Of a stretch of 64,000 bases of DNA, positions 1-64,000 are shown piece after piece. Source of the DNA: an uncultured Planctomycetota bacterium (GTDB lineage Bacteria; Planctomycetota; B143-G9). The translations under genes and the position numbers were made by a program. The notes beneath the pieces are model-generated. The model worked only from the letters and a program-made list of their open reading frames with translations. It ran no database searches and had not been told where the DNA came from. The stretch covers positions 40,308-104,307 of the forward strand of contig CAZNBY010000003.1 in the NCBI GenBank assembly GCA_964571525.1. The letters are read 5' to 3'. Numbering within the stretch: the first letter of the stretch is position 1; each line of letters opens with the position of its first letter.

Positions 1-796
1 AGCCGATACGGGTCTTCCAGTCGCGAAGCTCGGTGAAGGATGAGACGAGATCGGGCGATGTGATGATAAGGTAGTCAACATCGTTTGCATCAACTGGTGA
101 AAGCGGAGCCTTACCGTCAATCGGTGCTTCTAAAAGCGTCCTGCCAACTGGTGATAAATTCGGGAAAAACTCGGCCTGTGGATTAAGCGTTCTTGCTCTT
201 TCCTCGGCATAAAACGAGCTGAAATGCCTCTCCGGTGCAGTTGTGGGGTCTCCATCTATCTTGCAAGTAACCGTGATTGTCATTTCGGTCGCAATACGCA
301 ACACGCGCGATATTGGATTGTAAGCGAATTGGTGGGCGTAGAACGATACCTTCTTGATGCCGCGCCGCGTAGAAATCTCCGGTCTTCCGTGAAGTGCAGA
401 GGGATAGAAAGAGTCAATTCCGTAGATAGCGGCATCGGGTTGTGTGAACTCAAAAATCTCGTCACCCGCAACCGGTCTTTGCTTAGGACGAAGTGGGGCA
501 TCAAGCTGTATATCCGTATAGGTGGCAAGAATCTGAACCGTAGCTGCCGTGGTGCGAGTGTCAACTATAAACGACGCCAGCTTTGCGGGTAGCATTGGTG
601 CACCGACTGAGCCTGGGTAGAAGTAACCGGCTTCAACCGTGGGGGAGACGGTTGTATATCCATCGCGCACGGCGATTACATAGTCAGCCTTCGATATTGT
701 TATACGCGCAGATACGACGGACTCACCAAAGCCTGCCGTATAGCAGAATGCGCAGAACAACACCAAGACGAGCAAAATAAGATAGGGTCGTCTCAT
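1..796 (-). CDS. Secreted C25-type (gingipain-like) cysteine peptidase, N-terminal part; the window cuts the gene at its 3' side
   Basis: The reverse complement of 1..796 translates without a stop, starting at the ATG at 794-796 (MRRPYLILLVLVLFCAFCYTAGFGES...), so an N-terminal signal peptide is present. The end of the visible part reads ...DANDVDYLIITSPDLVSSFTELRDWKTRIG, which resembles the start of the catalytic domain of peptidase C25. The ORF track omits it because it runs off the window edge. Confidence 0.45.
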   Translation of the reverse strand, partial: MRRPYLILLVLVLFCAFCYTAGFGESVVSARITISKADYVIAVRDGYTTVSPTVEAGYFYPGSVGAPMLPAKLASFIVDTRTTAATVQILATYTDIQLDAPLRPKQRPVAGDEIFEFTQPDAAIYGIDSFYPSALHGRPEISTRRGIKKVSFYAHQFAYNPISRVLRIATEMTITVTCKIDGDPTTAPERHFSSFYAEERARTLNPQAEFFPNLSPVGRTLLEAPIDGKAPLSPVDANDVDYLIITSPDLVSSFTELRDWKTRIG

Positions 797-1070
797 CACA
801 AACGCTCCAGAATGATTGTGGGCATTCGATATTATAACAGCAATTTCAGAGTTACACTATTAACAATGAGACGCACAAATGGCACACTTGTTCGAAGCAG
901 AGTAGGGGGAGATGGCTTTTTCTGATGCTTATCTGCTCTGATGCCAATCTTGCCTTGCGCTTACAGTCATCAGGCAGGTTCTATTCAAGCAACAACCTGT
1001 AACAGGTCTGTACTATATAAGGTCACACGGATCTTATTAGCCTCTCGCACAACTTTGAAGCTTCTACAAG

Positions 1071-2384
1071 ATGCGTCTCACCCACTCTATATGGTTGGTG
1101 TTTATGCCGCATAACGCTTGTCTGACACATCGTTCTTGCCTTTTCGCATTGCTTCTATGTATGGTGTTCGCTTTTCAGTCGTTCGCATGGCCTGAGGAGT
1201 CAAAAAGGCTTAGCGATATTGAGGTCAATACATACAAGATTCCCTCTGTGGTTGGCGCATATAAAAAGCAGGGCAAGGAGGAGTTGAGAGAGATAGAGAT
1301 TGCCGACTTTTGGGTGCGAAGCGGCAGCAATCTGATTTTCACGCGAGGCGATTACGAGCAGACTGGCAAACTGCTCGTCTATTCCCTCAATACTCAGAAG
1401 AACGAGACAAGCTTGCTGCTCGAAATGACCGGTGTGCATGGTTATCTGCCCAACCGAAAGGGTTGGCTGTATATCTGTAGAGATGACGAAGAGGACGGCA
1501 GGATTATTGACAGGCGCGAGTATCGCGGTGGGTTTATCTGCAAAAGCTTCAGCTCGGTGTTGCCAAGTGACTCTCGCATAGTTAACTGGCATCGTGCCTC
1601 AAGCGAAAGTCGTTACGCCTGCCTTTACTCACCCGAGACGAAACAGCTTGGCATTTATGACATGGCGAAGCTGCTGCCGACCTATACGAAGATGCCAGAC
1701 AACATTGATATCCACATCGTTGACTCTTGCACCGATGACTATATCTACTTGCATGCGACAGAGTACGATAACGGAGCCGCATCGTACAAGCATCAGATGC
1801 TTATCAACGAGCAGGGGAAGTGGGTCGAAAGAGACTACAAGCACTACAACATGATGTTCGTCTTTCCCTACATCATCAAGTTCACACAAAGTGCAACCGA
1901 TACGGCGAGCCTTTCAGTGTCTGAAATTGGCAAGACGGAGGACAAGAACCTGACCGAGGCATCAATAAAACCGCCTTTCTTCGCCAAGGCGCTTCCCTCT
2001 GGCCTTATGCTTGTTTCGACAAACGGTCTTTCGCACAAGAAGGATGGTTTCACCTTAAAGGATAGGGACTTCGACTATTGGGTTCAGATGGCGAACGAGG
2101 AGTTTCCCCGTATGAAGGGAAACGCAAATGGTTTGCTGCTGGGTATAAGCCCCGAGGCGATTGTCTATCGCAGATCGAACGCGATCATTGTCAACACTCG
2201 CGAAGTTGCGCAGTTTAAGGGAAAGTTCGTATCCTTCGACTGGCTTGACAACACCCTGTTTATCGTATCAAAGGAGGATGAAGCTTACGAGCTAATCGTC
2301 ACAGAGATTAAGCTCCCTCACAAAATCCCATTCCTTCGCAACTCCATGCAAGGCTCTCATCCCCCCACCATTTGGTGCCAGTAG
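1071..2384 (+). CDS. Hypothetical secreted protein of 437 aa, no recognisable domain
   Basis: Long ORF whose N-terminus has a hydrophobic stretch (SCLFALLLCMVFAFQSFA) consistent with a signal peptide. It converges on the downstream operon, leaving only a 5-bp gap to the stop of the next gene. The start codon is uncertain. Confidence 0.5.
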   Translation: MRLTHSIWLVFMPHNACLTHRSCLFALLLCMVFAFQSFAWPEESKRLSDIEVNTYKIPSVVGAYKKQGKEELREIEIADFWVRSGSNLIFTRGDYEQTGKLLVYSLNTQKNETSLLLEMTGVHGYLPNRKGWLYICRDDEEDGRIIDRREYRGGFICKSFSSVLPSDSRIVNWHRASSESRYACLYSPETKQLGIYDMAKLLPTYTKMPDNIDIHIVDSCTDDYIYLHATEYDNGAASYKHQMLINEQGKWVERDYKHYNMMFVFPYIIKFTQSATDTASLSVSEIGKTEDKNLTEASIKPPFFAKALPSGLMLVSTNGLSHKKDGFTLKDRDFDYWVQMANEEFPRMKGNANGLLLGISPEAIVYRRSNAIIVNTREVAQFKGKFVSFDWLDNTLFIVSKEDEAYELIVTEIKLPHKIPFLRNSMQGSHPPTIWCQ

Positions 2385-2389
2385 GAGGA

Positions 2390-3652
2390 TTAGTCATTAA
2401 CCTCACCGTGTGGTGGTCTTGCTGCGAATATAATCAACTTTAGCTCTGTATCATCAATCAGTTCATAAATTGGCCTGATACCAGATAGTCTTTCGCTTTC
2501 AGTAATAATGATTGGCACACCCTCTCCGCGTTTGTCCATGATGAAGTTACGCCTGCAATCCTCGATTTGCGTTTTCAAAGGGCATCGCGCAAGCAATGAT
2601 GTCAACAGCTCATTTCTTGAAGACTGTCTTTCTGAAAGGCTGCTGATCGTCATTGTGTTAGGAATTGTGCCTGGTGAGAATATTTCGATGCGATCGGCGA
2701 ACATGTGTAATCTGATCTTCGATCCATATATCGAATAGTCTCTATGCGCAACCGCGTTTGTCACAGCCTCGAAGACTGCGTTCATGGAGTATTGCGGTAT
2801 TTCTCTCCTGTTTGGTGCCTTGATACCGAAGATGCGCATGTTCTTATTTACGAAGTCGCATGCCTTTGATATCTGAAAGTCCAACGGACCAGTTACTTCC
2901 TGTGCATCCAGTTGATATGACGCGTTCCGTTCAACACCACGATACGCGACTGCTTGAATGAAGGCGCTCTTAATGTATTCGTGAGGGGTTTTGCATGTCA
3001 TCAATATGCCGCTTACAGTCGGATAGATCTTTCCGTTTTCATCTCTTGTGACGAGACAAGCCTTTAATAGAAAATCCCGATCATCAACAGGCGACAACGG
3101 GGTTCTGAAGCGATTCCAAAGGTCATGTTCCATGCAATCGAGTGGTGCATTTGGAACAGATTGCTCATCAAATCTTATCAGGCGTACTTGGCTCCTTTGC
3201 TGGAACAATCTCGCAAGATAGTCTGGCGACATTTCACGCTTTGAGCTTCCTTGCCTGATGAAGTAACCATTTGGGCTTTTGTGCACAAACAGGCTTCTTG
3301 GTATCTCGATTTTGATTATTGACCTGAAAGTGCCTGTTGTATCGGGCAATTGCATTCGGAAAGTACGAAAGACTACCGGTGGCTTTATGCTGTCGCTGCA
3401 AACTTCGAAGACATACTTTTCTGCTGCTTCAAGGAGATCGGTTGGGATGCCCTCAATGTCGCGTGTCTTGTCGTTGACACCAAGCACGACGACAGCTTCG
3501 CATGTATTTGCGATCGCAGCGATTTCATCAGCAAGGTCACTCCTTGTCGGGTCTGACACGCTGTGGCCTTTGAAGCGTAACGATTTCAATTCGAGACTTG
3601 AATCCTCCCCGAGCCGAATTTTATCTAACAGATGTTCAGGGCTATCGAACAT
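2390..3652 (-). CDS. ATP-binding protein with a Schlafen-like AlbA_2 (divergent AAA) N-terminal domain and a C-terminal HATPase_c_4 domain, the family often annotated as a RecG-C-terminal-like transcriptional regulator
   Basis: The N-terminus (LELKSLRFKGHSVSDP...IAAIANTCEAVVVLGVND) has the architecture typical of AlbA_2/Schlafen divergent-AAA domains. The C-terminal region carries the motif AVTNAVAHRDYS characteristic of HATPase_c_4. Its start overlaps the stop of the upstream gene by 11 bp (3642-3652). Confidence 0.7.
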   Translation of the reverse strand: MFDSPEHLLDKIRLGEDSSLELKSLRFKGHSVSDPTRSDLADEIAAIANTCEAVVVLGVNDKTRDIEGIPTDLLEAAEKYVFEVCSDSIKPPVVFRTFRMQLPDTTGTFRSIIKIEIPRSLFVHKSPNGYFIRQGSSKREMSPDYLARLFQQRSQVRLIRFDEQSVPNAPLDCMEHDLWNRFRTPLSPVDDRDFLLKACLVTRDENGKIYPTVSGILMTCKTPHEYIKSAFIQAVAYRGVERNASYQLDAQEVTGPLDFQISKACDFVNKNMRIFGIKAPNRREIPQYSMNAVFEAVTNAVAHRDYSIYGSKIRLHMFADRIEIFSPGTIPNTMTISSLSERQSSRNELLTSLLARCPLKTQIEDCRRNFIMDKRGEGVPIIITESERLSGIRPIYELIDDTELKLIIFAARPPHGEVND

Positions 3653-6515
3653 TTCTGCCCTCCAGTGCTATGCGATCGTAACGCTGTTTGAAGGCTATCT
3701 CGCCCCCTTCCATGATGTCACATATTGTCTTGCGTACCTTTTCGACCTGAAGACAATCAGCAACACTCTGCTCAGTTTGACCTTGTTTTGCATCTAAGGC
3801 GACGACCAGTTCTGCATCGCCGTTAACAACGATATTTGCGTTGTGAGTTACGACAATAACTTGGCGATTAGGCTTTATACGGCGTAACTGCTCCACAATC
3901 AGATCATATATCAATCGGTTATCAAGATCATCTTCTGGTTGATCGAGAATCAAAGGTGAATCATCGTAAGAAAGAAAGAACGCGAGCAGCGTGGCAGTTT
4001 TCTGCCCTGGTGAACCGTCACTAATGGGGTTGTACTTACCATTAGATGAAAGGAAGCTGACTGCAATCGAGTCTTCTGGATACCAAAAAGCGAGCCTATC
4101 GAGCACTTCAGGTGACAACTTTGAAAGGTAGTTCGCAAAACGAAGGTCTTTCGCTGTTGTGTTTTGACCGTTCTTTGCATATTCCCTAATCGTGTCCTTG
4201 AACCTTTTTAGCTTCATTTCCATCTCGGTTCTGTCAGGATTGCCTTCATATAAATTATTAAAAAGACTATCAATATCCTTTGCGAATCTGTCCTGTTCCC
4301 TACCAATTAGTGTGCTGAAATTTCTCTCGCTCTCTTGTTTGTTGCCGAACAATTTGATTTCGATTCTAACAAATTTATTGTTTTTGCATATATCTTCAAC
4401 AGTTTTTCGCCTCATTTCTGTTAAATTATTGCGCATGTAGAAAATATTGCTTAGTATCTGCTCTGATTTGGCTTCAAGGTCTGCGATGATTATCTTGTTA
4501 GCTTCTTTCTCTTTTATCTGTTTTTCAATGGCCTGATGTTTCTGTATGAGAAATCCATATTCACTTGGATCTGATACGCCTTTTATCTTGAGTTGTTCTA
4601 TAAGGTTAAAGTGTGCGGTTTCTGTGTTCTTCACATTGCGTTGCCATTCGGATGCTAATCTGTCTTGCAGCCATTTTTCTGCTGCCGCTTCTGCACTTGA
4701 GGCGAGTTTGGATATGTTGAGGGATATCTCTTCAAAGACCTCTGCTGTTTTCTCTAAACGAGAAAGCAACTCACTTTCTTCTACTCGGCCAAGGTCGAAT
4801 GATGAACGGTCAAGTGTATCAGGCAATACTTCATTGCCTGTTTTTCTCAGTTTGCTGACAATGTCTGTTAGTCTGCTTTCCCATGACTCAAAAGCGCCTA
4901 CCTGTCTGCGACATCTTTGGTATTCCTTAAGCAGCTCTGAGTGTCCATGTTGCTCGAACACTTTAATCTTCTTCTGAATATCATCTAAATCACCCTTCAA
5001 ACGCGTGATTTCATCAATAGAAGCGGTGAGCTCGCGGATTTTTGCCCTTGTCGTTAAGTAGTTTCTCTCTGCAGCAACGCGTTCCTCCTCAAGTTCGCGA
5101 AAGCGTTGACTTGCTTCGTCAATCTTTTTAATCAGCGCCGATGGAACACCAGCGATCTGGAATATCTGCTTTTGGCTATATATGCTCGCGGGGAACCGTG
5201 AAGCAACATCTCCCTCACTCTTCTTCCATGTGCCATCGCTTTGCTCTTCCTCTATTGGATCCAGAGTGCCTTGCACATTCCATTGCACACGATATAGAAC
5301 TTGACCCTTTCGATAATAGACACGCACTACAGAATCGTTTCGCAAAAGCCCTGACTCATAGTCGTCTTTGGAACGCCTGTATTTAAGGAAGTCGCTTTTC
5401 ATTTCCTCTGGAAGCTCGTCCAACTCATTATCTCTGCGCAAGGCAACGCGAATAAGCTCTACAATTGTTGACTTGCCTGTCCCTCGTCCCCCAATAATCG
5501 CGTTCATACACGGATTGAAACTCAGCACAAAGGCCTTGTTGTTGCCTATATATTGTGCCCTTTCGATCTCGATTCGCTCGATATATGCTCCAGTATGATG
5601 GTTAAGATCGGAATCAGTTGAAACCTCGTCAAAACGCTTAACTGACATTTCTCCATCAAGAAGCGCTAACCTTAATCCTTCAATGCATGGAGTTCCCATC
5701 TTGACCCATGTGTAGTGGCTCCCTGGGTAGTTGCTGTGCTGCGATGAATCGGGATGATGCGAGTCTGAGCCAATTACAATCGTAGGTTTCTTGTTGGCTT
5801 CATAGAAAATCTTAGGGATATCCTTTTTGCGGTCAACTACTTCCATCGCATACAGCTTATCTTGTATGTTACTTGCGTCAGGACCTTTCATGCTGAACAA
5901 GCCAGCGTCTTTGTCAGAGTGCGCGGGAATAGGAATGCCGCCCGCTTTTTCAATCTCCCGAATCACTTCAATCATTGTCTTGGTCGTTGCATGCTCGCAA
6001 TACCCATTCTGCCCTTTATAACCAACTGCTCCAATCAGCTTGTTAATATCGCTTGTAGTGGTCTTTTGCCCAAATATAGCAAGTAGGTGTATGCCGCCCG
6101 ATACACTTATTTCGATACCGGGGAATAGGTATAGCTCGCGGTAGTCCTTGGGCTGCTCTGCTTTTAGCTTGCTGAGGGCTTGTTTCAGTATGTCTATGTG
6201 ATCGCCCGAGTTATGATCTGTTACTGCGACGCAGTCAATTTCAGCCTTCATGAAGCCAAGGAGCCAGTCTTTTGCAGTAATTTGCTTACTCGAAGTTTGG
6301 TGCGTTCCTTTTCCGTAATCACAAGAACTTGGTGTATGAGCATGGAAGTCGAACTTCCACCAACGAGCACCAACCCAGTTTATCTTGCTCATCTTATCCC
6401 CTTGCTTATAGGTCTGAACTGCGATTATATGGGCGTACTGTATCAGCGATTCGTCACCTATGTCAATAAACGCAGTTGTTGAGCGTATTGTGCTCCCTTG
6501 TGAATCAGGTACCAC
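3642..6515 (-). CDS. Fusion protein: N-terminal PHP-family phosphoesterase joined to a Rad50/SbcC/SMC-like ABC ATPase with a long coiled-coil insert (957 aa)
   Basis: PHP motifs are present: FDFHAHTPSS (HxH), VAVTDHNS, GIEIS, IPAHSD. Walker A is IIGGRGTGKSTIV. About 400 residues rich in heptad-like K/E/L/R sequence follow (coiled coil). The C-terminus carries an ABC signature-like SPGQKTATLLAF, Walker B LILDQPEDDLD, and an H-loop VIVVTHNANIV. Confidence 0.8.
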   Translation of the reverse strand: MVPDSQGSTIRSTTAFIDIGDESLIQYAHIIAVQTYKQGDKMSKINWVGARWWKFDFHAHTPSSCDYGKGTHQTSSKQITAKDWLLGFMKAEIDCVAVTDHNSGDHIDILKQALSKLKAEQPKDYRELYLFPGIEISVSGGIHLLAIFGQKTTTSDINKLIGAVGYKGQNGYCEHATTKTMIEVIREIEKAGGIPIPAHSDKDAGLFSMKGPDASNIQDKLYAMEVVDRKKDIPKIFYEANKKPTIVIGSDSHHPDSSQHSNYPGSHYTWVKMGTPCIEGLRLALLDGEMSVKRFDEVSTDSDLNHHTGAYIERIEIERAQYIGNNKAFVLSFNPCMNAIIGGRGTGKSTIVELIRVALRRDNELDELPEEMKSDFLKYRRSKDDYESGLLRNDSVVRVYYRKGQVLYRVQWNVQGTLDPIEEEQSDGTWKKSEGDVASRFPASIYSQKQIFQIAGVPSALIKKIDEASQRFRELEEERVAAERNYLTTRAKIRELTASIDEITRLKGDLDDIQKKIKVFEQHGHSELLKEYQRCRRQVGAFESWESRLTDIVSKLRKTGNEVLPDTLDRSSFDLGRVEESELLSRLEKTAEVFEEISLNISKLASSAEAAAEKWLQDRLASEWQRNVKNTETAHFNLIEQLKIKGVSDPSEYGFLIQKHQAIEKQIKEKEANKIIIADLEAKSEQILSNIFYMRNNLTEMRRKTVEDICKNNKFVRIEIKLFGNKQESERNFSTLIGREQDRFAKDIDSLFNNLYEGNPDRTEMEMKLKRFKDTIREYAKNGQNTTAKDLRFANYLSKLSPEVLDRLAFWYPEDSIAVSFLSSNGKYNPISDGSPGQKTATLLAFFLSYDDSPLILDQPEDDLDNRLIYDLIVEQLRRIKPNRQVIVVTHNANIVVNGDAELVVALDAKQGQTEQSVADCLQVEKVRKTICDIMEGGEIAFKQRYDRIALEGRNVR

Positions 6516-6695
6516 TCAGCAAATCTGGAACATGCAAACAGATGCACAATTACTTGCTGTTGATACGCAAACGAGGGTTGAATCTCCGAGCTTCATGTAC
6601 ACCAATGCTATACTACTCAGTATACCGAAAAATGCAACTTGATTGATGTTCGCTCTGTCGCGTTTTGAAACCGTGGCAATATCGCTTTTGCCCCG

Positions 6696-6728
6696 TAAAA
6701 ACGAAAAGGGCTGCATTGCTGCAGCCCT
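6696..6728 (-). terminator. Intrinsic terminator following the tRNA-Val/tRNA-Asp pair
   Basis: Perfect 9-bp inverted repeat agggctgca/tgcagccct (6707-6715 and 6720-6728) with loop ttgc. On the minus-strand transcript a T-rich tract follows (reverse complement of ccccgtaaaaacgaaaa). Confidence 0.55.
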
Positions 6729-6737
6729 GTATTTATC

Positions 6738-6814
6738 TGGCGAGGATGACGGGATTCGAACCCGCGACCTTCGGATCGACAGTCCGATGCTCTATCCAAT
6801 TGAGCTACATCCCC
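6738..6814 (-). tRNA. tRNA-Asp, anticodon GTC
   Basis: The reverse complement folds as a cloverleaf. Acceptor stem is GGGGATG/CATCCTC, discriminator G, and CCA is encoded. Anticodon stem TCGGA/TCCGA carries loop CTGTCGA. The T-loop is TTCGAAT. Confidence 0.85.
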
Positions 6815-6826
6815 GCAATTTGTAAA

Positions 6827-6903
6827 TGGTGGGCGATACCGGACTCGAACCAGTGACCCCTTGCTTGTAAGGCAAGTGCTCTAGCCGACTGAGCTAATCG
6901 CCC
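6827..6903 (-). tRNA. tRNA-Val, anticodon TAC
   Basis: Reverse complement is GGGCGATTAGCTCAGTCGGCTAGAGCACTTGCCTTACAAGCAAGGGGTCACTGGTTCGAGTCCGGTATCGCCCACCA. Acceptor stem is GGGCGAT/ATCGCCC and the anticodon loop is CTTACAA. Confidence 0.85.
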
Positions 6904-6976
6904 TTAACTCCTAAAATTCTACCCGTCTATAACGATTTGTCAAACCGTTTTTGCCAAAGTCAGCGCCGCGTTGTAG

Positions 6977-8095
6977 TTACAGATTGTAGTCGTCATCGTC
7001 GTCTGGCGGTGCGTCGAGGTTTAGTTTGCTGCGCATCTTCGCAGGTGACGCAATACGCCATGCTTCCGCAATTAGTGCCATCATTGCGGGTGGTTTTATG
7101 CCGATTTTTCCGCTTTCAGCCATTAACGCGGCAAGGTAGTCAAGGCCGGCATCTACTTTGCCAAGCTCGAAGCTGAGGCTCGTTGCCTGCGCAAGCGAGT
7201 TCATTAGCATAGGTATCTCGTTCAAATCGCGCGCCCGTTCGATGACTGTGTTAATAACCTCTATCGCCTTATCGGTTTGCCCGCTGTTTGCAAGCTGGGT
7301 GGAAAGCTGATCGAGCGACGAAAGGTGCGAGGGCAGGGCACCGATGTTTGCGAATAGCTGCCCAGCGGTCTTTGTTTGGGAAATTGCAGTATCGTCATCA
7401 CCTGCGTACTCAACGCAGCGACCATAGACGAGCCTGACATGCGCCTCATCCCACTTCCATCCCCTCTGATTCGCGATTGATACTGCTTTTACAAAATGCT
7501 GTTCTGCATCATCAAGGTCGCCGAAATGCGAAAGCTGTTCGGCGGCAAGCGCGATTGTCAACGGATCGTCGCACTGGTTCGCACATGAATTTGCTACTGT
7601 GAGCAGCAGATCCTCTGCACGCTCTGTCTCAACTACAAGCCCAAGGTTTCGCGCAGCAATTACAAGACCCTCGCACGCGGCAAGCTTAAGATGAGAAGGA
7701 GGCTCTGATTTTAGGGTGCGATATGCATGCGTGAAGTATGTTAACGCGGCTTCATCTTGTTGCATAATCTGAAGCAACTCGCCGCGCTTCAAATTCAGTT
7801 TGGTCTTCAGATCCGGTGGAACATCGTCGGGCGTTTCGAAACCCATTAAAGTGTTAAGCGCGTCAGAGTGCTTTCCTCCTGCCTGACTGATATCCGCGTG
7901 CAGAAGTATATACTCGATCTTGAGATCCGATGAGTTGGTCTCTATTTCGTTCGCGCAAGATTTGGCTTCAGCGAATCGCCCCATTCGAAGCAGTGCAGTG
8001 GCTCGCGCCCAACATCCAGAAAATGACTTTTCCTGAATGTTTGCAAGATCGGCAAACTGCCCTTTGTGAAGCATGTCGTCATACCGTTCTCTCAT
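6977..8095 (-). CDS. Hypothetical helical, TPR-like protein of 372 aa
   Basis: ORF overlapping the ScpA stop by 17 bp, so it lies in the same operon. Sequence is helical and repeat-like with an acidic C-terminal tail (DAPPDDDDDYNL). It shows no similarity to ScpB. Confidence 0.55.
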   Translation of the reverse strand: MRERYDDMLHKGQFADLANIQEKSFSGCWARATALLRMGRFAEAKSCANEIETNSSDLKIEYILLHADISQAGGKHSDALNTLMGFETPDDVPPDLKTKLNLKRGELLQIMQQDEAALTYFTHAYRTLKSEPPSHLKLAACEGLVIAARNLGLVVETERAEDLLLTVANSCANQCDDPLTIALAAEQLSHFGDLDDAEQHFVKAVSIANQRGWKWDEAHVRLVYGRCVEYAGDDDTAISQTKTAGQLFANIGALPSHLSSLDQLSTQLANSGQTDKAIEVINTVIERARDLNEIPMLMNSLAQATSLSFELGKVDAGLDYLAALMAESGKIGIKPPAMMALIAEAWRIASPAKMRSKLNLDAPPDDDDDYNL

Positions 8096-8840
8096 ATTGC
8101 CCCTTTTCGATAAGCGAAATTCTTATTGAGCCGAATGTCGTACCCTGATGCACATCAACAAAGCCCTCTTTGACAAGCTCAAGCACCGCAAGAAATGTAG
8201 CGACAACCTCTATTCGCTCGGTTGCGCCGTCGAACAGCGACAGGAAGTCGAGTGAACGCGTCCTCCCGAGTCTTTCAAGCACTCCATCACGATACTGCGA
8301 AGCTGTCTTGTTGTTCAGCGTGATTATGCGTGACGCCTTAAAATATGTTGATTCAAGTATCCGCTGATATGCCGAAAATATGGTGTAGGCGTTGTATGTT
8401 GACTCATCCTCTTCAACCACGCGAGCGTTTTCGTTCCAGCCGCGCGGCGCGTATCTGCAAGACTCAAGCTGAAGCACCGACAGCCATTCCGCCCATTTTT
8501 TGCACTCTGAATATGTAAGTATCTGCCGTATCAGTTCTTCGCGAGGGTCGGTTGCTAATTCCTCATCGTCCTGTTCGGCTCCCGGCAGAATCCGCTTTGA
8601 CTTTATTACAAGAAGCGTCGCCGCGATAATAAGAAACTCGCCACCTATCTCGATATCAAGCTCCTTAGACCGCTCAAGAGTTGCGATATACTGGTCGCAT
8701 ATTTCAGAAAGCGACACCTCCCAGATGTCAACCTCCTGCGCGCGGATCAGGTGCAACAGCAATTCGAGCGGGCCTTCGAAACACCCTATGTCAATATGAA
8801 GCGGGGTCGCTGCTGAGGGTGATGCTGGAGTGTTTTCCAT
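8079..8840 (-). CDS. scpA: Segregation and condensation protein A, kleisin ScpA
   Basis: The N-terminus LHIDIGCFEGPLELLLHLIRAQEVDIWEVSLSEICDQYI is the conserved ScpA motif. Length is 253 aa. Confidence 0.8.
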   Translation of the reverse strand: MENTPASPSAATPLHIDIGCFEGPLELLLHLIRAQEVDIWEVSLSEICDQYIATLERSKELDIEIGGEFLIIAATLLVIKSKRILPGAEQDDEELATDPREELIRQILTYSECKKWAEWLSVLQLESCRYAPRGWNENARVVEEDESTYNAYTIFSAYQRILESTYFKASRIITLNNKTASQYRDGVLERLGRTRSLDFLSLFDGATERIEVVATFLAVLELVKEGFVDVHQGTTFGSIRISLIEKGQYERTV

Positions 8841-8846
8841 TACAAG

Positions 8847-9695
8847 CTAAAACCGGAATAATGTTGCCAGAAACTCGTCATAAACATGCTTGAAGACTAT
8901 GTACAGCATCGCGGCGAGCGATAGAAACGGCCCATATGCGATGTAGTGGTCTTTCTTTATTAGCATTTGAGGCACAGCGATAAGCAACCCGAAAAACGGT
9001 GCGGTAAAAAAGACCAGCAAAGCCGCCTGCCAGCCCAATAAGCAGCCTATCAAGGCCATCAGCTTCACATCGCCAAAACCCATTGCCTCTTTTTTGAATG
9101 CGTAGCTTCCGAACACGCCGGTCAGCCATGTTATACCCGCGCCTGTTGCTCCACCGATCAACGATGTCACAAGGCCGCTCAGAGGCTTCGCCCAACCCGA
9201 AGCAAAACCGACCTGGGGTGCGAGCTTATCACCCATTATAATAGCGAGGATAAGCGCGACAATGGTGCCGCCCATGCTTATCTCGTTGGGGATTATCTTG
9301 TGATCGAAGTCAATGAATGTAACCGCAATAAGTGCAGCGGCCAAGGCGCAATGAACTGCGAATACCGCGTAACCGACGGGCGGGGCGAATATGCCAATAA
9401 TGTCAACAGCAAAAAGCCCCACGAACATCGCGGCGGTCAGAAACTCGACGAACGGATAGCGCAATGGGATGTCAACGCCGCACTTACGGCATTTACCCAT
9501 CAGCACAATGTAGCTTACAAGCGGGATGTTGTCGAACCAGCGGATGGGTGTGCTGCACTTCGGACAGTGGGACCCGGGCGATAGCAACGACTTTTCGAGC
9601 GGAAGCCGGTAGATCACCACATTGAGAAAGCTGCCGATACACGCGCCCAGAAACGCGGCGTAAAGCGTGTAGATGAAGATTTGTATGTCTGTCAA
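8847..9695 (-). CDS. pilD: Prepilin (type IV leader) peptidase, A24 family
   Basis: N-terminal CxxC...CxxC zinc-binding segment (CPKCSTPIRWFDNIPLVSYIVLMGKCRKCG) followed by a polytopic membrane domain. Total length is 282 aa. It lies 6 bp upstream of scpA. Confidence 0.85.
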   Translation of the reverse strand: MTDIQIFIYTLYAAFLGACIGSFLNVVIYRLPLEKSLLSPGSHCPKCSTPIRWFDNIPLVSYIVLMGKCRKCGVDIPLRYPFVEFLTAAMFVGLFAVDIIGIFAPPVGYAVFAVHCALAAALIAVTFIDFDHKIIPNEISMGGTIVALILAIIMGDKLAPQVGFASGWAKPLSGLVTSLIGGATGAGITWLTGVFGSYAFKKEAMGFGDVKLMALIGCLLGWQAALLVFFTAPFFGLLIAVPQMLIKKDHYIAYGPFLSLAAMLYIVFKHVYDEFLATLFRF

Positions 9696-10217
9696 CGCGC
9701 CCCCGCATGTGTAATGACGATTTGCTGAAAAGCCAGTTACTGTTTGCGTTCTTCAGTATATCCGAAGTGGCGAAAAGTAGCAATAAAAGCCCCTTGGCAA
9801 CCTCCAAAAACGCCGAACTATCTGCCCCATGCCACAAGTTAATCCGTATCAGAGGCCGCTCCTTAGAATGCGAAACATGCCTCTTTGCTTCTTCGTTTCG
9901 AGTCTCATTCTCGGCTCGAACGCATCTATTCACGCCTAAGCGAGTTTTGTCATTTCAAAGTCAGCTTCATAGGCACAAACACATGCCTGTGCATCTTACA
10001 AGCCAGATTGTTTCTGCCAGTAGGATGTCGAAAGACTTTTGCTCATCAAAGATTGCGAGAACACCCTCCTCAATGACTCTCTGTGTGGTAGGAGTTTGTC
10101 CCTTTACCCCCGAAAGCATCCTTCCGGGTCATAATGACCTCTATCATTGCAGCCTCTCTTTCTGCGACGACCTTAATAGGCCGCTCGGCAGATAGGATGA
10201 CTTTTTTCAGAATCTTG

Positions 10218-10246
10218 TTGACAACGCGGAAACCGCAATGTATAAT
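10218..10246 (+). promoter_or_regulatory. Consensus sigma70-type promoter: TTGACA, 17-nt spacer, TATAAT
   Basis: TTGACA is at 10218-10223 and TATAAT at 10241-10246, with exactly 17 nt between them. It lies about 75 nt upstream of the ATG at 10323, and GGAGGA precedes that ATG as a ribosome-binding site. Confidence 0.5.
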
Positions 10247-10322
10247 GGGTGAGTTACTTCAGTTTTTAGAGGTGGCCTTTAGAGGTAACCGCAGGTTATA
10301 GTAATAACAACGGAGGACTTTT

Positions 10323-11267
10323 ATGCATCGAACAATGATTTGTGTGTCTCTGTTTATCTGCCTCACATTAATTGTTTGCAACACAGAAGGAGCTATTACT
10401 GTGCCAGGCACTAATTGCATCGTGAATCTAAGCGCCTGGACATTAAGTAAGCTGGGACCAAGCAATGAAAAACACAACGCCAGCGTGGGCACAGTTGAAG
10501 GAGATAATTTCATCGGTGACTTTGACGAAAATGGAAATCCAAATCTACGAGTGGCTTATGATTTATGGGTAAATCCTGATAACAACCATCCTGAGCCAGT
10601 AGAGACAGATCCACCCATACCTCCCTTCATAACAGCGATAACGTATAATGTCAGCATCTTGTATGTCAATTCAGAAGGTGTGGAGCAAGAGATTATTAAC
10701 GCGGAGATTGGTTACGACGAACAAACTACTGCAGTTGAACAGGCAACCAATATCACAGGATACCAGCCAGGAGGTAACATCCTTGTAGCGGATTCAACCA
10801 ATGAACCAATAAGGTACGATCCCGACGTCTTCTTTAATGCTCTACCATCAGGCAGACTGATCATTACGGTAACATGCACGAAGTGCGGAGGAACCGCTAC
10901 AATTGACAGATTGGTGTTCTATAGACATACGAACATCACGCGAGTTATCCTTGTTTCATTCGATAATGTCTCAAATCCTGGTAATGATCTTGCGGTAGGA
11001 GACAATTTCACGGTTAGCGTAGGTTTCACTCCAAGAGATTGGGTGAATTCATATAACATTTACACAGATGTGATCGATAAGGTTCGTGTCTCAATAAATG
11101 GTCCGGCCCCATCAACCATCTACCAAGCAACGAATCCACCTAACAAGATTACCTCCGACCAATATCAGATCGCAACGGGAGGAGCGAATCCCAGCGCAAA
11201 GGCGTGGGGTAAAATGCAAGATGAAGGAGGATACGTCACCGATACAGAGGATCTGGTGTTTCAGTAA
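10323..11267 (+). CDS. Secreted hypothetical protein of 314 aa
   Basis: Signal-peptide-like N-terminus (MHRTMICVSLFICLTLIVCNTEGA). Composition is rich in Asn, Thr and Gly, typical of beta-rich extracellular proteins. A strong RBS precedes the start. Confidence 0.6.
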   Translation: MHRTMICVSLFICLTLIVCNTEGAITVPGTNCIVNLSAWTLSKLGPSNEKHNASVGTVEGDNFIGDFDENGNPNLRVAYDLWVNPDNNHPEPVETDPPIPPFITAITYNVSILYVNSEGVEQEIINAEIGYDEQTTAVEQATNITGYQPGGNILVADSTNEPIRYDPDVFFNALPSGRLIITVTCTKCGGTATIDRLVFYRHTNITRVILVSFDNVSNPGNDLAVGDNFTVSVGFTPRDWVNSYNIYTDVIDKVRVSINGPAPSTIYQATNPPNKITSDQYQIATGGANPSAKAWGKMQDEGGYVTDTEDLVFQ

Positions 11268-11320
11268 TTCAGATCGGCAAGGGGGCATTTATTGCCCCCC
11301 TTACCATAACAAATCGAGCT

Positions 11321-14300
11321 ATGAAATACGCATCGTTTTTGATCATTCTTCTTATGAGCTTTTGTCTTCTCGGTTTCGGCGAGAACGATAAAACCATAGA
11401 TCCACTGTACAGTTTGTTCGAGTCGCTGCCCGACTCTCCCAGTGAAGTCGAATTTGCTTCATTTCTCAATGAGGTGAAGAAGGTGGCGCATTTTAATCCT
11501 GGCATTCCATTCACTTTTAATGGTACATTTGAGACTTCACTGTACAAAATTCTCGGGCTCGGCGATTTCTACGACTCATACTTGCAGAACGACGAACGAA
11601 AATTGGAGCGCAGCCGTGAAAGCGAGGACATATCACTTACTCGCGACAAGCTGAAACAATACTTGCTGTGGAACAGCCTGCCAGCCCTCGTGCTGGAGAG
11701 TAACTGTACCGATCCGAAGAAGGACGACATCAACCTGCGCGTCTCATATTCCCTCTTCATCTGTCGGGCTTATCGTCAGCGGTACGCGGAATCTCTGTTA
11801 AACCCATTCACAAAGCAGATAGCGCAAACGGCAATTGAGGGGATCGAGAAATTCCCGATAAAGAACGATCTTGACAACCGGTATCAATCCTATATCGAAA
11901 ATCGAGCGAATCAGCTTGAAATCGCAGGTGATAACCTTCAGCAGCAGATAGCATCCGTAATGAAACTGGCAAACGAAAAGTCCGGCGATTACCTCTATCT
12001 AATCACCCTGTTGCACTGGTTGGAGTTGAACATTCCGGCAGAGGCGATTTTCGTCAAACCGATTCCGAATGAGATTCTCCTTGAAGTTGACCATTACGAT
12101 TGCTACAGCATAGTGCATGAGTACGTGCAGTCCTGGGTTTTCGGCGATCTCGACAAGCTGTTCATTCCGGACAACGGCGAGCGAATCTTCCGCGATCGTA
12201 CTCCCGGAGTAAACCTGCTTCTTGTATTCGTTGGCTCGTTTCTCGTCGATGCGATCATGAACAGAGAAGACGGCATTGCTGCGCGAAACAGTATACTCTT
12301 CCGATTTCATATAGGAGTCGGCAATCATTTCGATTATTGTGGCTGGCCCAGTTCATTTCTCAATCGATATTCCCGCTACATCAAAGAGTGTCGGCTTGAG
12401 AGAACCTATGGTCAATATGGTAACAGCACTCAGCCGCGACATTTTTTGAAGCTTGTGGAGGAGAGCGAAGGGGCTTCCTGTTGGTTTATCGGCAACTATG
12501 TTCCGGCAACCGAAATCGGCTCAAGAAGAGTGGAAAGCGATTTTGTATATCCGATAATCAAGCCTGTATGTCATCCAAGGTACCAGGGATTTCTGGACGG
12601 TATTGAGAGCGATGCAAAGGAGATCCGGGAATTGCTTGGAAGCACAGATTCGTTCGAATGGAACAAATACTACAGTATAAAAGAACACGATATCGAGCGA
12701 GAATACCCCATCGAACAAACGGTCCATCACAAGTACACCCTTGCTGGGGCTGCAGAGCATCTTGCCGATGGATGGCTCGAGAAAATCATGTTCGGACATG
12801 CAAAGTACAGCGAACCTGTCGAGAAGACCGTTCAACGCCTGGATCGCGCGGTCTATTACCATTACGCGAAGACAAGACTTAGGGTATATCAGATGGCATC
12901 ACCCGGGCCGGTCAGCGATATGTTCTATCCTGTTTTCTACGTTGAAGTTACCCCGGATGCAAGCGTAAGGCCGGATGAGTGTCTCGCTTCTTACATTGTG
13001 AAGGGTAAAGATTGGGTAAGACGCACCAATATTCATTCACTTGCTTATGACTGGTGGTGTCTGGAGCTTGTGGGGTACGATTGGTACAAGGAAAAGCGCA
13101 AGCAGGTTGAAGACCTTGCAGTGAAAGCCAACGCGGATTTTGAAAAGGACTCCAGAGCAACAAACGAAGCAAACTGGAAATGGTCAAGTGAACGTAATGG
13201 AAAATCGATGGAATCCAAGGCGGTTGTGGATCCGGATGCTCCAACTACCGAAGAACTGAAGGCTCATTTCGAAAGAGTCTATATTGAGTATCGCCAGGCT
13301 ATCGAGCAGTTGCCTGACGAGCCTGATGAGAATGATAAGAGGATTTTCTTCGACAAAATGAAGAGCATTCTGAAACTGGTGCCTTCCGCACCGTCAGCCG
13401 TTCGATCAGGACTACCCTGGACAACTCCCCCCTCCGCGTACTGTTTATCTTTCTTCTGTATTCCGGAAATGATGTTAGGTATGCCATTTATGAGACATAC
13501 TCACTTCGCCAGTTCCGTCGGACACACTATTTCCACAACAACGAAAAAGGACTTCTTCATAGAAACCTGCTTTGTAAGACTGCTTCTTGAGGGGGAATTC
13601 GAGCGGAGAATGCTGAGAAACCAAAGTCTGAAGTACTATCTCAAGGATGAAAAAGCCCTTGAGGAATACCGATATCAGGCAGCATTTATCCTGATGGGAT
13701 TGTTGCGACTGCGTGAAAACGCCCTCATTCGCGAGGATCTGCGGGAATCGCATACCCTGCAGATGGCCGAACTCGACAACCTTGACGCAAAATACAAACT
13801 CACAGAACGGTACATGCAATCAGTTAAAGAAACTGAGAAACGCCTTGATTTAGCATCGCTTCCAAACGAAGTTGTGATAAAAAGGCTGAAATCATTTCTT
13901 TTTCCCGGCGACAAGCATTTGCCAGAGCTAACGGCAATGTTGAACTGGTTGTTTTCCACTTGCCCCAACAGTCTGTTTCTGGATGCCGAACCACCAGATG
14001 TTATCCCGGTCAAGGATATCGTCAAATACAATACACTGTTGAGCAGATATGTCAAACCTGATTATCTCAACCAGAAGAAGAACTCCTGGTCAGACAGAAG
14101 AGGCAGAACAATCGCATCTCCGCTTCAGATAGTCACAGATATCAGAGTGCTATCGACGTTCTTCCCGTGTATCATCAATGGCGAAGACGCGAGTCTTCTT
14201 CGAAGCACATATTTTGCGAATGCATTCGGTATGACGATGGGAGACGGAATCGCATTCAATACACTGCGTATTCTTACTACCGGCGAGGCGCAGAAATCGC

Positions 14301-15214
14301 TCGACAAAATCTACAAGACATCGATTTTGCCGACTTGGAAGATGGCCTTTGAAGCGTGTGAGACGCCTGAGTTCAATGCAACAGTAATCAGGGAAGGAAA
14401 GCTCAAGGACATTTGGCTCCCGCTGTACGTAAAAACCACTGAACCGATCGGCACATTCACAAGCGACGACGCATATCCTATTCCTGTGCTATTCTCGCAT
14501 GGACGGGACGAATTCACAAATGCGCTTCTCGACGAGAAAGGTTCAGCGTTCTCTTTCTACAAATCTACGAATGTACTAAAGCAGGATTTTTCACAAAACA
14601 CGAATGATACCTCTGTAAGGCGGTACAAGTGCCCACTCAGACTGAATGTGCCGTACGATTTTTCCACCGACGCATTGGCAGTGAGAACGGTTACGACAGA
14701 GCCATGGGAGAGTCCAATACCTGGTTTGTCGGACGAGCAGTTTTCTGGTCTCATGAAGGGAGTCAAAACTAATATTTACGAACGCGTGGTGTTTGCACAC
14801 TACCCAAGCGTGACCTGGAAGGCTTTCTCAAGCAAGGAAAACTTTTCTCCATTATTGAGGAAACCCGGTAGATACAGTAACTTTGTGGCATATTCTATCC
14901 TGCCGGGTGAAGATGATGTGCCAGATCAATTTGTCCCTGGGATGCTGAATTCTTCAGGCAACGGTCTATTCGATAGGGCTGTTCCACAATCCAATGGACA
15001 GTATATCTACCCGCATATTCTCAGAATTCGGGAAAATCCTACTTGCCAGGCCATGCTTGACACTGGCGACGAATTGCTTGAAGAAGTCAGGAAACTCGCA
15101 AGATTGGAAACAGAGAACATCAGTGAGAAGAAGCGTGAACTGTGGGAAGAATGGGGAGGACGCGGCGATTTCATATACTGGTTGTTTGATATGCCGATCT
15201 GGTCGGGGGAATGA
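11321..15214 (+). CDS. Large secreted hypothetical protein of 1297 aa
   Basis: Signal peptide MKYASFLIILLMSFCLLGFG. No recognisable catalytic motif. It shares a conserved core of about 150 aa with the downstream 642-aa protein (HFLKLVEESEGASCWFIGNYVPATEIGSRRVESDFVYPII against QFELLKEGETGPAYFIGMHSPCNERGAEFIETDSIYPIL). Confidence 0.7.
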   Translation: MKYASFLIILLMSFCLLGFGENDKTIDPLYSLFESLPDSPSEVEFASFLNEVKKVAHFNPGIPFTFNGTFETSLYKILGLGDFYDSYLQNDERKLERSRESEDISLTRDKLKQYLLWNSLPALVLESNCTDPKKDDINLRVSYSLFICRAYRQRYAESLLNPFTKQIAQTAIEGIEKFPIKNDLDNRYQSYIENRANQLEIAGDNLQQQIASVMKLANEKSGDYLYLITLLHWLELNIPAEAIFVKPIPNEILLEVDHYDCYSIVHEYVQSWVFGDLDKLFIPDNGERIFRDRTPGVNLLLVFVGSFLVDAIMNREDGIAARNSILFRFHIGVGNHFDYCGWPSSFLNRYSRYIKECRLERTYGQYGNSTQPRHFLKLVEESEGASCWFIGNYVPATEIGSRRVESDFVYPIIKPVCHPRYQGFLDGIESDAKEIRELLGSTDSFEWNKYYSIKEHDIEREYPIEQTVHHKYTLAGAAEHLADGWLEKIMFGHAKYSEPVEKTVQRLDRAVYYHYAKTRLRVYQMASPGPVSDMFYPVFYVEVTPDASVRPDECLASYIVKGKDWVRRTNIHSLAYDWWCLELVGYDWYKEKRKQVEDLAVKANADFEKDSRATNEANWKWSSERNGKSMESKAVVDPDAPTTEELKAHFERVYIEYRQAIEQLPDEPDENDKRIFFDKMKSILKLVPSAPSAVRSGLPWTTPPSAYCLSFFCIPEMMLGMPFMRHTHFASSVGHTISTTTKKDFFIETCFVRLLLEGEFERRMLRNQSLKYYLKDEKALEEYRYQAAFILMGLLRLRENALIREDLRESHTLQMAELDNLDAKYKLTERYMQSVKETEKRLDLASLPNEVVIKRLKSFLFPGDKHLPELTAMLNWLFSTCPNSLFLDAEPPDVIPVKDIVKYNTLLSRYVKPDYLNQKKNSWSDRRGRTIASPLQIVTDIRVLSTFFPCIINGEDASLLRSTYFANAFGMTMGDGIAFNTLRILTTGEAQKSLDKIYKTSILPTWKMAFEACETPEFNATVIREGKLKDIWLPLYVKTTEPIGTFTSDDAYPIPVLFSHGRDEFTNALLDEKGSAFSFYKSTNVLKQDFSQNTNDTSVRRYKCPLRLNVPYDFSTDALAVRTVTTEPWESPIPGLSDEQFSGLMKGVKTNIYERVVFAHYPSVTWKAFSSKENFSPLLRKPGRYSNFVAYSILPGEDDVPDQFVPGMLNSSGNGLFDRAVPQSNGQYIYPHILRIRENPTCQAMLDTGDELLEEVRKLARLETENISEKKRELWEEWGGRGDFIYWLFDMPIWSGE

Positions 15215-15553
15215 TAAAACACTGAACCAGTATAACATCCCGCTTACAGGCGCACAGATGCGAAGGTTATAGACTTTGGGAAGCAAACATGTAGAGATCG
15301 TTAATTGTGCTGCCCCCACTTTATGGTCCAGTCGTTATGAGAGTTTTAGGTTTCACAGATAATCGTTTGTCAACCTCATCGGGCGAAGGACTGAGCATAG
15401 CGAAGGCCGAAGCCCGATATTGCGTCGCGTACTTTGCGGGGGGCATGTATCCATGCGAACTGTGCGGCCGCATTGCCTCCCCCTCACCTTAAGAACATGT
15501 GGTAGTATTACTTTTGCAATGCTTTCGGACGAGGTTATCAAAGTGGGTTTAGA

Positions 15554-17482
15554 ATGAGAAACATGCTCGCTCTTACTCTTATCCTGATGAACTTGATCTT
15601 GCTCACTAACCTTCCTCTGTACAGTGAGGAGGATGTAGACAACACACCTGATTGGTACGCAGTGTATCAGATGCTGCCCGAGATTCCGACCGATGATGAC
15701 CTCGACAGGTGCTTTAACTACTTAAACGAGCGGATTCTGCTTCGTGCGCCGGATCCGTCTTTTGTTGCTAATTACCAGTCCCATAGTCGCGTAATCAACA
15801 GGGTGGTTCCTGTGAATCTAAAAGAATATCCCCTCAAGCGTTTCTCGCGGTCGGAAAACATGCCGCCACCGGGGTTTGAGGGAAAGACGAAGAGGGAGGC
15901 TTGCCGGTCGTCCTACAAGTCCCTTTCGCTGCAACTGCTTCGCGCCCGGCTGATATGCGAGGGCAAAATGGCCGAGGGTGAAAGGGATATGACGCTGCTT
16001 GAAAAGGCGATGCTCTGCAGGTACGCGATTGCGTTAATTCCATGGAGTTCTACCGAATGGCCGATCCTATGCAAGCGAGAGGTGAACGACTGGTACGCGG
16101 AACAAAGCAGGAAACTCGATGAGAGATTTGGTCTTCTGAAGGCGATAGACAACAAGATAACCTCGGTATGCGATGGATTTGGGATTGTTGGTGCCACCTT
16201 TGAAGAGAGACTCGCGAAGTGGGAGGCGATTGCAGACGAACCTAACTTGGATCATTTCAAATCCTCAGCGCTTCAACATTGGCTTGTCATAAACTGCACC
16301 CCCGATGACATTCTGAAGGACCCGAAGAATGTACCAATATCATTTAGAAATGGTGCTCCTTCCATAATAGAGGACTATGTGAAACGCAGTTTTTTTAAGA
16401 TGGAGGATGTAAATGAAGTGCGAGGCGATAGGGAAAATCTCAACTCATCGGTATTGAAGGGAATGCACCTACGAAGGTTTCTGTGGACTTTGCTTGATGA
16501 CAAGTTCAAGTGCATTTTGGGTCACAACTCACTCCGATTTGTCAGCATGAAGCCTGAACACATACCATTCTTTTCGTCAACACAACGCAATCAGTTTTCA
16601 AAACCAAGTGTCACTTATGATTATTCGGTTGTGAACAATTCACGGATAGATGAGAAGCGGTACCAGTTCGAGCTACTCAAGGAGGGAGAAACTGGGCCTG
16701 CATACTTTATCGGGATGCACAGTCCCTGTAATGAACGGGGCGCAGAGTTCATAGAGACAGATTCGATCTATCCCATTCTTTTCTGGCATACGAACTGCCC
16801 GTACGGCGCAGAGATGCTGAACAGCATGTACAGGATAGATTTCGGCTTTGCGCCTTCGATCAATCGCACAGATCTATTCTATTGGTCTCAGAACATGCAC
16901 TTTCTGAACGAGGAACCGGACAAGACCGACAGAAACCTGTTTACGATAAACAGAGACTTGGAGTATGACCTTACCAACGAAGGCAGAAACAAGCTGATGA
17001 ACGATGCTGCTCTTCGGAAGATGTACACCAACGGGTCATCATTCAAGACGGACGAACCACAAATGCCCGACGGTTACGACTTCCCCGTTGTTTACAAATA
17101 CAACCGCGCAAGGTACAAAATCTACGGTTTTATGCACTATGATGCCGAGACTTGCCAGCCCGGGGCGCGGTTTGCCCTGTGTTTGATGGTTGTTACACCG
17201 CCGGATGATTCCCAGCCGTATAAGGTGTTGATTTGTCCCACATCGAAGAAATACGCGACCACAATCCGCAAGATGGGGCTTTCACACTACGGCGATATAG
17301 TATGGACAGCTGCTGAGTTCAAGACGCATGCCGAGAACATGGAACAGCTTAAGTGGATAGAGGATTATACAACCAAGCTGCATTACAGACAGAAGGAGGA
17401 AAATGAGGAGGCAAAGAAGAGAATCGAAGCCTTCAAACGCCTGTTTCAGTATATTCCCCAAGATGCAAAGAATCCAAATTAG
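15554..17482 (+). CDS. Secreted hypothetical protein of 642 aa, partial paralog of the 1297-aa protein
   Basis: Signal peptide MRNMLALTLILMNLILLTNLPLYS. Contains the shared conserved block described for the 1297-aa protein. Confidence 0.7.
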   Translation: MRNMLALTLILMNLILLTNLPLYSEEDVDNTPDWYAVYQMLPEIPTDDDLDRCFNYLNERILLRAPDPSFVANYQSHSRVINRVVPVNLKEYPLKRFSRSENMPPPGFEGKTKREACRSSYKSLSLQLLRARLICEGKMAEGERDMTLLEKAMLCRYAIALIPWSSTEWPILCKREVNDWYAEQSRKLDERFGLLKAIDNKITSVCDGFGIVGATFEERLAKWEAIADEPNLDHFKSSALQHWLVINCTPDDILKDPKNVPISFRNGAPSIIEDYVKRSFFKMEDVNEVRGDRENLNSSVLKGMHLRRFLWTLLDDKFKCILGHNSLRFVSMKPEHIPFFSSTQRNQFSKPSVTYDYSVVNNSRIDEKRYQFELLKEGETGPAYFIGMHSPCNERGAEFIETDSIYPILFWHTNCPYGAEMLNSMYRIDFGFAPSINRTDLFYWSQNMHFLNEEPDKTDRNLFTINRDLEYDLTNEGRNKLMNDAALRKMYTNGSSFKTDEPQMPDGYDFPVVYKYNRARYKIYGFMHYDAETCQPGARFALCLMVVTPPDDSQPYKVLICPTSKKYATTIRKMGLSHYGDIVWTAAEFKTHAENMEQLKWIEDYTTKLHYRQKEENEEAKKRIEAFKRLFQYIPQDAKNPN

Positions 17483-17539
17483 GCATAAGGCTGTACCAAG
17501 TGCATTGTCGCAAATGCGTGATTCTATGTAGTTCTTGCG

Positions 17540-18352
17540 TCAACCCTTAACTGCGCCTGCGGTAAGGCCCGATATCAGGTGTTTTTGCGCGAATAAAAAC
17601 ACTATCAACGCGGGTATCACTGCAATTGATATCGCCGCCGCTGTTGCGGGTATGTCAGCGCCGAAGTCGTGCGCAAGGTCCTCCACGCCCAACGGCAATG
17701 TGTATTTGCTGCGAGTGTTTATCATCGTCAGAGCGAACGCAAATTCGTTGTAGTTCATCACAAAGTTGTATATCGCTACAACAGCAATCGCGGGACGAGA
17801 AAGGGGCAGGGCGATGAAGAAGAATGTCTGCCACTCGCTGCAACCATCCAACTTTGCCGCCTCGAAAAGCTCCTTTGGCAGAGCCTCGAACGAGTTCTTC
17901 AGTATGAGTATCGTCAAAGCGAGGCCGAATGCGGTGTAGATCGCGCCGAGTGCGAACAGTGTATCATAAATCCCAAGTAGCTGGGTGGTCTTCATCAACG
18001 GCAGCAGAGTGATGTGGATAGGTATGGTAAGCCCTATCACCAATGCAACGCCTACGATTGATTTGCCAAAAAATCTGCGCCTTGCCAGAGCGTATGCCGC
18101 TGGAGCAGCGAGCATAATAGTTAATATGACGCTGCCTGCAGTTACAAGAAAGCTGTTGATAAGATAGCGCAGAAATGGAACCTCAGAAAACACTCTGCTG
18201 TAGTTTTCGAGCGATGGCGTGAAGAACGGCATTAGCGGGTTTGTGGTGAAATCAGCCTGAGATTTGAACGAAGTTGTGAACATCCAAAGGAAAGGCAGCC
18301 CGAATGCGGCTATGACGAAGACGAATGCAAAAATGCGCATCCCGCGTATCAT
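17540..18352 (-). CDS. Carbohydrate ABC transporter permease, UgpE/MalG type
   Basis: Six-TM BPD_transp_1-type permease. The EAA-like loop is EAAKLDGCSEWQTFFFIALPLSRPA. Confidence 0.85.
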   Translation of the reverse strand: MIRGMRIFAFVFVIAAFGLPFLWMFTTSFKSQADFTTNPLMPFFTPSLENYSRVFSEVPFLRYLINSFLVTAGSVILTIMLAAPAAYALARRRFFGKSIVGVALVIGLTIPIHITLLPLMKTTQLLGIYDTLFALGAIYTAFGLALTILILKNSFEALPKELFEAAKLDGCSEWQTFFFIALPLSRPAIAVVAIYNFVMNYNEFAFALTMINTRSKYTLPLGVEDLAHDFGADIPATAAAISIAVIPALIVFLFAQKHLISGLTAGAVKG

Positions 18353-19218
18353 CTTGCCATCCTTTGCTTAATTGAATAGACCAATGCACCAGCGATCAAT
18401 GCTGTAAGAAGGAGCAAAGTAGCGATCGCGCTCGAATAACCGAACCGCATCGAGTTTATACCGGTCTTGAAAAGGTATGTGCTTAGAAGCTCGCTCGAAT
18501 GGTGCGGCCCGCCGCGCGTCATTATGTACACGAGGTCGAAGTACTTCAGCGAACCCAATACCGCAAGCAATACGACCAGCTTAAGCGAGGGGAAAATCTC
18601 AGGCAATGTGATGTGCCAGAACCTGCGCCAAGGCCCTGCGCCATCGAGAGAAGCCGCCTCATACAATGACTTGTCAACCGCAGAAAGCGCGGCGAGAAGT
18701 ATCATCATGTGAAATCCAATGTAACGCCATGAAATCGCGGCAATAAGCGATGGCATCACAAGCGTCTCGCTGCCAAGCCAGTCGGGCGATAGGCCGAAAG
18801 CGACCTTCAATATGTTGTTCAACGGTCCTTCAAATGGATTGTATAAAAGCGCGAACAGCGTCGCGATGACGACGCTCGGAAGCACCATCGGAGAGAAGGC
18901 AAGTGACCGCATAATCTTAGATACTCTGGTGCTGTGCAAAAACGCCAATGCAAGCCCAAGGGCAATGGGGATCTGAATGGCGACCGACGCAATGGCGAGC
19001 ATTATGTTGTTGAAAAGTGCGCGGTAAAAGACAGGATCTTTAAGCAGTTCGGCATAGTTGGCAAATCCGCAAGGGCGAGCGCCTGAACCTGATCCTGTCC
19101 AGTCGAAAAACGAAAACGAGACAGACATGGCGACCGGCAGAAGCACAAACGCGCCATATAGCGCCAGTGCAGGCGTTAGAAAAGAGTAAGACTGAAGGTT
19201 ACTGCTTTCGCGCCTCAT
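18349..19218 (-). CDS. Carbohydrate ABC transporter permease, UgpA/MalF type
   Basis: Polytopic permease with the EAA loop EAASLDGAGPWRRFWHITLPEI. It overlaps the downstream permease by 4 bp. Confidence 0.85.
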   Translation of the reverse strand: MRRESSNLQSYSFLTPALALYGAFVLLPVAMSVSFSFFDWTGSGSGARPCGFANYAELLKDPVFYRALFNNIMLAIASVAIQIPIALGLALAFLHSTRVSKIMRSLAFSPMVLPSVVIATLFALLYNPFEGPLNNILKVAFGLSPDWLGSETLVMPSLIAAISWRYIGFHMMILLAALSAVDKSLYEAASLDGAGPWRRFWHITLPEIFPSLKLVVLLAVLGSLKYFDLVYIMTRGGPHHSSELLSTYLFKTGINSMRFGYSSAIATLLLLTALIAGALVYSIKQRMAR

Positions 19219-20492
19219 CTCGCTCGTATCTTCGCCGCTGCGGCTTCCATCTCGTCACAAACCTGCTGTGGAGTCATCTTGCCAGAAAGAAGGCTCTGCA
19301 CGGTCTCCTTGTGTTTCTCGCCAAGCTCTGGGGGAAGAAGCTGATCGAAATAAAGCTGCACAAAACTCGCCTCTTCCAACACTTTCATCGCCTCTTTCGT
19401 AAGTTTCGAAAAGCTTGTGTCTGGTGCACCTTTTACGGCGGGCATTCTGCCAGTCGCAGCCCATTCGATGGCGAACTTGGTGTCAGAAAGGTACTTCAAC
19501 AGCTCTTTTGCCATTTCTGGATTTTTGCATTTAGCGCTGACGGCAAACGCGCAGTTAGTGCCACCGACTACCGCTTTGTTATCGCCCATCGTAGCGTCGC
19601 TCATTGCAGGGAAGGGGAAGCAACCAAGGTCATCAAGCATCTCAGGAGCCTCACTTACCGCACGCGCAATCATCCATGTGCCCATAACGGTCATAGCAGC
19701 CTTTCCGGTAAACAACAGACGGCGGGCCGCGTCATCCTTCATACCCTGAAATCCCATATTAAAGCAATTCTTATCGAGCATCATCTTGACCATTTCGCCC
19801 GCCTTAACAAACCCCGCGTTTTTAAACGCATTGGGAAGGTTAGCCTCGACAGACATACCGAGTGTGCGCCCGCCAGCCCTCACTGCGCCGTAAACATAGA
19901 AAAAGCATCCCGGCCACTGTTCAGCATTGCCGAGTGCGATAGGCTCTATGCCTTTATCGCGAAGCTTTTCGCAGATTGAAACAAGCTCTTCGAAGGTCTG
20001 TGGGACAGTCAAGTTGTTCTCTGCAAACATCTTTTTGTTGTAGAAGACGGGCACAATCGAAAGGTCAACTGGAACGCATGCGGCGCGGTTTCCAATATTG
20101 GCGAAGGAAAGTGATGCGGAAGGAAAGCGATTCTTGAATTCGGTATCGGCGAAAAGGTCATCAAGAGGAAGCACAAGACCCTCATCGAGCCTCTGTTTCA
20201 GCACACCGCCACCCCATGTATGGAAAATGTCAGGCGCGCTGTCGCTCTTGAATGCAAGCTCTATTTTGGTTTTGAACGCATCATTCTTTATCTCATTCAC
20301 CTCGACGATTACCTTGGGGTGATCCGCTTCGAATCGCTTGACCGCAGCAGCGATAACATCCTTTGGCGGCGAATAGTTCATGATATGCCAGAATGTGAGC
20401 TTTGTGGCCTCTTTCTCAACAGCATAGCGGCTGGCGATAATTGCACCGACAACCACAGCAGCCACGATAACAAGCAGCAGAATCTTTTTCAT
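19215..20492 (-). CDS. Extracellular solute-binding protein (family 1) of a sugar ABC transporter
   Basis: The ORF track gives 19215..20540. The likely true start is MKKILLLVIVAAVVVGAIIA, a signal peptide about 16 codons downstream. Sequence is typical of a family-1 solute-binding protein. Confidence 0.75.
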   Translation of the reverse strand: MKKILLLVIVAAVVVGAIIASRYAVEKEATKLTFWHIMNYSPPKDVIAAAVKRFEADHPKVIVEVNEIKNDAFKTKIELAFKSDSAPDIFHTWGGGVLKQRLDEGLVLPLDDLFADTEFKNRFPSASLSFANIGNRAACVPVDLSIVPVFYNKKMFAENNLTVPQTFEELVSICEKLRDKGIEPIALGNAEQWPGCFFYVYGAVRAGGRTLGMSVEANLPNAFKNAGFVKAGEMVKMMLDKNCFNMGFQGMKDDAARRLLFTGKAAMTVMGTWMIARAVSEAPEMLDDLGCFPFPAMSDATMGDNKAVVGGTNCAFAVSAKCKNPEMAKELLKYLSDTKFAIEWAATGRMPAVKGAPDTSFSKLTKEAMKVLEEASFVQLYFDQLLPPELGEKHKETVQSLLSGKMTPQQVCDEMEAAAAKIRAR

Positions 20493-20503
20493 AATAACCT
20501 CGT

Positions 20504-21547
20504 CTATGCCAATCGAACGCCCGTTGTTGCGTCGAACCACATTGCGTCTTCAAAGGGAATATCATACAACACAAGTCGAGAAATGCTTTCTGGTCTTTCG
20601 CTGGTAACCGCCGCATACCGCCTGCCTTTGCAGTCAAAGTGCAGTACTGTTCGGTTGCCCTGATACTCGGTTGAGATCACATCTCCCGCTAAAATTCCAC
20701 TGGATGACGGTCTCATGCGCTCAGGTCGAATCAACAACAGCACTTTTCCGATTAGCAAAGCTGGGCACTTCATTGTGAATCCAAGTTCGCAGCGAAACTC
20801 CCCTTTTTCGCAAATTCCCGTAAACTCATTAGCCTTCGGTTTGCCTAAAAATGTGGCTACGAAGACCGAACTTGGCGAATCATATATCGCGCGTGGCGTA
20901 TCGAACTGCCTTAGTGCGCCGTTCTCTATCACCGCGGTGCGATCTGCGAGCGTCATGGCCTCTGCCTGATCATGTGTAACATAAAGCGCGGTTGCATTGA
21001 GGCTTTTTAACAATGAACGAAGCTCTACTCTAAGGCTCTCACGCAATCCAGCGTCAAGGTTTGAAAGTGGTTCATCAAAAAGAAACAGTGCGGGTCTTCG
21101 GACAATTGCTCGCCCAAGCGCGATGCGTTGCCTCTCGCCACCCGAGCATTCGGCAGGCCGTTTGTCGAGCAGCTTGGTGATATCAAGCATTTCGGCGGTT
21201 TGTTCAACAGCTCTTTTCACATCATTTGGGAAAATCTTCGCAATATTCAGCGCAAATTCCATGTTCTGCCGAGCCGTCATGTGAGGGTAGAGCGCATAGT
21301 TCTGAAAGACCATGGCAATATTGCGGGAATGCGGCGGGATACTTGAAATATCGCGGTTTGAAAGACGAATATAGCCAGAATCAGGAACCTCAAGACCAGC
21401 AAGAAGGCGAAGAAAGGTGGTCTTTCCGCATCCCGACGGCCCAAGCAGGACGATTATCTCACCTTCAGATGCGGAAAGCGAAATTCCGTCAACAGCAATT
21501 TTGCCGTCAAAGTTTTTTTTAAGGTCTTGAACTTCTAAAAAAGCCAT
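20504..21547 (-). CDS. ABC transporter ATP-binding protein, MalK/UgpC type
   Basis: MAFLEVQDLKKNF...GPSGCGKTT (Walker A), LSGGERQRIALGRAI (signature), LFLFDEPLSNLD (Walker B), and a C-terminal TOBE-like domain. The start was trimmed to the MAFLEV methionine. Confidence 0.85.
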   Translation of the reverse strand: MAFLEVQDLKKNFDGKIAVDGISLSASEGEIIVLLGPSGCGKTTFLRLLAGLEVPDSGYIRLSNRDISSIPPHSRNIAMVFQNYALYPHMTARQNMEFALNIAKIFPNDVKRAVEQTAEMLDITKLLDKRPAECSGGERQRIALGRAIVRRPALFLFDEPLSNLDAGLRESLRVELRSLLKSLNATALYVTHDQAEAMTLADRTAVIENGALRQFDTPRAIYDSPSSVFVATFLGKPKANEFTGICEKGEFRCELGFTMKCPALLIGKVLLLIRPERMRPSSSGILAGDVISTEYQGNRTVLHFDCKGRRYAAVTSERPESISRLVLYDIPFEDAMWFDATTGVRLA

Positions 21548-21588
21548 CTGTCTCCCCAAGTTCTTGGGCAAAAGGGGTCATAAAGGAG

Positions 21589-21609
21589 TTTCCTACAAGT
21601 TATCAACAA
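21589..21609. repeat. First copy of a 21-nt direct repeat, TTTCCTACAAGTTATCAACAA
   Basis: Identical 21-mer at 21589-21609 and 21784-21804, both in the same orientation. This copy sits about 40 bp upstream of the ABC ATPase start. Confidence 0.6.
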
Positions 21610-21783
21610 ATCTATCAAAATCGGCGGGAAAAAATTCACCGCCGGTTAAATTTAAGTTAGATAAGCGTTTCAGACTTGACCGATTCACAAATGGCTTAGA
21701 TACTTGCTTCCACGCTTGTCTGTGCCAAAAGCCTTTCGGGCTTTTTCAGTGCTTGATGCGACAATCTGATGGAACGCGCAAAC

Positions 21784-21804
21784 TTTCCTACAAGTTATCA
21801 ACAA
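21784..21804. repeat. Second copy of the 21-nt direct repeat, TTTCCTACAAGTTATCAACAA
   Basis: Exact copy of the first, 195 bp away, about 20 bp downstream of the amidohydrolase stop. A hairpin aaagcctttcgggcttt lies between the two copies at about 21730-21748. Confidence 0.6.
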
Positions 21805-21823
21805 TTCCCAAGACATTTTGAAG

Positions 21824-23281
21824 CTACATTTTTGATGCCAAAAAACGCCCAAAAAAGTCGTGCTGAAAGCCGCAACCTATCGTGGGTACCCCGTGCAAAT
21901 ACACATATCTTGCGGCTCCGCGCAAGGTCATCCCTTCGTACGGAGTCCAAGCACTTTTTGACGCGCAAATTTTCGCCGAGACACTCACTTTTCCATCTAA
22001 CGAAATTACGCTGAAATGGGCTATTTTGCCTGTTTCTAAGCTTGTCAAGTCGAGTTTTGCTATTCGTCGCGGATTTGTGCAAAGAAGCTCTTCGAGCCTT
22101 TCGAGCGAAACAAAACCACGATGATAGAATTCGATTGCCCAGGGTATCAGGTGCTCAACTCCAGGGAGACCTGCGGGAGCTTGTTCAAAGCTCTTTGACT
22201 TTTCATCGAAAAGATGCGGTGCGTGGTCGGATTGCAGCACATCAATTGTGCCGTTGGCAAGCGCTTTACGAAGTGCTTCAACATGGCGATTTGCACGCAG
22301 AGGAGGGTTGACCTTGAGGAATGACGGTGAATGTTTCGCGTCCTCGTTTGTCAAAACAAGGTGATGCGGGCAGACGGCTGCGCTGACTGGCAGCCCCTTG
22401 TTCTTGGCCTTTACAACCTCAACAACGCTTTCGGCGCAACTTAAGTGGAAGAGGTGAATATGAGCCTTTGTGTCGCGTGCGAGCCTTATCGCCGCCTTTA
22501 CAGACTCAACCTCTGAAACGCAAGGGCGGTTTGCATCGTGGTCGGTTGTCTTCGCCTTTGGAAAGAAATCAGGATCTTCTGCATGAACAGCTATGGGAAG
22601 ACCTTTCTCTGCCGCGATTTCTGCGGCTTTTTCCCAAACAGACTTGTCAGACACGCCGATGTCGCCTGTAGAATGACCGAGAAATAGCTTGAAACCCGCG
22701 CATAGCGGCGCACACTCTGAAAGCGTATCGAGATTTGTAGCCAGCACATTCGCGTAAAAACCGAAATCAACAAGGCTCTTTTTGCTGACAAAATCGCGCT
22801 TGGCAATAAGCGCGGATGCATTCGTGCAGAATGGCGGGCTGTTTTGTACCTCAATCACACCTGTTATTCCACCGCGCAACGCTGAAAGTGAACCGCTTTC
22901 CCATCCTTCCTTGTACGCAACAGGGCCGGGTTCGCGAAAATGCACATGATTGTCTATTGGGCCGGGGAGCGCAATGCAGCCCTCGCAATCGAGGATTTCT
23001 GCACCTTCTGGGGGAGAGATTGTGTCGGTGGGTGTGATGGATTCAAAGACACCGTTCTTTATATGCACATCGCGAATGCCCTTGTTAGGGCCGCTTATCA
23101 CCTTCAATCGTGTCAGGAAGTGTTCTTTCAATCTTGTACCTCTTGATACGGTATAATCAACAGACAGGTCTGTTCTTTCGATGCGCGTTTTCGACAGAAG
23201 CCGATACGGTGCTGTTTCTACCGAAAAAGTAACTGAAGAAATGAATCTTAGCGCTAAGGTATTATAATAGCTTTCGAGCAA
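21824..23281 (-). CDS. Cyclic amidohydrolase, dihydroorotase-like (dihydroorotase/allantoinase family)
   Basis: Metal-binding motif IDNHVHFREPG and further conserved blocks of the amidohydrolase fold (GFKLFLGHSTGD, AVHAED, LFHLS). The annotated N-terminal 60 aa or so look like an over-extension; the true start is probably further downstream. Confidence 0.7.
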   Translation of the reverse strand: MLESYYNTLALRFISSVTFSVETAPYRLLSKTRIERTDLSVDYTVSRGTRLKEHFLTRLKVISGPNKGIRDVHIKNGVFESITPTDTISPPEGAEILDCEGCIALPGPIDNHVHFREPGPVAYKEGWESGSLSALRGGITGVIEVQNSPPFCTNASALIAKRDFVSKKSLVDFGFYANVLATNLDTLSECAPLCAGFKLFLGHSTGDIGVSDKSVWEKAAEIAAEKGLPIAVHAEDPDFFPKAKTTDHDANRPCVSEVESVKAAIRLARDTKAHIHLFHLSCAESVVEVVKAKNKGLPVSAAVCPHHLVLTNEDAKHSPSFLKVNPPLRANRHVEALRKALANGTIDVLQSDHAPHLFDEKSKSFEQAPAGLPGVEHLIPWAIEFYHRGFVSLERLEELLCTNPRRIAKLDLTSLETGKIAHFSVISLDGKVSVSAKICASKSAWTPYEGMTLRGAARYVYLHGVPTIGCGFQHDFFGRFLASKM

Positions 23282-23404
23282 ACAAGCTTGCTGTTCTCGG
23301 CTTTTTTCATTGCGCTGCAGACATTGCTTACAGACCGTTTTGCGCGAGTCAGACAGCCTGTTCGCCAGAAGTATAGCGCGACGACAAACTACCGAAAGGC
23401 AAAC

Positions 23405-24787
23405 ATGGAGTTCGCGAATCCACTTTCAACGATCCCAAACAGAACGATGTCGCTTGTAGCCAACCTTCACACGCTTATTAAGCTCCGTTGGCTGGCGATA
23501 GTCGGTGTCGTCTGCGCGCTTGGTCTTGCCTATTGGTTCGGCCTGAATCTTCCATTCAAGACGCATCTCCTTCTTACTTCCGCGCTTCTTGCTTTAAACA
23601 TTGCCTATTTGGTTGCGCTAAAAAGTGTATCGGGAAAAGAGCAGAACAGCGACGAATATGTTGATGACGGCAAATTGCCCCGACCGCTACTCGCTATACT
23701 ATTCGCCCAGATTGCGTGCGACTGGCTTCTGCTGACAGCTTTCTTACACTTTTCCGGTGGCATGATGAATCCGTTCCTCATAATCTTCGTGCTGCACATG
23801 ATTATCGGGGTCAGTCTGCTCGAGTTCAACTTAACCTTTATTCTTGCATCATTCGGCATGATTCTAATTGCCTCGACAACGGCGCTTGAATACTACGGTC
23901 TTCTTGCGTATCATCCGCTTATACCCTCTCTTCCGGCAATATCCGAGCTTCCGCTTTTCTATGTAATCGGCATGTTGGCTGCCTTGGCGATCGTGTTGAC
24001 CATTTCGGGCGGCATAACCTATACTCTCGTTCAGGGAATACGCGAACGGGAACGCAAGCTGTACAAGATGTCACAAGACCTTGTTGCTTTGTCAAAACTG
24101 CGTTCTGAGTTCTTGTTCCGCGTAACTCACGAGCTGAAATCACCCGTCGCCGCGATGATGTCGGCTGTTGACGCTGTTTCAATTCTTGGTGGTGATTGCC
24201 TTGACGAGAAGGCGCTCGATATGCTCACGCGAATACGGCGTCGGGGTGAGGGCTTGCTGAATCTCATTAAAGACCTACTTGAGATTGCGCGACTTTCCAC
24301 ACCATCATTTGAAGTTGAGATGAAAGACCTGAACACTGCTGATATCCTTCGCATGATCTGCGAGACAGAAGAATTCAAGGCTCAGGAAAAGGGCATTGAG
24401 CTAAAGGTTGATATATCGGCGCAACCGGTTGTGCATGGTGATGAAAGCGCACTTCGCGAGGTGTTTTCAAACCTTGTTTCCAATGCGGTACGATACACGC
24501 CTGAGAAGGGAAGGGTAACAGTCAGCTTGTCTTTGGAAAGCGGGAAAATGAAGCTTGTCGTCACCGACACGGGCATTGGCATTTCAGAGGAGGATCAGAA
24601 GAAGTTGTTTTCTGAGTTCTTCCGTGCTGCAAACGCGAAAAAATTCACCCCTGCCGGCACCGGCCTTGGCCTTGCAATAACAAAGCAACACATCGAGCGT
24701 ATGGGCGGGACGATTTCGGTATCATCGAAATTGAATGAAGGCACGACCTTTGCAATCGTCTTACCCGCTGTAAACGCTGGGAGATAG
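23405..24787 (+). CDS. Membrane-bound sensor histidine kinase
   Basis: Multiple TM helices, then the HisKA H-box VTHELKSPVAAMMSAV and HATPase_c motifs (VFSNLVSNAVRYT, DTGIGI, GTGLGLAI). The ORF track starts at 23288, but the in-frame ATG at 23405 (MEFANPL) avoids a 6-bp divergent overlap with the neighbouring gene. Confidence 0.75.
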   Translation: MEFANPLSTIPNRTMSLVANLHTLIKLRWLAIVGVVCALGLAYWFGLNLPFKTHLLLTSALLALNIAYLVALKSVSGKEQNSDEYVDDGKLPRPLLAILFAQIACDWLLLTAFLHFSGGMMNPFLIIFVLHMIIGVSLLEFNLTFILASFGMILIASTTALEYYGLLAYHPLIPSLPAISELPLFYVIGMLAALAIVLTISGGITYTLVQGIRERERKLYKMSQDLVALSKLRSEFLFRVTHELKSPVAAMMSAVDAVSILGGDCLDEKALDMLTRIRRRGEGLLNLIKDLLEIARLSTPSFEVEMKDLNTADILRMICETEEFKAQEKGIELKVDISAQPVVHGDESALREVFSNLVSNAVRYTPEKGRVTVSLSLESGKMKLVVTDTGIGISEEDQKKLFSEFFRAANAKKFTPAGTGLGLAITKQHIERMGGTISVSSKLNEGTTFAIVLPAVNAGR

Positions 24788-24793
24788 AGAATA

Positions 24794-27700
24794 ATGCTTC
24801 CATTTGCGCATTTGCATGTTCACACAGATTACTCGCTGCTCGACGGCGCTTGTGAGATTAACAAGCTTGTTCGAAAAGTCGCATCGCTTGGGCATACCCA
24901 CATCGCCATAACAGACCATGGAAACATGCATGGCGCGCTTGAGTTCTATCGAGCCGCACAAAGGGCTTCGTTAAGACCTATAATTGGATACGAAGCCTAT
25001 ATGGCGCAAAACACACTTCACGACAAAGAACTGACTCCAAACGGAGATTATGCCTATCACCTGACGCTTCTTGCCGCAGATGAAGAAGGTTACAAGAATC
25101 TTTGCCGACTGGCGAGCATCGCGAGCATAGAGGGTTTCTACTATAAGCCTCGCATTGATTTCGAAACGCTTAAAAAGAACTCCGACGGTTTGATATGTCT
25201 GTCTGGCTGTCTTGGCGGGCAGATTCCATTTCACCTTGTCAACGGCGAGCTTGCCGTTGCTCGGCAATTGGCTGAAAAGTATCGCGAACTGTTTGGCGAT
25301 AGGTATTATTTCGAGCTGCAGAATCATGGTATTGACAGACAGAAGACCGTAAATGAGGGGCTTCTTGCATTGTCGCGCGAGCTTGATATCCCTGTTGTAG
25401 CTACCAACGATGCGCACTATATAAACAGCGATGATAGCTATGCGCATGAGGTGTTACTGTGCGTTGGTACAAAGAAACGGATTAACGATAGAGACCGTAT
25501 GAGATTCGATGGAACTGAATTCTACATAAAGAGCACTGAGCAGATGCTCGACGCTTTTCCCGACAACCCCGAGGCCTTGGAAAATACGCAGGTGGTTGCT
25601 GAGAGGTGTAGGCTCTCGCTCACACAAACAGGATTTGTCATTCCAGGATATTCCGATGGCTCTGGCCTTTCCGCGCATGATCTGTTCAGAAAGCTTTCGT
25701 ATGAGGGCACCGAAAAAAGATACGGCAAGGAAAGGAGCAAGGATGTTGATGAAAGGCTCGAATACGAACTGAAGTGCATTGCCGATATGGGCTTCGAGAC
25801 TTATTTCTTGATCGTTCAGGATTTCGTCGCCTACGCAAAGAACAACGGCATACCGGTTGGGCCGGGAAGGGGATCAGCTGCAGGGAGCCTCGTCGCATAC
25901 GCATTGGGAATTACAGACCTTGACCCACTTAGGTTCGATCTAATCTTCGAGCGCTTCTTGAATCCGGGCCGCATTCAGATGCCCGATATTGACATTGATT
26001 TTTGCCAAGAAAAGCGCCATCTGGTGCTTGATTATGTTGTCAACAAATATGGCGCAGAAAATGTTGCGCAAGTTGTGACCTTCGGAACCCTTGGTGCAAA
26101 AGCAGTTGTCCGTGATGTCGGTAGGGTTTTGGAGATGCCGCAGCCGCTGATAAACCGCATTGCAAAGCTGATCCCCGGCGCACCCGGTACGACACTTGAA
26201 AAGGCGATACAGTCGTCCACAGAGCTTCGGGAGATGATTGCAGGAAATAAGGAGATCGAGAACCTGTTCAATGTGTCAAGCAGACTCGAAGGCCTTTCCC
26301 GTAACGCTTCTGTTCACGCCGCTGCGGTTGTGATTTGCGATAAACCCTTGTACAACTACTTGCCGCTCAGCCGTGCCAAGAAGGAAACCGGCGACGAGCA
26401 AGCGATAGTAACACAATATTCAAAGGATTGGGTCGAGGAGATCGGCCTTCTCAAGATGGACTTTCTCGGCCTTGCTATGCTCACAACTCTTGAATATGCG
26501 CAGCGAAGCATCGAAGAGTCCGCTGGCAAGAAGGTGGTTTACGACGAAGCTCTTGCTGACCCAAAGACATACGAGTTGCTTTGCTCTGGTCACACGATGG
26601 GCATATTTCAGCTCGAATCGCGAGGTATGCGCGAGCTTGTGCGAAAGCTAAGACCAGATTGTTTCGAAGACATCTCTGCGGTGCTTGCGTTATATCGCCC
26701 CGGACCACTTGGTGGCGGCATGGTTGATTCATTCATCAAGCGCAAGCATGGCAAAGAGCCTATCGAGTACATGCACCCAATCCTCGAACCTATCCTTAGA
26801 AGCACTTACGGTGTGATCCTTTATCAGGAACAGGTGATACGAATCGCGAGCGTTGTCGGTGGTTTTACTCTTTCTGAAGCCGACAAACTTCGAAAGGCGA
26901 TGGGCAAAAAGATACCTGAGATTATGGATAACTACAAGCGCAAGTTCGTCGAAAACGCACCCAATCAGGGTGTATCAGCCGAAATAGCCGATAAGCTATT
27001 CGACTACATTCTGAACTTTGCCGGTTACGGTTTTAATAAGTCGCATTCGGCAGCCTATGCCGTTCTAACATATCGCTCTGCGTATCTCAAAGCCCACTAT
27101 CCACTTGAGTTTATGGCAGCGGTTATTTCTTCGGTACTCAACGATACCGATAGGTTGCTTGATCGCCTTGAGGAGTGTAGGCAGGCAGGATACGAAGCCT
27201 TGCCGCCCGATATAAACCGGTCGAAGGAAGTATTCTGCAAAGAAGGCAAGCGTGGAGTCAGATTTGGACTTGCGGCAATCAAGGGTGTCGGCTATCGTGC
27301 CGCAACAAACATCGTCGAAGAGGCAAAGAAAAAGCCTTTTTCGGGCATATTCGAGTTCTGCGAACGGGTGGATCTGAAGATAATCAATAAGGGCACGATT
27401 GAAGCCCTAATCAATGCTGGCGCCATGGATTGTCTTCCCGGCAACAGAAGGCAGAAGATAACCGTGTTAGAGGAGGCCATTACCTCAGCACAAAGCCAGC
27501 AAGCCGATGCTGATATTGGTCAGATGAACCTGTTCGGGGGGGACTCCTCTCCTGTATCAAAGGATATTCTGCCAAAGATGCCTGATTTTACTGAAGAGGA
27601 GTTGCTGCAGCGTGAATCAACAGCACTTGGTTTTTTCCTTACAAAGCACCCGGTAAGTCGGTACGAGGAACTTGCTTCGACCTTTATCACTTGCCGCATA

Positions 27701-28393
27701 AAAGACATCCATTCAGCGGCGGGCGAGGGCTTTTCGTCAGGTGGAATAGAAGACCTTGTGATTGACGATGTATTAGGTGAAAACGAGATTGAACAGGATA
27801 CTGCAAAGCTGCCTTCGGATGGCGAATCGGTGCTTCTGATAGTGCGTATCGCATCGCTGCGCAGGAATTCGACTCGCGACGGTAAGCAGATGGCGGTCAT
27901 GACTATCGAAGACGCAACTGGTTCGATGGACGCTGTCGCATTTCCAGAAGTATGGACCCGTTTGAGCAACGAGATGAAGGATATGCCCGCGGACGGGGTC
28001 TTCTTCGTCGGCGGCTACCTCGATTTAACTCGCGAGATGCCTCAGATAGTAATGGAAGAATGTGTGCGTCCAAGCTCTGTAGTTGAAAGACTCACCGACA
28101 CTATTTCGATCGCACTGCCGGACGATGATAAAACTCGCGAGTCAATAAGATGGATAAGCTCTTTTGTTGACCGCAATACCGGCCCAGTTCGCGTATCGTT
28201 GCGTATTCCCTTTGATAAATATGCAGCAAATCTGACCCTTCCCAAGGAATACAAGGTTAAGCTTACGCCACAGGCAATGGCTGAACTGACAGATAAACTT
28301 GGCAAGGATTCATATAAACTGATACCTCGAAGACAATTCAATACCAGTCGGAGGAAAAATGGTTTTGCCTTTCGAAACGGTGATCGTTCTTGA
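24794..28393 (+). CDS. dnaE: DNA polymerase III alpha subunit
   Basis: N-terminal PHP domain (FAHLHVHTDYSLLDGA), polymerase core, OB-fold. Length is 1199 aa. Confidence 0.9.
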   Translation: MLPFAHLHVHTDYSLLDGACEINKLVRKVASLGHTHIAITDHGNMHGALEFYRAAQRASLRPIIGYEAYMAQNTLHDKELTPNGDYAYHLTLLAADEEGYKNLCRLASIASIEGFYYKPRIDFETLKKNSDGLICLSGCLGGQIPFHLVNGELAVARQLAEKYRELFGDRYYFELQNHGIDRQKTVNEGLLALSRELDIPVVATNDAHYINSDDSYAHEVLLCVGTKKRINDRDRMRFDGTEFYIKSTEQMLDAFPDNPEALENTQVVAERCRLSLTQTGFVIPGYSDGSGLSAHDLFRKLSYEGTEKRYGKERSKDVDERLEYELKCIADMGFETYFLIVQDFVAYAKNNGIPVGPGRGSAAGSLVAYALGITDLDPLRFDLIFERFLNPGRIQMPDIDIDFCQEKRHLVLDYVVNKYGAENVAQVVTFGTLGAKAVVRDVGRVLEMPQPLINRIAKLIPGAPGTTLEKAIQSSTELREMIAGNKEIENLFNVSSRLEGLSRNASVHAAAVVICDKPLYNYLPLSRAKKETGDEQAIVTQYSKDWVEEIGLLKMDFLGLAMLTTLEYAQRSIEESAGKKVVYDEALADPKTYELLCSGHTMGIFQLESRGMRELVRKLRPDCFEDISAVLALYRPGPLGGGMVDSFIKRKHGKEPIEYMHPILEPILRSTYGVILYQEQVIRIASVVGGFTLSEADKLRKAMGKKIPEIMDNYKRKFVENAPNQGVSAEIADKLFDYILNFAGYGFNKSHSAAYAVLTYRSAYLKAHYPLEFMAAVISSVLNDTDRLLDRLEECRQAGYEALPPDINRSKEVFCKEGKRGVRFGLAAIKGVGYRAATNIVEEAKKKPFSGIFEFCERVDLKIINKGTIEALINAGAMDCLPGNRRQKITVLEEAITSAQSQQADADIGQMNLFGGDSSPVSKDILPKMPDFTEEELLQRESTALGFFLTKHPVSRYEELASTFITCRIKDIHSAAGEGFSSGGIEDLVIDDVLGENEIEQDTAKLPSDGESVLLIVRIASLRRNSTRDGKQMAVMTIEDATGSMDAVAFPEVWTRLSNEMKDMPADGVFFVGGYLDLTREMPQIVMEECVRPSSVVERLTDTISIALPDDDKTRESIRWISSFVDRNTGPVRVSLRIPFDKYAANLTLPKEYKVKLTPQAMAELTDKLGKDSYKLIPRRQFNTSRRKNGFAFRNGDRS

Positions 28394-29909
28394 TTTCGGT
28401 TCGCAGCTCGTACAGCTCATCGCGCGTCGAATCCGTGCGCTTAATGTCTTCTGTCGCATTCTACCATCGAGCGCTTCAGCGGCAAAGATTGCAGAATACA
28501 ATCCAATAGGCATTGTGTTTTCGGGCGGCCCCGCATCATGTCATGTTAAGGGATCGCCTCGACCTGACCCAGCAATCTTCGAACTCGGCGTGCCGATTCT
28601 TGGCATCTGCTATGGCAGTCAAGTAGTTTGCCATGAGCGCGGAGGTCGTGTCGCTGCCTCAGAAACCCGTCAATACGGCCACACTATAATGCGCATCACC
28701 GATCGTGATAACCCTCTTACTATTGGCTTGCCCGATTCTTTTCGCGTATGGATGTCTCACGGCGACACAATTCTGAAGCTGCCCGAAGGGATGAGCCAAT
28801 CAGCCGATACTGACACAGCGCCTAACGCGATTATCTTTGATCCGCAAATGAAGTTCTATGGCGTGCAATTTCACCCCGAGGTGGTTCACACCGACAATGG
28901 CGAGACGATTTTCAAGAATTTCCTTTACAGCATCTGCCATTGCACAGGCAACTGGAAGATGGGCGATTTTATTGAGGATTCTGTAACCTCAATCCGCGAG
29001 CGTGTTGGTGATGGACGCGTTGTGCTTGGTCTTTCTGGTGGCGTTGACAGCTCTGTTGCAGCCATGCTCCTTGCTAAGGCTATCGGGCCAAAACTCTCAT
29101 GCATTTTTGTTGATAACGGTCTGCTTAGACTAAATGAGGCGGAAGAGGTCAAGAAGAACTTTACCGGAAAATACGGCCTTGATTTTCACTTTGTTGACGC
29201 ATCCGCGCGTTTTCTTGACGGCCTGAAGGGTGTTACCGATCCTGAGCAGAAGCGCAAGATAATCGGTCGCACATTCATAGATGTTTTTGAGCAAGAGGCG
29301 AAGCGAATTACAGGTGTCAAGTTCCTTGCGCAAGGCACTCTGTACCCCGATGTCATTGAGTCAACAAGCGCGCACGGCGGGCCGACAGCAAAGATAAAAA
29401 GCCATCACAATGTAGGTGGACTGCCAAGCGTGATGAATCTGCAACTTATCGAACCTCTCCGCGAGCTATTTAAAGACGAGGTGCGCGAGGTGGGTATCAG
29501 ACTCGGCCTGCCTGAGAGTCTTGTCTGGCGACACCCGTTCCCCGGACCTGGTCTTGCGGTTCGCATACTTGGTGAAATAACACGAGAACGAATTCAGGTT
29601 CTTCAACGAGCTGATGCAATAGCCATAGAGGAAATCCGCGCTGCAGGATTGTATCGCGATATCTGGCAGGCTTTCGTGGTGCTTCTGCCGGTCAGTTCTG
29701 TGGGTGTGATGGGTGATGAAAGAACCTACGAAAATGCTGCGGTTTTGCGTTGCGTGGAATCGAAGGACGGCATGACTGCCGACTGGTTCCGCATGCCACA
29801 TAATGTTCTTAATCGGATTTCAAACCGCATTATTAACGAGGTAAAGGGCATAAACCGCATGGCTTACGATATCTCATCTAAGCCTCCGGCAACGATAGAA
29901 TGGGAGTAA
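28359..29909 (+). CDS. guaA: Glutamine-hydrolysing GMP synthase
   Basis: GATase1 N-terminus (IVLDFGSQ...GICYGSQ), ATP-PPase motif SGGVDSSV, and a conserved C-terminal dimerisation domain. It overlaps the end of dnaE by 35 bp. Confidence 0.9.
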   Translation: MVLPFETVIVLDFGSQLVQLIARRIRALNVFCRILPSSASAAKIAEYNPIGIVFSGGPASCHVKGSPRPDPAIFELGVPILGICYGSQVVCHERGGRVAASETRQYGHTIMRITDRDNPLTIGLPDSFRVWMSHGDTILKLPEGMSQSADTDTAPNAIIFDPQMKFYGVQFHPEVVHTDNGETIFKNFLYSICHCTGNWKMGDFIEDSVTSIRERVGDGRVVLGLSGGVDSSVAAMLLAKAIGPKLSCIFVDNGLLRLNEAEEVKKNFTGKYGLDFHFVDASARFLDGLKGVTDPEQKRKIIGRTFIDVFEQEAKRITGVKFLAQGTLYPDVIESTSAHGGPTAKIKSHHNVGGLPSVMNLQLIEPLRELFKDEVREVGIRLGLPESLVWRHPFPGPGLAVRILGEITRERIQVLQRADAIAIEEIRAAGLYRDIWQAFVVLLPVSSVGVMGDERTYENAAVLRCVESKDGMTADWFRMPHNVLNRISNRIINEVKGINRMAYDISSKPPATIEWE

Positions 29910-29980
29910 ATGCTTAATCCTGCGCTTGAAAAACTTGCGCAGCATGCAACGGTGTATAATATATAAGTGTCAATTCGGAT

Positions 29981-30057
29981 GCGCCCATAGCTCAACTGGA
30001 TAGAGCGTCTGGCTACGGACCAGAAGGTTAGGGGTTCGAATCCTCTTGGGCGTACCA
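29981..30057 (+). tRNA. tRNA-Arg, anticodon ACG
   Basis: GCGCCCATAGCTCAACTGGATAGAGCGTCTGGCTACGGACCAGAAGGTTAGGGGTTCGAATCCTCTTGGGCGTACCA. Anticodon loop is CTACGGA. CCA is encoded. Confidence 0.85.
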
Positions 30058-30086
30058 CCTGCTTATTATCTCGATTTCGAGTTGGA

Positions 30087-30109
30087 CCCGGGCGAAAGCC
30101 CGGGTTTTT
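30087..30109 (+). terminator. Intrinsic terminator after tRNA-Arg
   Basis: Hairpin cccgggc-gaaa-gcccggg followed by TTTTT. Confidence 0.6.
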
Positions 30110-30178
30110 GTTTATTGTCGTGGCGGTTGTTTCAACCACAGATTTTGTATGAAAAACCGTCAGTAGTGGTCTGCGGCA

Positions 30179-32077
30179 TCATAAGGAGATCGAGTACGAG
30201 ATCGTGTTCTTTCCACCATTGCTAATCAATCGCACAGGAATACGAAGGTGAAGTGTCTTTGGAGTGCAAAGCCCCTGCGCGTCATCACAAAGCACAAACG
30301 AGATCTTTGCCACGATCTCTGCATCTATCTCAACTTCCTTAAAATCTGATACTTGAACGGGCAATTTGACAAGCTGTTCAGCTTTTCCATCCGCTGTTTC
30401 TGATAATGTCTCAGAGTCAATAAGAAGCAGATCTGATCTGCGCGATACCTCTAACCTCGTGTTAATAGTTGAGCCTTGCGAGAACTTGCAGCCCTCGGTC
30501 GCTTTGATACAAAGTCGAATCTCTGCTGTGCCAATGGATAATCCCTCGCTGTCAGCGGGTTTTAGCAAATGTGTAAACCAATCGTCCGCATCTGCACAGG
30601 GCTTAGTTTTTGCTGAAGGGGTGTTGAATGTTTGCTGTGGATTGACTGATGGCAAGTCATGAAACTCTATCGCCTTCATCTCACCGTTCTTGAAATGCAA
30701 TATGCGGTGCGCGTTTGTATCGCAGATAAGCAACGAGCCGTTCGTCGAGGCACGCACGCAGTTGGGTTCGTTAAGATCTCTAACGATTGTGCTGACTTCA
30801 CCAGATGCAAAGCTCATGAACTTTATCTTGCCGTTATATGTGTCGGCAATAAAGAGCCCCTCGCTTGTCGCTTCAACTCCAAGGCAATGCTGAAGCAGGC
30901 ATTCAGATGCCTTACCGTCAACATCGCCGAAGTTGAAAAGCCCCTTGCCGATCAGCGTGCGCACGATGCGTGACTTTGTGTTTAATGCACGGATCGCGCT
31001 CGTCTCGCTATCAGCGACAAACAGCCAGTCGCCAAATACACTAAGACCTGATGGTTGTGCCCAGGCACTCCGCATTAAATCCCCGTCAATCAACGACTCA
31101 ACCCCAGTGCCTGCATAAGGCTCAATGTATCCTTCTGTCGGGTTGAAGCGATGCAACTGGTGACTGCCCGCCATCGCGATTACCAACTCATCACCAAGAC
31201 AAACAATATCCCACGGCGAACGCAATGGGGTTTCGGTTGCGGTTCTTCGACCCGAAAACGCATTTACCCCCATCGAGCCTGTACCTGCCACGGTGGTTAC
31301 AGTCTCAGTATTAAGGTCAATTTTGCGTATGGCATGGTTGCGGGTATCTGCGACAAAAATCGCGCCAGCAAACTCGCATGTCCCTTGCGGGTCGTCGAAA
31401 CTGGAAAGTTCAAAAGACCCATCCCTAAGCCCTTTAATTCCGCAGCCGATTACTCTCTTTACAATGCCGTCAGGGGTTGCGATAATCAACCTGTTGTTGC
31501 CGCTGTCGCTTATCAGAATGTCACCGGTGCTCAACACCGTCAGTTTTCCCGGAAAGCGCAGAGGGCTATCGTGTTCTTTTGAAACAGCACGAATGTTTGG
31601 TGGATTGAAATTGAGCTTTCCTTGCTTTCTGGATTCATCAAGGAGCTTTGTGATAAAGGAGTCGAGAAGCTCAAGATCTGGTTCACCTGGTGCGATTGCT
31701 GCGACAGTGCCATCCGGCTTTATAACGACTATTGTGGGCCATGAGCTGATGCAATATTCAGACCAGATTGCCATCTCATCGTCAACCGCGACGGGGTGGG
31801 TGATGTTGTATCGCTCGATAGCCTGCATAATGCGTTCGTGGTTTTTTTCGGCGTCGAATTTACCACTGTGAATCCCAATTACAACCAATGGCTCGCCTTC
31901 GTGTCTGCGCTCTATTTCGTTCAGCACCGGCATCACATGCATGCAGTTGATGCAGCAGAATGTCCAGAAATCAAGCACAACAACATTACCGCGAAGCTCT
32001 TTCATAGAAAGCGGTCTATCGCAGTTTAACCATGCGGTCGCGCAGGTTAGTTCGGGTGCGTAGATTCGTGACTCCAT
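30179..32077 (-). CDS. Thioredoxin-like (TlpA/AhpC-TSA fold) protein with an NHL-repeat beta-propeller, resembling NHLRC2
   Basis: N-terminal thioredoxin fold with CxxC (FWTFCCINCMHVMP). Repeated NHL-like blades follow (GxxFxxPxGI-type segments). A C-terminal beta-rich domain brings the total to 632 aa. Confidence 0.7.
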   Translation of the reverse strand: MESRIYAPELTCATAWLNCDRPLSMKELRGNVVVLDFWTFCCINCMHVMPVLNEIERRHEGEPLVVIGIHSGKFDAEKNHERIMQAIERYNITHPVAVDDEMAIWSEYCISSWPTIVVIKPDGTVAAIAPGEPDLELLDSFITKLLDESRKQGKLNFNPPNIRAVSKEHDSPLRFPGKLTVLSTGDILISDSGNNRLIIATPDGIVKRVIGCGIKGLRDGSFELSSFDDPQGTCEFAGAIFVADTRNHAIRKIDLNTETVTTVAGTGSMGVNAFSGRRTATETPLRSPWDIVCLGDELVIAMAGSHQLHRFNPTEGYIEPYAGTGVESLIDGDLMRSAWAQPSGLSVFGDWLFVADSETSAIRALNTKSRIVRTLIGKGLFNFGDVDGKASECLLQHCLGVEATSEGLFIADTYNGKIKFMSFASGEVSTIVRDLNEPNCVRASTNGSLLICDTNAHRILHFKNGEMKAIEFHDLPSVNPQQTFNTPSAKTKPCADADDWFTHLLKPADSEGLSIGTAEIRLCIKATEGCKFSQGSTINTRLEVSRRSDLLLIDSETLSETADGKAEQLVKLPVQVSDFKEVEIDAEIVAKISFVLCDDAQGLCTPKTLHLRIPVRLISNGGKNTISYSISL

Positions 32078-32107
32078 GCCTGTTCTCTCTTCTGTATGTC
32101 CTGTTTG

Positions 32108-35100
32108 CTATTCTTCAGTTTCCTGCGCAAGCACAGCCCGCACCTTATCAGATAGGCTCTTGACGGTGAAAGGCTTTTGCAGAAAGCTAACGCCTTCATC
32201 AAGAATGCCTTGGTGCGCAATGACATTATGAGTATAACCTGACAGGAAGAGCACCTTTATACCAGGGCGAAGCTCGGCGATCTTCTCGTACAGAACCCTA
32301 CCATTCATATCAGGCATGATGACATCAGATACAAGCATATCAATTCTTGACTCGTAATTGCGAGCGATTTCGATTCCCTTTATTGGGTTTTCTTCTGATA
32401 TCACCTGGTATCCCTTGTCACGCAATACCTCACACATCAGTGCCCGAACCGAATTATCATCTTCGACTATAAGAAGCGTCTCGCCACCTAACTTCGCAAG
32501 TCTTTCTGATTTTGGCTTTACGACTTCAGTCGCAGACTCATCGCAAGCTGGGAAATGCAGCTTGAAACATGTGCCTCTGCTAATCTCACTGTACACCCAG
32601 ATGCTACCTCCGTGTTGTTTGACAATGCCATGCACTGTCGCAAGGCCGAGTCCAGTGCCTTTTCCTGTGGACTTTGTAGTGAAGAACGGCTCGAATATCC
32701 TCTCTTTCACCTCTTCGGGCATTCCCTCACCGGTGTCGGTTACCGCGAGCCTAATATAGCGCCCAAGCTTTAGTTCTGGATGTTGCGTGGCATATTCTTC
32801 GGTAATCTCCACCTCTTCAGTTTCAACAGTCAGCATACCTCCGTTTGGCATCGCATCCTGCGCATTTACAGCAAGATTCATCAGAATCTGTCGAAGCTGG
32901 CCGACATCAGCGCGTATGTACGATCGGATATCACCGAGAATGCTCTTTATTGCGATATCCTCTCTAACCAGGCGGCGAATCATACCCCAGAATGCCCGTA
33001 TTTCGTCGTTGAGCGATACAACCTTCACTTCAAGAATTTGCTTACGGCTGAACGCCAATAACTGCTGAGTCAGATCCTTAGCGTGAACAGCAGCCTCGAA
33101 GATTCTCTGTGCACGACGCTGGTCTGTGGAGTTATCAGGCAACCTGTCCTTCAGTGTCTCTGAATAGCCAAGAATCGGCGAAAGCACATTGTTGAAGTCG
33201 TGAGCAATACCTCCCGCAAGTTGACCGATGGCCTCTAATTTCCTTGCTTGCTGAAGCTGGTTTTCTAACAGAGCTTTTTCTGCTTCGATCTTCTTCGTCT
33301 CGGTAATGTTCTTGTTGTGCGAGATTATGTACTTTGGCTTGCCGTCATCACCACAACTAACTGCCGCACGCACAGAGACCCACACTATGTCGCCGTTCTT
33401 CGCGATAAAGCGTCTTTCGAATTCAACGGAGTCTGACTGGAAGTTGATTAACTTGTCAAACATCTGCCTTGATAGTAAAAAGTCATCGGGATGTGTATAT
33501 TCGTAAATACTGCGCGCGAGCATTTCGACCTTGTCGTAACCAAGCATTCCAGACATTTCGTCGTTAACCCGAAGAATGCTTGTGTCGGGCGCGAGAATAA
33601 TCATACCAACTGGAGCATGCTCAAAAGCACTTCTAAACCTCTCTTCCGTCTCACGCAAGGCGGCCTCACTGCGCTTTCGTTCGCGCAAGTCAATCAGCAC
33701 TGTGGTGTTGCCAAGTATCTCACCTTTTTCGTCTCTGATAGGCGCGGCATAGATTGAAAAGGGGATGTTTTCTCCACTCTTATTTATTCTCTGTATCTCA
33801 GTACCATTGAAGAATCTGCCTTCACGGATCCATTCAAGATACATTAGGTATTCGGCCTTGCTTTCATCTGAAACGGATGGTAGCATTCTGCCTATTACCT
33901 CGTCACGGCTCCAGCCAAGTATCTGTTCAGCAGCCTTATTCCAGATAATCTGCACGCAACCATTCTTGTCGAGCGCGTAAACTGGCAGAGGCACAGCGTC
34001 AAGAACCGCATTAAGTGTTGCGAGTGCTGACCGTAAAGACTCCTGCGCGTTCTTCTGTTCGGTGATGTCAAAGTGGGTGCCAACCATGCGCAATGGTTTT
34101 CCCTCTTCATTTCGCGCCACGATTTTCCCTCTGTCAAGAATCCATCTCCAATCACCGTTCTTATGCTTCATGCGGTAAATGCTGTCGTACTTTTGAGTTG
34201 TTCCGTTCAAATAAGCAAGCATCACATCACGGCGAAGTGTAAAATCTTCGGGATGAACAAGTTGCTTATGCGCATCTGAGCTTGGTTCGATCTCATTGAG
34301 TTCGTAACCTAACATTGCCGCCCATCGCTCGTCGTGGTATATCTTGCCAGTCGTTAAGTTCCAATCCCATAGACCAAGATCGCCACCTTCTATCGCAAGA
34401 TCGAGTCTTTCTTCGCTCTCTGCTAAAGCTTCAGCAGCGATCACTCTTTCTGTGATGTCGCGCACGATTCCACCAATACCTACTCGTCCATTCGCCAATG
34501 GAACGGGGAATTTCACAGTCTCAAATACTCTGTCTCCGACCCTCTGGTCATCAATGATTACTTTGCGGGATTTTAATGCAATCAGGTCAGACTTGTGGCA
34601 TTCTTCAGCAGCCTCAGGCGGCATTAATTCGAAGTCGCTCTTGCCGATGACATCTTGAATAGACTTGCCGAAATACTCAGCCAGATGCTCGTTGCACAAT
34701 ATATGCTTGAAGTTTTCGTCTTTGATATAAATCAGATCGGAAGTCGCGTTTACAAATGCTCTATAGCGAGCTTCGCTTTCAACAAGCGCTTCAGTGGCAC
34801 GCCTACTTTCTGTAGTATCAGCGAACACGCAAGCAAACTGGTTAGTGGAAACTCGAAATGCAGAAACTTGAAAATACTTGTCGAATTCGCGTGCATAGCT
34901 TTCGAAAAACGCTGGTTCCCCTGTAAGTGTAACTCGCCCATAAATGTCTATCCATTTTCGTTCTGTTTCTGGGAGAGCCTCTAATACTGTCCTGCCTATC
35001 AGGTCATGTGCCCTCAACCCGGTCATCTTTTCAAATGCGGGATTCACAGCGAGAAAGCGGTAATCCACAGGATTACCTACCTTGTCACAGATAAGCTCGT

Positions 35101-38100
35101 GCAGTGCAAAACCATTTAGCATCTCGTTGAACAGTGTCTGATACTGCTGCTCGATTTCCCTTTGTTCAGTGACATCAATTATGTTTCCTACGACCTTAAC
35201 CACTCGCTCATTTGCGAAAACAGCGCTTCCGGTTGTTCTTATCCACAGCTTTCTTCCCTTTGCCGTTGTGAAAGGACACTCGATGTCATAAGGCTCGCCG
35301 AACTCAACGCACTTTTTAAAAGCATCGTACACCAACTGCCTATCGTCGGGTTCATAGCACAACAGACTGCGATGAACATGCTCTTCGGAGCCGGTGGGTA
35401 TGTTACCAGGATATAGGTCGTGTATGTAATATGTTTCGTCCGTCCAGAGCATCTTCTTCTTAACAACATCCCATTCCCATCCGCCAATCTTGGCAATGTG
35501 CTGTGTGGCCTTCAGCAATTCCCTGCTTTCAGAGACAGCTTGCTGATCGTATGCTCTCTGCAGTGCAATTGAGGCGACATCAGCAAGCGCACCCACAATG
35601 CTCGCATCCTCATCAGTAAAACCTGCTGGTTTGTTTGCAAGCCCAATCAGCCCGATGGTCTTTCCCTTGTGATTGATCGGTGCGAACATCACATTGCTGA
35701 GATGCACATGTCCAGATGGCATGAACTGCATCCATTCGCTTCGTGAAAAATCGTTTTCAAAAACTGCGCGACCGGACTTGTATGCCTCTGCTCGAAGACC
35801 GCGAATCGGCATGGGAAGACTCGAATCAACATCGCAGGGCAGGCCGCCTGACTCTAAAAACAGCACTTTGTTCTCGGAACCGTCATCAGAGAGTAGCGCG
35901 ACATATCCTGATACTGCCCCTGTCACTTGACGGCATATATCGAATATCTGCCTCGCAGCTTCCTCAAAACTGCTTGTTGTTAACACAGAGTTTGATGCGT
36001 TCAGCAACGCTGAAATCTGGCGTTCGCGCGCGGTGGATGCAGCAAGAGCATTCTTTAGCGCAGCTTCAATGGATATTCGTTCTGTGATATCGCGAGCAGA
36101 AGCGTAGATTAGTTTGCCTGCAGGAAAAGAACGCCATTCGATCCAGCGATAGCTACCGTCTTTGTGTCTGTAGCGATTAACAAAGTTCGTGATTTCTGAC
36201 CCTTCTGCGAGAGTTGACACAGCCTTCATCGTTGCGTTGAGATCGTCAGGATGCACTAAGTCAAGGAATCTTCTACCCTCAAGCTCATGTAATTTGTAGC
36301 CTAAAGCAGTTTCCCATTCAGGATTCAACCGCTTGAAAAAGCCATCTGTATCCGCAATACAAAGCAGATCAAGTGCGCTTGAGAAGAATTGGTTCAACTC
36401 CTCAGCTTTTTGACGCAGTTCTTCTTGTGCCTTGACTCGTTCTGTTACATCCGTTGCAAGTTCAAATCGCACATCCCTTCCATCCGGCCACTTGATTATC
36501 CTGTCAACCAACTCATAGTGACCCTTAAGCTTTGGATTGAAGTAATACCACCTGTAAGGTTCACCATTGTTACTGAGGATTATATCGTTTGTGCAGAACT
36601 CGCATGGCTTGTCAAGCCCTTGAAACTCCTTGTAGCAAAGCTTACCAACTGGATCCTGTTTGTATAGCTTTCTCAATGCTGAGTTCACAAAAAGCACTTC
36701 GTAAGTGTAAGGGTCAGAGACGTATATACATTCTGGTATGCTATCGAATACCGAGAGCAACTGCCTTCTTTCAATTTCAAGTGCGTCTTTGATGCGCTTC
36801 TGCTCGGTTATATCTTCAGCAATTCCTATTCCAAAAGCTTCATCTTGAGTACTACCTTCAATCATTGCACCAGAAAGCCGCACCCAAATCAATGAGCCGT
36901 CTTTTCTTACATAGCGCTTTTCAATCAGGTAGCCTGTCTTCCGACCTTCAATAATCTCGTTCATGTCCACAATTTCATTTGCATAGTCATCTGGGTGGGT
37001 TATGTCTTTGACGCGAAGTTGCGCTATCTCTTCATTTGTGTAACCGAGCATGTCGCAGAAGTACTTGTTTGCGCTGATTATTTTCTGATCACTTGGTCTG
37101 GCGATCACGATGCCCACTGGTGATTTATCAAAAAGGCTTCGAAATCTCCTTTCGCTGCTTTGCAGCGCTTCTTCAGCTTGCTTGCGTTCAGTAATGTCTC
37201 GCGTAACACCATGATAACCGACCACTTCACCGTACTTGTCTCGAAATGGTGAGACAGTAACTTCAACCCATCTCCATTCGCCATTCCGGTGCTGTATCTG
37301 CATGTCGTACCTGATTGGTCCTGTCTCAATTCCCTTATGCTCGTCGAGTATTCGCTTCTGATTCGAAGTCTGGATCTTCTTAATGTCCTCTTTCCTAAGA
37401 ATGGTCCAGAGCCTTTTCCCAATGAGTTCCGTATTCTTTATGCCGAGCATCTGCTGCGAGGCACGACTGACATAGGTGAACACAAAGTCACTATCTATGT
37501 GCCAGATGATGTCGCTCGAATTTTCTGTGATCAGCCGGAACTTTTCTTCGCTTTCGCGGACTTCTTCTTCCGCCTTCTTTCGTTCAGTCAAGTCTATACC
37601 CAGACATGTTACATCTGAGATTCTGCCATCAGCATCACGGGTCATCACATTCGACCAAGCAATTAACCTTTCTTCACCAGATTTAGTCACTATCTCATTT
37701 TCATGCGTTGAGAAGGCAATAATGTCTTGTGTCGAGACAATATCTTGGAACAACTTCTTTGTCTCTGCCCGAAGTCGCTCCGGCAGAAATGTCTCGAACC
37801 AGTCTTGACCAAGCGCCTCCTCCTCGCTCCATCCTGTCAGCATGAGGAAATGCTTGTTTGCAAAGGATAATCTGCCATCTGGTGACAAAGATATGCCAAT
37901 CTGAGGGGTGTTGATAAGAATGTGCTTCCATTTGCTCTCGGACGCACTGAGCGCATCTTGAACTACCTTGCGCTCTGTGATCTCAGTCAAAGTTACTGTT
38001 GTGCCTGTGAATTTTCCGCTGACATCATGCATTCGGCTAAGGTGAACTTCGAAGATTCGGGGCTTGCTGTCTAATACAGCTTCTTTGTCAAATGTCAGCT

Positions 38101-38833
38101 CTCTTTTCTCGGATTCTTGAAACGCTCGTATGTCAACTTTAAGCCAATCAATCTGAACATCAAGCTCATCCGTGCTATAGTACGCTGATTCATTCTCTAA
38201 TGCATAACCTATCAGCCGCGCTGCCTGAAAGTTCATGTTGACTATCTTGCCGTCGGGCGCAACAAATAGGGCGGGCGATGCGAGGCTTTCGAATATTGTC
38301 AGGTACTTGTTCTTCTCGTTGACAACCGCACGCGTGGATGATTGTATCTCTTCGAGGAGTTGCTCCTGTGTATGCTTTGTCCATTCTGAAATGAAGCCCA
38401 ACTCGACTCGATCAAAGAACTTGTTGACGAAGTGCAGAGCTACTTTCTTGCCGACTGGTTCGTCGAGACTCTCTTCGACGAGATCAATGTAGGCTTGGCG
38501 GTAGTATTTAAATAAACCGAGAAACATGCTAATTGTGATTCCGCGGGAACGGTGGCGCTGTGCTTCAAGTACGCCGAATGATGCAATTGGATCCTCCTCG
38601 TACTTCTCATCCGGCCCAATATCGTGAAGCTTGCCAGATTTGATGCCCATTTCAAGCATCTCAGAAAGCATCGTGATAGAGATTCGCCATGCCTCGCGAA
38701 GCGTGGATGTGTATTTCGTGTACTCATAGCGTTTTGAGTACTCTAATATTCTGTCAACGAGCCATTCTTCACTTTGCTGAAGCAAAGCGAGCAGCTTGTT
38801 AAATGCTGGTTCGTGTGACATGCTTATCTCCAA
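32108..38833 (-). CDS. Giant multi-PAS sensor histidine kinase with a C-terminal receiver domain (2241 aa)
   Basis: About a dozen PAS/PAC modules, with one GAF-like segment. HisKA is AHDFNNVLSPILGYSE. HATPase_c motifs are NLAVNAQDAM, DTGEGM, GTGLGLA. The C-terminal REC domain reads LLIVEDD...DMLVSDVIMPDMNG. A helical N-terminal domain of about 150 aa that is not PAS precedes all of this. Confidence 0.85.
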   Translation of the reverse strand: MEISMSHEPAFNKLLALLQQSEEWLVDRILEYSKRYEYTKYTSTLREAWRISITMLSEMLEMGIKSGKLHDIGPDEKYEEDPIASFGVLEAQRHRSRGITISMFLGLFKYYRQAYIDLVEESLDEPVGKKVALHFVNKFFDRVELGFISEWTKHTQEQLLEEIQSSTRAVVNEKNKYLTIFESLASPALFVAPDGKIVNMNFQAARLIGYALENESAYYSTDELDVQIDWLKVDIRAFQESEKRELTFDKEAVLDSKPRIFEVHLSRMHDVSGKFTGTTVTLTEITERKVVQDALSASESKWKHILINTPQIGISLSPDGRLSFANKHFLMLTGWSEEEALGQDWFETFLPERLRAETKKLFQDIVSTQDIIAFSTHENEIVTKSGEERLIAWSNVMTRDADGRISDVTCLGIDLTERKKAEEEVRESEEKFRLITENSSDIIWHIDSDFVFTYVSRASQQMLGIKNTELIGKRLWTILRKEDIKKIQTSNQKRILDEHKGIETGPIRYDMQIQHRNGEWRWVEVTVSPFRDKYGEVVGYHGVTRDITERKQAEEALQSSERRFRSLFDKSPVGIVIARPSDQKIISANKYFCDMLGYTNEEIAQLRVKDITHPDDYANEIVDMNEIIEGRKTGYLIEKRYVRKDGSLIWVRLSGAMIEGSTQDEAFGIGIAEDITEQKRIKDALEIERRQLLSVFDSIPECIYVSDPYTYEVLFVNSALRKLYKQDPVGKLCYKEFQGLDKPCEFCTNDIILSNNGEPYRWYYFNPKLKGHYELVDRIIKWPDGRDVRFELATDVTERVKAQEELRQKAEELNQFFSSALDLLCIADTDGFFKRLNPEWETALGYKLHELEGRRFLDLVHPDDLNATMKAVSTLAEGSEITNFVNRYRHKDGSYRWIEWRSFPAGKLIYASARDITERISIEAALKNALAASTARERQISALLNASNSVLTTSSFEEAARQIFDICRQVTGAVSGYVALLSDDGSENKVLFLESGGLPCDVDSSLPMPIRGLRAEAYKSGRAVFENDFSRSEWMQFMPSGHVHLSNVMFAPINHKGKTIGLIGLANKPAGFTDEDASIVGALADVASIALQRAYDQQAVSESRELLKATQHIAKIGGWEWDVVKKKMLWTDETYYIHDLYPGNIPTGSEEHVHRSLLCYEPDDRQLVYDAFKKCVEFGEPYDIECPFTTAKGRKLWIRTTGSAVFANERVVKVVGNIIDVTEQREIEQQYQTLFNEMLNGFALHELICDKVGNPVDYRFLAVNPAFEKMTGLRAHDLIGRTVLEALPETERKWIDIYGRVTLTGEPAFFESYAREFDKYFQVSAFRVSTNQFACVFADTTESRRATEALVESEARYRAFVNATSDLIYIKDENFKHILCNEHLAEYFGKSIQDVIGKSDFELMPPEAAEECHKSDLIALKSRKVIIDDQRVGDRVFETVKFPVPLANGRVGIGGIVRDITERVIAAEALAESEERLDLAIEGGDLGLWDWNLTTGKIYHDERWAAMLGYELNEIEPSSDAHKQLVHPEDFTLRRDVMLAYLNGTTQKYDSIYRMKHKNGDWRWILDRGKIVARNEEGKPLRMVGTHFDITEQKNAQESLRSALATLNAVLDAVPLPVYALDKNGCVQIIWNKAAEQILGWSRDEVIGRMLPSVSDESKAEYLMYLEWIREGRFFNGTEIQRINKSGENIPFSIYAAPIRDEKGEILGNTTVLIDLRERKRSEAALRETEERFRSAFEHAPVGMIILAPDTSILRVNDEMSGMLGYDKVEMLARSIYEYTHPDDFLLSRQMFDKLINFQSDSVEFERRFIAKNGDIVWVSVRAAVSCGDDGKPKYIISHNKNITETKKIEAEKALLENQLQQARKLEAIGQLAGGIAHDFNNVLSPILGYSETLKDRLPDNSTDQRRAQRIFEAAVHAKDLTQQLLAFSRKQILEVKVVSLNDEIRAFWGMIRRLVREDIAIKSILGDIRSYIRADVGQLRQILMNLAVNAQDAMPNGGMLTVETEEVEITEEYATQHPELKLGRYIRLAVTDTGEGMPEEVKERIFEPFFTTKSTGKGTGLGLATVHGIVKQHGGSIWVYSEISRGTCFKLHFPACDESATEVVKPKSERLAKLGGETLLIVEDDNSVRALMCEVLRDKGYQVISEENPIKGIEIARNYESRIDMLVSDVIMPDMNGRVLYEKIAELRPGIKVLFLSGYTHNVIAHQGILDEGVSFLQKPFTVKSLSDKVRAVLAQETEE

Positions 38834-38989
38834 AAAGTTGAGTTAAGAAAACTGCAGACGCAACGCGATGAACACGACAGAATCGTGCATCACAAACAAC
38901 CACCACCTGTAGTATACACGCATCATGTCATCATCGAAACTTAGGTGGGAAGCAGAACGATGACAGGTTTCTTAAGCTGCCTCCTGTGT

Positions 38990-41900
38990 CTAAAGTCCTT
39001 GTAAAAGGAGAAGTAAGGCGTCTTTCAGCATCTCGAACTGCTTTTCGAGTTGGGGCATCAACCTTTGAATGGCATCAATATCGTTATTATTGTTCGCTTC
39101 CTCAATCTTATGTGCAGTGCTTTGCACGGAATCACCGCCCATATTCGCGCTCGATCCCTTTATCAGGTGGGCGGCCCGTCCGATTTTATCTTTGTCTCTA
39201 AGGTTAACTGCGTTCTTCAAAGAGTCAAGCTGGTTAGGAAAATCATCGAGGTATATAGTCACTATCTCACGCGCAAGCTTTTCGTCGTTCATCATACGGC
39301 GCAGGAATCCTGCTCTGTCGAATACAATTCTGCTGCTTGCCTTCGAAAACGCGTCCTCGCGCGGTTGTGGAAGTGAACCTAAATCAATCTTACTGGCTTC
39401 GGGCATCCATTTCTCAAGGGCTTTGCCAAGAGCTTCAGGAACGATCGGTTTCGCGACATAGTCGTTCATTCCCGAGGCGATACACCTTTCGCGATCGCCT
39501 GATAACGCATGTGCTGTCATCGCAATAATCGGTATATGGCTGTTAAGCACGACTGACATTGGACAGCGTATTGCCCGAGTCGTCTCGAATCCATCCATCT
39601 CTGGCATGGAAACATCCATAAGCACAAGGTCATACGGGATGTTTTCAAGCGCTTTTAGAACCTCATTTCCATTTGCGACCGCGTCAACATGCAAGCCAAA
39701 TTTAGACAATATTCCGATTGCAACTTGCTGGTTGGCAATGTTATCCTCGGCAAGCAGAACCCTCCCAGAAAATCTCGCACGATAACCCTTTAATCTTCGT
39801 TCGGTGCTTTGCTTCACAAATTCCTTTTCGCTGACTGACAGGCAAGAAGCCAGCGCATCGAACAGGTCAGATTGCCTTACCGGCTTTGTGAGATAGGCAT
39901 TAAAACCAATATCAGCAAACCGCTTTGCGTCGCCGCTTAAAACCATTGAGGTCATCATGACCAATCTCAGATTCTTCAATTTGCTGTCGCTTCGTATTGC
40001 CTTACCTAAAGCCTCACCATCCATTCCCGGCATAAGCATGTCAAGCACTGCGATGTCGAAAGGTTCGTCCGAATCCAAAGCGTTATAAAGCAAATGCAGA
40101 GCCTCAGGTGCGTCGGATGCATCAGTCGTCTTCATTCCCCATGACTTAAGTCTAACCATAAGAATTTCCCTGTTCGTTGCATTGTCGTCAACGACCAGTA
40201 CTTTCGCGCCGCGAATGTCTGCTACTGGACGCTCTTCAGCGACCTTTACGCCCGATAGTTTAAGTGATACCTTTGCAGTGAACCAGAACTCCGATCCTTT
40301 TCCAAGCAGACTATTAACCCCAATTCGCCCACCCATCATCTCGGCAAGCTGCTTTGAAATTGCCAATCCTAAGCCCGTACCGCCGTATTTTCTTGTTGTT
40401 GAAGCATCAACCTGCATGAAGCTGTCAAACAGCAAGTGTTGTTTGTCGTCTGGTATTCCGATACCCGTATCGCGCACAGAGAATCGTATCATAGCAGAGC
40501 TGTTGTGCTTTGATTCTATCGAAGCTCGAACAACAACCTCGCCCTCATGTGTGAACTTGATTGCGTTACCAACAAGGTTTGTAATGACTTGACGCAATCT
40601 GCCCGGGTCTCCGTTTACAAAGACGGGCAAATCGGGGTCTGGGGCAAAAATAAGCTCAAGACCTTTTTCATGCGCCTTTACCGCATGAACTACAGACAGT
40701 TCCTCAAGCATGTTATGAATGTCGAAGTCCACTTCTTCAAGCTCAAGCTTGCCAGCCTCGATTTTAGAGAAGTCGAGTATGTCATTTATAATCGAAAGAA
40801 GCGATTCTCCACTTGATCGGACGATCTCGGCATATCTTCTTTGCTCTGAAGATAGGGCCGTATCCAACAGCAATCCGGTCATTCCTATTACACCGTTCAT
40901 AGGCGTGCGTATTTCGTGGCTCATATTGGCCAGGAACTCGCTCTTTGCCTTGTTTGCTGCCTCTGCCTCGGCTTTTAATGCTTCGGCTCTTCTTGTGGCA
41001 GCCTCAAGATCCTTCAATGTCTGCCTCAATTTTTCCTCAGCCCGTTTCCGCTCGGTGATATCTTCGAACACAACACAGAACTTATCCATAGCTTCAATTG
41101 GGCGATACACATTGCAGTAGTAGAACTTGTTTGTTGGTTTATGAAAACGCTCAAAGCTTCTTGGTTCGCCTGTTTTGACGGTATGGCTGTATTCCTGCAC
41201 CCACTCTTGCTCAGTATCAGGCCAGACTTCATGCACTGTTTTACCTTTCACCTGTTCGAAGGTAACTCCAGTGGTTCGTTCATAGGCTTCGTTGACCATT
41301 TCGAATCTGTAGCTGACAAAATTACGATTTTCATCATACACCGATTCGAACAGAACGAAGGCATTTGTCATCTGCATAAGGAGTTGCTTAAGCTCCCTTT
41401 CGCTCTTCTGAAGCGCCTGCTCAGCGAGCTTACGCTCTGTTATATCGGTGTGTGAACCCGCCATTCTGTATGGTCTTTCGTATTCATCACGAAGAGCTTC
41501 TCCCCTTGCCAGTACCCATATATACTTGCCTGATTTGTGACGGAAGCGGAATTCGGCACTATAATACTGGGTCTTTTTTTCGAAGTAATCGCGAACATTA
41601 TTCATAACTGATTCGATGTCGTCAGGATGAATCCTGCTCTCGAATTCAGAATACTCATTCTGCAATTCATCATCTGCATAGCCGATCATCTGCTTCCATT
41701 TTGTTGAGAAGAAGATGTCATTGTTAAGCAGATTCCAATCCCATATTCCGTCGTTGCTGCCATTGACTGCCAACATGTATTGCATGCGGCTTTCACTCAA
41801 CTCTTTCTCAGCCTTCTTTCGCTCGGATATATCTCGCAATATGCCGACTGCATGCCATTTTCCTTTAATCAGCACAGAGGAAAGCGCGATTTCGACCGCG

Positions 41901-44800
41901 AATTCATCTCCATTCTTATTAAGCGCGGTCAGCTCTGTTAGTTTGCCGATAGCACTACCTTTACCGGTGATCTGAAAATCCTTAAAGGCAACAGAATAAT
42001 CCTTGCGATATTGTTCTGGCGCAAGAAAATCATGAAGCACTCTGCCCATTACTTCAGATGGGGTATAGCCAAATATGCGAGTTGCCGCTTCATTCCACAT
42101 CGTGATTCGACCCTTGTTGTCAATCATAATGATTGCATCCTGAGCGGCTTCCACGATCTTGTTCAGTCGCGCTTCGCTGTCGCGAAGCTCTGCTTGAGCG
42201 TTGATGATACTTGAGATATCAAGATCTGAGCCGATGTACCCAATTGCCTTACCCTTACTATCGTATTTCGGAACACCGTTTGTCAGCATCGTGACAATCC
42301 TGCCATCTTTGGAAACAATTCGGTTTTCGAAGTTACGAAGCACTTCGCATTTGGCGAAAAATTCAAGCCCAGCCTTCTTTAAGTACACTTGCTCTTCCTC
42401 GGAAGCAAGATCAAAAAAGTGCTTGTGCCCGACAATTTCATCTGTGCTGTACCCCAATATCTGTTCGCACGCTGCACTGATATATGTGAAAAGTCCGTTC
42501 ATATCAACTTCCCAAATAATCTCGCGGCTCTGTTCAGATATCTGCTTGAATCGCTCGTTGCTTTCAAAAAGCTCGCGCTTTGCCCGGTGTTCCTCTGTTA
42601 CATCTCGGAACACAAGAACCGCACCAACGACTTTGCCGAATATGTTTCTGATAGGAGCACAGCTGTCTGCAATCAGCTTCTCTGTTCCGTTTTTTGATAT
42701 AAGGGCTGTGGAGTTTGCAAGGCCAATAATCTCGCCACTTTCGATCGCCTTTCGGACAGGTATATCCGCGGGAGTGCGGTCGGTCGAATGGATTATGTTG
42801 AATATCTGTTCGATTGGCTTGCCTCTTGCTTCAGTCGTTCGCCAACCTGTCAGTTCCTCTGCGACATTGTTAAGACTTGTAACATTGCCTTGTTCGTTTG
42901 TTGTAATAACTCCGTCGCCAATTGACCGTAATGTTGCCGACAGCAGTTCCTCATTTTCTCTTAGGCTTGCGGTTCGTTCTGCGACAAGTCGTTCTAATAC
43001 TGCGCGTCGGTGAGCTATGCTTAAAACAAACGCAGTAAGCAATAGTGTCAATATAATGCCAGCTCCTCCTGCAAGCATCGCGGTCCGTGATGGATGTGCT
43101 CTTAGCCATTCTTTAGTCGGCATTGCGGTTAGGGCGTATGTCTTTCCAAAAACAAGTATCGGTATAATGGTCGAAAACTCATTGTAGCTCGAGTGCGAAA
43201 TGCCAATTGCTTTCACTTTATCGCTGCGATCGAATGGAAATGAAGCAATGTGCCTTGGGGGTGATTCTGGGGATAGTTGAAAAAGCTCCAGTTTAACATC
43301 ATCGCGTTCGTCTCCCATCAAACGCATTGAAAGCTGAAGGGCTGTGTCAAGTGGAAGAGATGTCACAACAAATCCGCGAAGCCCGTTTTCATTCTTCCCC
43401 TTGTCGAAAACCGGACGGAAGACGACGATACCTCTTTGCGATCCATCTCCGCGACTTAGAATCAATGGTTCTGTTGCGGTAGCCATGCCTGTTCTAAGCG
43501 CTTCATTTATTGCATTCCGACGAAGAACATCGAATCCAAGGTCTATCCCGAATATCGAGTCATTCAACTCGGCTGGTTCCGCATATACAAGAGGGTAGTA
43601 AGTATCCCTTCCGGAAACTGGCTCTCTATTTCCTTCCTTGTCTCGCTGCCAAACATCGAAGTTCTGCAAACCATCTTTGCGCGCTTGTTCAATAACATCC
43701 GGAAGCATCTCTGGCTTGACTGCTGGTGCCCAACCCCATGTTCGCGCGACACCGTCTGTGGTGAAAGGCTCTGCAAATGCTTGAAACTCGCTCCTGTTCA
43801 CCTCTTCGCTGCTTTCAAAGAACCTGCCGATGCTCTCGAGCCTTGCGCGAAGCTCGAACAAAGATTTGCTAAATCCTTCAGCTTGTGCGCGAGAAAGTGC
43901 GTGAAATGAGTCTCTGCGAGAATCCCCTTCGATTTCGAATATCAATGACGAACCAGAGAAGGTTATTACAAGTCCGACAGCCAAACAGAAAACTGCATCG
44001 AAGTGGCGAAGATGCCATCGGCTCGATTCTTTCATAAAACCGCGGAAAAAGAACACAGCTCCGCCGATCAGCACAAGAAGTATCATCGTTAGTGTGTAGG
44101 GGACAGGGGCGATTTTTGCAGCCGCGAGCTTCTGAATCAGCTCATCGGCAAGCTTGTCAACGCCAATCACCATCAGTATCTCGCCTGTCTTGTAATCTCG
44201 AACTGGAGCGTAGGCTGTAATAAATGAACCGAATTCGTCGGTATATGGCTTCTTAGAAACTATCAGTTCACCTTTTTCCAAGGCAGTGATTGCCTCTTGC
44301 GGAGGCTCTTCATATTCCGTTCCAGGTGGTGATGCAAAGGGGTGCCCCTCAACATAGCTTTCTGGGCCGAACAGAATCTTACCCTGCCGCATCCTCATGG
44401 TGAATATCCCGTATATCGGAGTGGATTCTGCATACGAAATTAACTGCGAAGATAGTCTATTAAAGGCAGGATTGTCAATGTCATCCAATGTGAAAGAGAG
44501 CGACTTGACCCTTTGTATATTCACTGATTTAGCGAGAGCGGATGCGTGCGAAAGAAGGTCGTTTTTAATCTGTTGCTCAATTCGATTGCACGACCAGCGC
44601 GATGCGAGAACTCCGAGCAGTACTGTGACGGCTAAGGCGATTGACATCAATGTTAGATGAACAACAAGCCTGCGTCTTGGATGCGACTCTCCCATCAGCT
44701 TTTCCCACCTGTTTGTGTGCCACAGTATTATACATCCTTTAGAAAAGAATGGCATACCAGCGAGGCAAGAATGCAGACTGATTGTGGTCTGCTGCATCAT
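38990..44800 (-). CDS. Hybrid sensor histidine kinase: periplasmic sensor, multiple PAS, HisKA-HATPase, two REC domains and a C-terminal HPt (1936 aa)
   Basis: Two TM segments flank a periplasmic domain of about 250 aa. PAS repeats follow. H-box is SHEIRTPMNGVIGMTGLL. HATPase motifs are present. The two receiver domains read VLVVDDNATNR...DMLMPGMDG and VLLAEDNIANQ...MDVSMPEMDG. The terminal HPt motif is HLIKGSSANMGGD. The true start may be an internal Met. Confidence 0.85.
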   Translation of the reverse strand: MMQQTTISLHSCLAGMPFFSKGCIILWHTNRWEKLMGESHPRRRLVVHLTLMSIALAVTVLLGVLASRWSCNRIEQQIKNDLLSHASALAKSVNIQRVKSLSFTLDDIDNPAFNRLSSQLISYAESTPIYGIFTMRMRQGKILFGPESYVEGHPFASPPGTEYEEPPQEAITALEKGELIVSKKPYTDEFGSFITAYAPVRDYKTGEILMVIGVDKLADELIQKLAAAKIAPVPYTLTMILLVLIGGAVFFFRGFMKESSRWHLRHFDAVFCLAVGLVITFSGSSLIFEIEGDSRRDSFHALSRAQAEGFSKSLFELRARLESIGRFFESSEEVNRSEFQAFAEPFTTDGVARTWGWAPAVKPEMLPDVIEQARKDGLQNFDVWQRDKEGNREPVSGRDTYYPLVYAEPAELNDSIFGIDLGFDVLRRNAINEALRTGMATATEPLILSRGDGSQRGIVVFRPVFDKGKNENGLRGFVVTSLPLDTALQLSMRLMGDERDDVKLELFQLSPESPPRHIASFPFDRSDKVKAIGISHSSYNEFSTIIPILVFGKTYALTAMPTKEWLRAHPSRTAMLAGGAGIILTLLLTAFVLSIAHRRAVLERLVAERTASLRENEELLSATLRSIGDGVITTNEQGNVTSLNNVAEELTGWRTTEARGKPIEQIFNIIHSTDRTPADIPVRKAIESGEIIGLANSTALISKNGTEKLIADSCAPIRNIFGKVVGAVLVFRDVTEEHRAKRELFESNERFKQISEQSREIIWEVDMNGLFTYISAACEQILGYSTDEIVGHKHFFDLASEEEQVYLKKAGLEFFAKCEVLRNFENRIVSKDGRIVTMLTNGVPKYDSKGKAIGYIGSDLDISSIINAQAELRDSEARLNKIVEAAQDAIIMIDNKGRITMWNEAATRIFGYTPSEVMGRVLHDFLAPEQYRKDYSVAFKDFQITGKGSAIGKLTELTALNKNGDEFAVEIALSSVLIKGKWHAVGILRDISERKKAEKELSESRMQYMLAVNGSNDGIWDWNLLNNDIFFSTKWKQMIGYADDELQNEYSEFESRIHPDDIESVMNNVRDYFEKKTQYYSAEFRFRHKSGKYIWVLARGEALRDEYERPYRMAGSHTDITERKLAEQALQKSERELKQLLMQMTNAFVLFESVYDENRNFVSYRFEMVNEAYERTTGVTFEQVKGKTVHEVWPDTEQEWVQEYSHTVKTGEPRSFERFHKPTNKFYYCNVYRPIEAMDKFCVVFEDITERKRAEEKLRQTLKDLEAATRRAEALKAEAEAANKAKSEFLANMSHEIRTPMNGVIGMTGLLLDTALSSEQRRYAEIVRSSGESLLSIINDILDFSKIEAGKLELEEVDFDIHNMLEELSVVHAVKAHEKGLELIFAPDPDLPVFVNGDPGRLRQVITNLVGNAIKFTHEGEVVVRASIESKHNSSAMIRFSVRDTGIGIPDDKQHLLFDSFMQVDASTTRKYGGTGLGLAISKQLAEMMGGRIGVNSLLGKGSEFWFTAKVSLKLSGVKVAEERPVADIRGAKVLVVDDNATNREILMVRLKSWGMKTTDASDAPEALHLLYNALDSDEPFDIAVLDMLMPGMDGEALGKAIRSDSKLKNLRLVMMTSMVLSGDAKRFADIGFNAYLTKPVRQSDLFDALASCLSVSEKEFVKQSTERRLKGYRARFSGRVLLAEDNIANQQVAIGILSKFGLHVDAVANGNEVLKALENIPYDLVLMDVSMPEMDGFETTRAIRCPMSVVLNSHIPIIAMTAHALSGDRERCIASGMNDYVAKPIVPEALGKALEKWMPEASKIDLGSLPQPREDAFSKASSRIVFDRAGFLRRMMNDEKLAREIVTIYLDDFPNQLDSLKNAVNLRDKDKIGRAAHLIKGSSANMGGDSVQSTAHKIEEANNNNDIDAIQRLMPQLEKQFEMLKDALLLLLQGL

Positions 44801-44873
44801 CGAGATAATTGCTGTAACTTTTCCGGTGCCTTTCCGTCATTACTAATAAGTAACGAACTCCATAGGAGGCATT

Positions 44874-46148
44874 ATGAGACGGTATCCTGTTTCTGTGTTA
44901 TTGCTGCTGACAATAGTGCTGCTGCTGATTGCATCGGCATCATCTACTGTGTCGGCACGAATTAAGTTGGCCACATTGCCTGTTCGTGAACGGGTCGAGA
45001 TCCAACTCGACAACGACAATACAACCCTTGTTGAAGAGGAGCGTATTGTCCCGCTGTTAAAGTGGTCTGCCCAGACAGGCAACAACTTCATTGACTTCAG
45101 TTGGTCGAACACAAGCATTGACAAGTCGTCCATTCTGTTTCGTCCCATCGCGATACGCAATGGCGAGCAGTTTGACGCGATCAAGAAGGTCAAGCTCGAC
45201 CCATTTGGTGAGGTTGAGGAAGTATCGGTTATCAATGTCGCCTTCCCCCCTAACGAAAACGCCCTTGTGTGGGAGGTTTTCGCGGCACGCGCGTGCGCCG
45301 TTAAGGTGCGCGTAAGCTATCTTATATCGAACCTGAGCCGTTCATTCAGCTATCGTGCGCTCGCCAATAAGGATGAAACTACACTAACGCTTTCGAAATA
45401 TCTGCAGATACGGAATTACTCAGGCGAAAGCTTCAGTGGGGCAGGGGTTTGGGCAGGATTTGGCACTGCATTCAACAAGGTAGTTGATAATTCTACGGAT
45501 ATCAAAGTGCTCATGCACAACTTCAAAGATGTGAAGATAAACAAGACCTTCACCTTCGACTGGTACACAAACGGCAGATTGAATGCAGATAAGCCCTTTG
45601 CATCGAAGATACTGATGCACTATAACCTTAAGAACACCACCGCTGGTGGTATGGGTCTATTCCCAATGCAGCCGGGAAAGGTTCGTATCTTTGTTGACGA
45701 TGGTCGCAATGGTGAAGCGTTTCTCGGCGAGGATATTGCTCTTCTTACCCCAATTGATGGCGAGATGGACCTTTACCTCGGAGAATCGCGCGATATCGTT
45801 TGCACAAGAACGATAGACAGCAATGTGCGTGAAGTGAAGCGCGGTAACCTTTTCAACCAGAACATTGTAATTAAGTATGAGATCGAGAACTTCCGCGACA
45901 AGCCCGCGACACTTCGCATACTCGAACAGGTTAACAGGCTCTGTGCAGAACTCGCTGGTGTTGGCAATCGCGACACTGAGTGGGAGAAAGGCTCACAGAC
46001 ATCATCAGAGCTTAAGATTGATATGGAAAAGGGGATCACGATGCCAATGCTGCTCGTTGACCTTCCTGCCGCACCTGCTGATAAGACCAAGAAGGTCGAA
46101 AAAGTAGTCGTCAAGTTCCACATAACCCTAAAGAACTGCTGGAATTGA
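44874..46148 (+). CDS. Secreted DUF4140/DUF4139-like protein, divergent paralog 1 of 4
   Basis: Signal peptide. The N-terminal block ATLPVRERVEIQLDNDNTTLVEEERIV...FIDFSWSNTSIDKSSILFRP resembles the start of the TIGR02231/DUF4140 family. It is collinear with the next three genes. Confidence 0.55.
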   Translation: MRRYPVSVLLLLTIVLLLIASASSTVSARIKLATLPVRERVEIQLDNDNTTLVEEERIVPLLKWSAQTGNNFIDFSWSNTSIDKSSILFRPIAIRNGEQFDAIKKVKLDPFGEVEEVSVINVAFPPNENALVWEVFAARACAVKVRVSYLISNLSRSFSYRALANKDETTLTLSKYLQIRNYSGESFSGAGVWAGFGTAFNKVVDNSTDIKVLMHNFKDVKINKTFTFDWYTNGRLNADKPFASKILMHYNLKNTTAGGMGLFPMQPGKVRIFVDDGRNGEAFLGEDIALLTPIDGEMDLYLGESRDIVCTRTIDSNVREVKRGNLFNQNIVIKYEIENFRDKPATLRILEQVNRLCAELAGVGNRDTEWEKGSQTSSELKIDMEKGITMPMLLVDLPAAPADKTKKVEKVVVKFHITLKNCWN

Positions 46149-46157
46149 GAGTGAGCC

Positions 46158-47546
46158 ATGAGAAGGAGTTCTATAGTTAAAATCGCGCTTGTGGTGCTTG
46201 CCATAATAACGGCAACTGCCGTTGTTGGACGGGCAGAGAACATTGATGTTGTTACTTTGCCTGTTCGTGAAGGTGTGCAGTTGACGATCTACAACAACGA
46301 GGACCTTACACTTGTGCGTGAGACGAGGAGTATTACCCTAAAGCGTGGTGCTAATCGTCTTCAGTTCTCTTGGACAAACACCTTGATTGACCCTTCGAGC
46401 GTCGAGTTCCGCACTGTTGACCATAAAGAAGATGTTACGCTTGTTGACACCCTCTTTTTGGGTTCGAAGCCGCAGCATCTTATCTGGAATATCGAATCAA
46501 AATACGAGGGGCAGGTTAAGGTCGAAGTTTGTTATTTCACAAGCGGAATATCTTGGGCTATGGACTACACCGCGATTGCAAACCCCGATGAGACCACGCT
46601 AAATCTGCGCGGTTATGTTTCTGTGACCAACAATTCGGGGGAGGACTACGAAAATGCAGACATTCGGTTGATCGTAGGGAACATTAACCTGATGGAGAAA
46701 ATCGCAGAGTTGGCTCGCCGTCAGGGATTGCAGATTCCCAGGGTGCTTCTGAATTACAACGATCTTAAGCTTAAGGCAACACGCGATGCTTTTGAACGCG
46801 CAAAATCCACGCCTCCACCGGGAACGAGTTTTCCCGCAAGATCAGGTCTGCCTGACGCTTCTGCTCAAAGACCAAAGGAGATAATCAAGGAAGGTGTGAG
46901 TGAGTATTTCATGTTCTCCATTGAAGGAAGCGAGACTGTTACTAACAGGTACACGAAGCGTATGCAAGCCGTGAAAGCTGATAGTGTCAGTTTCGACACC
47001 GTTTACCGCATGCGCAACCACCAGTACGGCCCGCGCCCAGTTCGCTTCTTCATATTCAGCAATGACACCGAGCACAAATTAGGCGATAGTCCGCTTCCAA
47101 ACGGGATGATTCGTACATTCCGAGATAACGGTCGTGACGGCCTTGCCTTTTTAGGTGCGGAGTACCTTGAATATGTCCCCGTTCGCTCGAAAATCGAGCT
47201 TAATCTGGGTGCCGACGACCTTGTTGTGTTTGAGTCGCTTGTGTCTGATTTGAAAAGGTCTGATTTCGGGCATGACATATACGATTCTGTTGTGTCGTGG
47301 GATGAACTGACAACATGGATTTCGATGGTCAAAAACTACCGCTCAAAGCCCATCACATTTGAACTTCGACAGCAATGGAGCGGTGACACTGAATATAAGT
47401 CAGACCTGTCTGCGTCCCTTTTCGATTACATGACGGTCGAGACCATCTTTACCGTCGAGTCACGCGATGTAAAAAAACTCCACTCCTATGTTCTGCAGCA
47501 CCTTGGAAAGGCTTCCAAGCAGAACAGAGTGTTGCTAACGAAGTGA
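46158..47546 (+). CDS. Secreted DUF4140/DUF4139-like protein, paralog 2
   Basis: VVTLPVREGVQLTIYNNEDLTLVRETRSITLKRGANRLQFSWTNTLIDPSSVEFR. About 60-70% identical to paralogs 3 and 4 along its full length. Confidence 0.6.
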   Translation: MRRSSIVKIALVVLAIITATAVVGRAENIDVVTLPVREGVQLTIYNNEDLTLVRETRSITLKRGANRLQFSWTNTLIDPSSVEFRTVDHKEDVTLVDTLFLGSKPQHLIWNIESKYEGQVKVEVCYFTSGISWAMDYTAIANPDETTLNLRGYVSVTNNSGEDYENADIRLIVGNINLMEKIAELARRQGLQIPRVLLNYNDLKLKATRDAFERAKSTPPPGTSFPARSGLPDASAQRPKEIIKEGVSEYFMFSIEGSETVTNRYTKRMQAVKADSVSFDTVYRMRNHQYGPRPVRFFIFSNDTEHKLGDSPLPNGMIRTFRDNGRDGLAFLGAEYLEYVPVRSKIELNLGADDLVVFESLVSDLKRSDFGHDIYDSVVSWDELTTWISMVKNYRSKPITFELRQQWSGDTEYKSDLSASLFDYMTVETIFTVESRDVKKLHSYVLQHLGKASKQNRVLLTK

Positions 47547-47553
47547 GGTAATT

Positions 47554-48912
47554 ATGAAAAAGAAACTGCCTCTGCTGTTATTGCTTTCGGCGATTCTTAT
47601 GCAGATAAGTTATATCGCCGTCGCAGAGAACATTGACCTTGTAACCCTCCCCACGCGGGACGGCGTCCAACTCACTATCTACAACTCTGAAGATCTTACT
47701 CTTGTCCGCGAGACGCGAAGTATCACCCTTAAAAAGGGTGAAAACCGCCTTCAGTTCTCGTGGGCAAATACCCTAATTGACCCCACAAGCGTTGATTTCC
47801 GTCCGGTCGAGCATAAGGAGGATATCACCCTTGTTGATGCGGTCTTCCCCGGCCAGAAGCCCCAACACCTTATCTGGAATATAGACTCTAAATACGAAGG
47901 GCAGGTCAAGGTCGAGGTGAGCTACTTCACAAGTGGTCTTTCGTGGGCAATGGATTACACAGCTATTGCCAATCCCGAAGAGACAAATCTAAAACTCAAA
48001 GGCTATGTCTCGGTGCTTAACCGTTCTGGCGAGGAGTATGAGAATGCCGAGATTCGCCTTATTGTCGGCAATGTGAACCTTGTTGAAAAGATCGCTGAGC
48101 TTGCAAAACGCAAAGGCATTGAGCCTCCCGCTGCTGGCAGAGACTACGATCGTATTAAGAAAGAGGCCGCCCGTGAGATGTTCGACAAGGCCACCCCTCG
48201 AACCGCTGCTGCTCCGGGTGCACCCGCTAAGGCTCCTGAAATCGTTAAAGAGGGCTTAAGCGAGTACTTCATGTTCACAATCGAGGGTTTGCAGACCGTA
48301 CCAAACTTATGGGTAAAGCGAATTCAGGCTGTTAACGCTGATTCTGTGAAATTCGACATAGTCTATCGTATGCGTGACTTTCAGTATGGTCCTCGGCCAG
48401 TTCGTTTTTACATATTTGAAAACGACACCGAACGCGGTCTTGGTGATAGCCCTCTGCCTGATGGGATGCTCCGAGTCTTTCGCGATAACGGTCGCGATGG
48501 TCTTGCTTTCTACGCTTCTCAGAGCCTTAACTATGTGCCGATTCGAGCTAAGATCGAGGCTAACCTTGGCACAGACGATCTTGTTGTCTTTGAGATTATC
48601 AAGTCAGGTCTCGAACGCAAAGAGTTTAGCTTTGCGATGAGCGGGATGCGGGAATATGTGAATGGATGGGATGAGCACGGAGTCTGGTCGGGCACTGTGC
48701 GCAATTATCGCGCTAAGCCGATCAAGTTCGAGCTTCGTCAGATATGGGACGGCGATGTGGAATACAGCGCCGATATGCCATCCACATTGTTCGATTACCG
48801 CACTGTCGAAACAATCTTCACGGTCGAACCCCGCTCGAAAAAGACCCTGCTTTCTAAGACTTTGATACATATGGGGAACAACTCCAAGCAGTCGCGCATA
48901 CTCCTTAAGTGA
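47554..48912 (+). CDS. Secreted DUF4140/DUF4139-like protein, paralog 3
   Basis: LVTLPTRDGVQLTIYNSEDLTLVRETRSITLKKGENRLQFSWANTLIDPTSVDFR. Spacing to the neighbouring genes is 7 bp. Confidence 0.6.
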   Translation: MKKKLPLLLLLSAILMQISYIAVAENIDLVTLPTRDGVQLTIYNSEDLTLVRETRSITLKKGENRLQFSWANTLIDPTSVDFRPVEHKEDITLVDAVFPGQKPQHLIWNIDSKYEGQVKVEVSYFTSGLSWAMDYTAIANPEETNLKLKGYVSVLNRSGEEYENAEIRLIVGNVNLVEKIAELAKRKGIEPPAAGRDYDRIKKEAAREMFDKATPRTAAAPGAPAKAPEIVKEGLSEYFMFTIEGLQTVPNLWVKRIQAVNADSVKFDIVYRMRDFQYGPRPVRFYIFENDTERGLGDSPLPDGMLRVFRDNGRDGLAFYASQSLNYVPIRAKIEANLGTDDLVVFEIIKSGLERKEFSFAMSGMREYVNGWDEHGVWSGTVRNYRAKPIKFELRQIWDGDVEYSADMPSTLFDYRTVETIFTVEPRSKKTLLSKTLIHMGNNSKQSRILLK

Positions 48913-48918
48913 GGCTTT

Positions 48919-50289
48919 ATGACCAACAGATTAACATTGCTTGTTATGCTTCTGATTTTCGCAGCCCAGATCGGCTCGGTTGCTTGTGCCGGTAACATAG
49001 ACCTTGTCACACTCCCTAGCCGTGACGGCGTTCAGTTGACGATCTATAATTCTGAGGACATCACTCTTGTCAAAGAGACCCGTTCGCTTGCTTTCAAAAG
49101 GGGCACCAACTCACTTCAGTTCTCATGGGCAAACACCCTGATTGATCCTTCCAGCGTCGAGTTTAGACCAATCGAACACAAGGACGAAATCACCCTTGTT
49201 GACACAGTGTTTCCCGGCCTAAAGCCCCAGCACTTGGTGTGGAACATTGACTCGAAATTCGAGGGTCAGGCACGCGTCGAGGTGAGTTACTTCACAAGCG
49301 GCCTTTCGTGGGCGATGGATTACACCGCAATAACAAATCCCGACGAGACTCTTCTATCGTTAAATGGCTTTGTTTCTGTAACGAATGGATCCGGCGAGAA
49401 CTACGAAAACGCTCAGATTCGGCTTGTTGTAGGCAACATCAACCTTGTCGAGAAGATAAGCGATCTTGCGAAGCGCAAAGGGCTTGAGGTAACGACACTT
49501 ACACCGCCTGAGTATGATGAACTTCGCCACAACGCGCTTTGGGACGCAATGGATGGCAACAACGCACCCTCCGAAGACGCTTTTGCTGAAGGCGCAGCGC
49601 AGATAGAGGAAAAACAGGTGATCAAGGAAGGTCTAAGCGAGTATTTCATATTCACGATAGAGGGGCGTGAGACCGTACCGCATAGCTGGACAAAACGGAT
49701 GGGTGCCGTCAATGCTGCAAATGTGCCTTTCGAAATCGTTTATCGTATGCGGGATTACCAATACGGACCCCGCCCTGTGCGCTTCTATGTCTGGAACAAT
49801 GACACTGAGCATAAGTTGGGAGAAAGCCCGCTTCCTGACGGAATGATAAGTGTCTTCCGCGATAATGGCAGAGACGGCCTTGCCTTTTGCGCTCGGCAGT
49901 ATATTAACTATGTGCCCATACGAGCAGATATAGAGATCAACCTTGGTGCAGATGATCTTGTTGTTTACAAGACGGTGAAGGCCGAGTTATCGCGTGGCGA
50001 ATTTAGCTTCCGGTCAAGTGGAAGGCAGGAATATGTTGATGGTTGGAAGGAACGAACTCTGTGGAAAGATGTTGTCAGCAACTACCGCTCAAAGCCGATT
50101 AAATTCGAGCTTAGGCGCGTCTGGCAGGGCGATGTCGAATACTCATCTGATACAAAGGGTGGATTGTTTGACTATCAAACCGTCGAGACCGTCTTTTCCA
50201 TAGAAGGCAACACGAAAAAGAACATTAATGCCGAAGTAACGGCTTTGCAGGGAAGACTGGCAAAGCAGGCGAGAGTGGTGGTGAAATAA
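48919..50289 (+). CDS. Secreted DUF4140/DUF4139-like protein, paralog 4
   Basis: LVTLPSRDGVQLTIYNSEDITLVKETRSLAFKRGTNSLQFSWANTLIDPSSVEFR. Last gene of the array. Confidence 0.6.
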   Translation: MTNRLTLLVMLLIFAAQIGSVACAGNIDLVTLPSRDGVQLTIYNSEDITLVKETRSLAFKRGTNSLQFSWANTLIDPSSVEFRPIEHKDEITLVDTVFPGLKPQHLVWNIDSKFEGQARVEVSYFTSGLSWAMDYTAITNPDETLLSLNGFVSVTNGSGENYENAQIRLVVGNINLVEKISDLAKRKGLEVTTLTPPEYDELRHNALWDAMDGNNAPSEDAFAEGAAQIEEKQVIKEGLSEYFIFTIEGRETVPHSWTKRMGAVNAANVPFEIVYRMRDYQYGPRPVRFYVWNNDTEHKLGESPLPDGMISVFRDNGRDGLAFCARQYINYVPIRADIEINLGADDLVVYKTVKAELSRGEFSFRSSGRQEYVDGWKERTLWKDVVSNYRSKPIKFELRRVWQGDVEYSSDTKGGLFDYQTVETVFSIEGNTKKNINAEVTALQGRLAKQARVVVK

Positions 50290-50317
50290 TCTCTACGGCA
50301 TAATAACGCTGAGCATG

Positions 50318-50353
50318 AAAAAAACGCCCGTCGAAAAGCGGGCGTTTTTTTCT
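50318..50353. terminator. Bidirectional intrinsic terminator
   Basis: aaaaaaa-cgcccg-tcgaaaag-cgggcg-ttttttt. A GC stem flanked by an A-run and a T-run serves both the paralog array on the plus strand and the ferredoxin on the minus strand. Confidence 0.6.
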
Positions 50354-50412
50354 AAAACTCGAACACCGGATTACCGCAGGGTATCGGAAGACGATACACC
50401 TGAGACATTCGG

Positions 50413-50583
50413 GTTATTCGGGCGCAATTGCGCTCACGGGGCAGGCATCAACGCAAGAGCCGCAATCTACACAAGCATCGGGGTCAATGATGTAGTGCGG
50501 GCTGCCTTCGCTGATCGCTCCAACAGGGCAGCTTTCGATGCAAGAACCGCATGCAACGCATGCATCGCTGATCTTGTGAGCCA
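50413..50583 (-). CDS. 2x[4Fe-4S] ferredoxin of 56 aa, absent from the ORF track because it is shorter than 60 aa
   Basis: Hand translation of the reverse complement gives MAHKISDACVACGSCIESCPVGAISEGSPHYIIDPDACVDCGSCVDACPVSAIAPE*. It has two CxxCxxCxxxCP clusters. Confidence 0.8.
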
Positions 50584-50692
50584 TGGGACCTCCAATCCGA
50601 ATGTGGTTGAATTTAGTATATGGAAAATTGCTTGTCTGTCAAACAAATATTGCAGTATTTTAGACGGGTTCAAACCCGATCGGACAATAGAA

Positions 50693-50720
50693 AAGGGTCG
50701 CTGATTGCTCAGCGACCCTT
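50693..50720 (-). terminator. Intrinsic terminator immediately after the Rhs gene
   Basis: Perfect 12-bp inverted repeat aagggtcgctga/tcagcgaccctt with loop ttgc. On the minus-strand transcript TTTTCTATTG follows. Confidence 0.55.
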
Positions 50721-50738
50721 GTGTTGTGAGGGTTGTTG

Positions 50739-53700
50739 TTACCAAGGTTTTGTTCGGTAGTATTCGTATTGTCCGTAACCCCATGCTGCGACATCAAGTA
50801 TGTCATTCGCAAGCAGAGCCCACCCGACGATCGGCACCATTCGCGATGCTCCGCGAAATACGGTTCGAGTGACTGCAGGGGCTGCTTTTAACCCCATTCG
50901 AAGTGCCTGTCTTCCATACTTCTTAACACCCCACTCTGCGGCCATCTCGACACCCTTTTCTATGCTCTCGTCAACCGCCGCATCAACGCAATCGCTTGTG
51001 ACATCAACAACATCATCCATCCATATTTGCTGTGTTGTTGTATCGCGAGGCGCAGGAATGCCGATATCAGCGGTCTGACTCGCATAGCCTATGTCGTAGT
51101 TCGGGTCGAAGAACGGGCATTCGTATTCCTCATCTTCATCTTCATGACCGGTGGGGTCAAAGAAACGCATTGGATTGCAGCGAGCATACGCATAAGGATT
51201 AAACCCGTTGCGGTACAATGATGGATCAGGTGTAAGAAAACGACCGATCTGCGGATGATACCAGCGATGGCGCATGAAATATAGGCCAGCCTCGAAATCG
51301 TATTCTGAACCAGCGAAAAGGAACGGATTCGGGATGCCCTTGTCGTCCATCGCCAATATGTTGCCGTATGCATCGTACACATAGCTCGATGTTACGCCAC
51401 CGCCGTTAAGCCCGACGACATTGCGGAAACCATCTTGAGCATAGCGATAAACAACACCGCCGTAAATCATAACCAGCGGGCGGTTAGCTTCATCAGCATG
51501 TGCGAATTCAGCTAACTTACTTGTTGAAGTGTCATACATGCCAATCAGCCGTTCCTGATGATCATAGATGTAATAAGTGCGTACGCCGTTTATCTCGCGG
51601 CAGGTTCTTAGTCCAAGCGGGCTGTAGTAGTAGTTGATAGTCTTTTCGATGTCGCTTTCTACTGTCTTGCCGTTGTAGATCACAACTTGAGTTAGATTGC
51701 CTGCGGCATCATAGGCATATGCGCGACGCCTTAAACCATCAGCGGATGGAGACTCAAGCGTCATGCGATTCGATGAATCATAGTAGTAACTGCATGTGTC
51801 GTCGTTTGTCAGCTTGTTGCCAGAAAACTGCGCCATTGGCCGCATGTGGGTTCCTGAAATGTTGTTATTGCCCGTGTAGCCGTAAGACTCATTCGGGCCT
51901 GGGAATCCGATGGGATGAGTTACGCTCTTTATTCTGCCTGCACCGTCAAGTGCAACTGTATGCCCACCGTAGGAATCAGTGTAGTAAACGCAACCAAGAT
52001 GATTCCATGTGTAGGTATAACTTCCCGCAAATGAATTGACAGAGCTGATGAATCCAGCAGATGTGCGAGTGTAGCTTACATTCGCGTCGCCGTAATTCAG
52101 AGTAGTAATCTGCCCCTTTGCGTTGCGGGATATGTTGACGAGATTCGAACCGCCATCGCTTAGAGACGATAGGCGCATATCAAAGCGCGAAAAACCGAAT
52201 CTGAAACCGGTGGTTCCAACATTTATACGCTGATACAGCACCCGTTCAGACGCCGTCTCAAGAGTTATGCCTGTGTTGTAGAAATGCTGCCCATTTGGGT
52301 CACTGTAACCGATGTAGTTGATGTTGTTGTTCGCATCATACCCATAGTTCAGCGTGACATTCTGGCTGTTTGCGGATGTCATCTTGCCGGCATCGTTGTA
52401 ATCAAAGTTGATGTTGTATGAGCCTGTCGGACCTGATATCTTCTTCTCGGTGCATTTACCGTTGTCATCGTAGGTAAACTCAAATTGGTTATTGCCAGCT
52501 CCATTGTAAATAGTCGGCAGGCCATTTGGTTTAAAGGTCGAAGTGTAATCGCCCTCGGGACCAGATACGCTTGTGCAACGGTAGAACTTATCATACTGGA
52601 AAGATAGTCCGCCACTCGGCTTCGTGACTCCGGTGATTATGCACTCAGGTGTATAACCACCGATTATTGCGCTGCGATGCAAGTTGGTTACAGCAAAGCT
52701 GAATGTGGCGGCTGGTGTGGTAATCGAGGTGATGTTTCCGGCTGCATTATATGTGAAAGTTGCCGTCTCGTCACCACCTGTCTTTGATATTACTCGTCCA
52801 GAATCGTTGTATGTGTAGGTGTAGTTGATTCCGTTTCGATTAACAGAGATAATACGACCCAAAGCGTCATATTGCGCACTTATCTCTTGATTTCCATCCC
52901 GATATTGCCCGATGGGAACTCCACCATCGTAGGTAAATGCCATGTTGATTGAGCCAGAGTAAGTATTGATCACTCTGCCTTCATCATCATAGCCGTAGTA
53001 CTTTGTCTCATTGATTGGATTAGTTACCTTTGTAAGCTTTCCATCCTCATCGAACTCTGACACCCAGTACTCACCATTGATCTTGTTGATAATAGTGTGC
53101 AAGGTGCCAGACGGATTGCGATAGTAGTACTCGACCCGCTTTCCGTTTGGATAAGTTACATTCTGGATCTTACCGGTCGGGTAGTACTCCTTAAGCAGCT
53201 TCTTGCCTCCCTGTTCAACTTCCATTGTAAGCCCTTGTTTTGTGAATGTAACCATCGGCTGGTTCTCACCGTCGAACTTCGCCTGAACCTTATCTACCTT
53301 TGGCGCGAGTTGAGGCCATGTGACCTCGTCGGCGAACTCGTTGATAATGCCGCTAAGCCCATCTTCTGTTATCGTCTGTGTGTATTCACCGTTGTACTGG
53401 ATTTCGGTGACGAACTGCTTGTCGTCGTATGTGTAGGTGACTCTATGCCCGACCGGATCGGTCTTGCTCGCAAGGAGTCCATGATAGTTGTATGTGTAGG
53501 AGCTTATAGCGTTGCCGGGGGTGGCAATGTTCGCAAGAAAACCATCTGAAAGCGTCAGAGTAGAGGTGCGGTCGAGGTTGTCTTTTATTACTACACTGCC
53601 ACCGGTATAATTGAAGTCCCAGAATCCAACCTTGTCAATCGCAATGCGCGTTACCTTCGGGTTGTTCTCGTCTGAAGTGTCATACGAATATGTGGTCTTC

Positions 53701-56399
53701 GCGCCACTTGGCAGCGTTACATTCTGAAGCAATCCGTTCTCATCAAACTCATGCTTTTCACCGCCCGGGGATTCGATGAAGAACTTACCACCCATTTTAG
53801 TAAGCGACATGTTTTCTGAGCCTTGCGCAGTCCAGTCGCCAGTCAATCTCTGCCAGATACGAATGCTCGACATACGCCCAATACCGCTGATGTACATATT
53901 GTCGCCAGGTCCGCATGCGATATTGCCAGCCTCAAAGAACTGCAGACTCTTAACCGCTAAGCGATCGGTGTTCAATGCCGTCTTTGTGCCGCCGTTTAAC
54001 AGCGTAACCTTGGAGTTGACATCAACCTTGAAGAGCTTGAACATTTCAAGCAGGAAAATCTCTCCTGCGGAATTAAAAGCGATATCAACAAGAGGGGGGA
54101 TGTTTGCTTCAGAAAGTTCAAGATCCTTTTCAACCTCTGGGTTCTTTGCTCCATTTCCGCCGATAACCTCAGACTGTGTATCGCCGTTTCCGTCAATGTA
54201 ACCGCGGACGATCTCACCTGTATTCCAATCGTGGTTTTGCACATAGAAGAAACCAAGGCGGTCAACACCAAGAGCCCGAGCATTTGATGTTGGATAGACA
54301 AGCTTGGTCTCACTCTCATCCGCAAGTATTCGCCATAAGCCTTCGGAACCTAACACATATAAATCGCCATTCGGCGCAAAGGCAATGTCCCATGTGCCCG
54401 CAACAGTAGCAACATGCACCCAAGAGCCATCTTTGAACTTGTCAATCGAATCACCTGTGCAGTAATAAGGCTCTTTTGTTGATGGATTGACTGCGAATGG
54501 ATCGCCATGTGGCATGGTTAGAGGGCGGGTTGCGATGGTTGTAACATCAGTGCCTGCAATAGGCTCAGCAGGATACTCGTCGCCCACGGGTGGCTCGCCC
54601 ATGGGATCCTTCATGCGGTATATGGTTACTGTTGCAGGTGATCCCCAGCTATCGCGGTAACTGTGCGCTATATACAGATATTCGCCGTCGCTGTCTGTGC
54701 GGATTGTGCGGTTCCATTCCTCGAATGCGTTACGACCGATTTCTGGAGCATCCGGTTGGAGCAGATAGAAGTAGTTTTCTGCATAAAGCTGGTGTTCAGC
54801 TTTGAACATAACTGGTGGGCCTTCGCGTCTTCCAGCCAGCATAGCAGCATCGCGATCTTGCGAGAAATACAGACGCTCAAGACCCGCGATATACCAGCCC
54901 TTGCCAAACGGGCTGTCATTGAGGTTGATGAGCCCCATATAGCGCCTGTGGTTGATATTGTATGTCGGCGCGGGATCATCGCCATTGCGGTCTATCTTGC
55001 CAGCTTTTTGCGATGGCGGGGTTGGAGGAACAAACATACATGGTGCGGTTCTTGCGATTGCAAGGGGAATAGAGGGCTGAGGATAGACAAAGCTGCCTGT
55101 AGCCGAGTTTGAATATCTGCCTGCAAAATACTGACCATATGCGATGTTGTAAGGGTAGGGGCCTGATGGCAGTACAACCTTATTGCCTTTGTCATCTTCC
55201 TTTGTCACATCCACGACAACGCGAGATATTGTTGCATCTGATGAGTCTTCAACTATTGCCTCGAAGACCTGATTGAAGCCACCAAAGCGAATGCGCCCGA
55301 ACATGGCGTCTGCCTTATCGGCTGGGCGCCCCTTTGCTGTAACCTCGATCATCCTCTTTGCACGCACGGTATCGGATTCATAAAGCAGCGATATAGTATT
55401 CTCGACACCGAACGCGAATATGGATGGCAGGTCAACACCGACCATCAGGTTGCCATTCGTGACATCTACATGGGGTTCGCCCGACATGAAGTTGTCGTTC
55501 GAAAGCGATACTTCGTAAAGGTCCCTTTCTGAGCCAATATCTGAAATCACAGGTAAAGCGGCAAGGAAAGTAGAGAAGTGGTTAGTGGTGAACTGTATCC
55601 ATAGGCCATCGGCTGTTACCGTTCCGACGCCATGGTCTTCCCATTCGCCAGTATTAGTGTTGTAATAACCGATTGGGACAGATGTACCAACTGGCAAGCC
55701 GATGGAGTTCGTCAGTTTGATAGTTATAAGGCCACCGACCGCGCTTGTCGCGTCAAGTACTATACCGCCCACCACCGCGCAATTAGGTGGAATTTGGCCG
55801 GGAAGCGCAAAGTCATAGGTCTCTTCTGGAATGTAATATGCAGTTACCTCTGTTCCGTTTGGGAACACAGAGGATGGTATGATGATAGATGCTTTTGTCG
55901 AGACATTAATTGTGCCGCCGGTTGCGCCGACAGTCTGCTGTGCGCCGTCTCCGGGTATCAGATAGATATTGCCCATGTGTACCTGAGCACCGAGCGAAAC
56001 TGGTACGAATTGCGTCTCGGGCACATGCCCGTCAATGTGCATCGTAACCTTCAAATTGCCCGGAAACACTGGAAAATTGAAGCGGCCGTTGATATCCGTC
56101 GTGCCCATTAAAACGCCGTTTCCATCGAACAAAGAGACATTGCTCAACGGGTTCCCGCTGCCATACGACACGACCTTGCCAGAAATAAAGCCTCTGCTTC
56201 CAAGCGTCGGTGTAGGAGTGGGCGTAGGTGTCGCAGTTGGGGAAGGTGTAACTGTAGGAGAAGGGGATGGAGTTAATGTGCCGGATACAGACGCTGTTGG
56301 AGATGCCGAGGTTGTTGTCCCACCGCCACCACCGCCGCCGCACGCGACGGCGATATGGAGCATTAACAGCACTGATGCGATAAATGCGAAGCGCTTCAT
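50739..56399 (-). CDS. Rhs/YD-repeat polymorphic-toxin protein with signal peptide, poly-Gly and Pro/Thr-rich linker, and a C-terminal variable domain (1886 aa)
   Basis: N-terminus MKRFAFIASVLLMLHIAVACGGGGGGG followed by a TPSPTATPTPTPTPT linker. A carboxypeptidase-regulatory-like beta domain and many YD repeats (YxYDxxG) follow. The Rhs core ends YDAYGNIL...RHRWYHPQIGRFLTPDPSLYRNGFNPYAYARCNPMRFFDPTGH. A C-terminal tail of about 135 aa with no recognisable motif follows. Confidence 0.85.
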   Translation of the reverse strand: MKRFAFIASVLLMLHIAVACGGGGGGGTTTSASPTASVSGTLTPSPSPTVTPSPTATPTPTPTPTLGSRGFISGKVVSYGSGNPLSNVSLFDGNGVLMGTTDINGRFNFPVFPGNLKVTMHIDGHVPETQFVPVSLGAQVHMGNIYLIPGDGAQQTVGATGGTINVSTKASIIIPSSVFPNGTEVTAYYIPEETYDFALPGQIPPNCAVVGGIVLDATSAVGGLITIKLTNSIGLPVGTSVPIGYYNTNTGEWEDHGVGTVTADGLWIQFTTNHFSTFLAALPVISDIGSERDLYEVSLSNDNFMSGEPHVDVTNGNLMVGVDLPSIFAFGVENTISLLYESDTVRAKRMIEVTAKGRPADKADAMFGRIRFGGFNQVFEAIVEDSSDATISRVVVDVTKEDDKGNKVVLPSGPYPYNIAYGQYFAGRYSNSATGSFVYPQPSIPLAIARTAPCMFVPPTPPSQKAGKIDRNGDDPAPTYNINHRRYMGLINLNDSPFGKGWYIAGLERLYFSQDRDAAMLAGRREGPPVMFKAEHQLYAENYFYLLQPDAPEIGRNAFEEWNRTIRTDSDGEYLYIAHSYRDSWGSPATVTIYRMKDPMGEPPVGDEYPAEPIAGTDVTTIATRPLTMPHGDPFAVNPSTKEPYYCTGDSIDKFKDGSWVHVATVAGTWDIAFAPNGDLYVLGSEGLWRILADESETKLVYPTSNARALGVDRLGFFYVQNHDWNTGEIVRGYIDGNGDTQSEVIGGNGAKNPEVEKDLELSEANIPPLVDIAFNSAGEIFLLEMFKLFKVDVNSKVTLLNGGTKTALNTDRLAVKSLQFFEAGNIACGPGDNMYISGIGRMSSIRIWQRLTGDWTAQGSENMSLTKMGGKFFIESPGGEKHEFDENGLLQNVTLPSGAKTTYSYDTSDENNPKVTRIAIDKVGFWDFNYTGGSVVIKDNLDRTSTLTLSDGFLANIATPGNAISSYTYNYHGLLASKTDPVGHRVTYTYDDKQFVTEIQYNGEYTQTITEDGLSGIINEFADEVTWPQLAPKVDKVQAKFDGENQPMVTFTKQGLTMEVEQGGKKLLKEYYPTGKIQNVTYPNGKRVEYYYRNPSGTLHTIINKINGEYWVSEFDEDGKLTKVTNPINETKYYGYDDEGRVINTYSGSINMAFTYDGGVPIGQYRDGNQEISAQYDALGRIISVNRNGINYTYTYNDSGRVISKTGGDETATFTYNAAGNITSITTPAATFSFAVTNLHRSAIIGGYTPECIITGVTKPSGGLSFQYDKFYRCTSVSGPEGDYTSTFKPNGLPTIYNGAGNNQFEFTYDDNGKCTEKKISGPTGSYNINFDYNDAGKMTSANSQNVTLNYGYDANNNINYIGYSDPNGQHFYNTGITLETASERVLYQRINVGTTGFRFGFSRFDMRLSSLSDGGSNLVNISRNAKGQITTLNYGDANVSYTRTSAGFISSVNSFAGSYTYTWNHLGCVYYTDSYGGHTVALDGAGRIKSVTHPIGFPGPNESYGYTGNNNISGTHMRPMAQFSGNKLTNDDTCSYYYDSSNRMTLESPSADGLRRRAYAYDAAGNLTQVVIYNGKTVESDIEKTINYYYSPLGLRTCREINGVRTYYIYDHQERLIGMYDTSTSKLAEFAHADEANRPLVMIYGGVVYRYAQDGFRNVVGLNGGGVTSSYVYDAYGNILAMDDKGIPNPFLFAGSEYDFEAGLYFMRHRWYHPQIGRFLTPDPSLYRNGFNPYAYARCNPMRFFDPTGHEDEDEEYECPFFDPNYDIGYASQTADIGIPAPRDTTTQQIWMDDVVDVTSDCVDAAVDESIEKGVEMAAEWGVKKYGRQALRMGLKAAPAVTRTVFRGASRMVPIVGWALLANDILDVAAWGYGQYEYYRTKPW

Positions 56400-56631
56400 A
56401 GAACTCTCCTGGGTACTTTATTGTTAGGGATTATGAAATTGCGTGGTAAGAACAAAGGCAAGCTGCAGCCATGCAGGCTGATACGGCGAAACAAGCACTT
56501 GATAACGGTTGGATAAGTCAGACTTCCCCCAATCAAGCGATGTATCTCATTGTGTCTGGATCTGCAATTATTATACGAATGCAGAAAATTAGTCAAGTGC
56601 GCTTCAGTTCAAGCGAGAAAAAAGGCACGAT

Positions 56632-59600
56632 TTACTTCTCTTGGATCTCAAGCTGGCGCCACAGATAAGATAGCGTATAAGAAAGTGCTTTTGGTGAATT
56701 GCACAGCACTAAGCGTCCGCGCGGGTCAGTGCCCATGAATACTGCTCCGTCATGTGGCTTCCAAAGTGCATCAAGAATCGGTGATGCCTTCTTGATTGTC
56801 TCGATGATGCTGTTGTTTAATCCTGTGCCAGCGATTCGAATTGGCACGAACACTACTGTGGTGCCACAGTCCCAAATGTTCTCGCTGCTCCGCTCGATCA
56901 GTTGGCGCTCAGTTATCGTAAGCACATACTCGTCATATTCGTCTGCGAGCCACACAAACCAAGGGTATTCGGCAACAAGAATATCCATAAGCCCGGATAG
57001 GCTGATCCAACCGGTCAGCGATGCTCGTAATCTGTCTGGCAGTGTGACACGAACCGCTGCCTTTGCTAATTGCGGGTCAACAGAAAATGATGTCTGCGAT
57101 TGTGTCGAAACCACGCGTACCAGTTCGCCAAGTGTTACCACACTTTCTGGAACATAGATAAGTTCGTACGGGATTGGGGCAAGAATCCCCGTTGTCAGCC
57201 ATGGTTTAGGCATGGCAGGTCGAGGTGCAGAGGCAGCATCTATCAACTTTTTAAGCCGTATTTGCCCCGACATGGGCATATTGGCGACTACATTCATATC
57301 ACGCTTTGCGATAGAAAAGCCGTGCTTTCCATCCGCAGGTGCCATAAACTCGCGCAAAAACACAATAGCCTGTTCCACCTGATCATCTGTAACAGCACCT
57401 GGGTATGAGTACACATGAACATCCGCGCTTTCTTCTGAAAGGAATCCATAACCCCGAGATAGCTGCACAGAAAACTGGCTCTTTACTTTTACAACACCTG
57501 CTCCGTATCTCCTTTCTAACGCAATAGGATCGCGATAGAACGCAGATAGCTCGTAAGCAAGGTAACTTAAAATCGAGCTTCTTGACCCGACCCAGTTCTG
57601 GGGTGCTATTCGCTTCTCAAAGGCTCCATCCTTCTTATATGTGTCGAGCAATTCCTTTGTCACCAGTATATCCATTTCGCAGACTGTAGAGACAAGCGAA
57701 ACTATCTCGACGATGTCAGTGGGCTCTGATGTTTGAACTAAAAGCGGAGCCTCGATACCACGCCTTTCACGCGGAACTACTCGAACTATGAATCGAGATC
57801 TCGATATGCCAGAAAATCCGTCATCCGCAGAAGCCTCGAACTCATGGCTGCCCAAAGGCAGATTTTCTATAACGAAATAGGGCAGAAACCTGAAACTTGC
57901 CTTTGACGATTGCCCTCCCGTTCGTCTTAGTGCATAGCGCAATGAATCGCCATCTCCATCAACCGTCGAAGACAAATCCACAATAAGCATATCACCGAGC
58001 ACGATTTCATAAGGAGCTTCGACCCTAACCTCAGGTGGGCGATTTGGTTCTTTTACCCTAACCTCAACCAAATCTGAAGAGCTTTGTTGACCATTACTTA
58101 CCTCAAGCTCGAATGAGTAGTTGCCAACCTTTAAAGGCACCAAATTTACCTTCGATTCAGTCTGCTTTTCAATGTCCACGATAGCAGGGCCGCCTACCTG
58201 CTTCCAAAGATAGGTAAGCGATCCGCCTCCAGCTTGTCTGCTGCCAGAACCATCCAGCGTCAGCGTTGCTCCCACCTCGCAATAGAAGTCTGCCCCCGCA
58301 TTCGCAACTGGAGCAGGGAAGGGGGATGTAACCTCGAATTTCGCTCTTGCTGGCGCGCTTCGTATCCCAGCAACGATTGCAACAACCTCGAACTCATATA
58401 TCCCCGGCTCTTTGGGGAAGAAGGTTACGGTCTCCTGCGTGGCGCGCGAGGATGAAAGCTGTGCAACCGGCCCCGAGAGCTGACGCCAGATATACTCAGC
58501 ACCCGCATTTTTTCCTTCTGTCGCTGCGGCAAGTGTTACCTTGCGGTTTACTGATGCTTTTGACGGCGCGAAACACGATACAACTGGCACTCCCTGCGTA
58601 GGTCTCACTATCACTGTCGCATACACCGGTTGCATGGCAACTGATTTGACTGTCGCGTTTACACAGAACTCGAAAACACCGCTGAATGGAAATGTCACAT
58701 CAAGGGTTGGCGCGGTTATCTCTGTCATTAGTGTGACGCCACGATGTTGTGTCCACTTATATACCCCGCCTTCAATCGGATTAACAACCTTCAGCGTTAC
58801 AGTCGAATTTATTCCCGTCGTTATGACCTGAGGCTCGACAGCAATCAGCTTTGCATCGCGGTTGACGCAAATAACTTCTGTCTCGCTTACCGTCTTGGCC
58901 TGCCCGTCAGATACTGTGAGCTTAAATCGTGCAGTGCCCTTGTTTTCGGCCCGCAGAGAGACATCTGTTTTTGAAAAGTCAGGTTCACCTTTCCAAAGTT
59001 TATCCCCGTTTACATGCTCCCACTCGCCCGTTATTTTGTCGCCATCAAGGTCGAATGATAATGACCCTTGCAGCGTGAACGACTCTCCCTGGCGTATGAC
59101 AATCTTCGATGGTGCTGCCGGTGTAGGCGGCATGTTTCCCTGTTTAACTTGTACTTCGATAACTGCCGTATTCGTCAGAGCGCCCGACTCATCAACCTTC
59201 AACAAGAATGTGTATATGCCTGAATAACGGGGCACAAACCAGCATACAATACCGCCACCCTCAAGCTCAACTGGTGGGCCATCAACCTGAAACCACTGAA
59301 ACGATAGCACCCCGCCCTGCGACGGGGATGACGCTGCGCCGCTAAGGGTTACCTTGCTATGAGCGTAAGCAGGTTTTGGCGAATAGACCGCGCGGACTGT
59401 AGGTTTTGCCAAGGCCGCCAATACGCTTAGTTCTTGAATTGGAGCATCTGTTCGTGCGATTCCGTCTGATACATACATCCGTATTACATACGAGCCTTCT
59501 GTTTGCGGCTTAAATACAAAGCGGGGGCCTATTGCCTCTGTCTTAGCTCCAGTTGCGATGCTCTCAGCGCTCCAGTGAAAGGTCAAAGGGTCATCGTCGG

Positions 59601-61422
59601 GATCGAACGCAGCTATCGGCTCGAATACTGCTTCATCGCCCACGCTGCATCGCTTTGTGCCCTGCATCCGCGCAGATGGGGGACTATTGCGCCGAAAAAC
59701 AGGTATTTCGATAGTCTTGTCTGCAAATCCGCGGTTGTTCTCTGCCTTTGCGTAAAAACGGTAAGTGCCGGGTGATGATGCGGTGAATTCGGCTCTGCCG
59801 GCATCGGTGAAGCGTATGCCGCAAAACGGTCCTGAGACGAACCTCAGCGTAAGCTTCAACGCTTCCTGCGTATCGTCGAACGAGCCTGTTATGTCAACAA
59901 TGATGTCATCACCTACAACGCTACCCTTTGTGTCAACTCGAAGCATAGGTTTTCCGTCAGACGGCATAACCTCAAGCTGAGTCTGTGTAGGTTCGGATAT
60001 CTCGTCGCCGTCGCTGACTATTAAATTGAACAGGTACATCCCCGGTGTGAAGAGTCGGACTGTGCGTTCGCCCAATCTTGGAATTGATGCAGCGGCAAGT
60101 GGATCGGGGGATTCGAGCAGTGCCCAGTAAGCTGAAAGCGGTTCACCTTCGGGATCGGTTGAAGTTGATGAATCAAGCATGAAGGGCTCGCCGACCGATA
60201 CTCGTTTGGGTAGAGTGGCGACTGCTACTGGTTTGTTGTTTTGATTTACTGCGCGAAATCTGATCGAATTAGTAGAAACCGCACCATAGATGTCGGTGAT
60301 CGTCAATGATACCGTGTATTCACCAGCAGTATTGGGTTTTATGAAAAATGTGTCCTCGTCGCTTTTTTCGGTCGTAACTCCTGTCTGAGGAGTTACTTTC
60401 CAAAGATACGAAATCCTATCTCCGTCTGGGTCGTCTGATGTTGTCGCAGATAAAGACACCCCTCTTCCAACTGTTGTCAGAGCGGTTCCTGTTATGCGCA
60501 CTCGCGGTGCATTGTTGACTTCTGGGTTTCTTGCAGTCAAGCTGTATGTAAGAAATGCATGTGTCGCTCCGTTATCAATATATGCCCGTATCTTAACCTC
60601 GCCGTCGAACGCGCGAAATACAAGTTTGGATGTTGTGAGCGACTTGATACCATAGATTTTGCCGGCTACAGGTTCCCACCACCAGCGGAGAATAGGCTCG
60701 GCATCCGAGTCGTATGATGCGGATGAGTCAAGAATGTAGCTGCCATCTTCGTAGCGAGCTCTTATCTTTATGGTCGGCGGCATTATAGAAAGAGGCATCT
60801 TTAGCCCGCGCTTTCTTGGCGAGAGCCTCTCTTTAAGTGGAACGGGTGGGGTGCGTGATATCTTTACGCCGTGTTCTCCAATCGTTGCGTAAAGGTCGGC
60901 GTCAATCTCGGCTAACTCACCTTTCGATTCGACCTCAACACCTCCATTAGGTGAATATACTCCTCCTGTCTTTCCCTCGCGAAAGGCTTCGAACCTGTTT
61001 TTCGAAGAGATGGTAACTCCCTCAATCTGAACCTCTGCACGCGATCCAATTGGAGAAGGAATGAACAGCATTTTGCCGCTAAGAAGCTCGAACTTGTAGC
61101 AAAGCAGATGGGGTTTTTGTTCGATTCCTCTTGCTGACACAAATCTTACTCTTGATTCAGCATCAAGTACTAAAAGGCTCGCGTCATCGAATCGAAGCAC
61201 AAGCAGGGCGTTTGATGATGTGAAGAATGTCGTATCAGCGCTATACCTTACTCCCTTTTCTAACGCGATCTTCTGCATTGCCTGTTCAGCAAAAGCCTCT
61301 TGATAAAGTGCTGCGACGGTGCAAAAGCCCTCGACTTCGCAATTGGCGCATTGCCGATGAATCGAAAGCACCACAAGGAGCGTAAAAAGCACAGTTAAAG
61401 CAGCTATCGCGATTCTGCGCAT
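56632..61422 (-). CDS. Large secreted surface protein with multiple PKD/Ig-like beta-sandwich repeats and a distinct C-terminal domain of about 450 aa (1596 aa)
   Basis: Signal peptide MRRIAIAALTVLFTLLVVLSI. Repeated modules of about 90-100 aa show PKD-like periodicity (DPDGD, DPDDD, YxWxxxxGP motifs). The C-terminal 450 aa or so is not repeat-like. Confidence 0.7.
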   Translation of the reverse strand: MRRIAIAALTVLFTLLVVLSIHRQCANCEVEGFCTVAALYQEAFAEQAMQKIALEKGVRYSADTTFFTSSNALLVLRFDDASLLVLDAESRVRFVSARGIEQKPHLLCYKFELLSGKMLFIPSPIGSRAEVQIEGVTISSKNRFEAFREGKTGGVYSPNGGVEVESKGELAEIDADLYATIGEHGVKISRTPPVPLKERLSPRKRGLKMPLSIMPPTIKIRARYEDGSYILDSSASYDSDAEPILRWWWEPVAGKIYGIKSLTTSKLVFRAFDGEVKIRAYIDNGATHAFLTYSLTARNPEVNNAPRVRITGTALTTVGRGVSLSATTSDDPDGDRISYLWKVTPQTGVTTEKSDEDTFFIKPNTAGEYTVSLTITDIYGAVSTNSIRFRAVNQNNKPVAVATLPKRVSVGEPFMLDSSTSTDPEGEPLSAYWALLESPDPLAAASIPRLGERTVRLFTPGMYLFNLIVSDGDEISEPTQTQLEVMPSDGKPMLRVDTKGSVVGDDIIVDITGSFDDTQEALKLTLRFVSGPFCGIRFTDAGRAEFTASSPGTYRFYAKAENNRGFADKTIEIPVFRRNSPPSARMQGTKRCSVGDEAVFEPIAAFDPDDDPLTFHWSAESIATGAKTEAIGPRFVFKPQTEGSYVIRMYVSDGIARTDAPIQELSVLAALAKPTVRAVYSPKPAYAHSKVTLSGAASSPSQGGVLSFQWFQVDGPPVELEGGGIVCWFVPRYSGIYTFLLKVDESGALTNTAVIEVQVKQGNMPPTPAAPSKIVIRQGESFTLQGSLSFDLDGDKITGEWEHVNGDKLWKGEPDFSKTDVSLRAENKGTARFKLTVSDGQAKTVSETEVICVNRDAKLIAVEPQVITTGINSTVTLKVVNPIEGGVYKWTQHRGVTLMTEITAPTLDVTFPFSGVFEFCVNATVKSVAMQPVYATVIVRPTQGVPVVSCFAPSKASVNRKVTLAAATEGKNAGAEYIWRQLSGPVAQLSSSRATQETVTFFPKEPGIYEFEVVAIVAGIRSAPARAKFEVTSPFPAPVANAGADFYCEVGATLTLDGSGSRQAGGGSLTYLWKQVGGPAIVDIEKQTESKVNLVPLKVGNYSFELEVSNGQQSSSDLVEVRVKEPNRPPEVRVEAPYEIVLGDMLIVDLSSTVDGDGDSLRYALRRTGGQSSKASFRFLPYFVIENLPLGSHEFEASADDGFSGISRSRFIVRVVPRERRGIEAPLLVQTSEPTDIVEIVSLVSTVCEMDILVTKELLDTYKKDGAFEKRIAPQNWVGSRSSILSYLAYELSAFYRDPIALERRYGAGVVKVKSQFSVQLSRGYGFLSEESADVHVYSYPGAVTDDQVEQAIVFLREFMAPADGKHGFSIAKRDMNVVANMPMSGQIRLKKLIDAASAPRPAMPKPWLTTGILAPIPYELIYVPESVVTLGELVRVVSTQSQTSFSVDPQLAKAAVRVTLPDRLRASLTGWISLSGLMDILVAEYPWFVWLADEYDEYVLTITERQLIERSSENIWDCGTTVVFVPIRIAGTGLNNSIIETIKKASPILDALWKPHDGAVFMGTDPRGRLVLCNSPKALSYTLSYLWRQLEIQEK

Positions 61423-61577
61423 AGATACATTTTAGACGCTTTGCACACCATTACACCTAATATTGGACATTTGTGCGCTACTCCATGCCTCATCGCAGAC
61501 ATGGTGCCATTACTCTTCGCCAAAGTAATGCGCGAAAGCATTGACAAAACCGTCGTATCAAGTAAAATATGCACATC

Positions 61578-61653
61578 GGGCATATAGCTCAGTCGGCAGA
61601 GCGCTTCGCTCACATCGAAGAGGTCACTGGTTCGAGTCCAGTTATGCCCACCA
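61578..61653 (+). tRNA. tRNA-Val, anticodon CAC
   Basis: GGGCATATAGCTCAGTCGGCAGAGCGCTTCGCTCACATCGAAGAGGTCACTGGTTCGAGTCCAGTTATGCCCACCA. Anticodon loop is CTCACAT. CCA is encoded. Confidence 0.85.
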
Positions 61654-61668
61654 TGATTCGTCAGCTCA

Positions 61669-61695
61669 GGCGATCCGCAAGCGGGTCGCCTTTTT
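61669..61695 (+). terminator. Intrinsic terminator after tRNA-Val(CAC)
   Basis: ggcgatccgc-aa-gcgggtcgcc (one mismatch) followed by TTTTT. Confidence 0.5.
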
Positions 61696-61730
61696 GTTGG
61701 ATACTGAAATCTACCGTTGTTTCCGTAAAA

Positions 61731-62129
61731 ATGCGAAATACCGTGGCTGACAAGAGAGTTTTCGATGCATTATCGGACTGCGAAAAACTGAAGGATCTTG
61801 AAATGACGACAATGAGTTGTCGTGGTATTCTGAATCTAAAATGCAAGCTGGCGAGGCTTGTTATTGATAGTAAAAGTTACAGGAATATCGACATTTCTTC
61901 ATGCGACGAATTGAAGAGCTTGGATATTGGCATTATCAGTGAAATCGGTATTGATTCTGACTTTCTGTCGTTGCCAGAACTTGAAGAAGAAAGTGTAATG
62001 TGTCGCAGTAGTGCTATTGCTCGAGATGTAATATCACGATTAGTGAATCCACGAAGCGTGCAGCTATTTATATCTCCACTTAATCCCAATGACATTATGG
62101 GACCACCTTCAGATGATTATGGTGAATGA
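61731..62129 (+). CDS. Hypothetical protein of 132 aa
   Basis: The ORF track starts this at 61569 and so includes the tRNA. It is trimmed here to the first ATG downstream of the tRNA terminator (MRNTVADKRVFDAL...). No recognisable domain. Confidence 0.4.
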   Translation: MRNTVADKRVFDALSDCEKLKDLEMTTMSCRGILNLKCKLARLVIDSKSYRNIDISSCDELKSLDIGIISEIGIDSDFLSLPELEEESVMCRSSAIARDVISRLVNPRSVQLFISPLNPNDIMGPPSDDYGE

Positions 62130-62180
62130 TACAACAATCTGGATTATCCTGCAGAATATGACTGCAATGTAATAAGCGAT

Positions 62181-62564
62181 ATGACGCAGTTTGAGAACTT
62201 AAAACACATGGCAGTAACATACTGGCACCCTCTTCGCGAAAAGGCGTATAACCAGTGTCTTATGAAGACTGACGAATTGGTATGCAGGACGCTGAGTGAA
62301 AGATGCGATGAGATAGTGCTCGAAAATGTACCGTTCAAATGGTCAGTGTGCAAGGATATGCCGAACAAAGTGTATGTGAACAGGCGATTTAGTGCTTCGC
62401 AGTTGCTGATGATGAGCGAGTTGGCAAGAAAGGACATCGTGACAGAGCCTTCGGTTCAGGAATATGAAATCTACAAGGACAAGATTGCCGAGGATACCGG
62501 GAAAATGTGCGCAACCCTATACCGAGTGCGGCTTGCAAGCTTGGTGACCGACTTGTTATCGTGA
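62181..62564 (+). CDS. Hypothetical protein of 127 aa
   Basis: Intact ORF in the same direction. No recognisable domain. Confidence 0.4.
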   Translation: MTQFENLKHMAVTYWHPLREKAYNQCLMKTDELVCRTLSERCDEIVLENVPFKWSVCKDMPNKVYVNRRFSASQLLMMSELARKDIVTEPSVQEYEIYKDKIAEDTGKMCATLYRVRLASLVTDLLS

Positions 62565-62697
62565 GGCTTGAGAAGGGCTCAATAACATGGGCTGAGGTTG
62601 ACAGCACGATTAAGGAGATTGTGCAGAAGTACTCAATCCCTTAGGATTGTCCAATTCCATCTCTTTCTCCCAGCGAAAAGCGCGTATATTGACCGGG

Positions 62698-64000
62698 ATG
62701 AAGCGATACTATTTGGTCGTTGTGCTTATTGCTTTGGCGCAGCTTGCTGCTGTATCAGAGCAATATCCCGTCCCGCTGGTCTGTCCTCTTTGCGGTTTGC
62801 CTTTTGATGGCATGCAGCTTGAGGCTGAGGATGTTGTCGGTATTGACTCTGACTTCTGTTCCTATGGAAAAAGTGGGGCCGGAAGATCATTTGATGTGCA
62901 GTACTGCACAAACTGCGGGTATTGCGATGCCCTCGACTTCTTTCTGTCTGGCCAGCATCTATCGAAGGATCAGAACAATAAGGCACGGGATATAATCAAC
63001 ACCATATTCAAAGGCAAGAAATACGCTGATCAGGAAGCCCCGCCAGTTGACCTAAAGTTCTTAGCCGCCTTTGAATGCGCAAAGCTGCGTGGCGCTGACA
63101 CATTGTCCATTGCGCATATAGCGCATGTTGCGGCATGGTCGGTGCGCGATAAGATAGTCTTTCGCACATTAAAAGCCGAATACAAGACCCCAATCATCGC
63201 TTTTGCTGAGTTTGATTCGGCTGTTCCCACTCTTTCTATAAGCGAGCCAAGGGCTTTTGATAAAGCTTTCGAACTGCTGCAACTTTCTGTGCGCCTCGGT
63301 ATGCCCGCTTCTCGAAGGGCAATTTCTATCAAGATAATCGAGGCTGGATACGACCTTCTTAAGCCGACCGATATGGAGACCTTAAGAACCGAGCTTGACA
63401 AATTCAACACTGATTGTGCTCAAGAGGCTCGTTTCTTAACTCAAGCCGCATCGCTGTTCGAGGATCATCTTTCAAAGTCTGAGAACATTTCAGCCGCAGA
63501 CAGGGCGCGATTTGCGTATATTATCGGAGATATCCATAGAAGGTGCGGCAAGCCAGAGCTTGCCGAGAAGTGGTTGCGCGCCGCGGACTGCGAGGGTGCG
63601 CGCGCAGATGTTAAGGCGCTGATTCCAATTCTGTTAAAGCACCGCGAGCAAAGTCCTGACACTTCATCGGGAATCTACCCCGAAATCAACTGCCCATTGT
63701 GCGGACGAAAGACCGAGTATCTGCCATCCGTCGAGCCCGATATGCTCGGTGGTGCGGATGTTGACTTCTGCGGTTACTCGCTTGATTCGTCGAGCTACGG
63801 GACGGATGTTATCACATGCCTACACTGCTTGTACAGCAGATTTTGCACAGACTTCCAGACGGCGTTAGACGATGACAATAAATCAAAGCTGACGATCGCA
63901 CTTAAGGCATTTGCCTCGCTTCCGCGCCCTTCAACACCTAAGGGATTTAAAACATGGCAGAGGTTCGAGCTTGCCGCTGTCTGCATGTCAGCGATTGGCC
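62698..64000 (+). CDS. Secreted protein with two tandem DUF2225-like modules (zinc ribbon plus helical domain); the window cuts it at the 3' end
   Basis: ATG at 62698 with the signal peptide MKRYYLVVVLIALAQLAAVS. Module 1 reads CPLCGLPFDG...DSDFCSYG...VQYCTNCGYCDA. Module 2 starts about 330 aa later: CPLCGRKTEY...DVDFCGYS...VITCLHCLYSRF. The frame stays open to the window end, which is why it is missing from the ORF track. Confidence 0.55.
   Translation, partial: MKRYYLVVVLIALAQLAAVSEQYPVPLVCPLCGLPFDGMQLEAEDVVGIDSDFCSYGKSGAGRSFDVQYCTNCGYCDALDFFLSGQHLSKDQNNKARDIINTIFKGKKYADQEAPPVDLKFLAAFECAKLRGADTLSIAHIAHVAAWSVRDKIVFRTLKAEYKTPIIAFAEFDSAVPTLSISEPRAFDKAFELLQLSVRLGMPASRRAISIKIIEAGYDLLKPTDMETLRTELDKFNTDCAQEARFLTQAASLFEDHLSKSENISAADRARFAYIIGDIHRRCGKPELAEKWLRAADCEGARADVKALIPILLKHREQSPDTSSGIYPEINCPLCGRKTEYLPSVEPDMLGGADVDFCGYSLDSSSYGTDVITCLHCLYSRFCTDFQTALDDDNKSKLTIALKAFASLPRPSTPKGFKTWQRFELAAVCMSAIG

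Follow-up and report, generated by a model that had tools for sequence, protein, structure and literature searches.

A predicted Rhs/YD-shell lipoprotein with a conserved C-terminal tail and no adjacent immunity gene

Rhs and teneurin-like proteins (TLPs) are currently understood as polymorphic toxin carriers that are paired with immunity genes. The C-termini of the WapA-type toxins of Gram-positive bacteria are polymorphic nucleases, followed by WapI immunity genes, and Tse5 (RhsP1) of Pseudomonas aeruginosa has the immunity protein Tsi5. The Tse5 cargo, Tse5-CT, is pore-forming and is released by autoproteolysis (PMC9637101, PMC10684867). A close comparator among the TLPs is BiTLP of Bacillus inaquosorum (PDB 9pt5/9ifo; Raoelijaona et al., Nat Commun 2026, PMC13018210), which has a C-terminal domain (CTD) of 92 aa with one predicted TM segment; the exported form of this domain permeabilises E. 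coli. A TIP domain is present in 96% of TLPs, and an FN-plug stands before the NHL domain (PMC13018210). Toxins used against hosts or non-kin are often without immunity genes (PMC3482391).

Here we analysed an Rhs gene in a 64-kb stretch of DNA (the window), which a preliminary description had taken for a cell-surface polymorphic toxin. We tentatively favour a different reading, drawn from sequence: the gene may encode an encapsulated, cleaved and conserved effector of a teneurin-like Rhs/YD-shell lipoprotein, probably membrane-active and aimed at non-kin.

Domain order of the window protein

The gene is a complete ORF of 1886 aa (50739..56399, minus strand; ORF list and translation), and two further assemblies on record have a protein identical to its product. 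Its reading as an exported Rhs protein held up well. A signal peptide with a lipobox can be read at aa 1-20 (...IAVAC20; 56340..56399, minus strand), where the N-terminus MKRFAFIASVLLMLHIAVAC20 matches a PROSITE-type lipobox pattern (K/R near the start, A-V-A-C), and is followed by a poly-Gly tract (G7) and a Pro/Thr-rich linker at aa 21-66 (56202..56339, minus strand). Lipobox, G7 tract and Pro/Thr linker are all kept in two full-length orthologues, L004 and P0003, which share the pattern A-[LV]-A-C-G-G-G. Residues 27-161 show partial similarity to NF052345, a family of anammox S-layer glycoproteins, at a score well short of the family's cut-off (E=1.3e-9). We propose that the protein would be exported by Sec and lipidated at Cys20, with the Gly/Pro/Thr stalk tethering it to the cell envelope.

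A carboxypeptidase-regulatory-like/transthyretin-like (TTR-like) domain follows at aa 72-142 (55974..56186, minus strand), as indicated by PF13620 (E=3.8e-7; 30.8 bits, slightly under the 32.3 cut-off) and PF13715 (E=6.5e-4). Conservation marks a pre-propeller region at aa 291-540 (54780..55529, minus strand) as a candidate plug. It contains the Rhs shell-start-like motif GEPHVDVTNGNLMVGVDLP, and residues 297-331 are among the most conserved 35-aa stretches of the protein (54% three-way identity). These ~250 aa gave no family or sequence match, and the model has a pLDDT of <35 there.

The next region, aa ~545-865 (53805..54767, minus strand), is a putative six-bladed NHL-type beta-propeller, as judged from blade motifs, an AF2 model and Foldseek. 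Six conserved G-x-h-Y-h strand motifs lie at aa 572, 642, 678, 716, 779 and 833. The model has a mean pLDDT of 40, with moderate confidence only at aa ~565-746, and its best Foldseek matches were NHL propellers (PknD, Pizza6, TRIM2) and teneurins 3 and 4, all at TM-scores <=0.46. Neither the Pfam NHL profile nor a PDB sequence search returned a match for this region.

The YD-repeat shell spans aa ~870-1752, with the Rhs-associated core at its end (51144..53792, minus strand; RHS and TIGR profiles, PDB matches). The repeats and core named in the preliminary description are both clear: RHS_repeat (PF05593) matched in 5-7 stretches with E=5.8e-38, TIGR01643 with E=2.2e-22, and the core profile TIGR03696 covered residues 1675-1752 with 77.9 bits against a cut-off of 32.5. 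PF25023 (TEN_YD-shell) matches are precomputed for the window protein and for P0006, a C-terminal fragment. Among the best PDB sequence matches were the BiTLP chains 9pt5_A and 9ifo_A (E about 3e-21, query residues 1279-1751); the core aligns with BiTLP and with solved Rhs proteins at their ends, and its own end matches the Tse5 structure 8cp6_B with E=1.7e-16. The protein thus has the shell-length YD repeats of the Rhs family and a core, ending NPMRFFDPTGH1752, that fits PxxxxDPxG. This ending had been called a canonical DPTGH; the His stands where Leu is usual.

The predicted autoprotease residues are R1712, D1725 and D1748, with His1752 as P1. Their spacing, R(-13)/D/D(+23), is identical in all orthologues and is matched by R2103/D2116/D2140 of BiTLP (PMC13018210). 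The P1 residue is M, K or R in the orthologues, and other environmental Rhs proteins also have a residue other than Leu there (T or R). Because P1 is His, Met, Lys or Arg and not Leu, cleavage after His1752 is assumed only. Past the stalk, the proposed order would be TTR-like domain, plug-like region, six-bladed propeller and a YD shell of ~880 residues, where the Arg/Asp/Asp autoprotease would cut after His1752 and leave a 134-residue, 15-kDa cargo inside the shell.

A conserved tail in a small family

The tail after His1752 has 134 aa (15.0 kDa, pI 4.2), close to the ~135 unrecognised residues first described. Searched as a single sequence and as a five-member profile, it had no significant match in Pfam, PHROG or the PDB (best Pfam match, E=0.078); the EII-Sor membrane-protein family gave a weak compositional match in three of the five members. 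AlphaFold, run on the five-sequence alignment, predicted helices but no confident fold (pLDDT 46). A Foldseek search, suggested in the preliminary description, returned a single and meaningless match with this low-confidence model (E=9.5).

Composition and alignment divide the tail in two. The first part, aa 1753-1800 (51000..51143, minus strand), is an acidic linker that is predicted to be disordered and carries a conserved F-x-DP motif. The second, aa 1801-1886 (50742..50999, minus strand), is a conserved 86-aa module with predicted helices, which ends R-x-VP-x4-AL-x3-D-x-LDV-x-A-x2-YGQYEY-x-R-x2-P. Its last helix is amphipathic and leads into an aromatic-rich end, with five or six aromatics in the last 15 residues of the tail. 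The segment MVPIVGWALLANDILDVAA is borderline hydrophobic: its Kyte-Doolittle score, 1.4-1.6 in four of five members, does not reach the threshold usual for transmembrane helices, and the segment has conserved Lys/Asn and two Asp. A helix buried in a soluble bundle would explain it equally well. A PEP-CTERM-type sorting signal was considered for the conserved C-terminus and was set aside by inspection only, the order motif-TM-basic being absent. Under the favoured reading the 86-residue module would be a membrane-active effector, for which the hydrophobic CTD of BiTLP and Tse5-CT are the closest precedents by analogy.

Relatives of this tail are rare, about five in billions of proteins. Word-indexed searches, run with the tail and with its profile, recovered two fragments and nothing else; an exhaustive search of 1.84 billion representatives gave six matches, four of them true relatives, and added one full-length orthologue and one fragment. 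A GTDB scan returned one genome with the tail, a Candidatus Brocadiia MAG, a metagenome scan returned the same contig, and the viral contigs searched contained none. We infer that the family belongs to Brocadiia-type Planctomycetota. Its members are carried by the window genome, by JBAZOJ01 and by the genome of P0003, for whose contig a search returned no record. At the sequence level, the tail is a linker plus a new 86-aa domain family, which is directly testable for membrane activity.

The tail is conserved where a polymorphic toxin had been expected. Both full-length orthologues keep it, as does P0006, and tail identity to the two orthologues (45% and 36%) is close to whole-protein identity (43% and about 37-38%). 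The last 35 aa have 51% three-way identity against a mean of 26%, which places them among the top five non-overlapping stretches. No sharp identity break occurs at the DPxG junction among the orthologues, and composition does not change there either; recent acquisition of the tail was rejected, as there is no GC discontinuity between core and tail. The comparison indicates that the tail was inherited together with the core and not swapped as a cassette, and the term polymorphic is not supported. As judged from these alignments, the cargo is lineage-restricted and conserved rather than variable. On L001, a locus in ERZ18242730, the 86-aa module is found without an Rhs context, beside an EF-hand-coding frame.

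The charge of the tail raises a sub-variant of the favoured reading, in which the protein is a self-inhibited pro-toxin whose acidic linker (net charge -10 to -14) neutralises the amphipathic module until release, so that no separate immunity protein would be needed. In the window protein the charge is sharply split (-18 over the first 70 aa of the tail, +6 over the remainder), all three full-length orthologues have strongly acidic first 45 residues (-12 in the window protein, -10 and -14 in the others), and the acidic run begins right after the cleavage site in all members. However, the proposal has composition as its basis, the tail beyond the first 45 residues is not strongly cationic, since its net charge is 0 in L004 and the window protein, and the acidic run may do no more than hold the cargo unfolded within the shell. 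We regard this mechanism as quite improbable.

The locus and the search for an immunity gene

The Rhs gene is located in the core chromosome, with dnaE, guaA and pyrC within 30 kb. In a sister strain it has only 3 synonymous differences in 5.66 kb, compared with flanks that are ~1% different. Its upstream neighbour encodes a large PKD-repeat surface protein, and the 232-bp gap after that gene holds a sigma-70-like promoter (TTGACT ... TATAAT region, 10/12 matches; 56567..56596, minus strand); an AGGAG-like ribosome-binding site lies immediately 5' of the ATG at 56399. The strong terminator proposed near the stop was confirmed at 50693..50720 (minus strand), with 12 pairs in its stem, a T-rich tail next to it, a folding energy of -22.6 kcal/mol and a folding z-score of -5.8. 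The gene is therefore monocistronic in layout, with a promoter and a terminator to itself. The next gene is, as described before, an unrelated housekeeping one, for a 56-aa 2x[4Fe-4S] ferredoxin (50414..50584, minus strand; Fer4, E=4.9e-17), with its own promoter-like site (50615-50642, 11/12 matches) and its own terminator (50325-50340). Other neighbours in the window include DUF4139 paralogues and histidine kinases.

The statement that no immunity gene adjoins the Rhs gene also stood: the 154-bp gap between the Rhs and ferredoxin genes contains no plausible ORF. The same layout was found in four of four independent loci (window, L004, L001 and L006), each with a perfect 12-13-bp hairpin 18-30 nt past the stop. 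In none of the four is a co-directional small ORF next downstream, and the genes beyond are unrelated or convergent. Recurrence of the missing ORF and the hairpin in four independent loci makes this a family trait and not a local loss, and removes the support for a toxin orphaned from its immunity gene.

An immunity ORF overlapping the 3' end, raised in the preliminary description as a possibility, was looked for and its candidates were rejected. Two minus-strand ORFs there, of 105 aa and 50 aa, read across the terminator and, out of frame, across the ferredoxin gene. The antisense strand of the tail has a 92-aa ORF (50800-51078), which is unexceptional: seven antisense ORFs of 90 aa or more are spread along the gene, and this one is the shortest. 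Upstream of the start, a 66-aa ORF reads like junk sequence and lacks conservation in L004. In L004 itself, three tandem genes for small GRAM-like membrane proteins lie directly after the Rhs gene; we rejected them as immunity genes for the family, as they run convergently and the window encodes no homologue of them, although they could be protective. The search in the protein's own genome covered the 64-kb window, where tblastn of the protein matched only the gene itself, and neither orphan Rhs fragments nor C-terminal/immunity cassettes were found.

These results bear on a classical polymorphic Rhs toxin for kin competition, whose immunity gene was lost from the locus or lies elsewhere in the genome. 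The intact Rhs core followed by a short C-terminal domain without a recognised type is what such a toxin would have, an immunity partner accompanies nearly all TLPs and Rhs toxins (PMC13018210), the visible portion of the genome is 64 kb, and the L004 orthologue adjoins the three membrane-protein genes. Nevertheless, orthologues at 37-43% identity share one tail, the DPxG junction lacks a break in identity or GC, and the window is free of cassettes and Rhs fragments. The small genes of L004 are convergent and absent from the window, all four loci share the same layout, and independent loss in each of them is unlikely. We judge a classical toxin distinctly unlikely; without an immunity gene in four loci and with a conserved cargo, the protein is not like one.

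The preliminary description had offered three options, and of these a protein aimed at non-kin targets fits best, while the orphaned option found no support. In the favoured reading, the cargo would be directed at non-kin cells, or at a target kept unexposed in the producer, because it is conserved and not diversified and no locus has a partner gene. Self-protection would come from encapsulation, possibly with the acidic linker, and not from an immunity protein. A conserved, unpaired cargo of a new type in a protein that keeps its shell and autoprotease bears on how producers protect themselves, whether by encapsulation, a pro-region or an unexposed target.

The conservation of the cargo across orthologues is also what a non-antagonistic function predicts, and in this respect it counts against the effector reading. 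The main rival, which we consider somewhat unlikely, is that the protein has a non-toxic surface role: in aggregate-forming Brocadiia it might belong to the envelope as a structural element, an adhesin or a signalling component. The conserved tail could then be an internal plug or stabiliser of the shell, or an interaction element, in parallel with metazoan teneurins, whose C-terminal region is fixed and out of warfare. Consistent with this, the tail evolves at the rate of the whole protein with a strongly constrained end, four loci are without an immunity gene, and the gene is a core-chromosome one with less strain variation than its flanks. The N-terminus resembles the stalk of an anammox S-layer glycoprotein, the upstream gene encodes a surface protein, and the TLP authors leave a role in cell-cell communication open (PMC13018210). 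In contrast, the autoprotease triad is intact in every orthologue, while mammalian teneurins lost it (PMC13018210); the retained cleavage site and a cargo size exactly fitting the YD shell are hallmarks of a delivery system; and the presence of the 86-aa module on L001 is cassette-like behaviour.

A broader proposal, which we hold to be unlikely, is that the Brocadiia family is a bacterial TLP-like protein that left the toxin/immunity arms race, with a fixed cargo, no partner, a stable gene and the autoprotease kept. It would then be a prokaryotic intermediate on the way from encapsulated toxin to conserved cell-surface receptor, the path taken by metazoan teneurins, and planctomycetes that form aggregates might use it when their cells interact. 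Its terminal 86 aa would be no poison but a new conserved module for signalling or for docking at membranes. The family bears on whether bacterial YD-shell proteins can take non-antagonistic roles, which the 2026 TLP study asked and which matters for how teneurins arose.

Comparison with known systems

The marks of polymorphic toxins (Zhang et al. 2012), namely a variable C-terminal domain, a co-directional immunity gene, a toxin domain and orphan cassettes, were not seen for this gene and its window. Marks of T6SS effectors were likewise missing: Pfam and NCBIfam gave no PAAR, prePAAR or VgrG match, and no T6SS genes are among the neighbours. Like Tse5, the window protein would combine an Rhs shell with a small, non-enzymatic, partly hydrophobic helical cargo that autoproteolysis sets free (PMC9637101, PMC10684867). 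However, Tse5 is delivered by the T6SS (PAAR/VgrG-linked), whereas the window protein has a lipoprotein signal, and a PDB sequence search detected no similarity between the two cargoes. With the WapA-type toxins it shares Sec export and a surface-attached Rhs/YD protein with no dedicated injection machine; it differs from them in a tail that is conserved, non-enzymatic-looking and unpaired.

The likeness to the TLPs is closer. It extends to a Sec/SPII lipoprotein N-terminus, as reported for Gram-negative TLPs, a TTR-like domain, an Rhs core with an R/D/D autoprotease, and the lack of T6SS markers. The ~250 aa before the putative propeller, the ~320 aa of the propeller itself and the ~880 aa of the shell correspond in size to the FN-plug (256), NHL (327) and YD shell (884) of BiTLP, and the 15-kDa cargo to an average TLP CTD of ~15 kDa (PMC13018210). 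In contrast to these agreements, the propeller and plug regions have no sequence-level match to BiTLP or to Pfam NHL. High polymorphism is reported for the CTDs of TLPs, and an immunity gene behind almost every TLP (PMC13018210), whereas here the cargo is conserved and no such gene follows in any of the four loci. TLPs were reported from six phyla, Planctomycetota not among them (PMC13018210), and the present family would extend TLP-like proteins to that phylum.

With its putative plug and propeller, the window protein would follow metazoan teneurins in the order TTR - plug - NHL propeller - YD shell. Each family also has a fixed C-terminal region, although the C-terminal regions themselves have no sequence relationship. 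In teneurins the aspartyl autoprotease has been lost and the C-terminus leaves the shell, whereas the triad of the window protein is intact.

A predicted Rhs lipoprotein with an autoprotease core motif

The preliminary description took the window protein for a polymorphic Rhs toxin that is orphaned from its immunity gene, aimed at non-kin targets, or protected by an immunity gene elsewhere. Its ORF at 50739-56399 (-) is real and complete, and encodes 1886 residues. The protein starts MKRFAFIASVLLMLHIAVAC20 (signal peptide and lipobox, residues 1-20), with basic residues early and then a hydrophobic core, and its A-V-A-C lipobox matches the PROSITE-type lipoprotein pattern. C20 is followed by seven glycines and a Pro/Thr-rich linker, so that the signal peptide, Cys plus poly-Gly tract and linker can all be read as originally described. 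Pfam searches identified RHS_repeat (E=5.8e-38) and a carboxypeptidase-regulatory (transthyretin-like, TTR-like) domain at residues 72-142 (E=3.8e-7, slightly below the curated cut-off). Among NCBIfam models, YD_repeat_2x matched, as did the Rhs-associated core TIGR03696 (residues 1675-1752, 77.9 bits against a cut-off of 32.5); residues 27-161 also partly resembled, below threshold, the stalk region of the anammox Kustd1514 S-layer glycoprotein family. These matches bear out the YD repeats and the Rhs core ending in DPTGH (...NPMRFFDPTGH1752). R1712, D1725 and D1748 are spaced as in the Rhs aspartyl autoprotease, with Arg 13 before the first Asp and 23 between the two Asp residues; the autoprotease residues of BiTLP, the teneurin-like protein (TLP) of Bacillus inaquosorum, are R2103/D2116/D2140 (PMC13018210). 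PAAR, VgrG and prePAAR elements are absent from the protein, which has a signal peptide instead, and we therefore rejected a T6SS Rhs effector.

A rare and conserved tail

The tail behind the core, put at about 135 residues, is 134 residues long (15.0 kDa, pI 4.2). It had been said to carry no known toxin motif, and searches of Pfam, PHROG and PDB sequences likewise returned no significant match. Two fragments related to it came up in a word-indexed search of 5.8 billion proteins, and exhaustive HMMER searching of 1.84 billion representatives yielded four true relatives: a near-identical strain (P0001), a 925-bp contig (P0002), a full-length protein of 1916 residues (P0003) and a 512-residue C-terminal fragment (P0006). 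Scanning 185,579 species genomes gave one locus, L004, in a Candidatus Brocadiia MAG (JBAZOJ010000079); a metagenome scan returned the same contig, and a scan of viral contigs returned none. Judged by these searches, the tail is novel and very rare. A full-length search shows that the whole protein family is tiny, with P0003 at 37% identity over 100% coverage and, beyond it, generic Rhs proteins at ~25% identity.

The tail shows the reverse of what defines a polymorphic toxin, and this part of the earlier description is not supported. From the lipobox through the last residue, the window protein, L004 and P0003 are colinear. The tail is co-conserved with the protein, its identity (45% and 36% to L004 and P0003, respectively) equalling that of the whole (43% and 38%). 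The orthologue alignment has no identity break between core and tail at the DPxG junction, and there is no GC discontinuity there. The final 35 residues (SRMVPIVGWALLANDILDVAAWGYGQYEYYRTKPW) have a three-way identity of 51%, compared to a mean of 26%, and place among the top five non-overlapping stretches by conservation, on a par with the autoprotease core. Compared to the sister-strain contig L003, the flanks are ~1% divergent, whereas the 5.66-kb Rhs gene has three differences only, all synonymous.

An AlphaFold model of the tail from a five-sequence alignment (pLDDT 46) gave no claimable fold; this low-confidence model has ~38 disordered residues followed by helices, and the Foldseek search proposed for the last ~135 residues found no match with it. 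The first 45 tail residues are acidic in every orthologue (net charge -10 to -14) and include a conserved F-x-DP motif. Behind this acidic part lies a conserved module of 86 residues, in which a helix and an invariant Ala-Pro precede R-x-V-P and the terminal helix. In four of the five members, the Kyte-Doolittle maximum of this last helix is 1.4-1.6, slightly short of the usual transmembrane threshold; its polar N/K-D-x-x-D face is retained, and five or six aromatic residues stand at its end. Three of the five tail members gave a membrane-protein family match that is weak and compositional.

On L001 (1-420; ENA ERZ18242730), a 925-bp contig of ~1x coverage in which a frameshift error is possible, the module runs from a GTG 4 nt past the stop of a frame whose product has a canonical EF-hand loop (DTDKDGFISEEEF), with a patatin gene downstream. 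As the module here adjoins an EF-hand frame rather than an Rhs core, the arrangement suggests that the 86-residue unit is separable. It may stand alone on this contig or be attached to a non-Rhs carrier, or the assembly may contain frameshift errors. The main rival to a toxic role for the window protein is a non-toxic one in the envelope or in cell-cell contact. Conservation of tail and protein, chromosomal stability of the Rhs gene and the S-layer-like stalk all favour such a role, but retention of the autoprotease and the cassette-like occurrence of the module on L001 argue against it.

Gene surroundings at four loci

A perfect 12-bp hairpin with a T-rich run lies 18 nt past the Rhs stop codon at 50720-50693 (-) (z = -5.8 compared to shuffles), in keeping with the strong terminator noted within 20 bp of the stop. 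The next gene, as also noted, encodes a ferredoxin (50414-50584 (-), 56 residues, 2x[4Fe-4S], Fer4 E=4.9e-17) with its own terminator, and a promoter-like site (11/12 matches) precedes it behind the Rhs terminator. The 154-bp gap between the two genes is too small for any gene. Another promoter-like site lies upstream of the Rhs gene, in the 232-bp gap behind a PKD-repeat gene. With its own promoter-like site and terminator, and a gap without a gene, the Rhs gene therefore looks monocistronic from its sequence signals.

A small immunity ORF over the Rhs 3' end, which by the preliminary description would count against its reading, was looked for and no plausible candidate was found: ORFs overlapping this end cross the terminator, or pass through the ferredoxin gene out of its frame, and were rejected as genes. 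An antisense 92-residue ORF over the tail was also rejected: seven antisense ORFs of 90 residues or more lie along the Rhs gene, and it is the shortest. Gene calls stored for two sister contigs (L003 15696-16085, L002 347-736) include a 129-residue domainless ORF, at 50315-50704 (+) in the window. This call is probably wrong, because it is antisense to a clear ferredoxin gene with its own promoter-like site and terminator.

The lack of an adjacent immunity gene extends to all four independent loci examined, where a perfect 12-13-bp hairpin lies 18-30 nt past the stop and no co-directional small ORF lies behind it. The hairpin is followed by the ferredoxin gene in the window, by three convergent small-membrane-protein genes in L004, by the patatin gene 125 bp on in L001, and by a remaining ~170 bp without an ORF in L006. 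The missing immunity gene is thus a family trait. Orphaning, one of the options originally proposed, is disfavoured because it would need the identical loss four times. No orphan Rhs C-terminus plus immunity cassettes, nor any further Rhs fragments, were found in the 64-kb window.

The three tandem L004 paralogues (10708-12279 (-), ~150 residues each), directly after the Rhs orthologue, have GRAM/PH-like conserved N- and C-terminal halves flanking a variable central hydrophobic hairpin; two of the three gave weak GRAM-domain matches, and none has a homologue within the window. Upstream of the same orthologue, at 1759-3653 (-), are genes for a GmrSD-type restriction endonuclease N-terminal domain and an FRG-domain protein. 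The L004 copy thus adjoins defence-type genes, whereas the window copy does not.

The wider window is ordinary chromosome, with dnaE, guaA, dihydroorotase and very large PAS histidine kinases. The immediate upstream neighbour of the Rhs gene, 56632-61422 (-), shares its orientation and encodes a membrane-anchored surface protein of 1596 residues with many PKD/K319L-like repeats and a ~450-residue C-terminal region without a family match; this neighbour is absent beside the L004 orthologue. Four tandem paralogues (44874-50289 (+); 424, 462, 452 and 456 residues) converge with the ferredoxin and Rhs genes, three of them having weak DUF4139/mucoidy-inhibitor MuiA-like matches and the 424-residue one no family match. 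Window 40739-64000 has 225 positions differing from L003 over 23 kb, with none at 56-58 kb and 82 within 48-50 kb, inside this array. Two giant hybrid sensor kinases (32108-44800 (-); 2241 and 1936 residues) carry up to eight PAS domains and GAF, CHASE, receiver and Hpt domains. A 957-residue TrlF-family AAA-like ATPase (3642-6515 (-)) also matches the anti-phage Ppl model (NF045780, E=1.7e-183, above cut-off). A tRNA-Val(CAC) at 61578-61653 lies beneath the 5' end of ORF 61569-62564 (+), called as 331 residues in L003; its N-terminus (...EEVTGSSPV...) is the tRNA read as protein, and in the window its codon 187 is an in-frame stop, where L003 has Gly.

Proposed mechanism and comparison with teneurin-like proteins

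What is the protein most likely to do? We infer that it would be exported by Sec and lipidated, displayed on its Gly/Pro/Thr stalk, and self-cleaved after His1752, with the 15-kDa cargo stored inside the shell; the conserved helical, amphipathic, aromatic-rich module would then be released and act on the membranes of non-kin cells. Kin competition is unlikely because the cargo is fixed and unpaired. Toxins used against hosts or against other taxa are commonly without an immunity gene (PMC3482391). The observations in the preliminary description stand in every particular, and its interpretation is partly supported. The protein is of moderate interest, chiefly because it departs from the effector/immunity rule.

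The closest precedents for the proposed cargo are Tse5-CT (PMC9637101, PMC10684867) and the C-terminal domain (CTD) of BiTLP; the latter is 92 residues long and hydrophobic, and permeabilises E. coli when exported (PMC13018210). A P1 residue other than Leu is also seen in further environmental Rhs proteins; two distant ones, P0010 and P0011, have cores ending DPTGT and DPTGR and strongly hydrophobic, glycine-zipper-like CTDs of transmembrane-like character. Rhs proteins that do not belong to a T6SS may often carry membrane-type cargos.

The best PDB matches of the window protein include the "Teneurin-like protein" entries 9pt5 and 9ifo of Raoelijaona et al. 2026 (PMC13018210). As described there, Gram-negative TLPs are SPII lipoproteins; TLPs in general are ordered TTR, TIP, FN-plug (256 residues in BiTLP), NHL (327) and YD shell (884), with an R/D/D autoprotease and a ~15-kDa CTD kept within the shell. 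Their CTDs are "highly polymorphic", and an immunity gene lies behind "almost all" TLP genes. Both of these behavioural hallmarks were tested in the window protein, and it differs in each, having neither polymorphism nor immunity pairing. A sequence-level search for NHL or BiTLP N-terminal domains gave no match. An AlphaFold model of residues 285-880 (two-sequence alignment, pLDDT 40 overall, ~565-746 moderately confident) gave as best Foldseek matches NHL propellers (PknD, Pizza6, TRIM2) and teneurins 3 and 4, with low TM-scores; this is suggestive of a propeller. The protein has a lipoprotein signal and a TTR-like domain, then a conserved 250-residue region that is a candidate plug, a 320-residue region with six conserved G-x-h-Y-h blade motifs, and an 883-residue shell. 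As shell, signal type, TTR-like domain and domain sizes agree, we call it TLP-like on these sequence features. TLPs have been listed for six phyla, Planctomycetota not among them (PMC13018210), and the window protein is possibly the first teneurin-like protein in this phylum.
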